The notes under the pieces are model-generated. The model was not told the DNA's origin. It ran no database searches and worked only from the letters and a program-made list of their open reading frames with translations. The translations under genes were made by a program, and so were the position numbers. A stretch of DNA of 64,000 bases from Malacoraja senta (lineage: Eukaryota): the NCBI GenBank assembly GCA_038087875.1, contig JAXLNO010006092.1, forward strand, positions 124,001-188,000. The letters run 5' to 3'. How positions within the stretch are numbered: position 1 is the stretch's first letter; the number at the start of each line of letters is the position of its first letter. Below, in pieces: positions 1-64,000 of the stretch.

Positions 1-110
1 AAAGGATTTCCCCCTTATCCTTAAGCTGTGACCCCTTGTCCTGGACTTCCCCAACATCGGGAACAATCTTCCTGCATCTAGCCTGTCCAACCCCATAAGA
101 ATCTTGTACA
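1..110 (-). mobile_element. CR1-like LINE 3' RT fragment (cut by window edge)
   Basis: Reverse complement matches the LDRLDAGRLFPMLGKSRTRGHSLRIRGKSF segment of the CR1 copies at 13262-14032 and 34555-36092. Confidence 0.85.
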
Positions 111-462
111 GGTTCCTGCACACCTTTGGAATGTGGAAGGAAACAAGAGCACCCGAAGAAAACCCATGCGATCAAAGTGAAAAGGAGCAAACTCCAAACA
201 GACAACACCCATATTCAGGATCAATTCCAGGTCTCTGGCACTTTTAGGCAGCAACCTTATGGCCAATGTACAGCCCCATTGTCTTGAACTTAATTAAAAC
301 GCCAAGTGTAGCATTTCCTGCAGTTGCAATGGAAAGTGCCAGGAGAGGGGGTGGTTTGGGTGGGAAGGGACGAATTGACCAGGGAGTTATGGAGGGAGCG
401 GTCTCTATGGAAAGCCAACAGGGGAGGAGATGGGAAGATGTGGCCAGTTGTGGGATCCCATT

Positions 463-921
463 GGTAGACAAAAAAGCTGTAGAAAATCAGCGGGTGAGGC
501 AGCACCTGTGGAGCGAAGGAATAGACGATGTTTCGGGTCGAGACCCTTCTTCAGATTGATGTCGGGGGGGGGGGGGGGGAATGACATGAAAAATAAAGGA
601 AGAGACGGAGACAGTAGGCTGTGGGAGAGCTGGGAATGGGAGGGGAAGGAGGGAGAAAGCAAGGACTACCTGAAATTAGAGAAGCCTATGTGCATAGCGC
701 TGGGGTGTAAACTACCCAAGCAAATATGAGGTGCTGCCCCTCCAATATGCGGTGGGCCTCACTCTGGCCATGGAGGAGGCCCAGGACAGAAAGGTCAGAT
801 TCGGAATGGGAGGGGGAGTTGAAGTGCTGAGCCACCGGGAGATCAGGTTGGTTATTGCGAACTGAGTGGAGGTGTTGTGCGAAGCAATCGCCAAGCCTGC
901 ACTTGGTCTCACCGAGGTTGA
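463..921 (-). mobile_element. Penelope-like element 3' fragment (GIY-YIG endonuclease end plus terminal repeat)
   Basis: ORF 686-985 contains GETKCRLGDCFAQHL..HFNSPSH..LILEGQHLI-like GIY-YIG motifs typical of Penelope-like elements. It is followed by the CTGAAGAAGGGTCTCGACCCGAAAC terminal repeat at about 527-554. Confidence 0.8.
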
Positions 922-1619
922 TCATATGCTGAATAATCCAACCACATTTTTTTTTGGAAGTGGAAAGAAATAATAGAAATTGCATTCATTGCAACGTGTA
1001 AAAAGAGTTAAGATACAGTATTATAATTGTGCTGCATGTCATTGTGGTATATATCATGTCCTGATTGGTGAATATGTTTAGTTTGTGGCTTTATTTGAAG
1101 CAGAAATAATATGTGAATGCTTCATTGAGCATAATTCTGACTGGTCGTCCGAGCACATTATCGCACGTGTCATGCAAGCCATCTTAAATAACCACCTAAA
1201 CTGTCATTTGGCAACTTAAAAAGCTACCAAGGTTGCCCGGCTGACAACAGAGAAAAGAAATTAAGTGAGAGCCCTGCAAGGTGTATAATATTTTTGACAC
1301 TGTCATAGGCCTTTCTTACATATGCTGTCACAACGCACTGTAGTCTCTAAACAACACTTCAGTAATTTTCCTTGCCCTCCATTTCAGAATAATAGTGTTT
1401 TAAGCCAATAACTCGACACTAGCAGTGGCAATAAATAAATAAATAAAGCCCAGCTTTCCAGCCCCTTATCTCATTGGCCACGCTCGGCTGCAAATCGGTG
1501 TCAATCTGGTGGACCATCTTCCTCTGGTCGTGGGGGTGGGGGATTGGGGGGGGGCCTCACAAGTGGAACAGCTTAGGGCCTCTCTTCATCTAAATCCGGC
1601 ACTGCTGGTAGGTTTCAAT

Positions 1620-2050
1620 GAGATTCCCACCTCATCCTTCTAAATCCCATGAGCACAGGCACAGAGACTTCAAACACTCCTCATACGTTAAATCAATCAT
1701 CCCCAGGACATACATCCTCTCGACCCTCTCCAAAGCCAGCACATCCTTTCTAATATGGAGCCCAAAACTGCTCACAATATTCCAAATGTGTCTTCACCAG
1801 TGCCCGATAAATCCTCAGCATTATATCATTGTTTTTATATTCTACGCCCCCCGAAATGAATGCTGGCATTGCATTTGCCTTACTTACCACTGACTCAATC
1901 TGCAAATGAACTATTTGGGAATCCTGCACTAGTACTCCCACTTTGTAGCTCAGGTTTCTCAATTCTCTCCCCATTTAGAAAATAGTCTATGTCTTTATTC
2001 CGACTGCCAAAATGTAAAACCAGACACTTGCTACACTGTATTCCATTTGG
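1620..2050 (-). mobile_element. Degenerate CR1-like RT fragment
   Basis: ORFs 1750-1974 and 1895-2107 give YRALVKTHLEYCEQFWAPY and KCLVLHFGSRNK, broken by stops and frameshifts. Confidence 0.75.
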
Positions 2051-2059
2051 CTCTGCTTT

Positions 2060-2705
2060 GCCCACTCGGTGGAACTGCTGCCTTACAGCGCCAGAGACCC
2101 GGTTCAATTCTGACTACGGGTCCCGTCTGTACAGAGTTTTGTACCTTCTCCCCGGGACTTGCGTGGGTTTTGCCTGGATCTCCGGTTTCCTCACTCAGTC
2201 CAAAGACATACAGGTTTGTAGGTTAATTGGCTTGGTATAATTGTAAATTGTCCCCTAATAAGTAAGATAATGTAAGTGTGCAGGGATCGCTGGTTGACGC
2301 AGACTCGGTGGGCTGAAGGGCCGGTTTCTGCGCTGTATCTCTTAAACTAAAACCACATTCCATTGACTATCAATAATTATGAGCAATTAGATAACCACAA
2401 ATTAATAATGGGTGGCACAGTGGCGTAGCGGTAGAGCTGCTGCCTTACTGCACCAGAGACCTGGGTTTGATCCTGACTACAGGTGCTGTCTGCAAGGACA
2501 TTGTATGTTCTCCCTGTGACTGCGTGGGTTTCCTCCCACACTACAAAGACATACAGGTTTGTAGGTTACTTGGCTTAGGTAAAATTGTAAATTGTCCGTA
2601 CTGTGTAGGTTAGTGTAAATGTATGGGTTGATCACTATTCAGCGAGGACTCAGTGAGCTGAGGGGCCTGTATCTGCAGCATATCTCTAAAGCCTAAAGCC
2701 TAAAT
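2060..2705 (+). mobile_element. Two adjacent tRNA-derived V-SINE (HE1-like) copies, about 2060-2352 and 2410-2705
   Basis: tRNA-like head (GGCACAGTGGCGTAGCGGTAG ... GGTTTGATCC), V-domain-like core GTTTGTATGTTCTCCCTGTGACTGCGTGGG, CR1-like tail GGGCTGAAGGGCC..TTTC and (CTAAA)n end. Confidence 0.8.
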
Positions 2706-2798
2706 CCACAGCTTAGTTAAGAGTGTGAGTTGAGACTGTTATCTCAGTCCAGGAGGTTTATGGTCTCAAGTGATCAGCCTCATTGACTTGCCACTTAC

Positions 2799-3071
2799 CC
2801 TGTGGAACATTGACTCCCTGCAGCAGAGTTGCATGTTCGATGTAACAGGAGAATTTTGCCACATCTTCTCTATTCAGTTGAATTGTATTCTTCAGCTGGT
2901 AAGTCCCATCCCAATTGGGCAACAGATCACTGGATTCAGACTCATGGACCCCCTCACCATCTCTCAGCCACGTTACATCAATGGCCCGTGGCTAGAAGCC
3001 TGTGACAAGGCAGGAGAGTCTCAGTGATTGCGACCCATCACGTTTAATCCCAATAAACACCTCAGGGGTTT
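2799..3071 (-). pseudogene. MHC class I-like alpha3 (C1-set Ig) exon with premature TAG at 2992-2994
   Basis: Manual translation: ETPEVFIGIKRDGSQSLRLSCLVTGF*PRAIDVTWLRDGEGVHESESSDLLPNWDGTYQLKNTIQLNREDVAKFSCYIEHATLLQGVNVPQ. Acceptor CTTACACTTGCAG, donor G|GTAAGT. The C..GF(Y)P..W..LPNxDGTYQ..CxxxH pattern is canonical. Confidence 0.92.
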
Positions 3072-3884
3072 CTGCAAGTGTAAGAAGAGTCAGAATCAGT
3101 GAAGACATGAACAAAAGCCTTCAATTGTAAGATCACTGCAACTCACCACTTTCCCAATCAGAGTTTTTTCTCTGGCTGAACTAAGTTTTCAGCCTAGACC
3201 CAAAATGCTGGAATAACTCAGCAGGTCAGGCAGCATTCTGGAGAGAAGGAATGCCCAGAGATGCTATCTGACCCACTGAGTTACACCAACATCTTCTATC
3301 TTCAGTGTAAACCATCATCTGCAGTTCTATCTTGCACAAAGTTTACAGCCTTTTCTCTTTTCATTTTGCATTTCTGGCAAAACAACAAAACATTTAGCTT
3401 TAATATCACTGACATGCTCCTTATCTTAGCTCCAGACTTTAACTGACAGCACAGATGAAAGGGGAATGCAGGCCCAATGGAGGAGTATAACTCACCATTG
3501 GGATTGATACTGTAGACATGATTGCTTCTACCTGTTCATGAATCTCTGCTGAATAATAACACTAAATATTCCAAGAGGGAATGGGAGGAAGAAGTTCTTC
3601 AAATAGAGAACTGTTGGAAATTGAATGTCACCATCCCAAGGAGTAATAGAGGCAAATAGAGAATCTGATTGAGTTTCTGATCAGTTCAGCAACAGACCCT
3701 TCAGGCCACAAGGTCGGTGCTAAACATAAGACCAAGATACATATTCCTCCATTTCCTGAATATCTATATGACTGTGGATAAAGGACACTGGTACAATATT
3801 TATCTTTCACTTGCACTTCCTACCCACTGGTTCCATCTAAGAGGCACGTTGCCAGACAATTTACTGATACCCACGTTGTAGAAC

Positions 3885-4180
3885 AGGGTGGCGAAGCGAT
3901 CGAGCTACTGCCTTACAGCGCCAGAGACCTGGGTTTGTTACTAACTACGGGTGCTTGTCTTTACACAGTTTGTACGTTCTCCCTGTGACCTGCGTGGGTT
4001 TTATCCGAGATCTTCGGTTTCCCCTCACACTCGAAAGACGTACAAATTTGTAGGTTAATTGAATTGGTATAAATGCAAATTGTCCCTAGTGTGTGTAGGA
4101 TAGTGTTAGTGTGCGGGCATGGCTGCTCGGTGCGGTGTCGGTGGGTTTCCGCGCTGTATCACTAAACTAAACTAAATAAT
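3885..4180 (+). mobile_element. V-SINE (HE1-like) in the alpha2-alpha3 intron
   Basis: Same head, core and (CTAAA)n tail as the copies at 2060-2705. Confidence 0.8.
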
Positions 4181-4275
4181 TACTCAAGTGACAGCCTGAC
4201 GTGCATGATATTTCCCACCTGATCTATCCAGAGGATATCCTCTGGCCCATCAGTCAGAGTGCCTACGTCGTGTAC

Positions 4276-4551
4276 CTCTCCTCTGTAGTGCTTCTTGTCC
4301 ACACTCCAGATATATCCGCAGCCACTTCACACAGTCCTTCTCCAGGAGATCTTTGAAATACTTGTTCATGAAGGTGTTGACATTCCACCGATCTGCTAGC
4401 ATCTGGAAATCTGGACGTAGTGCAATCCAGAACATTCTGTCCTTGTCAAAAGCACAGGCATCCTCCCCATCATAACCCAGTCTGACAAACCCATCAGTGG
4501 AATTGTCACTGTCCACTTCACAGCCGCAGAAACCCTGCACAAAGCAAACAG
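4276..4551 (-). CDS. MHC class I-like alpha2 exon (276 nt)
   Basis: TVCFVQGFCGCEVDSDNSTDGFVRLGYDGEDACAFDKDRMFWIALRPDFQMLADRWNVNTFMNKYFKDLLEKDCVKWLRIYLECGQEALQRR. It has QxxxGC, YDGED, W133, W147 and CxxWLxxYLExG motifs; acceptor CCCCAG, donor G|GTACAC. Confidence 0.93.
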
Positions 4552-5379
4552 CTGGGGCTGAGGTAGGGGTGGAGGATTTGGGTTGGGGTGAGTGGATGGA
4601 AGGGAGAGGCAATTTACAAATCAGTTCTCAGCATGGTACAAACAGGCATAACAGAACACAACATAGAGCTGTACAGCACAGGAGCAGGTTTAGCTCAGAG
4701 ATACAGCGCGGAAACAGGCCCTTCGGCCCACCGAGTCCGCACTGACCAGTGGTCCCCGCATATTAACACTATCCTACACAGACTACTTTTCTTTCCAGCT
4801 TTCTCCACCCTACTCCATCACTCTAAATGGTCCTGGTCTCATATGTTTTCTGTCCATTTGTCCACAGCATGCTGCCTGACTCGTTGAGTTCCTCCTGTTT
4901 GTTTTAAATTCAGATTGGCAGCATCTGCAGTTTGCTGTGACTCCATCTTAGCACAATGGATGATCAATGTGGATTCAGTGAGCAGAAGGGCCGGTTTCCA
5001 TGATGTGTGACTCAATGACCCATGGTCTATATACTGAGGGCATGGACTAACCTCAAGTGTTGAGGGGGGAAGCTTTACTGTTGCGGATGTAACACTAAAG
5101 GAGTTTTGCTGTGTCAGAAGGGTAGAACTCAGATTCTGCACTTTCGTACATAAAGAACAGAGGAAGGAGTGCATTGTCAGATGGGCAATGTTATACAGTG
5201 AACAGGTCAGTCTCAAGGTTAAGGCAATGCAGATGGGTAGTACATCAAGGCTGTTGCACTGTGTGGGATTGCTACACTCTCTGTGGATTGTTGCCAGTAT
5301 TGAGGGAATGCTGGATTAACAGAATATTATTGTTGAGGGAATACATCATAGTCACCATCAACCAGCTTAATCAAGGTCC

Positions 5380-6240
5380 CATCTCTAGGTGATCAGGCTA
5401 TAAATAAACTATGGTTTCTCCCTCATTCTAGCCCAATAAAACAGATGATCCAATCCATCCACTTTTTACTGGTGTTAAATATCAAATGCTTAACCCATAA
5501 AGAGACTATCACCAGCCAACTGTTATCAATGGGTGTTCAGCAGTTAGGACACATTAAATATAGACGATGGGCCGTGTCTCTATCAAAATGTGATGGAGTA
5601 AATGTCTGAAACAGCATCAATGGTGCTGAAGTGAAAAAGGTTGAGAGTTTCTGGTTCCCCTACTGCCTCAGGAGACTAAGGAAATGCGGCATCTCCAATG
5701 ACTCTTACAAACTTCTACAAATGTGCCATAGAAAGCACACTGACAGGTTGCATCACAACTTAGTTTGGAAAGAGTTCTGCCCAATACCGCTGGAAATTGC
5801 AGAGAGGTGGAGATGTAGCACAGTCGATCACACAAACATGATTCCCCACCAGTGAATCCATCTATATTTCAACTGGTTCAGGAAAGCAGACAACATAATC
5901 AAAGATTCATCCCGCTCTGGTCATTCCTTCTTCTTCCTGCAGAAGGTACGTAAGCATTAAAGCGTGCACCACCAGACTCAGTAACTGTTTCCTCCCCTAT
6001 GTTGTCTGGTTTATGAACAGTCCTCCCTTATGCTAGGGTTCACCTCAACCCCATTGTAGACACTGGACTTTGTCTCTGGCACTGGTGCCTTACAATGCTG
6101 AGAACTACATTCTGCACTCTTTGCTCTTCCTATTGTACGAGTTTGGTTTGATTGTATTTATGAATAGTTTTCTTTGATGTGATTGACTAACATGCAAAAA
6201 AAGTGTATCAGAGAATCATGTGACAGCAACAAAACTAAAA
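5380..6240 (+). mobile_element. Degenerate Rex1/Babar-like LINE 3' fragment
   Basis: Broken frames give VKKVESF..YCLRRLRKCGIS..NFYKCAIESTLTGCI-like peptides resembling the clearer Rex1-like copies at 41815-42910 and 51655-52775. Confidence 0.6.
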
Positions 6241-6297
6241 CAAAATCCATCTGTGTCATCACTGAGTGTCTACCCCAGGTCCGGTCACGACACTTAC

Positions 6298-6558
6298 TCG
6301 AGATACCATGTTGCTGTTGGTAGACTATCTCAGCATTTCCTCTGACAATCCCATGAAAACCTGCAACTGTGATGGCCATTGAATCCCATTGATCCTGCGG
6401 GAAAGACTGGGCCATCCATCGCTGTCTGGGAATAGCCAGCTCTAGTGTGCTTTCAAAATATGCTATCTGGAGGTCATCCAGCCTTGCTACCATACTGTAC
6501 TCAGGCAGCTCACTCAATCCATGGTTCAACAGGTAGTAAGATGCAAGATGGTGTAAAT
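6298..6558 (-). CDS. MHC class I-like alpha1 exon (261 nt)
   Basis: DLHHLASYYLLNHGLSELPEYSMVARLDDLQIAYFESTLELAIPRQRWMAQSFPQDQWDSMAITVAGFHGIVRGNAEIVYQQQHGIS. It has GLxxLPEY, LDDxQIxYF, PRQxWM and xWD motifs; acceptor TTTATGCATTGCAG, donor A|GTAAGT. Confidence 0.9.
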
Positions 6559-6744
6559 CTGCAATGCATAAACAATAATAAATGATTGTATCATTCACTG
6601 AAAATAACTAAGAGTTATTAAACTGATAACAATACAAGAACTTTGAATAAGGGAGTCACAAGGACCTGCAGATGCAAGTGCTGGAGGAACTCAGTGGGGC
6701 AGGCAGCATCAATGATCAGGTGACAATTTGTGTCAGAAGCCTTT

Positions 6745-7055
6745 AGTTTACTTTTTAGCTTAGAGATACAGCATGGAAACAGGCCCTTCGGGCCACTGAG
6801 TCCACACTGACCAGCAACCCCCACACTCTAACACTATCCTACACACACAAGGGCAATTTACATTCTACGCCAAGCCAATTAAACTACAAACCTGTACGTC
6901 TTTGGAATGTGGGAAGAATCTGAAGATCTCAGGAAAAACCCACACGGTCAGGTGGAGAATGTACAAACTCCATACAGACAGGACCCGTAGTCAGGATCCA
7001 ACCTGGGCATTGGTGCTGTAAGGGCGATAAGGCAGCATCTCTAATGCTGCACCAC
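6745..7055 (-). mobile_element. V-SINE (HE1-like)
   Basis: Reverse complement of the family seen at 2410-2705 and 3885-4180. Confidence 0.75.
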
Positions 7056-7650
7056 TGAGCCTTCTTCAAGTGTTGGCTAGATGGGCTCTGATACCTATTC
7101 CACCAATTGTGGTCGAGGTATTGAATGATCCTATTGGATTGCTTCCCATCTTCAAAGATCTATTATTATCTATCATGTCGATATAGTCTACTAGTTACAA
7201 GATTCCAAAATTCAAAGAATATTTTATTATATTAAGAAAATGGACAACGTCAAGGAGATTTTATAAAATCATAGAGAGGTAAAGTCAAAGAGTCATACAG
7301 CAGGGAATCAGGGCCTACGGCTGCATGGCCTAATTCAATCATGGCTGCTCTATCTCGCCCTCTCAACCACATTCCCTGCTTTCGCCCCATAACCCTTGAC
7401 ACCCATACTGATCAAGAATCTGTCAATATCCACCTGAGAAATATCCATTGACGTGGGCTCCACGGCTGTCTGAGGAGGCCCATATCCTTCTAAACCTATC
7501 TATCCATGTACCAGATTAAATGTTTCTTAAATGTTGCGATAGTACCTGCCTGAACTCCCTTCTCCGGCAGTTCATTCAGTACTCCCACCACAGCTATGCC
7601 TCTATTAAATCTTTCCCCCCTCATTTTAAACTTATGTATTCATTTTTTGC

Positions 7651-9171
7651 CCATTTTGGTTTCACCATGTAGAAATTACACCTGTGTTTATACATAGTCC
7701 CCCCATTTCAGGGCACCATAATGTTTGGGACATGGCTTCGCAGATGTATGTAATTGCTCAGGGGTATTTAAATGCCTCCTTAATGCAGGTATAAGAGAAC
7801 TCAGCATCTAGTCTTTCCTCCAGTCTTTCCATCACCTTTGGAAACGTTTATTGCTGTTCATCAACAGGAGGACCAGAGTTGTGCCAATGAAAGTAAAAGA
7901 GACCATTATGAGACTGAGAAACAAGAATAAAACTGTTCGAGACATCAGCCAAACCTTAGGCTTACCAAAATCAAACTGTTTGGAACATCATTAAGAAGAA
8001 AGAGAGCACTGTGAGCTTACTAATCGCAAAGGGACTGGCTGGCCAAGGAACACCTCCACAGCTGATGACAGAAGACTTCTCTCTATAATAAAGACAAAAC
8101 CCCAATCCTTTACTAATCGCAAAGGGACTGACAGGTCAGAAACACTCATCAGGAGTCAGGTGTGGATTTGCCAATGACCACTGTCCGCAGAAGACTTCAT
8201 GAACAGAAATACAGAGACTGCACTGCAAGATGCAAACCACTGTTTAGCCGCAAAAACAGGATGGCCGGGTTACAGTTTGCCAAGAAGTACTTAAAAGAGC
8301 AACCACAGTTCTGGAAAAAGGTCTTCTGGACAGATGATACAAAGATTAACTTATATCGGAGTGATGCCAAGAGCAAAGTATGGAGGAGAGAAGGAACTGC
8401 CCTAGATCCAAAGCATACCACCTCATCTGTGAAACACGGTGGTGGGGGTGTTGTGGGCTGGGCATGTATGGCTGCTGAAGGTACTGGCTAACTTAGCTTT
8501 GTTGACCATTCAGCTACTGATGGTAGTAGCATAATGAATTCTGAAGTGTATAGACACATCCTATATGTTCAAGTTCAAACACATTCGCCTCAAAACACAT
8601 TACCCAGCGGTTCATACTACAGCAAGTCAATGATCCCTAAAGCAACAAAGGAGTTTTTCAAAGCTAAAAAATTGTTAATTCTTGAGTGGCCAATTCAATC
8701 ACCCGATCTGAACGCAACTGAGCATGCCTTTGATATGCCAAAGAGAAAACTGAATGGGGACTAGCCCCCAAAACAAGCACAGGCTGCAATACAGGCCTGG
8801 CAGAGCATCGCCAGAGAAGTCACCCAGCAACTGGCGATATCCATGAATCACAGACTTCAAGCAGTCATTGCATGCATAGGATATGCAACAAAATACTAAA
8901 CATGGCTACTTTCATTTACATGACATTGCTGTGTCCCAAACATTATGGTGCCCTAAAATGGGGCAGACTATGTATTTTGTGACTATGTAAATTGACTGCT
9001 GTAATTTCTACATGGTGAAACAAAAATGTTTAAAAAATTGCCTTTTTTAAAATCTGACAATGTGCACTTTAACCACATGTGATTTTTTTCTATTACAAAT
9101 CTCAAATTATGGAGTACAGAGGCAAATAAATATATGATGGGTCTTTGTCCGAAACATTATGGAGGTCACAG
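7651..9171 (+). mobile_element. Defective Tc1-like DNA transposon with long inverted repeats (left TIR truncated)
   Basis: Transposase fragments contain KVFWTDDTKINL, SSVKHGGGGVVGWACMAA and SPDLNATEH. The inner TIR at 7651-7730 (CATTTTGGTTTCACCATGTAGAAATTAC..GGGCACCATAATGTTTGGG) is inverted at about 8935-9030. The right end is followed by TA. Confidence 0.88.
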
Positions 9172-9544
9172 TATGTACGATCAATTCACACTGGCCAATT
9201 TACCTCTCAGCCTCTCATCTTTGGAATATTGGGAGAAACTGGAATAACCAGAGGAAGCACACATGCTTTCAGGGAAAGAATAAAAGTGCCACACAGGTTG
9301 TAGTAGAGATCGGGATTGAGTCCAGGGCCTCATAGGCACCATCTCTATGAGCTGCAACCCTGAAATGCCCATCTGGTGGGAAATCTCTGCATGGAATGGG
9401 GCACTTCTGACTTATGAGGACATTGGGATTCTGTAACAGTAAGTGTAAAGAAGACCTTACTGATGAGTCCCGACTATCAAGGCTTGGGTGGGGTGGGGGG
9501 TGGGGGTGGGGTCGGAGCAGACTATAATAAACAGGGTCTAAACT

Positions 9545-10090
9545 GAAACTCGACACATACTGGAGTAACTTAGTGGGTCAGGCAGCATCTCCGGAGAAAA
9601 GGAAAAGGTGACGTTTCGGGTCGAGACCCTTCTTCAGACTGAGAATCAGGAGACAGGGAACCAAGCGATATGAAAAGGTACATAGAACAAATTAATAAAA
9701 GATATACCCCCGACTCTGTCTGAAGAAGTGCCTTGACCTGAAACGCCATCTATTCCTTTTCTCCAGCGATGCTGCCTGACTTCCTGATTTACTCCAGCTT
9801 TTTGTGTCTATCTTCGGTGTACACCAGCATCTGCATCACCAGTCTGAAGAAGGGTCTAGACGCGAAACATCACCCATTTCGTCTCTCCAGAGATGCTGCC
9901 TGTCCCGCTGAGTTACTCCAGCTTTTTGTGTCTATCTTCGGTTTAAATCAGCATCTGCAGTTCCTTCTTACACATCTAAACTGATGTCTAAACTGAAACA
10001 TCACCTATCCATGTTCTCCAGACATACTGCCTGACCTGCTGAATTACTCCAGCATTTTATGTGTATTAACCAGCATCTGCATTTTCTTGT
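9545..10090. repeat. Cluster of Penelope-type terminal repeats in both orientations
   Basis: Repeated CTGAAGAAGGGTCT.GAC.CGAAAC ... GATGCTGCCTG.C..GCTGAGTTACTCCAGC units: one on minus (about 9560-9660) and several on plus (about 9715-10085). Confidence 0.7.
9604..9645 (-). ncRNA. Minimal type-I hammerhead ribozyme-like motif
   Basis: Minus strand reads AGT-CUGAAGA-A-GGGU(CUCG)ACCC-GAAA-C-GUC-ACC: conserved core, 4-bp stem II, palindromic ACGU stem III and GUC cleavage triplet. Confidence 0.6.
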
Positions 10091-10754
10091 TTCTACATGA
10101 ATAAGCAGTATTTGTTCTGTGATAAAGTTTCCATGCAGCACACCAGACAGTGTCAAAGTTCAGTGTCAAAGTGAGGTGAGAAGGGGCCCCAAAGGGAGAG
10201 TTAGAAGTGTCTGTTTCAGTGTTACCAGGAGAAACATAAGAAGGCTAGTGGAATACAGTAATGATAAAATCCACGTGACTTCCCAAAACAATCCACAGCC
10301 AAGGATTTTTGTTTTATATGTTATTATTTCAACAGGGGAATCACCATTTTATATTTACTTTCATCTGATAACAATGGGATTAAACTTTCAGGATGAGTAG
10401 GTTTGTAATCTCCAAGCCTTCACGATTGTCAGAATAGTTAGAAAGGAAGCATTGTGTGGGAAGAAATTGCTCATCAGATTCCCATTAAATCTCCCCCCCC
10501 TCAATTTAAACCTATTTCTTCTGGTTCTCGATTCTGTAATCTGTTGAATATGTTGCCCACTTGAAAATTTCCAGATTTAGATTGATATATTTTTGTTCAT
10601 TAAGGGTGTAATGGGTTAGAGCTCAGCCACAATGTCTGTGCCGAACATGATGTCAAGTTAAACTAAACTGCTTGTAGATGATTCATATCCCTCAAGTCCC
10701 TACATATCCACGTGCCTATCCTCAAGCTTCTTAAATCTCATTATCGTCTTCTGG

Positions 10755-12527
10755 GGAAGTCGTGGATAGAGCCTGGATTGACACCTGGAAGTATGTTGTT
10801 GTGGCGATCAGTGACACATGGTTGCAGGAGGGCTGTGATTGGAAACTAAATATTCCAGGATTTCGTTGCTTCTGGTGTGATAGAATTGGAGGGTCAAGAG
10901 GTGGGGGTGTTGCATTGCTTGTCAAGGAAGATATTACAGCAGTGCTTTGGCAGGATAGAGTAGAGGGCTCGTCTAGGGAGGCTATTTGGGTGGAACTGAG
11001 AAATGGGAAAAGTGTAGCAACACATATAGGGGTGTATTATAGACTGCCTAATGGGGAGCGAGAATTGGAAGAGCAAATATGTAAGGAGATAGCAGATATT
11101 AGTAGTAAGCACAAGGTAGTGATTGTGGGAGATTTCAATTTTCCACACTTAGACTGGGAAACACTTACTGTAAAAGGGCTGGTTGGTTTGGAATTTGTAA
11201 AATGTGTGCAGGATAGTTTTTTGCAGCAATACATAGAGGTACCTACTAAAGAAGGGGCAGTGCTGGACCTCCTGTTAGGAAATGAGACAGGGCAGGTGGC
11301 GGAGGTGGGCGTTGGGGAGCACTTCGGGTCCAGTGATCACAATACCATTAGTTTCAATATAATTATGGAGAGGATCAGAACTGGACCTAGGGTTAAAATT
11401 TTTGATTGGAGAAAGTCTAACTTTGAGGAGATGCGAAAGGATTTAAAAGGAGTGAATTGGGACATGTTGTTTTATGGGAAGGATGTAGTAGAGAAATGGA
11501 GGACATTTAAAGGTGACATTTTAAGAGTACAGAATCTTTATGTCCCTGTTCGGTTGAAAGGAAATAGTAAAAATTGGAAAGAGCCATGGTTTTCAAGGGA
11601 AATTGGACACTTGGTTCGGAAAAAGAGAGAGATCTACAATAATTATTGCCAGCATGGAGTAAATGAGGTGCTTGAGGAGTATAAAGAATGTAAAAAGAAT
11701 ATTAAGAAATAAATTAGAAAAGCTAAAAGAAGATATGAGGTTGCTTTTGCAAGTAAGGTGAAAGTAAATCCAAAGGGTTTCTACAGCTATATTAATAGAA
11801 AAAGGATAATAAGGAATAAAATTGGTCCATTAGAGAGTCAGAGTGGACAGCTATCTGCAGAGGCAAAAGAGATGGGGGAGATATTGAACAATTTTTTTTC
11901 TTCGGTATTCACCAAGGAGAAGGATATGGAATTCTGTGAGTTAAGGGAAACAAGCAGAGTAGCAATGGAAACTATGAGATTCAAATAAGAGGAGGTGCGG
12001 ACAGTTTTGAAAAATATGAAAATGGATAAGCCTCCAGGTCCTGACAGGATATTTTCTAGGGCAGTGAGGGAAGTTAGTGTAGAAATAGCAGGGGCTATGA
12101 CAAAAATATTTCAAATGTCATTAGAAACGGGAATAGTGCCGGAGGATTGGCGTACAGCGCATGTTGTTCCGTTGTTTAAAAAGGGTTGTGAGAGTAAACC
12201 AAGCAATTATAGACCTGTTAGTTTGACGTCAGTGGTGGGCAAATTAATGGAAATGATACTTAGAGATAATATATATAAGCATCTGGATAAGCAGGGTCTG
12301 ATTAGGAACAGTCAACATGGATTTGTGCCTGGAAGGTCATGTTTGACTAATCTTCTTGAATTTTTCGAAGAGGTTACTAGCGAAATTGATGAGGGTAAAG
12401 CAGTGGATGTTGTCTATATGGACTTCAGTAAGGCCTTTGACAAGGTTCCTCATGGAAGGTTGGTTAAGAAGATTCAATTGTTCGGTATTAATGGTGGAGT
12501 AGCAAGATGGATTCAACAGTGGCTGAA
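10755..12527 (+). mobile_element. CR1-like LINE (subfamily 'C') ORF2 fragment: APE endonuclease to RT N-half, 3'-truncated
   Basis: ORFs 10762-11712 (VGDFNFP, LDLLLGN, SDHN) and 11995-12576 ([31 protein letters not shown]). The element ends abruptly at GGCTGAATG. Confidence 0.92.
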
Positions 12528-13261
12528 TGCAATATGGGATGACTTTGGTGTAATGACAAAACATTGTCCTCAATGAGAACTGTGCAATGGTCTTCTGATT
12601 TCTGCCAAAGCCATGGTCAACAGATTCACCTGTTGCAGGTGGACAGGAGAGGAGGAGGTCAAGTAGGTCAATCCCTTGTGTTGGCTCATTCTCTACCTGC
12701 TGTAGAAAGAGCCTGGTAGACACATCCTTCAGGGTTCGGCCATCTCAGTGAGTGGTCGTGTGACCAAGCCACTCCCAATGATGGATGCTGAGGTCCACAC
12801 CCAGTGTACACTCTGTATTCCTGCTTCTTTTAATGTCATTCGAGATTTTGCTCAGCTGACCAATAATGGTGGGCATTCATTAGGACAGTGAAAGCTTCCC
12901 ATGGTGTAATCTGTGGGCTCCTTCCCATGAAGAGGCAAGTGAGGAAACAGCATGTTCTTTCTCCTTTCACCAGGGCCAATCCTCTCCCCGGGAATGGTTC
13001 AGTTTATCCCAATGGGTGCAATGGAATTGCCAGCATGTTTAATGAACACAACCCTCTATGGAGGTTTTTTCATCATGGAATGGCAGGACCTCCCTGGATT
13101 GCATGTACTCTCTCGTGGAACATCAGGCCCAGCAGGATGCAGAAAAGCACCTGGAGCTCTCCCATTTGAGATCCATTCAAAATGTTCAAAATCGCAAAGG
13201 TGCAAGTTCAATTCCAGATGGAATCTTTATTTGTGGTATAATTATATATCTGAACCCATTT

Positions 13262-14032
13262 CTATTATCTAAATGGTGGACGATTTGGAAAAGGGGAGAT
13301 GCAGCGAGACCTGGGTGTCATGGTACACCAGTCATTGAAAGTAGGCATGCAGGTGCAGCAGGCAGTGAAGAAAGCGAATGGTATGTTAGCTTTCATAGCA
13401 AAAGGATTTGAGTATAGGAGCAGGGAGGTTCTACTGCAGTTGTACAGGGTCTTGGTGAGACCACACCTGGAGTATTGCGTACAGTTTTGGTCTCCAAATC
13501 CGAGGAAGGACATTATAGCCATAGAGGGAGTGCAGAGAAGGTTCACCAGACTGATTCCTGGGATGTCAGGACTTTCATATGAAGAAAGACTGGATAGACT
13601 CGGCTTGTACTCGCTAGAATTTAGGAGATTGAGAGGGGATCTTATAGAAACGTACAAAATTCTTATGGGGTTGGACAGGCTAGATGCAGGAAGATTGTTC
13701 CCGATGTTGGGAAAGTCCAGGACAAGGGGTCACAGCTTAAGGATAAGGGGGAAATCCTTTAAGACCGAGATGAGGAAAAACTTTTTCACACAGAGAGTGG
13801 TGAATCTCTGGAACTCTCTGCCACAGAGGGTAGTTGAGGCCAGTTCATTGGCTATATTTAAGAGGGAGTTAGATGTGGCCCTTGTGGCTAAAGGGATCAG
13901 GGGGTATGGAGAGAAGGCAGGTACGGGATACTGAGTTGGATGATCAGCCATGATCATATTGAATGGCGGTGCAGGCTCGAAGGGCCGAATGGCCTACTCC
14001 TGCACCTATTTTCTATGTATCTATGTATCTAT
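13262..14032 (+). mobile_element. 5'-truncated CR1 (subfamily 'A') 3' end, inserted only in duplication copy 1
   Basis: ORF 13299-13934 is a CR1 RT C-terminus. The empty site TGAACCCATTT|GTATCAACACC is intact in copy 2 (about 49505-49526, reverse). Confidence 0.93.
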
Positions 14033-14504
14033 GTATCAACACCAGTGGTGCCGGAAACCTGAGCTGGAGGGGGAGTGTCATTTAGTTTGACAAGAGGCAG
14101 TGTCAGTTACTGTGCAGTGTGAGGGAACCTCAGCTTGTCCTGTGCTGGGCTCAAAGCCATGTCGCTGCTTCTCCAGAATTCTACACAAGTTCCTCTGCAG
14201 AAGGTCAGTAAACTTCAGACATTATTCTTCATTGGTAATAGTGGATTAAATGAACGCGATTAAATGATTGAAATGTAGTTTGCAAAACTGATGTACTTCT
14301 TCAAATGTTATTGTGAAATGTGTTCTCCTATTACAATGATGGTGTCTTCACTAAAAAGGGAACAAATGTCATTGTTTTTGCTACATCCGACTGATTAAAA
14401 TCTAAAATAGCGGTGTTTCTCTTGACTATTCAAATTCAGTTTATTCTTTCCAATGAATAAAGCTAATGTTATTATTGTTTCAAATGTTTCTATTTTTTTT
14501 CCAA

Positions 14505-16975
14505 TGTTCAATAGATTCAGGATCAGTTCCTGTGGATTGGAGGGTAGCTAATGTTATCCCGCTTTTTAAGAAATGCGGGAGAGAGAAAACAGGGAATTAT
14601 AGACCAGTTAGCCTGACATCGGTGGTGGGGTAGATGCTGGAGTCAATTATAAAAGATGAGATAGCCGCACATTTGGATAGCAGTAACAGGATCGGTCCGA
14701 GTCAGCATGGATTTACGAAGGGGAAATCATGCTTGACTAAATCTTCTGGAATCTTCTGGAGGATGTAACTAGGAAAATGGACAAGGGAGAGCCAGTGGAT
14801 GTAGTGTACCTGGACTTTCAGAAAGCATTTGATAAGGTCCCACATAGGAGATTAGTGGGCAAAATTAGGGCACATGGTATTGGGGTAGAGTGCTGACATG
14901 GATAGAGAAGTGGTTGGCAGACAGGAAACAAAGAGTAGGGATTAACGGGTCCCTTTCAGAATGGCAGTGAGTTGACTAGTGGGGTACCGCAAGGCTCGGT
15001 GCTGGGACCGCAGCTATTTACAATATACATCAATGATTTGGATGAAGGGATTCAAATTAACATTAGCAAATTTGCAGATGACACAAAGCTGGGTGGCAGT
15101 GTGGACTGTGAGGAAGATGCTATGAGAATACAGGGTGACTTGGACAGGTTGGGGGAGTGGGCAGATGCATGGCAGATGAAGTTTAATGTGGATAAATGTG
15201 AGGTTATCCACTTTGGAGCAAAAACAGGAAGGCAGATTACTATCTAAATGGCGTCAAATTAACCTTGTAAACCTACGCTGCATTCCATCAATAGCAAGAA
15301 TGTCCTTCCTCAAATGTGGAGACCAAAACTGCACACAATACTCCAGGTGTGGTCTCACTAGGGCTCTGTACAACTGCAGAAGGATCTCTTTGCTCCTATA
15401 TTGAACTCCTCTTGTTATAAAGGCCAACATGCCATTTGCTTTCTTCACTGCCTGTTGTACCTACATGCTTACTTTCATAGACTGATGAACAAGGACCCCC
15501 AGATCCCGTTGTACTTCCCCTTTTCCCAACTTGACGCCATTTAGATAGTAATGTGCCTTGCTGTTTTTGCTACCAAAGTGGATAACCTCACATTTATCTG
15601 CATTAAACTTCATCTGCCATGCATCTGCCCACTCCCCCAACCTGTCCAAGTCACCCTGCATTCTCATAGCATCCTCCTCACAGTTCACACTGCCACCCAG
15701 CTTTGTGTCATCTGCAAATTTGCTAATGTTACTTTGAATCTCTTCATCCAAATCATTGATGTATATTGTAAATAGCTGCGGTCCCAGCACCGAGCATTGC
15801 GGTACCCAACTAGTCACTGACTGCCATTCTGAAAGGGACCCGTTAATCCCTACTCTGTGTTTCCTGTCTGCCAAACACTTCTCTATCCATGTCAGCACTC
15901 TACCCCAATACCATGTGCCCTAATTTTGCCCACTAATCTCCTATGTGGGACCTTTTCAAATGCTTTCTGAAAGTCCAGGTACACTACATCCACTGGCTCT
16001 CCCATGTCCATTTTCTTCGTTACATCTTCAAAAAATTCCAGAAGATTAGTCAAGCATGATTTCCCCTTCGTAAATCCATGCTGACTCGGACCGATCCTGT
16101 TACTGCTATCCAAATGTGAGGCTATTTCATCTTTCATAATTGACTCCAGCATCTTCCCCACCACCGATGTCAGGCTAACTGGTCTATAATTCCCTGTTTT
16201 CTCTCTCCCGCCTTTCTTAAAAAGTGGGATAACATTAGCTACCCTCCAATCCACAGGAACTGATCCTGAGTCTATAGAACATTGGAAAATTACCACCAAT
16301 GCATCCACGATTTCTAGAGCCACTTCCTTAAGTACCCTGGGATGCAGACCATCAGGCCCTGGGGATTTATCAGCCTTCAGTCCCATCTGTCTATCCAACA
16401 CCATTTCCTGCCTAATGTGGATTTCCTTCAGTTCCTCCGTCACCCCAGATCCTCTTGCCACTACTATATCAGGAAGATTGTTTGTGTCCTCCTTAGTGAA
16501 GACAGATCCAAAGTACCTGGTCAACTCATCTGCCATTTCCTTGTTCCCCATAATATAGTCACCTTTTTCAGTCTACAAGGGTCCAACTTTGGTCTTAACT
16601 AATTTTATCCTCTTCACATACCTAAAGAAGCTTTTACTATCCTGCTTTATATTCTTGGCTAGCTTACCCTTCGTACCTCATCTTTTCTCCCCGTATTGTC
16701 TTTTTGGTTATCTTCTGTTGTTCTTTAAACATTACCCAATCCTCTTGCTTCCCGCTCATCTTTGCTACGTTGTACTTCTTCGCTTTAATTTTTATACTGT
16801 CCCTGACGTCCTTTGTCAGCCATGGTCTCATCCCTTTCTCCCCTTGGAATCTTTCTTCCTCCTAGGAATGAACTGATCCTGCACCTTCTGTATTATTCCT
16901 AGAAACACCTGCCATTTTTGTTCCACTGTCATCCCTGCTAGTGTATCTTTCCAGTCAATTTTGGCCGGCTCCTCC
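14505..16975. mobile_element. CR1 RT fragments forming a fold-back (plus arm 14505-15256, minus arm 15257-16975)
   Basis: The plus arm is the reverse complement of about 15530-16290. Junction GGCGTCAA/ATTAACCTTG. The same structure occurs at 46560-49050. Confidence 0.85.
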
Positions 16976-17404
16976 CAGTCAGTTGAGCTAGTGTCCAAAT
17001 ATACACACAGATGCAGCAAAGAGTCATAGAGCTGTACAGCATGGAAATAGGCCCATTGGCCCAATGCATACATGCCAACCAAGTTGTCTATCTGAGCCAG
17101 TCCCAACTGCCTGCACCTAACCCATGTCGGTCCATACATTTCCTATCCATAATATTGTGGATAAACAGAAAGACTGAGAACTATAGGAATTGTGATTGAT
17201 TCAGAAATATTGATAAAGATATCTGCGTCTTTGTGCACTAATCACTGAAAGCAGACATGTGATGCAGCCTGCAGTAAGTAGGCAAGTGATATTTGTTAGT
17301 CTTCTCTTCTGGAGTTTTTGAGCACAGTAACAAGATGTCTTGTTGCCATATTACAGGATATTCCTGCGACCACCCCTCGTGTGCTGTTTTGTTCTCCTTA
17401 CCCA

Positions 17405-20400
17405 TTAAGGATCAGATAGGCGATTCTGTGGACGCAGTCAGGAGACCCAGATGGTAGTTTGCCTCACTGGTGCCAGGGTCTGGGATGTGTCTGAACGTGT
17501 CCAAGATATCCTGAAATGGGAGGGAGAGGAGCCTGAGGTCATGGTACATATAGGTACCAATGACATAGGTAGAAAAAGAGAAGAGGTCCTGAAAGGAGAA
17601 TCTAGGGAGTTAGGAAGAGAGTTAAGGAGAAGGACCGCAAAAGTAACAATCTCAGGATTACTGCCTGTGCCACGTGACAGTGAGAGTAGGAATCGACTGA
17701 GGTGGAGGATAAATTTGGGGCTGAGGGACTGGTGCAGAGGGCAGGGATTCAAGTTTCTGGATCATTGGGGCCACTTTTGGGGAAGGTGTGACCTGTACAA
17801 AAAGGATGGGTTGCACTTGAACCTGAGGGGAATCAATATCCTGGTGGCAAGATTTGCAAACGCTACTGGGGGGACTTTAAACTAGAACGGTTGGGGGGAG
17901 GGACTCAAATAGAGAAAGCTAGTAGACGGTGTGTGAGGCAGGAGGCAGAGAAGGGAAGCACTCAGACCCAACATGTAGGGAAGAAAGAAGAAAAAGATAA
18001 TAAACAGAGAATAAGAGGTGGTGGGTTTCTTAAATGTGTATATTTTAATGCTAGGAGCATTGTAAGAAAGGTGGATGAGCTTAGAGCCTGGTTTGACACC
18101 TGGAAGTATGATGTTGCGGCGATTAGTCAAATCAAATCAAATCAACCTTTATTGTCATCTTGCAAGCAACAGTTGTACAGTGCAAAATGAAAAGACGTTT
18201 CCCAGGGAATACCGGAGCATCGCACATGAAATTTAAAACATTTCACACATAATAACACTTAAAAACTATCCAGTCCCTGATGGAACAGTATAAATAGTTT
18301 AAAAAGTAGGTAAAAACAACGTTAAAATACAGTAAACCAATCATAAACATGTCCGGGGTGGCTGATTTGAGTGGCCAGTGCCAGCTATTGAAGTGGCCAG
18401 TGTCAGTTATTAAAGTGTCCGTGCCAAGCCGCAGAATCAGGTGACTGTGAGTACAGAGTGGCTGTTTATCAGCCTCGCAGCATATGGCAGGAAGCTGTTT
18501 AGCATTCTTGTAGTCCGGGCTTTGATGCTGCGATATCTCTTGCCTGATGGCAGGAGATCCAGGTGTATGTGGAGGGGGTGCAGTTTGTCCTTAGCAATTC
18601 TCTGAGCTTTTTTCCGACAGCGGCTCTGGAACAGTTCTTGTACCGAGGGTAGGGAGACGCCAATGATCTTCTCTGCTCCCCTCATTACCCTCTGCAGAGC
18701 CTTCCTGTTCGAGCAGTTGCAGGTGGAGTACCACATATTTATGCAGTACGTGAGTACAGACTCCACCGTACCCCTGTAGAAAGTCCTGAGGATGTTGGTG
18801 GGGATTGAGGCCTGTTTTAGTTTCCTCAGGAAGTGCAGTCGCTGATGGGCCCGTTTGACGGTCCCAGTGGTGTTCCTGGACCAGGTGAGGCTGTCTGTAA
18901 TTTGCACCCCGAGGAACTAGTGAAACATGGTTGCAGGATGGCTGTGATTGGAAACTAAATATTCCAGAGATAAGAGGTGGAGGTGTTGCATTGCTTGTCA
19001 AGGAAGATATTACAGCAGTGCTTTGGCAGGATAGATTAGAGGGCTCGTCTAGGGAGGCTATTTGGGTGGAACTGAGAAATGGGAAAGGTGTAGCAACACT
19101 TATAGGGGTGTATTATAGACCGCCTAATGGGGAGCGAGAATTGGAAGAGCAAATATGTAAGGAGATAGCAGATATTAGTAGTAAGCACAAGGTAGTGATT
19201 GTGGGAGATTTCAATTTTCCACACATAGACTGGGAAACACATTCTGTAAAAGGACTGGATGGTTTGGAGTTTGTAAAATGTGTGCAGGATAGTTTTTTGC
19301 AGCAATACATAGAGGTACCTACTAGAGAAGGGGCAGTGCTGGATCTCCTGTTAGGAAATGAGACAAGTCAGTTGACAGAAGTATGTGTTGGGGAGCACTT
19401 CGAGTCCCGTGATCACAATGCCATTAGTTTCAATATAATTATGGAGAAGGTCAGAACTGGACCAAGGGTTGAGATTTTTGATTGGAGAAAGGCTAACTTT
19501 GAGGAGATGCGAAAGGGTTTAAAAGGAGTGAATTGGGACATTTTGTTTTATGGGAAGGATGTAGAAGAGAAATGGAGGACATTTAAAGGTGAAATTTGAA
19601 GAGTACAGAATCTTTATGACCCGGTTCAGTTGAAAGCAAAGAGTAATAATTGGAAAGAGCCATGGTTTTCAAGGGAAATTGGACATGGTTCGGAAAAAGA
19701 GAGAGATCTACAATATTTATAGGCAGCATGGAGTAAATGAGTTGCTTGAAGAGTATAAAGAATGTAAAAAGAATCTTAAGAGAGAAATTAGAAAAGCTGA
19801 AAGAAGATATTGAGGTTGCTTTGTGAAAGTAAATCCAAAGGGTTTCTACAGCTATATTAATAGCAAAAGTATAACGAGGGATAAAATTGGTCCATTAGAG
19901 TGTCACAGTGGACAGCTATGTGCAGAGCCAAAAGAGATGGGGGAGATATTGAACAATTTCTTTTCTTCGGTATTCACCAAGCAGAAGGATATTGAATTAT
20001 GTGAGGTAAGGGAAACAAGTAGAGTAGCTATGGAAACTATGAGATTCAAAGAAGAGGAAGTGCGGACACTTTTGAAAAATATAAAAATGGATAAGTATCC
20101 AGGTCCGGACAGGATATTCCCTAGGACATTGAGGGAAGTTAGTGTAGAAATAGCAGGGGCTATGACAGAAATATTTCAAATGTCATTAGAAACGGGAATG
20201 GTGCCGGAGGATTGGCGTACTGCGCATGTTGCTCCATTGTTTAAGAAGGGTTCTAAGAGTAAACCTAGCAATTATAGACCTGTTAGTTTGACGTCAGTGG
20301 TGGGCAAATTAATGGAAAGGATACTTAGAGATAATATATATAATCATCTGGATAAACAGGGTCTGATTAGGAACAGCCCGCATGGATTTGTGCCTGGAAG

Positions 20401-21654
20401 GTCATGTTTGACTAATCTTCTTGAATTTTTTGAAGAGGTTACTAGGGAAATTGATGAGGGTAAAGCGGTGGATGTTGTCTATATGGACTTCAGTAAGGCC
20501 TTTGACAAGGTTCTACATGGAAGGTTGGTTAAGAATTGTTGGGTATTAATAGTGGAGTAGCAAGATGGATTCAACAGTGGCTGAATGGGAGATACCAGAG
20601 AGTAATGGTGGATAACTGTTTGTCAGGTTGGAGGCCGGTGACTAGTGGGGTGCCTCAGGGATCTGTGTTTTGGTTCCACTGTTGTTTGTCGTATACATCA
20701 ATGATCTGGATGATGGTGTGGTAAATTGGATTAGTAAGTATGCAGATGATACTAAGATAGGTGGTGTTGTGGATAATGAAGTAGATTTTCAAAGTCTACA
20801 GAGAGATTTAGGCCATTTGGAAGAGTGGGCTGAAAGATGGCAGATGGAGTTTAATGCAGATAAGTGTGAGGTGCTACATCTTGGTAGGACAAATCAAAAT
20901 AGGACGTACATGGTAAATGGTAGCGAATTGAGGAATGCAGTAGAACAGAGGGATCTAGGAATAACTGTGCATAGTTCCCTGAAGTTGGAATCTCATGTAG
21001 ATACGGTGGTAAAGAAAGCTTTTGGTCTGCTGGCTTTTATAAATCAGAGCATTGAGTATAGAAGTTGGGATGTAATGTTAAAATTGTACAAAGCATTGGT
21101 GAGGCCAATTCTGGAATATGGTGTACAATTTTGGTCGCCAAATTATAGGAAAGATGTCAACAAAATAGAGAGAGTACAGAGGAGATTTACTAGAATGTTG
21201 CCTGGGTTTCAGCACCTAAGTTACAGAGAAAGGTTGAACAAGATAGGTCTTTATTCTTTGGAGCGCAGAAGGTTAAGGGGGGACTTGATAGAGGTCTTTA
21301 AAATGATGAGAGGGATAGACAGAGTTGACGTGGATAAGCTTTTTCCATTGGTAGTAGGGAAGATTCAAACAAGAGGACATGATTTGAGAATTAAGGGACA
21401 AAAGTTAAGGGGAAACATGAGGGGGAACCTCTTTACTCAGAGAGTGGTAGCTGTGTGGAATGAGCTTCCAGTGGAAGTGATGGAGGCAGGTTCGATTTTA
21501 TCATTTAAAAATAAATTGGATAGGTATATGGACGGGAAAGGAATGGAGGGTTATGGTCTGAGTACAGGTAGATGGGACTAGGTGAGAGTAAGTTTTCGGC
21601 ACGGACTAGAAGGGCCGAGATGGCCTGTTTCCATGCTGTAATTGTTATATTATA
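17405..21654 (+). mobile_element. Near-full-length CR1 (subfamily 'C'): ORF1 SGNH-esterase C-half plus disrupted ORF2 (APE-RT), flanked by TACCCA direct repeat
   Basis: ORF 17451-17885 has GAR..VHIGTNDIG..DGLHLN (CR1 ORF1 esterase). APE and RT ORFs at 18931-21581. TACCCA at 17399-17404 and 21655-21660. Confidence 0.9.
18128..18917 (-). mobile_element. Rex1/Babar-like LINE 3' fragment nested in CR1, TAGT target-site duplication
   Basis: ORF 18437-18907 (KRAHQRLHFLRKLK..FYRGTVESVLTYCI) with a (TTTGA)n tail. TAGT at 18124-18127 and 18918-18921. Absent from copy 2 (GATTAGTGAAAC intact near 45060). Confidence 0.9.
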
Positions 21655-22157
21655 TACCCAAGAAAGGGTTTTCCTGCCACAGAATGAATTCAGCCAAAGC
21701 TGACAAGACTGATTCTTGGAATGGCAGGGCTAACGTGTGAGGTGAGGAGGAGCCACTGGGCCAGTAGTCACTGGAGTTTGGAAGACATGAACGGGACCTC
21801 ACTAAATCAGTCAAAATTCAGGCAGAGCGAGACAAACTCCATTTGTAAAGGATTTTATTCGGCGACTGGAGGATCTAGAACAAGGGGTCGCAGACTTAAG
21901 ACCTGAAGGGCTGAGATGTGGAAAAATGTCTTCATTCTGAATATAGTGAGCCTTTAAAATTCACCCCACGGAAAAAATGGTGGATGACTAGTAAATGAAT
22001 CCAGTTAAGTAGCGGATAGGTTTTTTCTTGACACAAATGGCATCAATGATTATAGGGAGAGAATTGTAATATGGGGTTGACAGAGAAGGTTGTGTTGAAT
22101 GACGGAACGGGCTCAATGTGCCAAATAATCCACCTGCTCCTCTTTTGCATGTTTCAA

Positions 22158-23160
22158 TAAGTAAGTAAGTTTATTGGCCAAGTATTCACATACAAGGATT
22201 TTACCTTGGTGCTCCGCCCACAAGTAACAACATGACATACAGTGACAGTTACGAACGACTCAGAAAACACTAAACATTAATGATAATAAAACATTAATGA
22301 TAAAACACCATTGACCAAGCATGTGAACCAACAAAATACCAGATCAAAGGGAGGCTACAGATTTTTGGCTGTTGAGTAGAGCAACTACTCGTGGATAAAA
22401 ATTGTTTTTATGTCTGGTTGTGGCAGCTTTGACAGCCCGGAGTCGCCTTCCAGAGGGAAGTGATTCAAAGAGTTTGTGGCCAGGATGAGAGGGGTCAGAG
22501 ATGATCTTGCCCGCTCGCTTCCTGGCCCTTGCAGTGTACAGTTCATCAATGGAGGGAAGGTTGCAGCCAATAACCTTCTCTGTTGATCGGACGATTCGCT
22601 GCAGCCTCCAGGTGTCGTGCTTGGTGACTGAGCCAAACCAGACCATGATGGGGATGGTGAGGACAGACTCTACGATGGCCGTGTAGAATTGGACCATCAT
22701 TGCCTGTGGCAGATTGTGCTTCCTCAGCTGCCATAGGAAGTCCATCCTCTGTTGTGCCTTTTTGACTGTGGAGTCGATGGTAGCCCCCCACTTAGGGTCC
22801 TTGGAGATGATGGTTCCCAGGAACTTAAAAGACTCCACAGATGTGACTGTGGTGTTGTTGATGGTGAGTGGGGTGAGGGGAGGGGGAGCTCTCCTAAAGT
22901 CTACAATAAATTCCACTGTCTTAAGAGCATTGAGCTCCAGGTTGTTGCGATGGCACCAGGATGCCAGCTGCATCACTTCCTGTCTGTAGGCAGATTCTTC
23001 CCCATCCTGAATCAGTCCAATCAGGGTTGTGTCGTCCGCAAACTTGAGAAGCTTGACAGAGGTGTCAGTGGAGGTGCAGTCATTGGTGTAGAGAGAGTAG
23101 AGGAGAGGAGAGAGTACACAGCCTTGCGGTGCTCCTATGCTGAGCGTTTGCGGGTCCGAG
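22158..23160 (-). mobile_element. Rex1/Babar-like LINE RT/3' fragment
   Basis: [33 protein letters not shown] motifs; (TTAC)n tail at about 22158-22172. Confidence 0.9.
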
Positions 23161-23890
23161 ATGTGCCCCATTATTACCTCTTTAATAATTGACTCCAGCA
23201 CCTTTCCCACCAATGAAGTCAGGCTAACTGGTCTGTAATTCCCCACTTACTCTCTCGCTCCTTTCTTGAAAAGTGGGATGAAATTAGCTATCCTCCAATC
23301 CACAGGAACTGATCCTGAATCAATTGAACATTGGAAAATGATCACCAATGCATCCACTATTTCTAGAGCCACCTCCCTGAGGATCCTGGGATGCAGACCA
23401 TCAGGCCCAGGGGATTTATCATCCTTCAGTCCCATAAGCCTACCCAATACTATTTCTCGCCTAATGAAAATGTCTTTCAGTTCCTCTACCCCCTTAGATC
23501 CTCTGTCCTCCAATACTCCTGGGAGATTGTTTGTGTCTTCCTTAATGAAGACAGATCCGAAGTACCTATTCAACTCTTCTGCCATTTCCTTGTTACCCAT
23601 AATAATTTCACCCGTGTCTGCCTTCAAGGGACCCACATTTGTCTTTGCTATTCTTTTTCCCTTAACATATCTAAAGAAGCTTTTACTGTCCTTCTTTATA
23701 TTCCTGGCCAGCTTCCCTTCGTACTTCATCTTTTCAGCCCGTATTGCCCGTTTTGTTTCCTTCTGTTGTCCTATGAAAGTTTCCCAATCCTCTGTCTTCC
23801 GGCTACTCTTTGCTGTGTTATACATCTTTTCTTTTAGTTTTATTCTATCCCTAACTTCACTTGTCAGCCACGGTTGCCTCCCACTCCCCT
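23161..23890 (-). mobile_element. CR1 (subfamily 'B') ORF2 internal fragment
   Basis: KSPGPDGLHPRIL, VDWRIAN and NYRPVSLTS motifs; nearly the same as 58320-58990. Confidence 0.9.
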
Positions 23891-24419
23891 TAGTTGAGAA
23901 AAAAATCAGGAAGTAAAAACAGCCCACCGCTCAAAATAGACGAATCATTGTGGTTGAATTGCATAAAAGCTCTTAATGCAGCCTGCACCATTGCTCTGAA
24001 TTTTGCTTCAGGGCCTGAATGTGATATGGGGAAACGCAGAATCCCTCATTGTTCTTGGGATCTGTCAGATCTATTTAATCTTCTGAATGAGCTTGGAAAA
24101 CACAATAATTACACCTTGTGCCCTTCTAACCCCACATTTCCTTTAAATTTTAAAAATAAACTTTAGCAGAATAAAAACAATTTACAAAACTATTTTTGAA
24201 GAAAACGGTCCTGACCCAAAACATCACCTAGCCATGTTCTCCTGGGATGCTGCCTGACCTGCTGAGTTACTCCATTATTTTGTGTCTTTCCTCGGTAAAC
24301 CAGAATCTGCAGTCCCTTGTTTTATATAAATCTAAAACATAAAAACATCTTCAGACACTTTCAGTGTCTCTACATTCAATAGTGTCATAGTCGACAGCAT
24401 TAGCATTAATCTTTACAAT

Positions 24420-24745
24420 AAACACTCATGTGGCCCCCTGTGGTGATATCCCTTCCCTTGTATGAGGGGTGTTCCCACCAGACTCATCCCTCAATGTCCA
24501 GCAGGAGAAGGTCCCTAGACTGTGGTCCTCCCCCACAGAGTTTGTATGTTGGTTGCACCAAGCTTCTGTGCGTCCCTCAGCACGTGTTCCTGCAGTCTGG
24601 AGTGGGTCAGGTGGCAACATTCCCTGATGGACCACACTTTGACATATCGTTGCTTCATTCCTCAGCACATTAACAGTGTGTGGGAGATGGGACAATGTTC
24701 CTGTCCTTATATTCCAGCCTTTGACCCACAGTGAGCAGCACCAGA
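24420..24745 (-). mobile_element. Tx1-type L1-clade LINE 3' end
   Basis: Minus frame at about 24515-24612 reads LTHSRLQEHVLRDAQKLGATNIQTLWGRTTV*, resembling the C-terminus of fish Tx1 ORF2 (recognised from memory). Confidence 0.6.
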
Positions 24746-24746
24746 A

Positions 24747-25548
24747 CATAGAAACATAGAAGATAGGTGCAGGAGTAGGCCATTCGGCCCATCGAGCCTG
24801 CACCGCCATTCAATATGATCATGGCTGATCATCCAACTCAGTATCCTGTACCTGCCTTCTTTCCATACCCCCTGATCCCTTTAGCCACAAGGGCCACATC
24901 TAACTCCCTCTTAAATATAGCCAATGAACTGGCCTCAACTACCTTCTGTGGCAGAGAATTCCATAGATTCACCACTCTCTGTGTACATTTTTTTTTTCCT
25001 CATCTTAGTCTTAAAAGATTTCCCCCTTATCCTTAAACTGTGACCCCTTGTTCTGGACTTCCCCAACATCGGGAACAATCTTCCTGCATCTAGCCTGTCC
25101 AACCCCTTAAGAATTTTGTAAGTTTCTATAAGATTCCCGCCTCAATCTTCTAAATTCTAGCGAATACAAGCCGAGTCTATCCACTCTTTCTTCATATGAA
25201 AGTCCTGCCATCCCAGGAATCAGTCTGGTGAACCTTCTCTGCACTCCCTCTATGGCTATAATGTCCTTCCTCAGATTTGGAGACCAAAACTGTACGCAAT
25301 ACTCCAGGTGTGGTCTAACCAAGACCCTGTACAACTGCAGTAGAACCTCCCTGCTCCTATACTCAAATCCTTTTGCTATGAATGCTAACATACCATTCGC
25401 TTTCTTCACTGCCTGCTGCACCTGCATGCCTACTTTCAATGACTGGTGTACCATGACACCCAGGTCTCGTTGCATCACCCCTTTTCCTAATGGGCCACCA
25501 TTCAGATAATAGTCTACTTTCCTGTTTTTGCCACCAAAGTGGATAACA
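24747..25548 (-). mobile_element. CR1 (subfamily 'A') 3' fragment
   Basis: ORF 25107-25478, 3' UTR and (TTCTATGT)n tail. Confidence 0.92.
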
Positions 25549-26199
25549 GAAGTATTGCAATTGAAGTTTTATCTTTAGAAACAAGAGACACTTCCTCACT
25601 CTTACATTCAATGCCTTAGCATTGAAGGCAAGCATACCATACGCCTTCTTCACTACCCTAACTACTTGTGCTGCCACCTTCCGTGAGCTATCAACGTGGA
25701 CTCCAAATGCACTGAAGATATGTGTCTCAAACTGGCTCAGTCTAAAATTCTATGTTTTTTCCCACAGGGAATCCACAAAATGAGGCCCAGGTTTTTCTGC
25801 AGCAGTTTGCCAGCTGGTTTGATGTTCGGTGTCTTTGTTTTCCTGCTTCGACCTGTTTCCACACAGAGTAAGTGCTTTCTCTTCACTGGTCACAATCACG
25901 TTGCTTTACTTTATCATTGTCCGTGTAAACCCACACCCCATTGTCAATCTCACTTTCCTCTCCACGTCCCACAAATCCACCCCATCCTTGCTGGAGCTCC
26001 ATTTCTGAGCCTCTCCCATTAGTTCCCTCCCTCCCCTTCCCCTGCACCAACATGGTCCTGTTCAAAGTCAGAAATGGCCCCCGGTGAGTAGTGTGACATG
26101 GTTGTCCACACCATCCTCCCCAACATCTCCCCACCACAGTCCAGGTGGGTGGAACTGCCCTTGACTTATAGATCCAGTCGCAGGCCGAGAACTACCCAC

Positions 26200-26530
26200 A
26201 ATGTCTTCACTTCACGCTCCAGCACAGTTCCCTCGGGCACCCTCCGACAATCTACCATGGACCCCTCCTATTTCTCATCCTCAAGCTGCCCTTCGGTGAC
26301 ATCAGCTGAAGTTTCACCATTGCTTCCACAAGTTGACTGTGGACACCAGCTCGACCTCGCTAGCACCTCCCTCGACCCCTCCATAGTCTCCACATTCCCA
26401 GACTACACGTGGGACATCCAGGACTGGATGAGCAGAATTCCTCCCCAACTGAACACTTTGAATCCCAAAGCCGTTGTCTTCAGTCCCACCACAAACCCTT
26501 TCTCCAGCCAGCAATTCCATTCCATTCAAA
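26200..26530 (+). mobile_element. Degenerate L2-like RT fragment
   Basis: DYTWDIQDWMSRIPPQLNTLNPKAVVF resembles the L2 RT motif CLxDIxxWMxxNFLQLNxxKTE. Confidence 0.5.
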
Positions 26531-26559
26531 TCCCAGAATATTTGGGGGTCAGACTGGTG

Positions 26560-28655
26560 ATTCTGTGGCAGCAAACCAGACTCCAGGATGGTGTGTTGCC
26601 TCCCTGGTGCCAGGGTCCGGGATGTCTCCCAGCAGCTGTGGGACATTCTCAAGGACGAAGGTGAACAGCCAGAAGGCGGTGGGCACTTTGGCACAAATGG
26701 GATGGGTAGGAAAAGGGATGATGTCTGATAGTTTCCCTACCACTGACATGAGTCTCACTACATCAACAACTCTCCAACCCTTCCACAAACTCACCTGTGG
26801 CCAGAGAACACACACAGATCTTTATCAAGGCTCGCTGGGCTCATCATCTCCAGATTCCTCCCGGTGCCATGTGTTAGTGAAGGTAGGAACAGGAAGAAAG
26901 GACAGATGAATGTATGACTCAGGACTTGGTGCAGGGGGCAGAGATTCAGATTCAGATCTTTCGGCCATTGGCATCTCTTCTGGGGCAGACGTCACCTCTA
27001 CAAGAGGGATAGTTTGTATCTGAAATGGAGGGGACCAATATGTTTGCAGGGAGGTGCACTAGTGTTACCAAGAGGGCTAAACTGGAGAGGCAGGGGGGTG
27101 ATGGGAAGGTGGAGATGAAGATAAGTAAGTCTCAAAGGAAGGACAGACAGAGGGAGGTGGGGTTATATAGTGAAACTGATGGGTGGAGGTATGTTCATTC
27201 CAATGCAAGGAGTATTGTGGGCAAAGTAGATGAACTTAGAGCCCAGATCGCTGTTGGGGACTATGATGTTGTGGTCATTGTGGAAATATGGTTGTGACAG
27301 GGACATGACTAGCAGCTCAATGTTCCATGTTTCTATGGGAAAAAGATGGGGGAATTGCTCTATTAATCAAGGAAACTATCTTGTTGGCACTCAGAGTGGA
27401 GACTCTGGATGGTTTGTCCATTGAGGTGATATGGGTAGAGCCATGTGAAAATAAGAAAGGTGCAAGCAATTCAACGGAATTGTATGAGACGTCCCCCAAG
27501 AGTGAGCGGGAAATAGAGGAACAGATGTGGACACAGATTACTGAAAGTTTACACAAATGGATGTCTTGGGGGGTGACTAATGGTATATCCAATAGGATGT
27601 TTTGTAACAGTTGTGAATAGTGCAACGTGAGAAAGGAATCCAAAATGGACCTTGTGTTGGGAAATGAGTCTGGCCAAGTGACTGATGTTTTAGTGAAAGA
27701 GTATTTTGGAGACAGTGAATACAACTCCATAAGCTTTAAGATTGGTTTCAATACGGATACGTCTGTTCTGTGCGACAAGACATTAATTTGAGTAAGGCAA
27801 ATGACACCATTATTAGGCAGGAGCTTGGTAAGGTAGACTCAGAGCAGTTGTTATTAAGTTACTCCAAGTCTGAGATTGACAATTGTCTGAAGGTCAGTTG
27901 ATCCAAACTCAAGACCGGCAAGTTCCAGTAAGGAGGAGAGATAAGGCTGGCAAAATAAGGGAACCTGAGATGACCAAATAAATTTGTAAATTTGGTCAAA
28001 AATAGAAAGGAAACACATGCAAGGTTCAAGAATATGATAGCAGAGAGGGCCATTGAGGAATATAAAGCAAGGACGAAAGAACTCAAGCGGGCGATTAGAA
28101 GGGAGAAAATAGGCCACAAAATGGCTGTGGCAATTTGGAGTAAAGAAAGTTCCAAGGCTTCTTATACTTACATTACAATCAAGATGGTAGACAAGGAGAA
28201 GGTAAACAAGGATAAATGAAGGAAACTGAGTATTGTGCGCAGTTTTGGTCCCCTAATATGAGGAAGGACATTCTTGCTATTGAGGGAGTGCAGCGTAGGT
28301 TTACAAGGTTAATTCCCGGGATGACGGGACTGTCATATGCTGAGAGAATGGAGCGGCTGGTCTTGTATACTCTGGAATTTAGAAGGATGAGAGGGTATCT
28401 TATTGAAACATATAAGATTATTAAGGGTTTGGACACACTAGAGGCAGGACATTTGTTCCTGATGTTGGGAGAGTCCAGAACCAGGGACCACAGTTTAAGA
28501 ATAAGGGGCAAGCCATTTGGAACGGAGATGAGGAAAAACTTTTTCACACAGGGTTGTGAGTGTGGAATTCTCTGCCTCAGAGCGTTGTGGAGGTCGGTTC
28601 GCTGGATGCTTTCAAGAGAGAGCTAGATAGGGCTCTTGAAGATAGTAGAGTCAGG
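26560..28655 (+). mobile_element. Old degenerate CR1 (ORF1 esterase/APE remnants) followed by a younger CR1 3' fragment (about 28217-28655)
   Basis: NARSIVGKVDELRAQIAVGDYDVV (APE start) at about 27195-27290. YCAQFWSPNMRKDILAIEG at 28216-28626. Confidence 0.75.
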
Positions 28656-29072
28656 GCAGGGCCGACCTTAAGCCGATTGGACCGATTTCTCCCAATTGGG
28701 GCCCGCGCCTAAGGGGAGCCCCGCGTTAATTTTCCGTATTTCGTACGGAAATACATATTCGCTTTGTTAAATAAAGATTTTTTTTTAACATTCGCCATAC
28801 GGATTTTTTTACAAAACGAACATGGATAACAACCGCTGCACGGCCGTCAGACACAAACGATTTGTGAACTATTATTGTAGCACTTGTTAACAGCCAGTAG
28901 TTAGCAAGTAGTTATACAATGTGTCATCAATGCATGGACCTACTGACCCACATTGTGTCTCTCTGTCTTTCGCTCTCTCCCTCCCTCTCTCTCTCGCGCG
29001 CTCTCTCTCCCCCGCTCCCCATCTCGTCTCTCTCCAGCTCTCTCGGCATTCCCGGAATCATTGACGTTTTGT

Positions 29073-29282
29073 GGTAGACAAAAATGCTGGATAAAGTCAG
29101 CGGGTGAGGCAGCATCTATGGAGCAAAGGAAATAGGCATCGTTTCGGGTCGAAACCCTTCTTCAGACCTGGTCCGAAACGTTGGCTATTTCCTTCGCTAC
29201 ATAGTTGCTGCCTCACCCGCTGAGTTTCTCCAGCATTTTTGTCTACCTTCGATTTTCCAGCATCCGCAGTTCCTTCTTAGAC
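29073..29282. repeat. Hairpin made of two inverted Penelope-type termini
   Basis: GGTAGACAAAAATGCTGG..GGTGAGGCAGC (29073 onward) is inverted as GCTGCCTCACCCGCTGAG..CCAGCATTTTTGTCTACC (ending 29247). The same architecture occurs at 61907-62105. Confidence 0.75.
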
Positions 29283-29804
29283 GTTTTGCAGTGACGGCTG
29301 CATCTGCGGTTCCTTTCTGTTGGGGGGGGGGGAGAGTCCTGGCCCGTGGTGGCTCCTGATCAGTGATCTGTTCCCTCCGCGGGTGTTGCCTTGCCCGCTG
29401 AGTTCCTCCAGCACTCTGTGTTTTTTGTTTGGCTCTGAAGTTGAAGGTGGACCCCCCTGTGTCTACCTTCAACTCCCTGTCTGTGGTGGCTCAGCGGGAC
29501 GGGCAGGGGCTCTGGGGAGAGGGTTGCGTTTCTGGTCGAGACCCTTCTTTAGACAATCACAAGTACTCTCACCGACAAGAGTTCAGTTCAGTCTGAAGAA
29601 GGGTCTTCTCTCCAGAGTCGCTGCGCTGCCTGTCCTGCTGAGGTACTCCAGCTTTTGTCTATCTTCAATATCAGTGTTAGATACAATTTCTCATGGGGGG
29701 CTTATAGCGACTACCCCCTCCCCCCCCCCTTCCTGCCCAACCTCAGCCTCACGGACCTTAGCGTATCCCCAGTCCTAAAACCCATTTCCATCACTGATTG
29801 CAAT

Positions 29805-30780
29805 ATATATGTAACACCACATTGCAGGTTCTACAGAGATTTTGATTATATTGAGTGGATGTTTCTAGATTAGTTTATGGGAATTAAACATTAAATTCCT
29901 TCCATCTGGCATATAAATTCATGACAATGAGATTTAAAAATCATGTTATATTGTGAATTCCTGTGTGAATGGGATTAGTTGGGTATTTGGATACTTAGGC
30001 TATTTGTTTTAAATTATCCTTTTCTTAAGAAAGGGAATCTACAGGAGATTCTTAAAGGGAAAGTAGTGGGCAGAAAGGCATGTCATGCGTGGTTTAAAGA
30101 GCAAAAACTTGTAGTTTACAATGCCAAAATGGAAAAGTTGAGGAAAAACAAGGTGTACAGAGTTGCTTTTTGGTTACAATCTGAGGAGTATGATGATGCT
30201 ACTGATTATGATATGCCAATGTACCAGCTAGCAACTGATCTTCTCCATAAAGACCTAGTCTATTGCTAGAAATTGTAATGTATTTACCTATCTGTTACAG
30301 ACTTACAGCATATAATACAATAATATTAAAGTTCTGATCTTGAGAATATCACATTTTTGAATTTTCAAGGCAGTCTGGGTGTTTATTACTATTTCCGTCA
30401 CAACGGTCAATTTTGTAATTAGCTACAATTAGGTAATTAACTAATTATATGCTTTAATTTCAGGTCATCCAAGTAAGATGTTTTATATTTGTTTCAGAAT
30501 GCTTCAATCTATAATAACTGAAAATTTCATTCAGTTCTCTTAATTTTTAAGAAAGTTATGGGCTTTTGACTGTCCTCGGTCACAGCTTTTGTGTTAAGTC
30601 AATGGAAAAGCAATAGGGAACAAGATACTAATTTCCGAGTATGAAAATGGCCATAACTTTATTAATACTGAAGATATGAAAGTGAATTAGGTGTCAAATT
30701 AAACTTTTTATGCTTTATCTGATGGGATAAATTGCAGACTTGATTTTTAATATCTCAAAATTTTGTAACATTGCTAGAAA
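29805..30780. repeat. AT-rich unclassified interspersed repeat, possibly a non-autonomous DNA element
   Basis: Sharp compositional change and no credible ORF. I recall similar sequence as a skate repeat but cannot confirm this; no TIR identified. Confidence 0.35.
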
Positions 30781-32279
30781 ATGTACCTGCATCTTGGAGG
30801 CTGAAGGTTAGGTTGTTAGCCAAGAAAGATAGACTTTGTTGTCCCTCAGTACAGCAACATCAAGAACGATGTTGGTGGTCCTTCGTTATTTGTGGGGCCT
30901 ACTCCGAGCAATTACATCATTTACTAAACACCTCAGTGGTGAAATAAGGATGGTCACATATTCATGGGTTAAAAATGGAAGCCTAAGCACTAAGGCCCAT
31001 CTCCAAAAACAAAGATTTATAAGCAAAATTTCTGGAAGGAATCACAAAGTGCAGCTCATCATCAGCTCAGGAGTTAGTGTCGTCCTCATTGTGACAAGAA
31101 ATCTAATCAGGCTCCTTCCTTAATCCAGGTTAACAACTCATTTCCCCCATATTGTGTGAATTCTGCAGAGAAATACAATTCGTTTTTATTGCTGGTCACC
31201 CTCTGTTTTGATATTTTTCCCCAGTCCCTGAATCTTTATCTTCGTAATTCATCTCATCTCCCCCTCCAACTCACACTGTCCGTCACTCTCACATTCTAAA
31301 CACTGGGATCATCACCTGTCTTATCTGGTGCAAATGTCTCTGTTGGGGCACTTGCTGAGTTTCACAGCAGAAGTGTAAACAGGGCCTAACACAGATCCTT
31401 CATCTTTTACGCTGATGTTATCTTCAGAAACAACATCTCTATTTACCCTTTACATTTAAAAGTAATTCCGTATAATTCTATTTGTGTAATTTTTTATTAC
31501 TATGAGAACAGAACATGGGGCATGTGTGCTGATGATGCATTTATTATAAGGATAGTAACTAACTATTGCATTGTTGGTGTCTTGACCAAAAAGCATAATT
31601 TTTTAAATTATTGTTGCTACTTCCCTCTGATTAAAAAATAAAATAGTGGTGTTTCTATTGTTCCTAATGTCTATTGTCTATTGTGGTGTTTCTCTCTACT
31701 AAATTACTGCTCTTTATTGTTTTCTACATATTACATTTCCTGTTTGCTACTTGTTGGATGAAAATATTTCAATCTCCAACCTGGTTTGGTGTTTCCAGGT
31801 TCCAAAACAGTGTATGCATATTTTAAAATAATTTATGCGATAAGACAATGTCTTTTTGAATTTATGTAAGTGAAATCATGGCAAACAAATCTATTGGAGA
31901 TGATGGTGATGTACCATGTAGAATAGATAAGGGAGAAGATGTGGAGACCCAAGAGTTTGCAGATTCTGGAAACACGAGCAAAGAGCAAACTGCTGGAGGG
32001 AATTTGTGGATCAGGAATCATCTGTGGAAGTAAATGGACAGATGACCATTGGCAACTGAAGCAGGGTCACGATACAGGGTCATCTGCACATTTTCCTCGA
32101 CAGATGCTGCCTGACCCACTGAGTCCCTCCAGCAGATTGTTTTTGTTTGTTTCAGGGAGAACAAGAGGATGTGTCGAATTTTCAGAAGGTCTTTGAATTT
32201 TTCAATATGTGGATTAGGCAATATTAAACAGGCATGAATTGAAAATAATTTGGCAGACAGGAAACAGAGAGAAGACTTC

Positions 32280-33130
32280 GTTAGGGTGGCAGTTGGTGAT
32301 GAATGATCCAGAATCAATCCAGTTCTTGAGTCCATTATTTTCAATGTTCATCAATGGTATTGACAAGGAAACAAATTTAATGTTTCTAAGTTTGATGACA
32401 TGAAACTGAGAGTAACTAGGAGAAGCAAAGAGGATGCAAAGAGGTTTCCAGGTGATGTCAGTCAGTTGAGTTACTTGCCAAATATACACAGATGCAGCAG
32501 AGAGTCATAGAGCTGTAGAGCATGGAAATAGACACATCGACCCAACGCACACATGCTGACCAAGATGTCCAACTGACCCCATCACAATTGGCTGTGCCTG
32601 GCCCATGTCTCTCCAAACATGTCTTTGTGCTCTCCTTATCGGAGAAAGGGTTTTTCAGCCACAGATGTAATGCAGCCAAGGCTGACCAGACTGATTCCTA
32701 GAATGGCAGGAATAATGTGTAAGGAGAGGAGGAGCTGACTGAGCCAGTAGCCACTGGAGTTTGGAAGACTTAAACATGACCTCTCTAAATTAAACAAAAT
32801 TCAAAGCAGAGCTAGATAGACTCGATACATAAAGATATTTCCAGTGACTGTAGGTTCTGGAACAAGGGGTTTTGGACTCAAGATAAGGTGTGAAACATTT
32901 AGGGCTGAGACATTTCTTCATTGTGAATATGGTGAGCCATTGAAATTCACACCACAGAAAATGGTAGATGGCAGGTCACTGAATCCTGTTAAATAGGGGA
33001 TAGATTTATTCCACATAAAATGCATCAAAATTTATCGGGAGAGAATTGGAATATGAGATTGTTTGGAATGATTAAACAGGCTCAAAGTGACAAATAATCC
33101 ACCCCTAATTCTCTTTTGCATGTTTCAATA
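32280..33130 (+). mobile_element. Ancient degraded CR1 RT/3' remnant with nested minus-strand SINE/LINE tail
   Basis: Decayed [22 protein letters not shown]-like segments; paralogous to 16980-17404 plus 21655-22157. Confidence 0.65.
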
Positions 33131-34554
33131 GGTTTTGGGATGGTTTGATGTTTTCTTTGTCCTTCACACTTTTGATGTTTATTTAGACATTGTGATATTT
33201 AGTCGAGATAAAAAACAGGAAGCAAATCATTGTGGTTAAAAAAACAAATCATTGTGGTTAAATTGCAAGACAGCTCTTCCTGCAGCCTTGACCATTGCTC
33301 TGAATTTTGCATCAGGTCCTAAATCATTCAGAGCAATGGTCAATGCTGCATGAAGAGCTATATTGCTGTTTAACCACAATGATTTGTCTATTCTAAGCTC
33401 TGGGCTGTTTCGATTCCTATTTTTTATCTCAACTAAATTTCGAGTGTTTAGTAAATGACGTGTTTAGTAAATGACGTGTTTAGTAAATGATGTAAATTAT
33501 AGGAGTAGGCCCCACAAATAACGAAGGATTAGCAATGTATTTCCAAGTTATGATGGTGACTAACTGGGTCAATTTGTGCCACTCCACTAACTTGACCAAG
33601 CAATTCTGGGTATGGATTGTGCTTGCATATTGTGGATATATTTTCTAGCACCGATGCAGTCATCAATGTAATGGGGATAGAGTTCGGGGATAGGGCCAGT
33701 GTACACCTGGAACACAATGTATCTCTCGTGTCTATATCTCTAGGCTGTGAAGATCTTGGTGCAACTCTGTGAGGTTGGGCTTGGAGAACACCAAATGACA
33801 TGGGGAAAAACTTGTGATTGTGAAAATGTTTGCTGGAGGTTCTACCTTGAGTGAAATTCAGAACTGAGGAGAAAATTGCTCTCAATATTGGACTTACTTT
33901 GAAAAATTGTAGTAGCTTGATTATCATATGCAGCTCATTGGTGATCTCCTAAGTCCAACCTCCACCATGATCTGATGCAATTGAATATTGGTTTGAACTA
34001 TCGGACCAACTACAGCATGAACAGGCAAGAATATTGACCGTTCCATTTATGACAAAACAACAGATTCTGTCATTTGCCATTGTCATAGACATTTCAAACA
34101 TCACACAGTCATCTGCTTGAATATGTGTAACTGGAAAGTATTCTAACTTCAGTTGTGAATAGCATTCATTATACTTGTCTTTCTCCAGGCTGGTTAGCAT
34201 TCTGCAAAAGCTTTTCACTTTACCTCAGAAACGTGACACTGAACTAAACTGAATTGAACTGGAAGGGACGTGATTTATTCCCAGAGGTTGTGAAGGTCGG
34301 TGCAAACTGTGCGGTTTGATTTGGAGAAAACTGAAAGTTGCAGAAGAAATTGGATGATCATGAGGATGGTGACTGGTGGGTTTATCTTGTGTGAAACTCA
34401 GGAGATAATTACACTCAACATTGGAATAACTGAGTAAATACAGCATTTTTATTATTACATCTACTCGATATTAAATTAAATGTATTATTTCTATAACTTT
34501 CAATAGATTTTAAGGAATTTTTTAGACTGATTTAAATTGCTGCAGACACAACAA

Positions 34555-36092
34555 GAGCTGCAAGCAGAAATAGTGGATGCATTAGTGATCATTTTTCAAA
34601 ACGCTTTAGATTCTGGAGTAGTTCCTGAGGATTGGAGGGTAGCTAATGTAACCCCACTTTTTAAAAAGGGAGGGAGAGAGAAAACGGGGAATTGCAGACC
34701 AGTTAGTGTAACATCAGTAGTGGGGAAACTGCTAGAGTCAGTTATTAAAGATGGGATAGCAGCACATTTGGAAAGTGGTGAAATTATTGGACAATATCAG
34801 CGTGGATTTACGAAAGGTAAATCATGTCTGACGAATCTTATAGAATTTTTCGAGGATGTAACTAGTAGAGTGGATAAGGGAGAACCAGTGGATGTGTTAT
34901 ATCTGGACTTTCAGAAGGCTTTCGACAAGGTCCCTCATAAGAGATTAGTATACAAACTTAAAGCACACGGTATTCGGGGTTCAGTATTGATGTGGATGGA
35001 GAACTAGCTGGCAAACAGGAAGCAAAGAGTAGCAGTAAACGGGTCCTTTTCACAATGGCAGGCAGTGACTAGTGGGGTACCGCAAGGCTCACTGCTGGGA
35101 CCCCAGCTATTTACAATATATATTATTGATTTGGATGAGGGAATTGAATGCAACATCTCCAAGTTTGCGGATGACACGAAGCTGGGGGCAGTGTTAGCTG
35201 TGAGGAGGATGCTAGGAGGCTGAAAGGTGACTTGGATAGGCTGGGTGAGTGGGCAAATGCATGGCAGATGCAGTATAATGTGGATAAATGTGAGGTTATC
35301 CACTTTGGTGGCAAAAACAGGAAAGTAGACTATTATCTGGATGGTGGCCAATTAGGAAAAGGGGAGATGCAGCGAGACCTGGGTGTCATGGTACACCAGT
35401 CATTGAAAGTAGGCATGCAGGTGCAGCAGGCAGTGAAGAAAGCGAATGGTACGTTAGCTTTCATAGCAAAAGGATTTGAGTATAGGAGCAGGGAGGTTCT
35501 ACTGCAGTTGTACAGGGTCTTGGTGAGACCACACCTGGAGTATTGCATACAGTTTTGGTCTCCAAATCTGAGGAAAGACATTCTTGCCATAGAGGGAGTA
35601 CAGAGAAGGTTCACCAGACTGATTCCTGGGATGTCAGGACTTTCATATGAAGAAAGACTGGATAGACTCGGCTTGTACTCGCTAGAATTTAGAAGATTGA
35701 GGGGGGATCTTACTGAAACGTACAAAATTCTTAAGGGGTTGGACAGGCTAGATGCAGGTAGATTGTTCCCGATGTTGGGGAAGTCCAGGACAAGGGGTCA
35801 CAGTTTAAGGATAAGGGGAAAGTCTTTTAGGACCGAGATGAGAAAAACATTTTTCACACAGAGAGTTGTGAATCTGTGGAATTCTCTGCCACAGAAGGTA
35901 GTTGAGGCCAGTTCATTGGCTATATTTAAGAGGGAGTTAGATGTGGCCCTTGTGGCTAAAGGGATCAGGGGGTATGGAGAGAAGGCAGGTACAGGATACT
36001 GAGTTGGATGATCAGCCATGATCACATTGAATGGCGGTGCAGGCTCGAAGTGCCGAATGGCCTACTCCTGCACATATTTTCTATGTTTCTAA
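34555..36092 (+). mobile_element. CR1 (subfamily 'A') RT to 3' end
   Basis: ORFs 34537-35007 and 35232-36002 with CR1 RT motifs, 3' UTR and TTCTATGT tail. Confidence 0.93.
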
Positions 36093-36320
36093 ATATTTTC
36101 AAGATGTAGCGTCTCGGACATGTTTATGATGATTACGTAAAATAATTGACATCTGCTGCTATGTATGCTTCCATATAACTTTATATAACTTATATAACTC
36201 AATATAAGCAAGACGGCACTTAGGAAGCGGCAGTAAGGCAGCGGCCTTGTGAGGGAAGTGCCCTGTGAGAAAAGTGAGAGTCTTTCGCTCGAGAGTCTTT
36301 GGCTAGGAGGCTGAGGAGAG

Positions 36321-37582
36321 GAATTCCACAAAGTCACAACTCCCTGCGTTGAAAAGTTTTTTCTCAACTCAGTCTTAAATGACCTCCCCTTTATTCTAAG
36401 ACTGTGGCCCCTGGTTCTGGACTTGCCCAACATTGGGAACATTTTTCCTGCATCCAGCTTGTCCAGTCCTTTTATGATTTTATGTTTCTATAAGATATCC
36501 CCTCATCCTTCTAAACTCCAGTGAATACAATCTATCCTCATATGACAGTCCCGCCATCCCAGGGATCAATCTCGTGAACCAACACTGCACTGCCTCAATC
36601 ACAAGGATGTCCTACCTCAAATTAGGAGACCAGAACTTTGCACAAACTCCAGATGTGGTCTCACCAGGGCCCTGTACAACTGCAGATGAACCTCTTTACT
36701 CCTGAATCCCCTTGTATGAAGGCCAACATTCCATTAGCTTTCTTTCCTGCCTGCTGTACCTGTAAGCCAACTTTCAGTGACCGGTGAACAAGGACACCCA
36801 GGTCGCGCTGTACCTCCCCCTTACCTAACCTAACCCCATTGAGATAATAATCTGCCCCCTTGTTTTTGCCGCCAAAGTGGATAACCTCACATTTATATAT
36901 ATTATACTGCATCTACCCACTCAATCTGTCCAGGTCACCCTGCACCCTGCTAACATCCTCTTCACAGTTCACACTGCCACCCAGCTTTGCGTCATCCACA
37001 AACTTGCTAGTGTTGCTCCTAATTCCCTCTTCCAAATCATTAATATATATGGTAAACAGTTGCGGCCCCAACACCGAGCCTTGGGGCACTCCACTCGCCA
37101 CTGCCTGCCATTCTGAAAAGGACCCGTTCACTCCTACTCTTTGCTTCCAGTATGCCAACCAATTTTATATCCGTCAACACCCTACCCCCAATACCATCTG
37201 CTCTAATTTTAGTCACCAGTCTCCCGTGCGGGACCTTATCAAAGGCTTTCTGAAATACACTACATCCACTGGCACCCCTTCATCCATTTTACTTGTCACA
37301 TCCTCAAAAAATTCCAGAAGATTAGTCAAGCATGATTTCCCTTTCATAAATCCATGATGACTTGGACTAATCCTTTTACTGCTATCCAAATGCCCCATTA
37401 TTACCTCTTTAATAATTGACTCCAGCATCTTTCCCACCACCGGTCAGGCTAACTGGTCTGTAATTCCCCGTTTTCTCTCTCGCTCCTTTCTTGAAAAGTG
37501 GGATAACATTAGCTATCCTCCAATCCACAGGAACTGATCCTGAATCTATTGAACATTGGAAAATGATCACCAATGCGTCCAT
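36321..37582 (-). mobile_element. CR1 (subfamily 'B') RT fragment
   Basis: [25 protein letters not shown] and KFVDDAK motifs; closely matches 57163-58450. Confidence 0.9.
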
Positions 37583-40500
37583 ATAACCATATAACCATAT
37601 AACCATTACAGCACGGAAACAGGCCATCTCGGCCCTTCAAGTCCGTGCCGGATTTAAAATAAATAAATAAATACTTCCCCCCTAGTCCCATCTACCTGCA
37701 CTCAGACCATAACCCTCCATTCCTTTCCTGTCCATATACCCATCCAATCTATTTTTAAAGTATAAAATCGAACCAGCCTCCACCACTTCCACTGGAAGCT
37801 CATTCCACACAGCTACCACTCTCTGAGTAAAGATGTTCCCCCTAATGTTACCCCTAAACTTCTGTCCCTTAATTCTCGTCATGTCCCCTTGTTTGAATCT
37901 TCCCTACTCTCAATGGAAATAGCTTATCCACGTCAACTCTGTCTATCCCGCTCATAATTTTAAAGACCTCTATTAAGTCCCCTCTTAACCTTCTGCGCTC
38001 CAAAGAATAAAGACCTAACTTGTTCAACCTTTCTCTGTAACTTAGTTGCTGAAACCCAGGCAACATTCTAGTAAACCTCCTCTGTACTCTCTCTATTTTG
38101 TTGACATCATTCCTGTAATTAGGCGACCAAAATTGTACTCCATACTCCAGAATTGGCCTCACCAATGCCTTGTACAATTTTAACATTACATCCCAACTTC
38201 TATATTCAATGCTCTGATTTATAAAGGCCAACACACCAAAAGCTTTCTTTACCACCCTATCTACATGAGATTCCGCCTTCAGGGATCTATGCACAGTTAT
38301 TCCTAGATCCCTCTGTTCAACTGCATTCCTCAATTCTCTACCATTTACCATGTACGTCCTATTTTGATTTGTCCGGCCGAGATGTTGTACCTCACATTTA
38401 TCAGCATTAAACTCCATCTGCCATCTTTCAGCCCACTCTTCCAAATGGCCTAAATCTCTCTGTAGACTTTGAAAATCTACTTCATTATCCACAACACCAC
38501 CTATCTTAGTATCATCTGCATACTTACTAATCCAATTTACCACACCATCATCAAGATCATTGATGCATATGACAAACAACAGTGGACCCAACACAGATCC
38601 CTGAGGCACCCCACTAGTCACCGGCCTCCAACCTGACAAACAGCCATCCACCATTACTCTCTGGCATCTCCCATTCAGCCACTGTTGAATCCTTCTTGCT
38701 ACTCCACCATTAATACCCAACAATTGAATCTTCTTAACCAACCTTCCATGAGGAACCTTGTCAAAGGCCTTACTGAAGTCCATATAGACAACATCCACTG
38801 CTTTACCCTCATCAATTTCCCGAGTAACCTCTTCAAAAAATTCAAGAAGTTTAGTCAAACATGACCTTCCAGGCACAAATCCATGTTGACTGTTCCTAAT
38901 CAGACCATGTTTATCCAGATGCTTATATATATTATCTCTAAGTATCCTTTCCATTAATTTGCCCACCACTGACGTCAAACTAACAGGTCTATAATTGCTA
39001 GGTTTACTCTTAGAACCCTTTTTAAACAATGGAACAACATGCACAGTACGCCAATCCTCCGGCACTATTGCCGTTTCTAATGACATTTGAAATATTTCTG
39101 TCATAGCCCCTGCTATTTCTACACTAACTTCCCTCAATGTCCAAGGGAATATCCTGTCAGGACCTGGAGACTTATCCATTTTTATATTTTTCAAAAGTGT
39201 CAGTACTTCCTCTTCTTTGAATCTCATAGTTTCCATAGCTACTCGGCGCTGTCGTACAGCAGCGGCTCGCCTGCAGTCCGTCTGATTTTACTTTTGTTGT
39301 TGTTTTCTTTTGTCCTGTTTCAGTTAAATTTTAGTTTATTGGGTTGTGTATGTGTGGGGTGGGGGGTGGGGGGGGTGAAACATGACTTTTGTCTCTTCCT
39401 TCGGGGGAATGCGACTTTTTCTTGTCGTGTCCCCTTTCTCTGCCTCCGTCTGCGCTGAGGCCAAAATGGCGGAGCTGCCGGCCTCCAACTCCAACTGCGA
39501 GCTGCCGGCCTCCAACTCCAACTGCGAGCGACCGACCGACCTCGAGGCTCCGGAGGCAGAGCCAGGACTTACCAGCGCGGGGGAGGGGGAGAGGGGGAAT
39601 GAGGGGGGGAGAGAGGGGGAGAGAGATAGGGGGAGAGAGGGGGTGAGAAAGGGGTGAGAGAGGGAGGGGAGAGAGAGAGGGGGAGATAGGTCAGCCATGG
39701 TTGCAAGGCGGAGTGGACTCGGTAAGTTGGCGATATGCAGAGTACTGCCCTGCTGACTACAAATTCAGAAAGGTCCAATGCAGACAATGCCAAGTGTGGG
39801 CTAGCAGAAGTGAAATGGGCCGAAGGGCCTTTTCCGGACGCTCCAGGCTCCCCGCATCCACCCCGTTGTCCCGCAAGGTCGGTTTGGTGACTTTTGGGGG
39901 AGTTTTTGGGGCAAATGGTTTTGAAATGAGACAGAACCCGGCCTGCAAGGGCCACATTAAGTGTGGATTTAGTGTGAGTTATAACGTGTGGGGGAACCGC
40001 CTGCCAGCACCTGTGCATTCTGCCCCTGCTGCATTAAAGGGAATGCATGCATCACTGGCTGCATTGCTGCCTCCCCCGCTGCATGGTAGCGCTTTTATCT
40101 TTACCTGCTCTTCACAGCTGCATTCCCGAGGCGATTCCGGCGGGAGGGGGGACGCTTTAGGGCGGCGCACCGACGCTGGCAAAGCGGGACGGCGGGTCTC
40201 AGGCGTCCGGGTGGAGGGCGAAATGCCGAATGTTGGTTCTGGGTTGTTTTCGTTTTTGTTTTTTTTGGTGCATTGAGGATGGGAAGGAGAGGAAAAAGGA
40301 GTGTGAGAGAAAGTTGTGAGAAAGTTTTGAGGGAAGAGAGGGAAGGGAAGGGAGAGAGGGAGGGAATGAGTGAGAGAAAGTTTGAGAAAGTTATGAGAAA
40401 GTTTTGAAAACCTTTGAGAAACTTGAAAATGTNNNNNNNNNNNNNNNNNNNNNNNNNNNNNNNNNNNNNNNNNNNNNNNNNNNNNNNNNNNNNNNNNNNN

Positions 40501-41814
40501 NNNNNNNNNNNNNNNNNNNNNNNNNNNNNNNNNNNNNNNNNNNNNNNNNNNNNNNNNNNNNNNNNNNNNNNNNNNNNNNNNNNNNNNNNNNNNNNNNNNN
40601 NNNNNNNTCTCTGGTCATCACGATGGCGCAGCGGTAGAGTTGCCGCCTCACAGCGCCAGAGACCCCGGTTCCATCCCGACCACGGGCGCTGTCTGTACGG
40701 AGTTTGCACGTTCTCTCTCCCCTTGACCTGCGTGGGTTTTCTCCGGGCGCTCCGGTTTCCTCCCACCAGGGCCGGATTTACGTATGAGCCAGACAAGCTT
40801 AAGTTTAGGGCTTCGAGATCTAGGGGGGCCCCGGCCCGCTCCACCAAGGTGTATAAAACTTGTGGCGTTGTTACAAACCCTACCATCGGTGGCGTTGTGC
40901 TTGCGATTCAGGAGGCTTTGGTGTTGCGGGGAGGGGGGGGGATTAAAATGCGGGTGAGGTTTATATTCGTTGTGGAGAGGACCTCCTACTCTTTGCCCGC
41001 TGACCCTGGCCACTCCACCGCCCTCCAGCAGCCCGCAGCCGTAGCCTCGCCTGCAGCCTGGACTCAGCACCGGGCCTGAAGTTTCCACGCTGCAGACTCC
41101 AACTCCCCTGGGTTTGACTGCGCTGGGTCCTAGTACTAGATGCCCTACCTAACCTTGTGGCTAAAGGGATCAGGGGGTATGGAGGGAAGGCAGGGATGGC
41201 ATACTGAGTTGGATGATCAGCCATGATCATATCGAATGGCGGTGCAGGCTCGAAGGGCCGAATGGCCTACTCCTGCACCTATTGTCTATGCTTCTATGTT
41301 TCTAACCCTGGTAACCTCAGTGGCCATTCCACTGGGTCTTCAACATCCCCCTCAAACCATGTGACCCCAGCTCTTCCACACCCACACTACAGTCCTCATA
41401 CCCCCTACACCCTGACCACCCACCACCCCCCACCAGATATCATAGAAACATTGAAAATAGGTGCAGGAGTAGAGGCCATTCGGCCCTTCGAGCCTGCACC
41501 GTCATTCAATATGATCATGGCTGATCATTCAACTCAGCATCCTGTACCTGCCTTCTCTCCATAGCCCCTTATACCTTTAGCCACAAGGGCCACATCTAAC
41601 TCCCTCTTAAATATAGCCAATGAACTGGCCTCAACTACCTTCTGTGGCAAAGAATTCCAGAGATTCACCACTCTCTGTGTGAAAAATGTTTTTCTCATCT
41701 CGGTCCTAAAAGATTTCCCCCTTATCCTTAAACTGTGACCCCTTGTCCTGGACTTCCCCAACATTGGGAACAATCTTCCTGCATCTAGCCTGTCCAACCC
41801 CTTAAGAATTTTCA

Positions 41815-42910
41815 AGTTCAAGTTCAAGTGAGTTTATTGTCATGTGTCCCTGATAGGTCAATGAAATTCTTGCTTTGCTTCAGCACAACAGAACATAGTA
41901 GGCATTGACTACAAGGCATTCTATAAATATATACACACATGAATCAATATACTGATGAAGTGCAAATAACAGTATTGGCTAATAATGTTCAGTGTTATGT
42001 CCGAGCCAGGTTTAATAGCCTGAGGGCTGTGGGGAAGTAGCTATTCCTGAACCTGGTCGTTGCAGTCTTCAGGCTCCTGCACCTTCTACCTGAAGGTAGT
42101 AGGGAGATGAGTGTGTGGCAGGATGATGATACTGCCAGCCTTTTTGAGGCAGCGACTGTGATAGATCCCCTCGATGGAAGGGAGGTCAGAGCCGATGATG
42201 GACTGGGCAGTGTTTACTACTTTTTGTAGTCTTTTCCTCTCCAGGACGCTCAAGGTGCCGAACCAAGCCACGATGCAACCGGTCAGCATGCTCTCTACTG
42301 TGCACCTGTAGAAGTTAGAGAGCGTCCTCCTTGACAAACCGACTCTCCGTAATCTTCTCAGGAAGTAGAGGCGCTGATGTGCTTTCTTAATAATGGCATC
42401 AGTGTTCTCGGACCAGGAAAGATCTTCAGAGATGTGCACGCCCAGGAATTTAAAGCTCTTGACCCTTTCAACCAACGACCCGTTGATATAAACGGGACTG
42501 TGGGTCCCCATCCTACTCCTTCCAAAGTCCACAATCAGTTCCTTGGTTTTGCTGGTGTTGAGGGCCAGGTTATTGTGCTGGCACCATATGGACAGTTGCC
42601 CGATCTCTCTTCTATACTCTGACTCATCCCCATCAGTGATACGTCCCACAACAGTGGTGTCGTCAGCAAACTTGATGATGGAGTTCGCACTATGTCGGGC
42701 TACGCAGTCATGAGTATAGAGTGAGTACAGCAGGGGGCTGAGCACGCAGCCTTGAGGAGCTCCCGTGTTGATTGTTATCGAGTCTGACACATTTCCACCA
42801 ATACGAACAGACTGTGGTCTGAGTGTGAGGAAGTCGAGGATCCAATTGCAGAGGGATGCGCAGAGACCCAGTTCTGCGAGTTTGGTAACCAGCTTGAAGG
42901 GGATGATTGT
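41815..42910 (-). mobile_element. Rex1/Babar-like LINE RT/3' fragment
   Basis: ORF 42086-42790 ([37 protein letters not shown]) and (CTTGAA)n tail. Confidence 0.92.
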
Positions 42911-42911
42911 A

Positions 42912-43912
42912 TATTCCGGAAGTGGCGGCGCTGTCGTACAGCAGCGGCTCGCCTGCAGTCCGTCTGTTTTTACTTTTTTTGTTGTTTTCTTTTATCCTGT
43001 TTCAGCTAAATTTTAGTTTATTGGGTTGTGTATGTGTGGGGTGGTGGGGGGGGTGAAACATGACTTTTGTCTCTTCCTTCGGGGGAATGCGACTTTTTCT
43101 TGTCGTGTCCCCCTTCTCTGCCTCCGTCTGCGCTGAGGCCAAAATGGCGGAGCTGCCGGCCTCCAACTCCAACTGCGAGCTGCCGGCCTCGAACTCCAAC
43201 TGAGAGCTGCCGGCCTCCAACTCCAACTGCGAGCGATCGACCGACCTCGAGGCTCCGGAGGCAGAGCCAGGACTTACCAGCTGGCCGGCTTCGGGGCTGC
43301 GGTGGCGTTCCGGCGGTGGCGGCCGAGGACACTGGTGGCGGCCTGGGTCCGGGGGCTTGGCCGCAGCTGGCCCGGTGGACGGCGTCTTCGGGAGCGCGGG
43401 GCTGGCCAACTTCGGGGCTGCGGTGGCGTTCCGGCGGTGGCGACCGAGGGCACTGGTGGCGACCTGGGTCCGGGGGCTCGGCCGCGGGCCCAGTGGACGG
43501 CGTCGTCGGGAGCGCGCAGGTCACAGGTTGGTCGGCTGCGGCTGCGTCCGCTGGACTGGAGGGCGGCAGCTTCGGCAGCTTCGACCACCCCGGGCGGCGG
43601 AGTTTGAACCGGCCCGTCGCGGAGCACGGATTCGGCCGCGGGACTGGCTTACCGTCGCCCGGCGGGGTCACAGCATCAGAAGCCTGGATCGCCTCAGCGC
43701 AGAGGGAGAACAAAGCGGGAAGAGACAGAGACTTTAAGACTTTTGCCTCCATCACAGTGAGGAGGTGCCTGGTGAACTCACTGTGGTGGATGTTAATTTG
43801 TGTTTATTGTGTGTTTTGTCATTTATTATTATATGTATGACTGCAGGCAACGAAATTTCGTTCAGACCGAAAGGTCTGAATGACAAATAAAGGAATCTCT
43901 AATCTCTAATCT
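42912..43912 (+). mobile_element. GC-rich non-autonomous retroelement with Rex1-type 3' tail; partial second copy at 39245-39600
   Basis: No LINE ORF and no tRNA head. It ends AATTTCGTT..TGACAAATAAAGG(AATCTCT)n like the local Rex1 ends, followed by the target duplication. Confidence 0.65.
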
Positions 43913-45157
43913 CTACTCTACTTGTTTCCGTTACCTCACATAATTCAATATCCTTCTCCTTGGTGAATACCGAAGAAAATCAATTGTTCAATATCTCCCC
44001 CATCTCTTTTGGCTCTGCAGATAGCTGTCCACTCTGACTCTCTAATGGACCAATGTTATCCCTCGTTATCCTTTTGCTATTAATATGGCTGTAGAAACCC
44101 TTTGGATTTACTTTCACCTTACTTGCCAAAGCAACCTCATATCTTCTTTTAGCTTTTCTAATTTCTCTCTTAAGATTATTTTTACATTCTTTATACTCTT
44201 CAAGCACCTCATTTACTCCATGCTGCCCATAATTATTGTAGATCTCTCTCTTTTTCCGAACCGTGTCCAATTTCCCTTGAAAACCATGGCTCTTTCCAAT
44301 TACTACTCTTTCCTTTCAACCGAACAGGGACATAAAGATTCTGTACTCTTAAAATGTTATCTTTAAATGTCCTCCATTTCTCTATTACATCCTTCCCATA
44401 AAACAAAATGTCCCAATTCACTCCTTTTAAATCCTTTCGCATCTCCTCAAAGTTAGCCTTTCTCCAATCAAAAATCTCAACCCTTGGTCCAGTTCTGACC
44501 TTCTCCATAATTATATTGAAACTAATGGCATTATGATCACTGGATCCAAAGTGCTCTCCAACACATACTTCTGTCAACTGACCTGTCTCATTTCCTAACA
44601 GGAGGTCCAGCACTGCCCCTTCTCTAGTAGATACCTCTATGTATTGCTGCAAAAAACTATCCTGCACACATTTTACAAACTCCAAACCATCCAGCCCTTT
44701 TACAGAATGTGTTTCCCAGTCTATTTGTGGAAAATTGAAATCTCCCACAATCACTACCTTGTCCTTACTACTAATATCTGCTATCTCCTTACATATTTGC
44801 TCTTCTAATTCTCGCTCCCCATTAGGCGGTCTATAATACACCCCTATAAGTGTTGCTACACCTTTCCCATTTCTTTGTTCCACCCAAATAGCCTCCGTAG
44901 ACGAGCCCTCTAATCTATCCTGCCAAAGCACTGCTGTAATATCTTCCCTGACAAGCAATGCAACACCTCCACGTCTTGCCCCTCCAATTCTGTCACACCT
45001 GAAGCAATGAAATCCTGGAATATTTAGTTTCCAATCACAGCCATCCTGCAACCAAGTTTCACTAATCGCCACAACATTATACTTCCAGGTGTCAATCCAG
45101 GCTCTAAGCTCATCCACCTTTCTTACAATGCTCCTAGCATTAAAATAGACACATTTA

Positions 45158-45510
45158 ATAATAATAATAATAATAATAATAATGGATGAGATTTATATAG
45201 CGCCTTTCTAATACTCAAGGCGCTTTACATCACATTATTCATTCACTCCTCAGTCACACTCGGTGGTGGTGAGCTACTTCTGTAGCCACAGCTGCCCTGG
45301 GGAAGACTGACGGAAGCGTGGCTGCTAATCTGCGCCTACGGCCCCTCCGACCACCACCAATCACTCACACACATTCACACACATTCACACGCAGGCAAAT
45401 GTGGGTGAAGTTTCTTGCCCAAGGACACAACGACAGTATGCACTCCAAGCGGGATTCGAACCAGCTACCTTCCGGTTGCCAGCCGAACACTTAGCCCATT
45501 GCGCCATCTG
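45158..45510 (-). mobile_element. tRNA-derived SINE with CORE-like domain and L2-type tail
   Basis: A box TGGCGCAATGG, B box GGTTCGAATCC, GTGTCCTTGGGCAAG core, tail TGTAAAGCGCCTTGAG..AAAGGCGCTATATAAAT(ATT)n. Absent from duplication copy 1. Confidence 0.85.
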
Positions 45511-46559
45511 CCACCACCACTTATTTTCTGTTTATTATCTTTTTCTCCTTTCCCCCCTAAATGTTGGGTCTGAGTGCTTCCCTTCTCTGCCTCCTGCCTC
45601 ACACACTGTCTACTAGCTTTCTCTATTTGAGTCCCTCCCCCCAACCATTCTAGTTTAAAGTCCCCCCATTAGCCTTTGCAAATCTCGCCGCCAGGATATT
45701 GGTTCCCCTCGGGTTCAAGTGCAACCCATCCTTTTTGTACAGGTCACACCTTCCCCAAAAGACGTCCCAATGATCCAGAAACTTGAATCCCTGCCCTCTG
45801 CACCAGTCCCTCAGCCACAAATTTATCCTCCACCTCACTCCATTCCTACTCTCACTGTCGCGTGGCACAGGCAGTAATCCTGAGATTGTTACTTTTGCGG
45901 TCCTTCTCCTTAACTCTCTTCCTAACTCCCTAAATTCTCCTTTCAGGACCTCTTCTCTTTTTCTCCCTATGTCATTGGGACCTATATGTACCACGACCTC
46001 AGGCTCCTCTCCCTCCCATTTCAGGATATCTTGGACACGTTCAGACACATCCCAGACCCTGGCACCAGGGAGGCAAACTACCATCTGGGTCTCCTGACTG
46101 CGTCCACAGAATCGCCTATCTGATCCTTAATGGGTAAGGAGAACAAAACAGCACACAAGGGGTGGTCTCAGGAATATCCTGTAATATGGCAACAAGACAT
46201 CTTGTTACTGTGCTCAAAAACTCCAGAAGAGAAGACCAACAAATATCACTTGCCTACTTACTGCATGCTGCATCACATGTCTGCTTTCAGTGATTAGTGC
46301 ACAAAGACGCAGATATCTTTATCAATATTTCTGAATCAATCACAATTCCTATAGTTCTCACTTTCCGCTTTTTCATCAAAACATCAAGTTTATCCACAAT
46401 ATTATGGATAGGAAATGTATGGAGGGACATGGGTTAGGTGCAGGCAGTTGGGACTGGCTCAGATACACAACTTGGTCAGCATGTATGCATTGGGCCAATG
46501 GGCCTATTTCCATGCTGTACAGCTCTATGACTCTATGCTGCATCTGTGTGGATATTTGG

Positions 46560-49050
46560 ACACTAGCTCAACTGACTGGGAGGAGCCGGCCAAAGTTGAC
46601 TGGAAAGATACACTAGCAGGGATGACAGTGGAACAAAAATGGCAGGTGTTTCTAGGAATAATACAGAAGGTGCAGGATCAGTTCATTCCTAGGAGGAAGA
46701 AAGATTCCAAGGGGAGAAAGGGACGACCATGGCTGACAAGGGACGTCAGGGACAGTATAAAAATTAAAGCGAAGAAGTACAACGTAGCAAAGATGAGCGG
46801 GAAGCAAGAGGATTGGGTAATGTTTAAAGAACAACAGAAGTTAACCAAAAAGACAATACGGGGAGAAAAGATGAGGTACGAAGGTAAGCTAGCCAAGAAT
46901 ATAAAGCAGGATAGTAAATGCTTCTTTAGGTATGTGAAGAGGATAAAATTAGTTAAGACCAAAGTTGGACCCTTGTAGACCGAAAAAGCTGGATTTATTA
47001 TGGGGAACAAGGAAATGGCAGATGAGTTGAACAGGTACTTTGGATCTGTCTTCACTAAGGAGGACACAACCAATCTTCCTGATATAGTAGTGGCCAGAGG
47101 ATCTGGGGTGACGGAGGAACTGAAGGAAATCCACATTAGGCAGGAAATGGTGTTGGATAGACTGATGGGACTGAAGGCTGATAAATCCCCAGGGCCTGAT
47201 GGTCTGCATCCCATGGCACATAAGGAAGTGGCACTAGAAATCGTGGATGCATTGGTGGTAATTTTCCAATGTTCTATAGACTCAGGATCAGTTCCTGTGG
47301 ATTGGAGGGTAGATAATGTTATCCCACTTTTTAAGAAAGGCGGGAGAGAGAAAACAGGGAATTATAGACCAGTTAGCCTGACATCGGTGGTGGGGAAGAT
47401 GCAGGAGTCAATTATCAAAGATGAAATAGTCGAACATTTGGATAGCAGTAACAGGATCGGTCCGAGTCAGCATGGATTTACGAAGGGGAAATCATGCTTG
47501 ACTAATCTTCTGGAATTTTTTGAAGATGTAACTAGGAAAATGGACAAGCGAGAGCCAGTGGATGTGGTGTACCTGGACTTTCAGAAAGCATTTGAAAAGG
47601 TCCCACGTAGGAGATTAGTAGGCAAAATTAGGGCACATGGTATTGGGGGTAGAGTGCTGACATGGATAGAGAAGTGTTTGACTGACAGGAACCAAAGAGT
47701 AGGGATTAACGGGTCCCTTTCAGAATGGCAGGCTGTGACTACTTGGGTACCACAAGGCTCGGTGCTGGGACCGCAGATATTTACAATATACATCAATGAT
47801 TTGGATGAAGGGATTCAAAGTAACATTAGCAAATTTGCAGATGACACAAAGCAGGGTGGCATTGTGAACTGTGAGGAGGATGCTATGAGAATGCAGGGTG
47901 ACTTGGACAGTTTGGGGGAGTGGGCAGATGCATGGCAGATGAAGTTTAATGCAGATAAATGTGAGGTTATCCACTTTGGTAGCAAAAACAGCAAGGCAGA
48001 TTACTACCTAAATGGCGTCAAGTTGGGAAAAGGGGAAGTACAACGGGATCTGGGGGTCCTTGTTCATCAGTCTATGAAAGTAAGCATGTAGGTAGAGCAG
48101 GCAGTGAAGAAGGCAAATGGCATGTTGGCCTTTATAACAAGAGGAGGAATATAGGAGCAAAGAGATCCTTCTGCAGTTGTACAGAGCCCTAGTGAGACCA
48201 CACCTGGAGTATTGTGTGCAGTTTTGGTCACCTAATTTGAGGAAGGACATTCTTGCTATTGAGGGAATGCAGCGTAGGTTTACAAGGTTAATTTGACACA
48301 ATTTAGATAGTAATCTGCCTTCCTGTTTTTGCTACCAAAGTGGATAACCTCACATTTATCCGCATTAAAGCTCATCTGCCATGCATCTGCCCACTCCCCC
48401 AACCTGTCCAAAATCACCCTGCATTCTCATGGCATCTTCCTCACAGTTCACCCTGCCACCCAGCTTTGTGTCATCTGCAAATTTGCTAATGTTACTTTGA
48501 ATCCCTTCATCCAAATCATTGATGTATATTGTAAATAGTTGCGGTCCCAGCACCGAGCCTTGTGGTACCCCACTGGTCACTACCTGCCATTCTGAAAGGG
48601 ACCCGCTAATCCCTACTCTTTGTTTCTTGTCTGCCAACCAATTTTCTATCCATGTCAGCACTCTACCCCAATACCATGTGCCCTAATTTTGCCCACTAAT
48701 CTCCTATGTGGGACCTTATCAAATGCTTTCTGAAAGTCCAGCTACACTACATCCACTGGCTCTCGCTTGTCCATTTTTCTAGTTACATCCTCAAAAAATT
48801 CCAGAAGATTTAGTCAAGCATGATTTCCCTTTTGTAAATCCATGCTGACTTGGACCGATCCTGTTACTGCTATCCAAATGTGCGGCTATCTCATCTTTTA
48901 TAATTGACTCCAGCATCTACCCCACCACCGATGTCAGGCTAACCGGTCTATAATTCCCTGTTTTCTCTCTCCCACCTTTCTTAAAAAGTGGGATAACATT
49001 AGCTACCCTCCAATCCACAGGAATTGATCCTGAATCTATTGAAAATTGGA
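46560..49050. mobile_element. CR1 fold-back, copy 2 (ORF 47000-48091 on plus, inverted arm about 48295-49050)
   Basis: Reverse complement of 14505-16975, including the junction. Confidence 0.85.
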
Positions 49051-50639
49051 AAAAAAATAGAATCATTTGAAAGAATAATAACATTAGCTTTATTCATTGG
49101 AAAGAATAAAATGAATTTGAATAGTCAAGAGAAACACCGCTATTTTAGATTTTAATGTCAGATGTAGCAAAAACAATGACATGTGTTCCCTTTTAAGTGA
49201 AGACACCATCATTGTAATAGGAAAACACATTTCACAATAACATTTGAAGAAGTACATCAGTTTTGCAAACTACATTTCAATCATTTAATCCCGTTCATGT
49301 AATCCACTATTACCAATGAAGAATAATGTCTGAAGTTTACTGACCTTCTGCAGAGGAACTTGTGTGGAATTCTGGAGAAGCAGCAACGTGGCTTTGAGCC
49401 CAGCACAGGACAAGCTGAGGTTCCCTCACACTGCACAGTAACTGACACTGCCTCTTGTCAAACTAAACGACACTCCCCCTCCAGCTCAGGTTTCCGGCAC
49501 CACTGGTGTTGATACAAATGGGTTCAGATATAGAATTATACCACAAATAAAGATTCCATCTGGAATCGAACTTGCACCTTTGCGATTTTGAACATATCGA
49601 ATGGATCTCAAATGGGAGAGTTCCAGGTACTTTGCTGCATCCTGCTGGGCCTGATGTTCCATGAGAGAGTACATGCAATCCAGGAGGTCCTGCCATTTCA
49701 TGATGAAAAAACCTCCATAGAGGGTTGTGTTCATTAAACATGCTGTTTAATTAGGATATTTAATTGCACCCATTAGGATAAACTGAACCATTCCCAGAGA
49801 GGGGATTGGCCCTGGTGAAAGGAGAAAGAACATACTGTTTCCTCACTTGCCTCTTCATGGGAAGGAGCCAACAGATTTCACCATGGGAAGCTTTCACTGT
49901 CCTAATGAATGCCCACCATTATTGGTCAGCTGAGCAAAATCTCGAATGACATTAAAAGAAGCAAGAGTACAGAGTGTACACTGGGTGTGGACCTCAGCAT
50001 CCATCATTGGGAGTGGCTTGGTCACACAACCACTCACTGAGATGGCCAAACCCTGAAGGATGTGTCTGCCAGGCTCTTTCTACAGCAGGTAGAGAATGAG
50101 CCAACACAACGGATTGACCTACTTGACCTCCTCCTCTCCTGTCCACCTGCAACAGGTGAATCTGTTGACCATGGCTTTGGCAGAAATCAGAAGACCTTTG
50201 CACAGTTCTCATTGAGGACAATGTTTTGTCATTACACTAAAGTCATCCCATATTGCTCTGACTGGCACAACAGTTTTGGATGTCATCTTCCCAAAGGAGC
50301 TGCAGAGGCTGAGACATTGACTATGTGCAAGGAAGAGGATGATTGACTATAAACTCAACAGAAGTCAGGAGACGTGGGGAAAGTGTGAAAGTGGTGTTGA
50401 GACCAATATTGGATCAGCTGTATGGGCCTGAAAAATTGTGCTCCCTCAGACTTTAATCCTTGGAGTGCAGGAGGCTGAGATAGTTGAATTATTGAGGGGA
50501 ATAGATAGGCTGAATGAACAGAGCCTTTTACCCAGTGTGGGGGTATCAAGAACCAGAGAACACGGGTTTGAGGTGAGATGATAAGGTTTAATATGTACAC
50601 GAAGAGCATCCTTTACATTCAAAGGATAAAGGATTCAAA

Positions 50640-51245
50640 CAAGAGGAGTTGAGTATAGAAGCAAAGAGGTCCTTCTGCAGTTGTAGGGCCCTAGTGAGAC
50701 CACACCTGGAGTATTGTGTGCAGTTTTGGTCCCCTAATTTGAGGAAGGACATTCTTGCTATTGAGGGAGTGCAGCACAGGTTTACAAGGTTAATTCCCGG
50801 GATGGTGGGACTGTCATATGCTGAGAGAATGGAGCAACTGGGCTTGTATACTCTGGAGTTTAGAAGGATGAGAGTGGATCTTATTGAAACATATAAGATT
50901 ATTAAGGGTTTGGACACGCTAGAGGCAGGAAACATGTTCCTGATGTTGGGAGAGTCCAGAACCAGAGACCACAGTTTAAGAATAAGGGGCAAGCCATTTA
51001 GAACAGGTATGAGGAAAATCTTTTTCACACAGCGGGTTGTGAATATGTGGAATTCTCTGCCTCAGAGGGTTGTGGAGGCCGGTTTGCTGGATGCTTTCAA
51101 GAGAGAGCTAGATAGGGCTTTTGAAGATAGTAGAGTCAGGGGATATGGGGTGAAGGCAGGAACAGGGTACTGATTGTGGATGATCAGCCATGATCACATT
51201 GAATGGCGGTGCTGGCTTGAAGGGCCGTATGGCCTGCTCCTGCTA
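50640..51245 (+). mobile_element. CR1 3' fragment
   Basis: ORF 50649-51173 ([17 protein letters not shown]) followed by the CR1 3' UTR. Confidence 0.9.
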
Positions 51246-51654
51246 CTGACAAACACAGATACTTGAGCTTCTCTGTCTTTTAGTTACTATCCTTATAATA
51301 AATGCATCCTCAGCACACACAGATATGTTCTGTTCTCACGTATTAAAAAAAAATTACACAATAGAATTATACAGAATAACTTTTAAATGTAAAGGGTAAA
51401 TAGAGAAGTTGTATCTGAAGATAACATCAGCGTAAAAGAGGAAGGATCTGTGTTAGGCCATGTTTACACTTCTGTTTGCACCAGATAAGACAGTGTGATG
51501 ATCCCAGTGTTTAGAATGTGAGAATGACAGACAGTGTGGGTTGGAGGGGGAGATGAGACAGATTCAGGAGCTGGGGAAAAATATCAAAACAGAGGGTTAG
51601 CAGCAATAAAAATGAATTGTATTTCTCTGCAGAATTCACACAATATGGGGGAAT

Positions 51655-52775
51655 TCAGATTCAGATTCAGATTCAACTTTATTGTCATTGTGCAGTGTAC
51701 AGTACAGAGACAACGAAATGCAGTTAGCATCTCCCTAGAAGAGCGACATAAATATGAGCAATAAATAAATCGAATAAATCCTGGTGGGAGGAGTGTCCGG
51801 GGGGGGGGGGGGGGGGGTGATTGGCAGTCACCGAGGTACAGTGTTGAGTAGTGTAACAGCCGCAGGGAAGAAGCTGTTCCTGAACTTGCAGGTCCGGCAA
51901 CTGAGAGACCTGTAGCGCCTGCCGGATGGGAGGAGGGAAAACAGTTTGTGGTTGGGGTGAGAGCAGTCCTCCATGCTGAGTGCCCTTCGCAGACAACGCT
52001 TGCTTTGGACAGACTCAATGGAGGGGAGTGAGGAACCGGTGATGCGTTGGGCAATTTTCACCACCCTCTGCAGTGCTTTCCGGTCAGAGACAGACCAGTT
52101 GCCATACCATACTGTGATGCAGTTGGTAAGGATGCTCTCGATGGTGCAGCGGTAGAAGTTCACCAAAATCTGAGGAGACAGATGGACCTTCTTTAGTCTC
52201 CTCAGGAAGAAGAGACGCTGGTGAGCTTTCTTGACCAGAGTTGAGGTATTGTGGGTCCAAGAGAGGTCATCGGAGATGTTGATCCCCAGAAACCTGAAGC
52301 TGGAAATACGTTCCACCTCTGTCCTGTTAATGTGGATGGGGGTGTGCGTGCCGCCCCTAGACTTCCTGAAGTCTACAATGAGCTCCTTGGTCTTCTTGGA
52401 GTTAAGGGCCAGGTTGTTGTCAGCGCACCATGCTGCTAGGAGCTGGACCTCCTCCCTATAGGCCGACTCATCGTTGTTAGTGATGAGGCCAATCACCGTT
52501 GTATCATCTGCATACTTGATGATGGTGTTAGTACCATGTACAGGTGTGCAGTCATAGGTGAATAGGGAATAGAGGAGGGGGCTCAGCACACAGGGTGAGG
52601 GTTGAAGAGGTGTGCTTGTCTAACCTAACAGACTGGGGTCTGTTCGTTACAAAGTCCAGTAAGCAGTTGCAGAGGGAGGGGTCGATGCCCAGGTCACCGA
52701 GTTTGGTGATCAGTTTAGAGGGTATGATGGTCTTGAATGCTGAGCTGTAATCGATGAACAGCATTCTTACGTAAG
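51655..52775 (-). mobile_element. Rex1/Babar-like LINE RT/3' fragment
   Basis: ORFs 52552-52764 (LFIDYSSAF) and 51828-52589 (KYADDTT, KKAHQRLFFLRRL); (AATCTG)n tail. Confidence 0.92.
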
Positions 52776-52789
52776 TGTCCCTTTTTATT

Positions 52790-53475
52790 GTCTATAACTT
52801 TTATTTGGAGGTCTATTCTTTCTATGTGGGGGGGGGGGGTGGGGTGGGGGGGAACTGTTTTAACCCCAGTTCTACCTGGTCGGAGATGCGTTTTTCCTCC
52901 AAATCGCATCTTCGCTCTCCCCATGCGGCCTTCCATCGGGCTGGAGCGGCGTTTCCTGCCGGGACCACAGCTTCGGCGGCACAGCGCTGGGACACCAACA
53001 AGGAGCGGGCGATGTCTGCGGTCTGAGGGCGTCCCGCAGCGGGCGGGCGGGCGGCGCTGGATCGAAAACACCACGGAGTCAGAGTCAAAGCTCCAACGGG
53101 CGTCGCAGTCTCCGGGGAAGGAGCGGCCGCTCCAGACACTTCCAAGCCGCTGAGGACCTACCACCTGATGCCGGTGGTCCAGCTTCCCGGCAGGTGGGCC
53201 TACAACATCGGGCTGCCGTTGCGGCGACTGGCTGCGGAGGCCTCAAACTGGCCCCGAACTCGAGTGGAATAGGAGGAGGACTGGACATTTTGGTACCCTT
53301 CCCTCACAGTGGAGAGTGTCGACTCTGCTGTGGGGGGATGTTCGTGTTGAATTTCTTATAGTGTGATGTGTCTTTTTTTCTACAGATAATTTTCTCTGTA
53401 AAGCACTTTGGCTTCATTGATTGAAATTGATTGAAAAGTGCTAGATAAATAAATGTACTTTACTTTACTTTACTT
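52790..53475 (+). mobile_element. GC-rich non-autonomous element related to 42912-43912 but with an L2-type tail
   Basis: Shares the G-run/ATGCG..TTTTTC head and CACAGTG..CTGTG hairpin. Ends TGTAAAGCACTTTGG..AAAGTGCTAGATAAATAAAT(GTACTT/TACTT)n. Confidence 0.55.
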
Positions 53476-53599
53476 TGCCACCCTTAAATTCCAACTATCA
53501 CTCTAATCTCCCAGCTGTCCCTCTAACTCACTCTATTTCGCCACCCTTATTTTCCAGCTACAGTTAAAGGTTACACACCATAATATCATGTTTATTATT

Positions 53600-53998
53600 A
53601 TAGAAGATTGAGGGGGGATCTTATAGAAACTTACAGAATTCTTATGGGGTTGGACAGGCTAGATGCAGGAAGATTGTTCCCGATGTGGGGGAAGTCCAGG
53701 ACAAGGTGTCACAGTTTAAGGATAAGGGGGAAATCTTTTAGGACCGAGATGAGAAAAACATTTTTCACACAGAGAGTGGTGAATCTGTGGAATTCTCTGC
53801 CACAGAAGGTAGTTGAGGCCAGTTCATTGGCTATATTTAAGAGGGAGTTAGATGTGGCCCTTGTGGCTAAAGGGATCAGGGGGTATGGAGAGAAGGCAGG
53901 TACAGGATACGGAGTTGGATGATCAGGCATGATCATATTGAATGGGCTCGAAGGGCCGAATGGCCTACTCCTGCACCTATTGTCTATGTTTCTATGTT
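53600..53998 (+). mobile_element. CR1 (subfamily 'A') 3' end
   Basis: ORF 53608-53922, 3' UTR and TTCTATGT tail. Confidence 0.9.
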
Positions 53999-54369
53999 AC
54001 ATACCAGTTTACAGGTTGAGTACAAAGATACAAATTTATTTATTAAGAATTCAAAGATGCTAAAGTAGAAATAAGTAACTTGTTTAGTATCTTGTTTACT
54101 GGATAAATGATTTAATTAAGTGCTGCTAAATGACTAACAATCACGTGAGTTTAAGTAAAATAAGCTGATGTCTGATTGCGTAAAATAGCTTTTTTTAATT
54201 TTAATTTTTTTATTTATTCCAAGGAAATGTACAAAAATAGAACCAACGGCTTATAAAATAACACAGTTATTGTACAAGTTCAATTTAACTTTTTAGCTTT
54301 AGTTGATGAAAAGAAAGGAGAAAAAGCAGGAAAGAGACAAAGTGAAATGTACAAAGATAGAAGGCAAGT

Positions 54370-54895
54370 CAAGTCACATTTATTTCTATAGCACATTTAA
54401 AAAACAACTCTCGTTGGCCAAAGTGCTTTACATTTGGTATAAGAATAGCATAAACATAACAAACTACATACATATATACATGTAGCCCTCACTCAGATGT
54501 CAGGAAAGGCTTGGGAGTATAGTTAAGTCTTTAGCCTTGACTTAAAAGAGTTGATGGAGGGGGCAGTTCTGATGGGAAGGGGGATGCTGTTCCACAGTCT
54601 AGGGGCTACAACCGCAAAGGCCCGGTCGCCCCTGAGCTTACGCCTAGACCGCGGGATATTCAGCAACCCCAAGTCGGCCGATCTGAGGGGCCTGGAGGTG
54701 GAGTGGTGGGTGAGAAGACTTTTAATGTAGGTGGGGGCAAGCCCATTGAGGGCTTTGTAGACATGGAGGAGGATCTTAAAGTTTATACGGGACCGCACAG
54801 GGAGCCAGTGGAGAGAGGCCAGGATCGGGGTGATGTGGTCTCCTTTTCGGGTGCCCATCAGGAGTCTCGCTGCGGCGTAGTCTAGAACCCCTAGA
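54370..54895 (-). mobile_element. L2-clade LINE 3' fragment nested in an L1 3' end
   Basis: HITPILASLHWLPVRSRINFKILL..RAFAVVAPRLWNS..SFKSRLKT, with tail TGTAAAGCACTTTGG..AAATAAA(CTTGA)n. Confidence 0.9.
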
Positions 54896-55148
54896 CTACC
54901 AAAGTGGTGCAGCCAAAGAGTGGATAAAAGAAAGAAAGAAGAGAGGTATAGAAAAAAATAAAAGGACAAAAAGAAAAAGAAAAAGAATATTGTTGGTATA
55001 CCTGCCTTTCGTCCCTCCCCACCCACCTCACTCAACCCGTAATTAGATTTAAATCCAAAGTTGTGTTGTGCCATACTATCCTTGTAATAAATCAATGAAG
55101 GGTGTCCATGTCTTGGAAAAATGATCTGTTTTTTCTGCCAAGACAAGT
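54896..55148 (-). mobile_element. L1-like 3' terminal fragment
   Basis: Frame reads [21 protein letters not shown], homologous to the end of the L1 ORF at 62497-63858 (LAGKPDHFHLTWSAFIELL*). Confidence 0.7.
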
Positions 55149-55149
55149 C

Positions 55150-56222
55150 AAAGACTAGGAGTAAACGGGTCCTTTTCAGAATGGCAGGCAGTGACCAGTG
55201 AGGTACCGCAAGGCTCAGTGCTGGGACCCCAGCTATTTACAATATATATTAATGATTTGGACGAGGGAATTGAATGCAACATCTCCACGTTTGCGGATGA
55301 CACGAAGCTGGGGGCAGTGTTAGCTGTGAGGAGGATGCTAGGAGGCGGCAAGGTGACTTGCATTGGTTGGGTGAGTGTCAAATGCATGGCAGATGCAGTA
55401 TAATGTGGATAAATGTGAGGTTATCCACTTTGGCGGCAAAAACAGGAGAGTAGGCAATTATCTGAATGGTGGCCGATTAGGAAAAGGGGAGATGCAACGA
55501 GACCTGGGGGTCATGGTACACCAGTCATTGAAAGTAGGCATGCGGGTGCAGCAGGCAGTGAAGAAAGCGAATGGTATGTTAGCATTCATAGCAAAAGTAT
55601 TTGAGTATAGGAGCAGGGAGGTTCTACTGCAGTTGGACAGGGCCTTGGTGAGACCACACCTGGAGTATTGTGTACAGTTTTGATCTCCAAATCTGAGGAA
55701 AGACATTCTTGCCATAGACAGAGTACAGAGAAGGTTCACCAGACAGATTCCTGGGATGGCAGGACTTTCATATGAAGAAAGACTGGATAGACTTGGCTTG
55801 TACTCGCTAGAATTTAGAAGGTTGAGGGGGGATCTTATAGAAACGTACAAAATTCTTAAGGGGTTGGACGGGCTAGATGAAGGAAGATTGTTCCCGATGT
55901 TGGGGAAGTCCAGAACAAGGGGTCACAGTTTAAGGATAAGGGGGAAGTCTTTTAGGACCGAGATGAGAAAAACATTTTTCACACAGAGAGTGGTGAATTT
56001 CTGGAATTCTCTGCCACAGAATGTAGTTGAGGCCAGTTCATTGGCTATATTTAAGATGGAGTTAGATGTGGCCCTTGTGGCTAAAGGGATCAGGGGGGTA
56101 TGGAGAGAAGGCAGGTACAGGATACTGAGTTGGATGATCAGCCATGTTCATATTGAATGGTGGTGCAGGCTCAAAGGGCCGAATGGACTACTCCTGCACC
56201 TATTTTCTATGTTTCTATGTCT
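55150..56222 (+). mobile_element. CR1 (subfamily 'A') RT/3' fragment
   Basis: CR1 RT motifs with stops; matches 35030-36090. Confidence 0.9.
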
Positions 56223-56301
56223 ATTCTTACACCAATGTAAAGCACTTTGGCCAACGAGAGTTGTTTTTTAAATATGCTATAGAAATAAAAGTCTTGACTT
56301 G

Positions 56302-56831
56302 ACACTCACCTCCAGGCAGGTCGACAGGCCCACAAATCCCCTCCTCAGCCTCCCACGGCCTAGTCCGGCCTACACTCACCCCCAGGCAGGTCGACGGGCC
56401 CACAAATCCCCTCCTCATCCTCCCACGGCCTAGTCCGGCCTGGTCAGGCCAACACTCACCCCCAGGCAGGTCGACGGGCCCACAAATCTCATCCTCATCC
56501 TCCCACGGCCTAGTCCGGCCTATATTCACCTCCAGACAGGTCGACGGGCCCACAAATCACCTCCTCATCCTCCCACGGCCCAGTCCGGCCTAGTCAGGCC
56601 TACACTAACCCCCAGGCAGGTCGACGGGCCCACAAATCGCCTCCTCATCCTCCCACAGCCTAGTCCGGCCTAGTCAGGCCTACACTCACCTCCAGGCAGG
56701 TCGACGGGCCCACAAATCCCCTCTTCATCCTCCCACGGCCTAGTCCGGCCTAGTCAGGCCTACACTCACCTCCAGGCAGGTCGACGGGCCCACAAATCCC
56801 CTCCTCATCCTCCCACGTCCTAGTCCGGTCT
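56302..56831 (+). repeat. GC-rich minisatellite, 7 units of 70 or 80 bp
   Basis: Unit ACACTCACC(T/C)CCAGGCAGGTCGACGGGCCCACAAATCCCCTCCTCATCCTCCCACGGCCTAGTCCGGCC[TAGTCAGGCC]T; lengths 70,80,70,80,80,80,70. Confidence 0.95.
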
Positions 56832-57162
56832 ACTGAGTTGGATGATCAGCCATGATCATATTGAATGGCAGTGCAGGCTCGAAGGGCCGAATGGCCTACT
56901 GCTGCAGATATTTTCTATGTTTCTATGTTTCTAAATATTTTCAAGATGTAGCGTCTCGGACATGTTTATAATGATTACGTAAAATAGTTGACATCTGCTG
57001 CTATGTATGCTTCCATATAACTTTATATAACTTATATAACTCAATATAAGCAAGACGGCTCTTAGTGAGTGGCAGTGAGGCAGCGGCCTTGTGAGGGAAG
57101 GGCCCTGTGAGAAAAGTGAGAGTCTTTGGCTCGAGAGTCTTCGGCGAGGAGGCTGAGGAGAG

Positions 57163-59995
57163 GAATTCCACAGATTCACAACTCTCTGGGTTGAAAAGTT
57201 TTTTCTCACCTCAGTCTTAAATGACCTCCCCTTTATTCTAAGATTGTGTGGCCCCTGGTTCTGCACTCGCCCAACATTGGGAACATTTTTCCTGCATCTA
57301 GCTTGTCCAGTCCTTTTATAATTTTATATGTTTCTATAAGAACCACCCCCTCATCCTTCTAAACTCCAGTGAATACAAGCCTAGTCTTTTCAATCTATCC
57401 TCATATGACCGTCCCGCCATCCCAGGGATCAATCTCGTGAACCTACGCTGCACTACCTCAATCACAAGGATGTCCTTCCTCAAATTAGGAGACCAAAACT
57501 GTATACAATACTCCAGATGTGGTCTCACCAGAGCCCTATACAACTGCAGAAGAACCTCTTTACTCATGAATCCCCTTGTTATGAAGGCCAACATTCCATT
57601 AGCTTTCTTCACTGCCTGCTGTAACTGCACGCCACCTTTCAGTGACCGGTGTACAAGGACACCCAGGTCTCGCTGTACCTCTCCCTTACCTAACCTAACC
57701 CCATTGAGATAATAATCTGCCCCCTTGTTTTTGCCGCCAAAGTGGATAACCTCACATTTATCTATATTATACTGCATCTGCCACGCATCTGCCCACTCAC
57801 TCAACCTGTCCAGGTCACCCTGCAACCTCCTAACATCCTCTTCACAGTTCACACTGCCACCCAGCTATGTGTCATCCGCAAACTTGCTAGTGTTGCTCAT
57901 AATTCCCTCTTCCAAATCATTAATATATATGGTAAACAGTTGCAGCCCCAACACTGAGCCTTGCGGCACACCACTCGCCACTGCCCGCCATTCTGAAAAG
58001 GACCCGTTCACTCCTACTCTTTGCTTCCTGTCTGCCAACCAATTTTCTATCCATGTGAACACCCTACCCCCAATACCATGTGCTCTAATTTTAGTCACCA
58101 GTCTCCCGTGCGGGACCTTATCAAAGGCTTTCTGAAAGTCTAGATACAATACATCCACTGGCACCCCTTCATCCATCTTACTTGTCACATCCTCAAAAAA
58201 TTCCAGAAGATTAGTCAAGCATGATTTCCCTTTCATAAATCCATGCTGACTTGGACTAATCCTTTTACTGCTATCCAAATGCCCCATTATTACCTCTTTA
58301 ATAATTGACTCCAGCATCTTTCCCACCACCAAAGTCAGGCTAACTGGTCTATAATTCCCCTTTTTCTCTCTCGCTCCTTTCTTGAAAAGTGGGATAACAT
58401 TAGCTATCCTCCAATCCACAGGAACTGATCCTGAATCTATTTAACATTGGAAAATGATCACCATTGCGTCCACTATTTCTGGAGCCACCTCCCTGAGGAC
58501 CCTGGGATGCAGACCATCAGGCCCAGGGGATTTATCATCCTTCAGTCCCATTAGCCTACCCAAAACTATATCCCGCCTAATGACAATTTCTTTGTTCCTC
58601 TACCCCCTTAGATCCTCTGTCCTCCAGTACATCTGGGAGATTGTTTGTGTCTTCCTTAGTGAAGACAGATCCGAAGTACCTGTTCAACTCTTCTGCCATT
58701 TCCTTGTTACCCATAATAATTCCACGTGTGTCTGCCTTCAAGAGACCCACATTTGACTTTGCTATCTTTTTCCCTTAACATATCTAAAGAAGCTTTTACT
58801 GTCCTTCTTTATATTCCTGGCCAGCTTCCACTCGTACTTCATCTTTTCAGCCCGTATTGCCCGTTTTGTTTCCTTCTGTTGTCCTATGAAAGTTTCCCAA
58901 TCCTCTGGCTTCCGGCTACTCTTTGCTGTGTTATACATATTTTCTTTTAGTTTTATTCTATCCCTAACTTCTCTTGTCAGCCACGGTTGCCTCCTTCTCC
59001 CCTTAGAATCTGTCTTACTTCTTGGAATGAAATGATCCTGCGTCTCCCGGATTATGCCCAGAAATTCCTGCCATTGCTGTTCCACTGTCATTCCTGCTAG
59101 GATCCCTTTCCAGTCTACTTTGGCCAGCTCCCCTCTCATGCCTTCATAGTCCCCTTTGTTCAACTGCATCACTGCCACTTCCGATTTAAAGTTCTCCTTC
59201 TCAAATTGCAGATTAAAGCTAATCATATTATGATCACTACCTTCAAGCGGTTCCTTTACCTCGGGTTCTCTTATCATATCTGGTTCATTGGACAACACTA
59301 AATCCAGAATTGCCTTTTCTCTGGTCGGCTCCATTACAAGCTGCTCTAAGAATCCATCTCAAAGGCATTCTACAAACTCTCTTTCTTGGGGTCCTGAACC
59401 AACCTAATTTTCCCAGTCTACCTGCATATTGAAATCCCCCATCACCATAGTGGCATTACCTTTGTTACATGCCAGTTTTAACTCCTGCTGCAACTAACAC
59501 CTTACATCCGGGCTACTATTTCGGGGTCTGTAGTTAACACCAATTAATGTCTTCTTGCCTTTACAATTCCTCAACTCAATCCACAGTGACTCTACCTCAT
59601 CAGTCCCAATGTCTTCCCTCGCAAGGGACTGAATTTCCTCCCTCACCAGCAGAGCTACCCCCCCCTCCTCTGCCCACCCTCCTGTCCTTTCTATAGGATG
59701 TATAACCCTGAATATTAAGTTCCCAGGCCCGATCCTCCTGCAGCCATGTCTCGGTAATCCCCACAATGTCATATCTACCGACCTCTAACTGAGCCTCAAG
59801 CTCATCTACTTTACTTCTTATACTTCGCGCATTCATATACAATACTTTTAGTTCCTTACTCATCTCACCTTTCACATCGATCCCTATTACACTTGGCCAG
59901 ACTCTCCTATCCCTTTGTGAGCTTCCTGTCCCGTTAATTCTGGGGTCATTAACTATCCCTTTACTCTCTTTCCCTTCAACTCCATCCTCGACCAT
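57163..59995 (-). mobile_element. CR1 (subfamily 'B') long ORF2 remnant (APE through RT), disrupted
   Basis: ORFs 59600-60007 (YMNARSI..GITETWL), 58762-59334 (LDLVLSN, SDHN), 57865-58419 and 57334-57852. Confidence 0.92.
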
Positions 59996-61906
59996 CCCAA
60001 TGGCCATGAGGGGGGGGGGTCCAAGAGGATTGGGTCAGTTGGAGACGGGAAAAGGGATCATCAATGGGGGCGAGGACTCCTTCCCATGGAAGAACGCTGT
60101 GAGGCGGAGGCGACGGAAGAAGAGCTCCAAATCGCGGCGGGCGCGGAACTCATTGTGGTGGGGACGGAGGGGGACAAAGGTGAGGCCTCTGCTGAGGACA
60201 GACCGTTCGGTATCTGAGAGGGGGGAGGTCAGGGGGGGTTGGTGAACACACGGCAGGGATGGGGGATGGGGCCGGAGGAAGGCAGGTGAGTGGACTGAGG
60301 CAATGGTGGCCGATTAGGAAAAGGGAAGATGCAACGAGACCTGGGTGTCATGGTACACCAGTCATTGAAAGTAGGCATGTAGGTGCAGCAGGCAGTGAAG
60401 AAAGCGAATGGTATGTTAGCATTCATAGCAAAAGGATTTGAGTATAGGAGCAGGGAGGTTCTACTGCAGTTGTACAGGGTCTTGGTGAGACCACTGCCTG
60501 CGGATGAAGCGCAGGTCAATGCCACGTCTCCTTCCTCCAATCACCGCACTCTATCCTCAGTCNNNNNNNNNNNNNNNNNNNNNNNNNNNNNNNNNNNNNN
60601 NNNNNNNNNNNNNNNNNNNNNNNNNNNNNNNNNNNNNNNNNNNNNNNNNNNNNNNNNNNNNNNNNNNNNNNNNNNNNNNNNNNNNNNNNNNNNNNNNNNN
60701 NNNNNNNNNNNNNNNNNNNNNNNNNNNNNNNNNNNNNNTGCCCTTTGGCCAAACTTGCCCACACCGGCCAACTTGCCCCATCTACACTAGTCTCACCCCG
60801 ACCAACATGCCCCATCTACACTAGTCCCACCCCGACCAACATGCCCCATCCACACTAGTCCCACCTGCTGCCCGAGTTTGGCCCATATCCCTCCAAACCT
60901 GTCCTATCCAGGTACCTGTGCATGTGTTGTGATAGTCCCAGCCTCAACTACCTCCTCCGGCAGCTCGTTCCATACACCCACCACCCTCTACGTGTAAAAG
61001 TTGCCCTTTCCCGCCCCTGCCTCTCTCTCCTTAAACCCGTGTCCTCTGGTCCTCGATTCCCCTACTCTGGGCAAGAGACTGTGTGCGTCTGTCTACCCGA
61101 TCTATTCCTCTGGTGATTTTGTACACCTCTATAAGATCGACCCTCATCCTCCTGCGCTCCAAGGAATAGAGTCCCAGCCCTGCCCCAACCTCTCCCTGTA
61201 GCTCAGGCCCCTCGAGTCCCGGCAACATCCTCGTGAATCTTCTCCACGCCCTTTCGAAGCTCGACGACATCTTTCCTATAACACGGGGCCCAGAACTGAA
61301 CACAATACTCTAAATGCAGCCTCACCAACGTCTTGCACAACTGCAACGTGACCTCCCGACATCTANNNNNNNNNNNNNNNNNNNNNNNNNNNNNNNNNNN
61401 NNNNNNNNNNNNNNNNNNNNNNNNNNNNNNNNNNNNNNNNNNNNNNNNNNNNNNNNNNNNNNNNNNNNNNNNNNNNNNNNNNNNNNNNNNNNNNNNNNNN
61501 NNNNNNNNNNNNNNNNNNNNNNNNNNNNNNNNNNNNNNNNNNNNNNNNNNNTGATAAGGAACTGCAGATGCTGGGTTACACCGAAGATAGACACAAAGTG
61601 CTGGAGTAACTCAGTGGGTCAGGCAGCATCTCTGGAGAAAACTTCCACCCAGAGAGTTGTGAGTCTGTGGGATTCTCTGCCTCAGAGGACGGTGGAGGCG
61701 GGTTCTCTGGATGTTTTTTCAAGAGAGAGTTAGATAGGGCTGTTAAAGATAGCGGAGTCAGGGGATATGGGGAGAAGGCAGGAACGGGGTACTGATTGGG
61801 GATGATCAGCCATGATCACATTGAATGGCGGTGCTGGCTCAAAGGGCCGAATGGCCTCCTGCACCTGTTGTCTATTGTCCAGTGAAGGTGATTTGACTCT
61901 ATTGCA

Positions 61907-62105
61907 GGTAGACAAAAATGCTGGAGAAACTCAGCGTGTGAGGCAGCATCTATGGAGCGAAGGAAATGGTTCTTGTGTCTGAAGAAGGGTCTTGACCCGA
62001 ATCCTCACCAATTCCTTCGCTCCGTAGATGCTGCCTCACACGCTGAGTTTCTCCAGCATTTTGTGTCTACCTTCGATTTTCCAGCATCTGCAGTTCCTTC
62101 TTAAA
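61907..62105. repeat. Hairpin of inverted Penelope-type termini with a degenerate hammerhead core in the loop
   Basis: Arms GGTAGACAAAAATGCTGGAGAAACTCAGCGTGTGAGGCAGCATCT and its reverse complement; loop contains CTGAAGAAGGGTCTTGACCCGAAT (61979-62002). Confidence 0.75.
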
Positions 62106-62109
62106 CATT

Positions 62110-64000
62110 TTTTTTATTTTTTTATTTATTAGAAGTACATTACATTACAACCACATACATTAGTACTCGTCATTTATATCTTCTTACAATTAATGCACTC
62201 CATTTATTTTTTACACTAGAAAAGGAAAAGATTGAAAGAAAGAAGAAAGTGAAGGAAAAAGTGAAAGTGTAGGAAATGTGACAAAAAAAAGGACGAAGAC
62301 CCTATAAGAGCAAAATTAAAAAACAAAAGAAAAAGAGTTAAGAAATAGACCCTAGGAAAGAAAGAGAGAGAGAAAGAGGAAAAAGAGAGAAACAAATATT
62401 TTTATGAGCATTAAGTAAATGGGACATACCAACTCTTCAACTATCATCCCCCCTTACCTGACCTCAATTTTTTAAAGTACTTTTGCACCCTATGTTTTAT
62501 AATAATTCTATAAATGCAGACCACGTCAGGTGGAAGTGATCTGGTTTACCTGCTAGGAGGAGTCTTATCTCTTCTAGGTGTAATGTTTCAAACATATTTG
62601 AAATCCACATATTTATAGTTGGTATTGGAGCCTTCTTCCAAAATTTTAGAATTAGCTTTTTTCCAGTTATTAACCCATAGTCCATTAGTTTCTTTTGAAA
62701 CACATTTAGTTCTGGACCATCTTCCGTTATACCGAAGATAATCCATTCTGCTTTGGGTATCAGTCTTGTTTTAAATAACTTTGTAAAGATTTCAAAAATT
62801 TCATTCCAAAATTTTTGAATTTTTGTACAAGAAACGAATGAGTGCGTTATAGTAGCTTCTTGGGATTGACATTTATCACAAATAGATGATACATTTGGGA
62901 AAATTTTATGAATTTTAGTTTTCGAATAATATAATCTATGTAAAATTTTAAATTGTATTAAAGTGTGTCTTACATTAATCGAGCATTTATGCACGTTTAA
63001 TAAGTATTCATTCCAACTTTCCTTTGAAATTTTAATAGCTAACTCTTGTTCCCAGTCTCTTCTGATACCCTCCGTAGATGGTATTTGTACATTTAAGATA
63101 ATATTATACAAATATGATATTAAGTTTGCTGATTCCGCTTTTATCTGCATTGCCTCGTCCAGTACATCTACTGGGTTATTATGATGATCTTTTGTATATT
63201 TTTTCAAATAGTCGCATATTTGAAAATATTTAAAATATTGATTATTTCCGAGTTTATATTTTATTTGTAATTGTTGAAATGAAAGTAATTTTCCAGTTTC
63301 ATACAAGTCACCAAGCGTTTTAATTCCTAATCTATCCCATTGTGTATAAGCTTTATCTATAATAGAAGGATTAAACGAAGGGTTATTGACTATAGGTAAT
63401 AAAAGTGATACATTTCTTAATTTTAAATTTTGTTTTATTTGTTTCCAAATTCGGATTGTACTATGAATAATTGGGTTCTTATTATAATTTATGTTATTCA
63501 ATTTCATTGGAGAGAGGAGGATCGCTCCAATGTTTCTAGAGGAGCAATCCTCTTTCTCCATTACAATCCAGTCCACTTGCTGGGCGGAGTTATCCATCAG
63601 TTGAATCATATTTTTAATATTTACTGACCAATAATAATACATAAAATTAGGTAGTGCTGAACCCCCTAATACTTTAGGTTTATTCAGATGAGCTTTTTGT
63701 ATTCTATGTGATTTATAGTCCCATATAAAATTAGTGATATCTGAGTCGAGTTTTTTAAAAAACATCTTTGGTAAGTATATAGGAATTGATTGAAATAGGT
63801 ATAACATTTGTGGTAAAAAGATCATTTTTATTGCGTTTATTCGGCCTATTAAAGACATCGGGAGCGTTTAACAGAATTTAATTAGTGTGTTTAATTTATT
63901 GAGTAAGGGGTCAAAATTTGCCCTAAACATACCTTGATATGATCTGGTAATTTCGATTCCCAAATATTTAAATTTTTCTGTCGCTATTTTAAAAGGGAAT
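62110..64000 (-). mobile_element. L1-clade LINE ORF2 3' part plus 3' UTR/poly(A); continues beyond the window
   Basis: 453-aa ORF 62497-63858 (GRINAIKMIFLPQMLYLF, C-terminal CxxC..H..C knuckle). FKYLGI lies upstream in frame with one TAA at about 63868. A-rich tail near 62110. Confidence 0.92.

Follow-up and report, generated by a model that had tools for sequence, protein, structure and literature searches.

Three exons resembling those of MHC class I genes, encoding alpha1, alpha2 and alpha3 domains, are found on the minus strand at positions 2,799 to 6,558 of the window (the whole analyzed stretch of 64,000 nucleotides), all with intact AG and GT borders (Table 1). The alpha2 exon matched the Pfam family MHC_I (E 4e-16) and the alpha3 exon matched C1-set (E 7e-9); alpha1/alpha2 MHC_I domains followed by a C1-set domain, with one phase-1 exon per domain, constitute the architecture of the MHC class I superfamily. 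Among PDB entries, 9ch4 ("shark nonclassical MHC class I, UGA") was the top match of both alpha1 (E 4.5e-21) and alpha3 (E 7e-15), and MR1 was that of alpha2 (E 2e-17). No further class I exons were found in the 64-kb window, which holds only LINE debris besides this gene. The other long ORFs of the window belong to LINE reverse transcriptase or endonuclease.

Table 1. Features of the skate class I-like locus (window positions)
Feature	Position	Strand	Remarks
3' flank	1605..2798	-	matches the L. erinacea copy colinearly as far as 1605
alpha3 (Ig C1-set) exon	2799..3071	-	273 nt, phase 1, stop inside
In-frame TAG in place of the GFYP tyrosine	2992..2994	-	sawfish and the L. erinacea copy read TAC here
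Intron alpha2-alpha3	3072..4275	-	SINE at about 3880-4140
alpha2 exon	4276..4551	-	276 nt, phase 1; CCCCAG acceptor puts alpha2 in frame with alpha1
N-S-T sequon, alpha2 loop	4496..4504	-	the lineage's replacement for N86; NTT in Mustelus
Extra Cys, HLA floor position 99 (CGC motif)	4526..4528	-	shared by all lineage members; UGA has Phe here, classical-type molecules Tyr
Intron alpha1-alpha2	4552..6297	-	colinear with L. erinacea L001, 89-92% identity
alpha1 exon	6298..6558	-	261 nt encoding 87 residues, phase 1; bordered by AG and GT
Gln at HLA position 59	6389..6391	-	CAC to CAA on the skate copy's branch; His in 11/11 orthologues
Ser at HLA position 7	6539..6541	-	TTT to TCT on the skate copy's branch; Phe in all other members with data
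5' flank	6559..10765	-	matches the L. erinacea copy colinearly as far as 10765, where a LINE endonuclease ORF adjoins
LINE endonuclease ORF	10762-11712	+	borders the end of the 5' homology

Anchor residues were read by alignment with P0015, a classical-type teleost class I protein that keeps all of them. From the set typical of classical class I (UAA), namely Y7, Y59, Y/R84, T143, K146, W147, Y159 and Y171, only W147 and Y171 are present. The sequence-only reading had listed the losses Y7 to S, Y59 to Q, R/Y84 to Q, Y/F123 to A, T143 to L, K146 to R and Y159 to L, together with the retention of W147 and Y171 and the loss of the N86 sequon; all of these were seen in the alignment with P0015, which did not restore the anchors, and the beta2m contacts Q96, D119, G120 and D122 are likewise present (motifs VQG and GYDGED). 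Although the whole list is accurate for the skate copy, S7 and Q59 are not traits of the lineage to which it belongs, other members of which have F7 and H59. The list also made no mention of the in-frame TAG in alpha3. The lineage motifs FFVQGxCGCE, DNSTDGF and FMNKYFKxLLEKDCVKW were found in the skate copy, with CFVQG replacing FFVQG.

Named relatives of the skate gene were retrieved at 54-72% identity from 12 shark and ray species, one from each, below which identity dropped to 33-36%; second partial models exist besides for L. erinacea (P0068) and Pristiophorus (P0067). The closest relative is the L. erinacea copy (P0001), which is 90% identical in protein and 95% identical in exon nucleotides to the skate copy (89% in alpha1), has the same splice sites, and is colinear with it at 85-93% across exons, introns and flanks, except that its alpha2-alpha3 intron is longer by about 4.8 kb (L001). 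Unlike the skate copy, P0001 keeps the GFYP tyrosine, a leader exon, a transmembrane/cytoplasmic exon and all lineage-invariant residues. At least two copies of the lineage gene are present in Leucoraja erinacea, in addition to the one in the window: the gene has been duplicated in skates, and some of the copies are decaying.

Several observations bear on the state of the copy in the window. The in-frame TAG is covered by contigs of two read sets from different samples (runs X1 and X2), and the sole difference between contigs and window over 2763-3143 (X1) and 2945-3135 (X2) is 2980 A>G. The batoid leader exon, MLLFTLLNTY(G/C)VATVSS, is conserved in L001 (100-150) and L002 (12581-12631), and no match to it was found anywhere in the window, including the 57 kb upstream, compared with a distance of 5-10 kb in relatives; a scan of the window for an ATG, a hydrophobic stretch and a phase-1 donor gave no credible candidate either. 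Downstream, the hydrophobicity scan of positions 1-2798 for a transmembrane exon yielded a SINE only, and tblastn and blastn searches of the same region with the transmembrane/cytoplasmic exon of L. erinacea gave no match; in L001 the transmembrane exon sits 2.66 kb beyond alpha3, and the window offers 2.8 kb downstream of the skate alpha3. The dN/dS ratio was 0.74 between the skate and L. erinacea copies and 0.24, the value of the lineage, between the skate copy and sawfish. The skate branch carries 11 non-synonymous and 2 synonymous changes and the L. erinacea branch 5 and 3, a test based on the small counts of 13 versus 8 changes, and lineage-invariant residues are altered at five positions in the skate copy and at none in P0001. 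The alpha2 exon was absent from every RNA run searched, few runs being indexed and contigs showing presence rather than absence.

The skate copy is almost certainly a pseudogene, judging from its sequence. Only the alpha1 to alpha3 exons are left, alpha3 with a nonsense codon and the leader and transmembrane exons missing from the window; the flanks have given way to retrotransposon sequence, and the coding sequence has drifted where no other member changes. Because of the stop in alpha3, the lack of a leader in 57 kb and of a transmembrane exon in the window, and the relaxed constraint, a beta2m-binding surface product is impossible for this copy, and the earlier proposal of a beta2m-binding molecule is not supported here. 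As the splice sites are perfect and the frame is open except for one codon, inactivation must have been recent. It could be that the TAG is a segregating null allele, and the leader and transmembrane exons may lie outside the window, the leader having been pushed more than 57 kb away by transposable element insertions. A functional skate gene would require the stop to be a rare null allele or a mistake of sequencing or assembly, with the absent exons situated a short way past the edge of the window. Such a gene would agree with the intact splice sites and single disabling codon, with a window that ends 2.8 kb past alpha3, and with the intact P0001, which shows that skates can retain the gene; however, identical sequence across the stop in contigs of two samples, 57 kb of upstream sequence devoid of a leader exon, the breaking off of homology to the relative at LINE sequence on both sides, and near-neutral dN/dS with changes at otherwise invariant residues make it very unlikely. 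The locus is very probably a non-functional relic, left in a skate by an ancient class I lineage that is non-classical, linked to the MHC and sister to UGA.

Phylogenies had been proposed as a check, and a careful maximum likelihood tree of 58 rows, the UGA and UFA lineages among them, placed the lineage in a separate clade beside UGA, inside neither UGA nor UFA. The skate copy and P0001 grouped together (100/100) in a lineage of 12 rows, including P0001 and P0055-P0065, that was itself supported at 100/100 and split into batoids and sharks. The UGA lineage (16 rows, 100/100) was its sister at 93/85. Both genes are carried by Pristis, Leucoraja, Mobula and several sharks; with this overlap in species, and with sharks as well as rays in each of the two 100/100 clades, the split between the lineage and UGA is older than the divergence of sharks and rays. 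No chimaera orthologue was found in sequence searches. The "MR1-like" proteins of Callorhinchus were rejected as orthologues, forming a separate species-specific family in the tree. On these sequence comparisons, the lineage is a single- or low-copy one in sharks and rays, sister of UGA and distinct from UGA, UFA, MR1, CD1 and classical UAA. For this lineage the earlier description of a non-classical class I molecule that lacks the peptide-terminus anchors and keeps the beta2m-contact motifs holds.

Copy number and MHC linkage had also been raised; relatives are mostly one per species, and linkage was seen for the sawfish orthologue P0055 (LOC127585976), which lies in the cluster extending from B2M/BRD2 to COL11A2/RXRB. 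Verissimo et al. 2023 (PMC10751288) label this gene MHC-Ib in their supplement, where it stands between B2M and COL11A2, and the sawfish class Ib cluster comprises eight class I genes (three UGA-type, LOC127585976 and four others), all labelled only "MHC-Ib", without lineage names. UGA-type genes are located 42 kb and 220 kb beyond the orthologue, and all three loci are on the plus strand (PMC10751288 supplement).

UGA (9CH4) is a neighbor in tandem in the sawfish MHC as well as the nearest relative by tree (93/85), sequence score and fold. With P0055 and P0001 as proxies for structural and whole-chain work, an AF2 model of P0055 (pLDDT 91.7) fitted 9ch4 best (TM 0.91/0.93, 38% identity). The two lineages share the groove residues G97, M152, Y155, F156, L159, L160 and D163, Y171 in nearly all members, and a transmembrane segment with a cytoplasmic tail. 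However, UGA is only 38-42% identical to the lineage, which has F7, H59, C99 and W167 (mostly Y7, Y59, F99 and L167 in UGA), and which carries the NST sequon in the alpha2 loop instead of that at N86. The skate copy was rejected as UGA, its own 100/100 clade being sister to UGA. UFA (8GM8, "... UFA", CD1-like) is likewise a non-classical shark and ray lineage without peptide anchors, and Verissimo et al. 2023 (PMC10751288) located it in the MHC's class Ib cluster, but it has a remodelled alpha2, lies elsewhere in the tree, and is represented by a model (P0017) with a short hydrophobic tail at its end. Identity of the skate copy with UFA was rejected, as it falls outside the 8GM8 clade and its alpha1 exon scored 43 bits against 8gm8 and 78 against 9ch4. 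CD1 resembles the lineage in a hydrophobic groove without peptide anchors, but the sole CD1 relative retrieved was 27% identical, and the groove architecture of the lineage, including the C101-C164 disulfide, is of the ordinary class I/UGA type, unlike that of CD1.

When 43 groove positions were compared, mean Kyte-Doolittle values were 1.36 for the lineage, 0.68 for UGA, 0.92 for UFA and 0.13 for classical-type molecules. The groove of the lineage is thus the highest in predicted hydrophobicity among the lineages compared (76% hydrophobic and 7% charged positions), and 23 of its 43 positions are invariant across 11 orthologues, versus 30% of alpha3 positions. UGA has been reported in a review to bind lipids (PMC12562908). 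The intact members would be beta2m-associated, membrane-anchored class I-like molecules, and their groove, which in sequence is hydrophobic and strongly conserved, probably accommodates lipids or similarly hydrophobic compounds that T cells would recognize, in line with what is reported for UGA. A lipid-like ligand is therefore plausible for the intact members; the corresponding suggestion in the sequence-only reading gains from the hydrophobic groove and the kinship with UGA as far as the lineage is concerned, but lapses for the non-functional skate copy.

The shark and ray relatives are named "MR1-like" by NCBI, and one explanation is that the lineage is the MR1 orthologue, presenting small metabolites via a Schiff base. 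In addition to the name, the alpha2 exon scored higher against mammalian MR1 than against any other PDB entry (66 bits, versus 55 for UGA), the alpha2 helices are of equal length, and reading of the sequences shows the same W143-C161 spacing, with Y152 and W164 common to both. In MR1, Lys43 captures the ligand as a Schiff base, and Arg9 and Arg94 form the ligand cradle. In the lineage, however, the Lys43 position is Ala (A, T, I or C among members), and by hand alignment to the MR1 sequence the Arg9 and Arg94 positions are Tyr and Gly; moreover, alpha1 and alpha3 are nearest to UGA and the whole model fits UGA best. MR1 is also the second-best match of P0002, a protein of the UGA lineage, and the likeness to MR1 is therefore shared and general. 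Orthology with MR1 is accordingly extremely improbable.

The lineage might instead be an elasmobranch class Ib lineage that has already been published (UDA or UCA), with nothing new in it, which has nearly an even chance of being correct. According to Verissimo et al. 2023 (PMC10751288), UDA is a single-copy gene of the class Ib cluster between B2M and COL11A2, the home of the sawfish orthologue, and that group would hardly have missed a conserved gene that all annotated elasmobranch genomes contain. On the other hand, no named GenBank entry was among the relatives found, the four other genes of the sawfish cluster could cover UDA, UFA and multicopy UEA (a counting argument only), and no chimaera orthologue is at hand, though some of these lineages have been described as shared with holocephalans. 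The sequence-only reading had allowed for either a known or an undescribed lineage; it is known insofar as NCBI annotates it "MR1-like", and a literature search found no published name. We tentatively propose, as a possibility that falls somewhat short of probable, that it is a further class I lineage for antigen presentation, single- or low-copy and as yet unnamed, which arose with UGA by tandem duplication before the shark-ray split, has an invariant Cys99 and a groove more hydrophobic and conserved than those of UGA and UFA, and was duplicated in skates, which are now losing the copies.

As a single locus, the skate gene carries little weight, being one more dead class I gene amid transposons. 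Its copy number and decay in skates are nevertheless worth knowing before probes, tetramers or expression studies are designed. The lineage bears on the open question of how early class I molecules began to present lipid-type or small ligands: adjoining UGA in the MHC is a conserved sister gene, of roughly the age of the shark-ray split, whose groove is even greasier and nearly frozen. If the proposal of an unnamed lineage is true, a distinct and conserved hydrophobic ligand would be implied.

The copy carried by the window contains three MHC class I-type exons, and the limits proposed for the gene by the sequence-only reading (2799-6558) coincide exactly with the outer boundaries of alpha3 and alpha1. 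The reading frame is kept by an upstream alpha2 acceptor (CCCCAG/) and not by the nearer GTGCAG/, and the canonical alpha2 donor (AGGAGAG/GTACACG) is conserved between the window, skate and sawfish. Pfam detected an MHC_I domain in alpha2 (E 4e-16) and a C1-set domain in alpha3 (E 7e-9). The best PDB match of both the alpha1 exon (E 4.5e-21) and the alpha3 exon (E 7e-15) was 9ch4, entitled 'shark nonclassical MHC class I, UGA', and that of alpha2 was MR1 (E 2e-17, versus 9e-14 for 9ch4). The region from 10762 to 64000 is nested LINE debris with at least eight copies of a 230-bp repeat and no other host gene evident, and the enormous read depths at three sites are explained by tRNA-like SINE copies, which flank the exons and lie within introns.

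Positions of exons, diagnostic codons and repeats in the window
Feature	Position	Strand	Details
alpha1 exon	6558-6298	minus	261 nt, phase 1, AG acceptor, GT donor
alpha2 exon	4551-4276	minus	276 nt, phase 1, AG acceptor, GT donor
Extra Cys, position 99	4526-4528	minus	CGC motif
alpha3 exon	3071-2799	minus	273 nt, phase 1, AG acceptor, GT donor
Stop codon in alpha3	2994-2992	minus	TAG, GFYP tyrosine codon
ORFs with reverse-transcriptase or endonuclease domains	10762-11712, 19823-21581, 22344-23246, 37869-39236, 44233-45117, 47000-48091, 62497-63858
tRNA-like SINE copies	2410-2640, 3880-4140, 6740-7060		flanking exons and within introns

When 1.8 billion representative proteins were scanned in full with alpha1 as the query, a single 90% identical match emerged, P0001 from Leucoraja erinacea, after which identity fell to about 42%. 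With P0001 as the query, named matches at 54-72% identity were found in 12 sharks and rays (Leucoraja, Pristis, Mobula, Hypanus, Pristiophorus, Heptranchias, Scyliorhinus, Stegostoma, Hemiscyllium, Mustelus, Cetorhinus, and Chiloscyllium) before a drop to 33-36%; every species gave a single match except Leucoraja and Pristiophorus, each of which has an additional, partial model (P0068 and P0067, respectively). Careful maximum-likelihood analysis of 58 ectodomains grouped the window copy with P0001 (support 100/100), nested in a batoid clade (100/96) within a 12-row lineage (100/100), whose internal branching matches the ray/shark split. This lineage is sister (93/85) to a 16-row clade (100/100) of 9ch4 relatives that also includes sharks and rays, and the relatives of UFA (P0017 and P0035; the PDB title of 8gm8 ends in 'UFA') were placed elsewhere. 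When the sawfish orthologue, P0055, was modelled with AlphaFold (pLDDT 91.7), its top structural match was 9ch4 (TM 0.91/0.93, 38% identity), followed by MR1, chicken BF2 and shark UAA. The gene is thus distinct from both UGA and UFA: it is a member of the lineage sister to UGA, and the duplication that gave rise to the two predates the shark-ray split.

MHC linkage is not visible in the window, where only LINE reverse-transcriptase/endonuclease ORFs and SINEs lie outside the gene. In sawfish, P0055 (CM019888.1 13,956,125-13,977,896; LOC127585976, which Verissimo et al. 2023, PMC10751288, label 'MHC-Ib' in their supplement) is located inside a class Ib cluster flanked by B2M/BRD2 and COL11A2/RXRB, and is followed by UGA-type genes (P0148 at 14.02 Mb and P0151 at 14.20 Mb). 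The same supplement (PMC10751288) lists P0055 and these neighbours on one strand, suggesting that they arose by an ancient tandem duplication. Pristis pectinata has three UGA-type genes (P0148, P0151, and P0152), compared with mostly one in sharks, and P0148 and P0151 map in tandem beside the UGA-sister gene (CM019888.1 14.02-14.22 Mb). The eight genes of the sawfish cluster comprise three of UGA type, the UGA-sister gene and four others, a count that leaves room for the lineage to be additional to the published UCA, UDA and UEA, although it may be one of these; it is already annotated and possibly unnamed.

Alignment with P0015, a classical-type teleost class I protein with all anchors present, bore out the residue pattern read by eye: S7, Q59, Q84, A123, L143, R146 and L159 replace the anchors, W147 and Y171 are retained, the N86 sequon is absent, and the beta2m contacts Q96, D119, G120 and D122 are kept. 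S7 and Q59 are private to the window copy, as every other lineage member has F7 and H59. Position 99 of the class I floor, adjoining the disulfide Cys101, is an invariant extra Cys in the lineage, whereas it is Phe in UGA and Tyr in classical molecules, and in place of N86 the alpha2 loop carries an NST sequon (NTT in Mustelus). Lys43, Arg9 and Arg94 of MR1 correspond to Ala, Tyr and Gly, so the name 'MR1-like' reflects general alpha2 similarity only; the UGA-lineage protein P0002 has MR1 as its second-best match too.

The window copy itself is almost certainly an ordinary pseudogene of this lineage. Its GFYP tyrosine codon is TAG, where both sawfish and the L. erinacea copy have TAC. Contigs of two sequencing runs of the best-matching organism span this site (X1 over 2763-3143, X2 over 2945-3135) and differ from the window only by a synonymous A>G at 2980; since contigs of two samples match the window at TAG, the stop cannot be put down to misassembly. 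At 2980, contigs of all four runs compared, among them the two that match the window best, have G (ATC, versus ATT in the window), as do the L. erinacea copy and sawfish. The batoid leader exon, encoding MLLFTLLNTY(G/C)VATVSS followed by G/GT (L001 100-150; L002 12581-12631, G/GTAAGC), lies upstream of alpha1 by 9.9 kb in L. erinacea and 5.4 kb in sawfish; no match to it was found in the whole window, including 57 kb upstream of the gene, and colinearity with the L. erinacea locus breaks off at 10765, where it meets the endonuclease ORF of a LINE. The transmembrane/cytoplasmic exon, 2.66 kb past alpha3 in L. erinacea, was likewise not found in the window, where colinearity ends at 1605 on that side. 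The dN/dS of the window copy is 0.74 against the L. erinacea copy (dS 0.06) and 0.24 against sawfish; polarised by sawfish, 11 non-synonymous and 2 synonymous changes fall on the window branch versus 5 and 3 on that of L. erinacea. Five otherwise invariant residues are broken (F7S, D36E, V43I, H59Q, and Tyr to stop), and P0001 keeps all of them. The alpha2 exon occurred in no RNA run searched, which is weak evidence.

NCBI models miss the genuine batoid signal-peptide exon: P0001 is labelled 'partial', and the long N-terminus of P0055, assembled from other upstream sequence, is implausible. The P0001 model also makes alpha2 12 residues longer (GTRPRHSDWWNG, L001:12983-13021) despite the conserved canonical donor, probably a model artefact. 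The second L. erinacea copy, P0068 (JAMYXN010000412.1:53058-77289), is truncated and lacks alpha1, and its model takes in intron-derived sequence. Across 1.37 kb of intron and exon common to all three, the window and L001 are 93.2% identical and each is 90.6% identical to the P0068 copy; accordingly, the window gene is either another paralogue or the P0001 orthologue in a related skate. In the intron stretch 5071-5370, X1 has two contig variants (depth 40 with 3 differences, depth 134 with 19), and only the divergent variant is among the contigs listed for X2, which suggests either an allele that has diverged or a paralogue that was collapsed.

Among 43 positions lining the groove in class I molecules, 76% are hydrophobic and 7% charged in the lineage, with a mean Kyte-Doolittle value of 1.36 (UGA 0.68, UFA 0.92, classical-type 0.13). 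Across 11 orthologues, 23 of the 43 are invariant, versus 30% of alpha3 positions, and the skate-sawfish comparison gives an alpha2 dN/dS of 0.10-0.12. A review (PMC12562908) cites a personal communication that UFA and UGA bind lipids similar to those of CD1d. The sequence-only reading of a beta2m-binding molecule with a non-peptide, possibly hydrophobic or lipid, ligand or with no ligand is supported for the lineage but not for the window copy, which is broken. Judging from sequence, intact members would most likely be beta2m-associated transmembrane molecules that display a conserved hydrophobic ligand.
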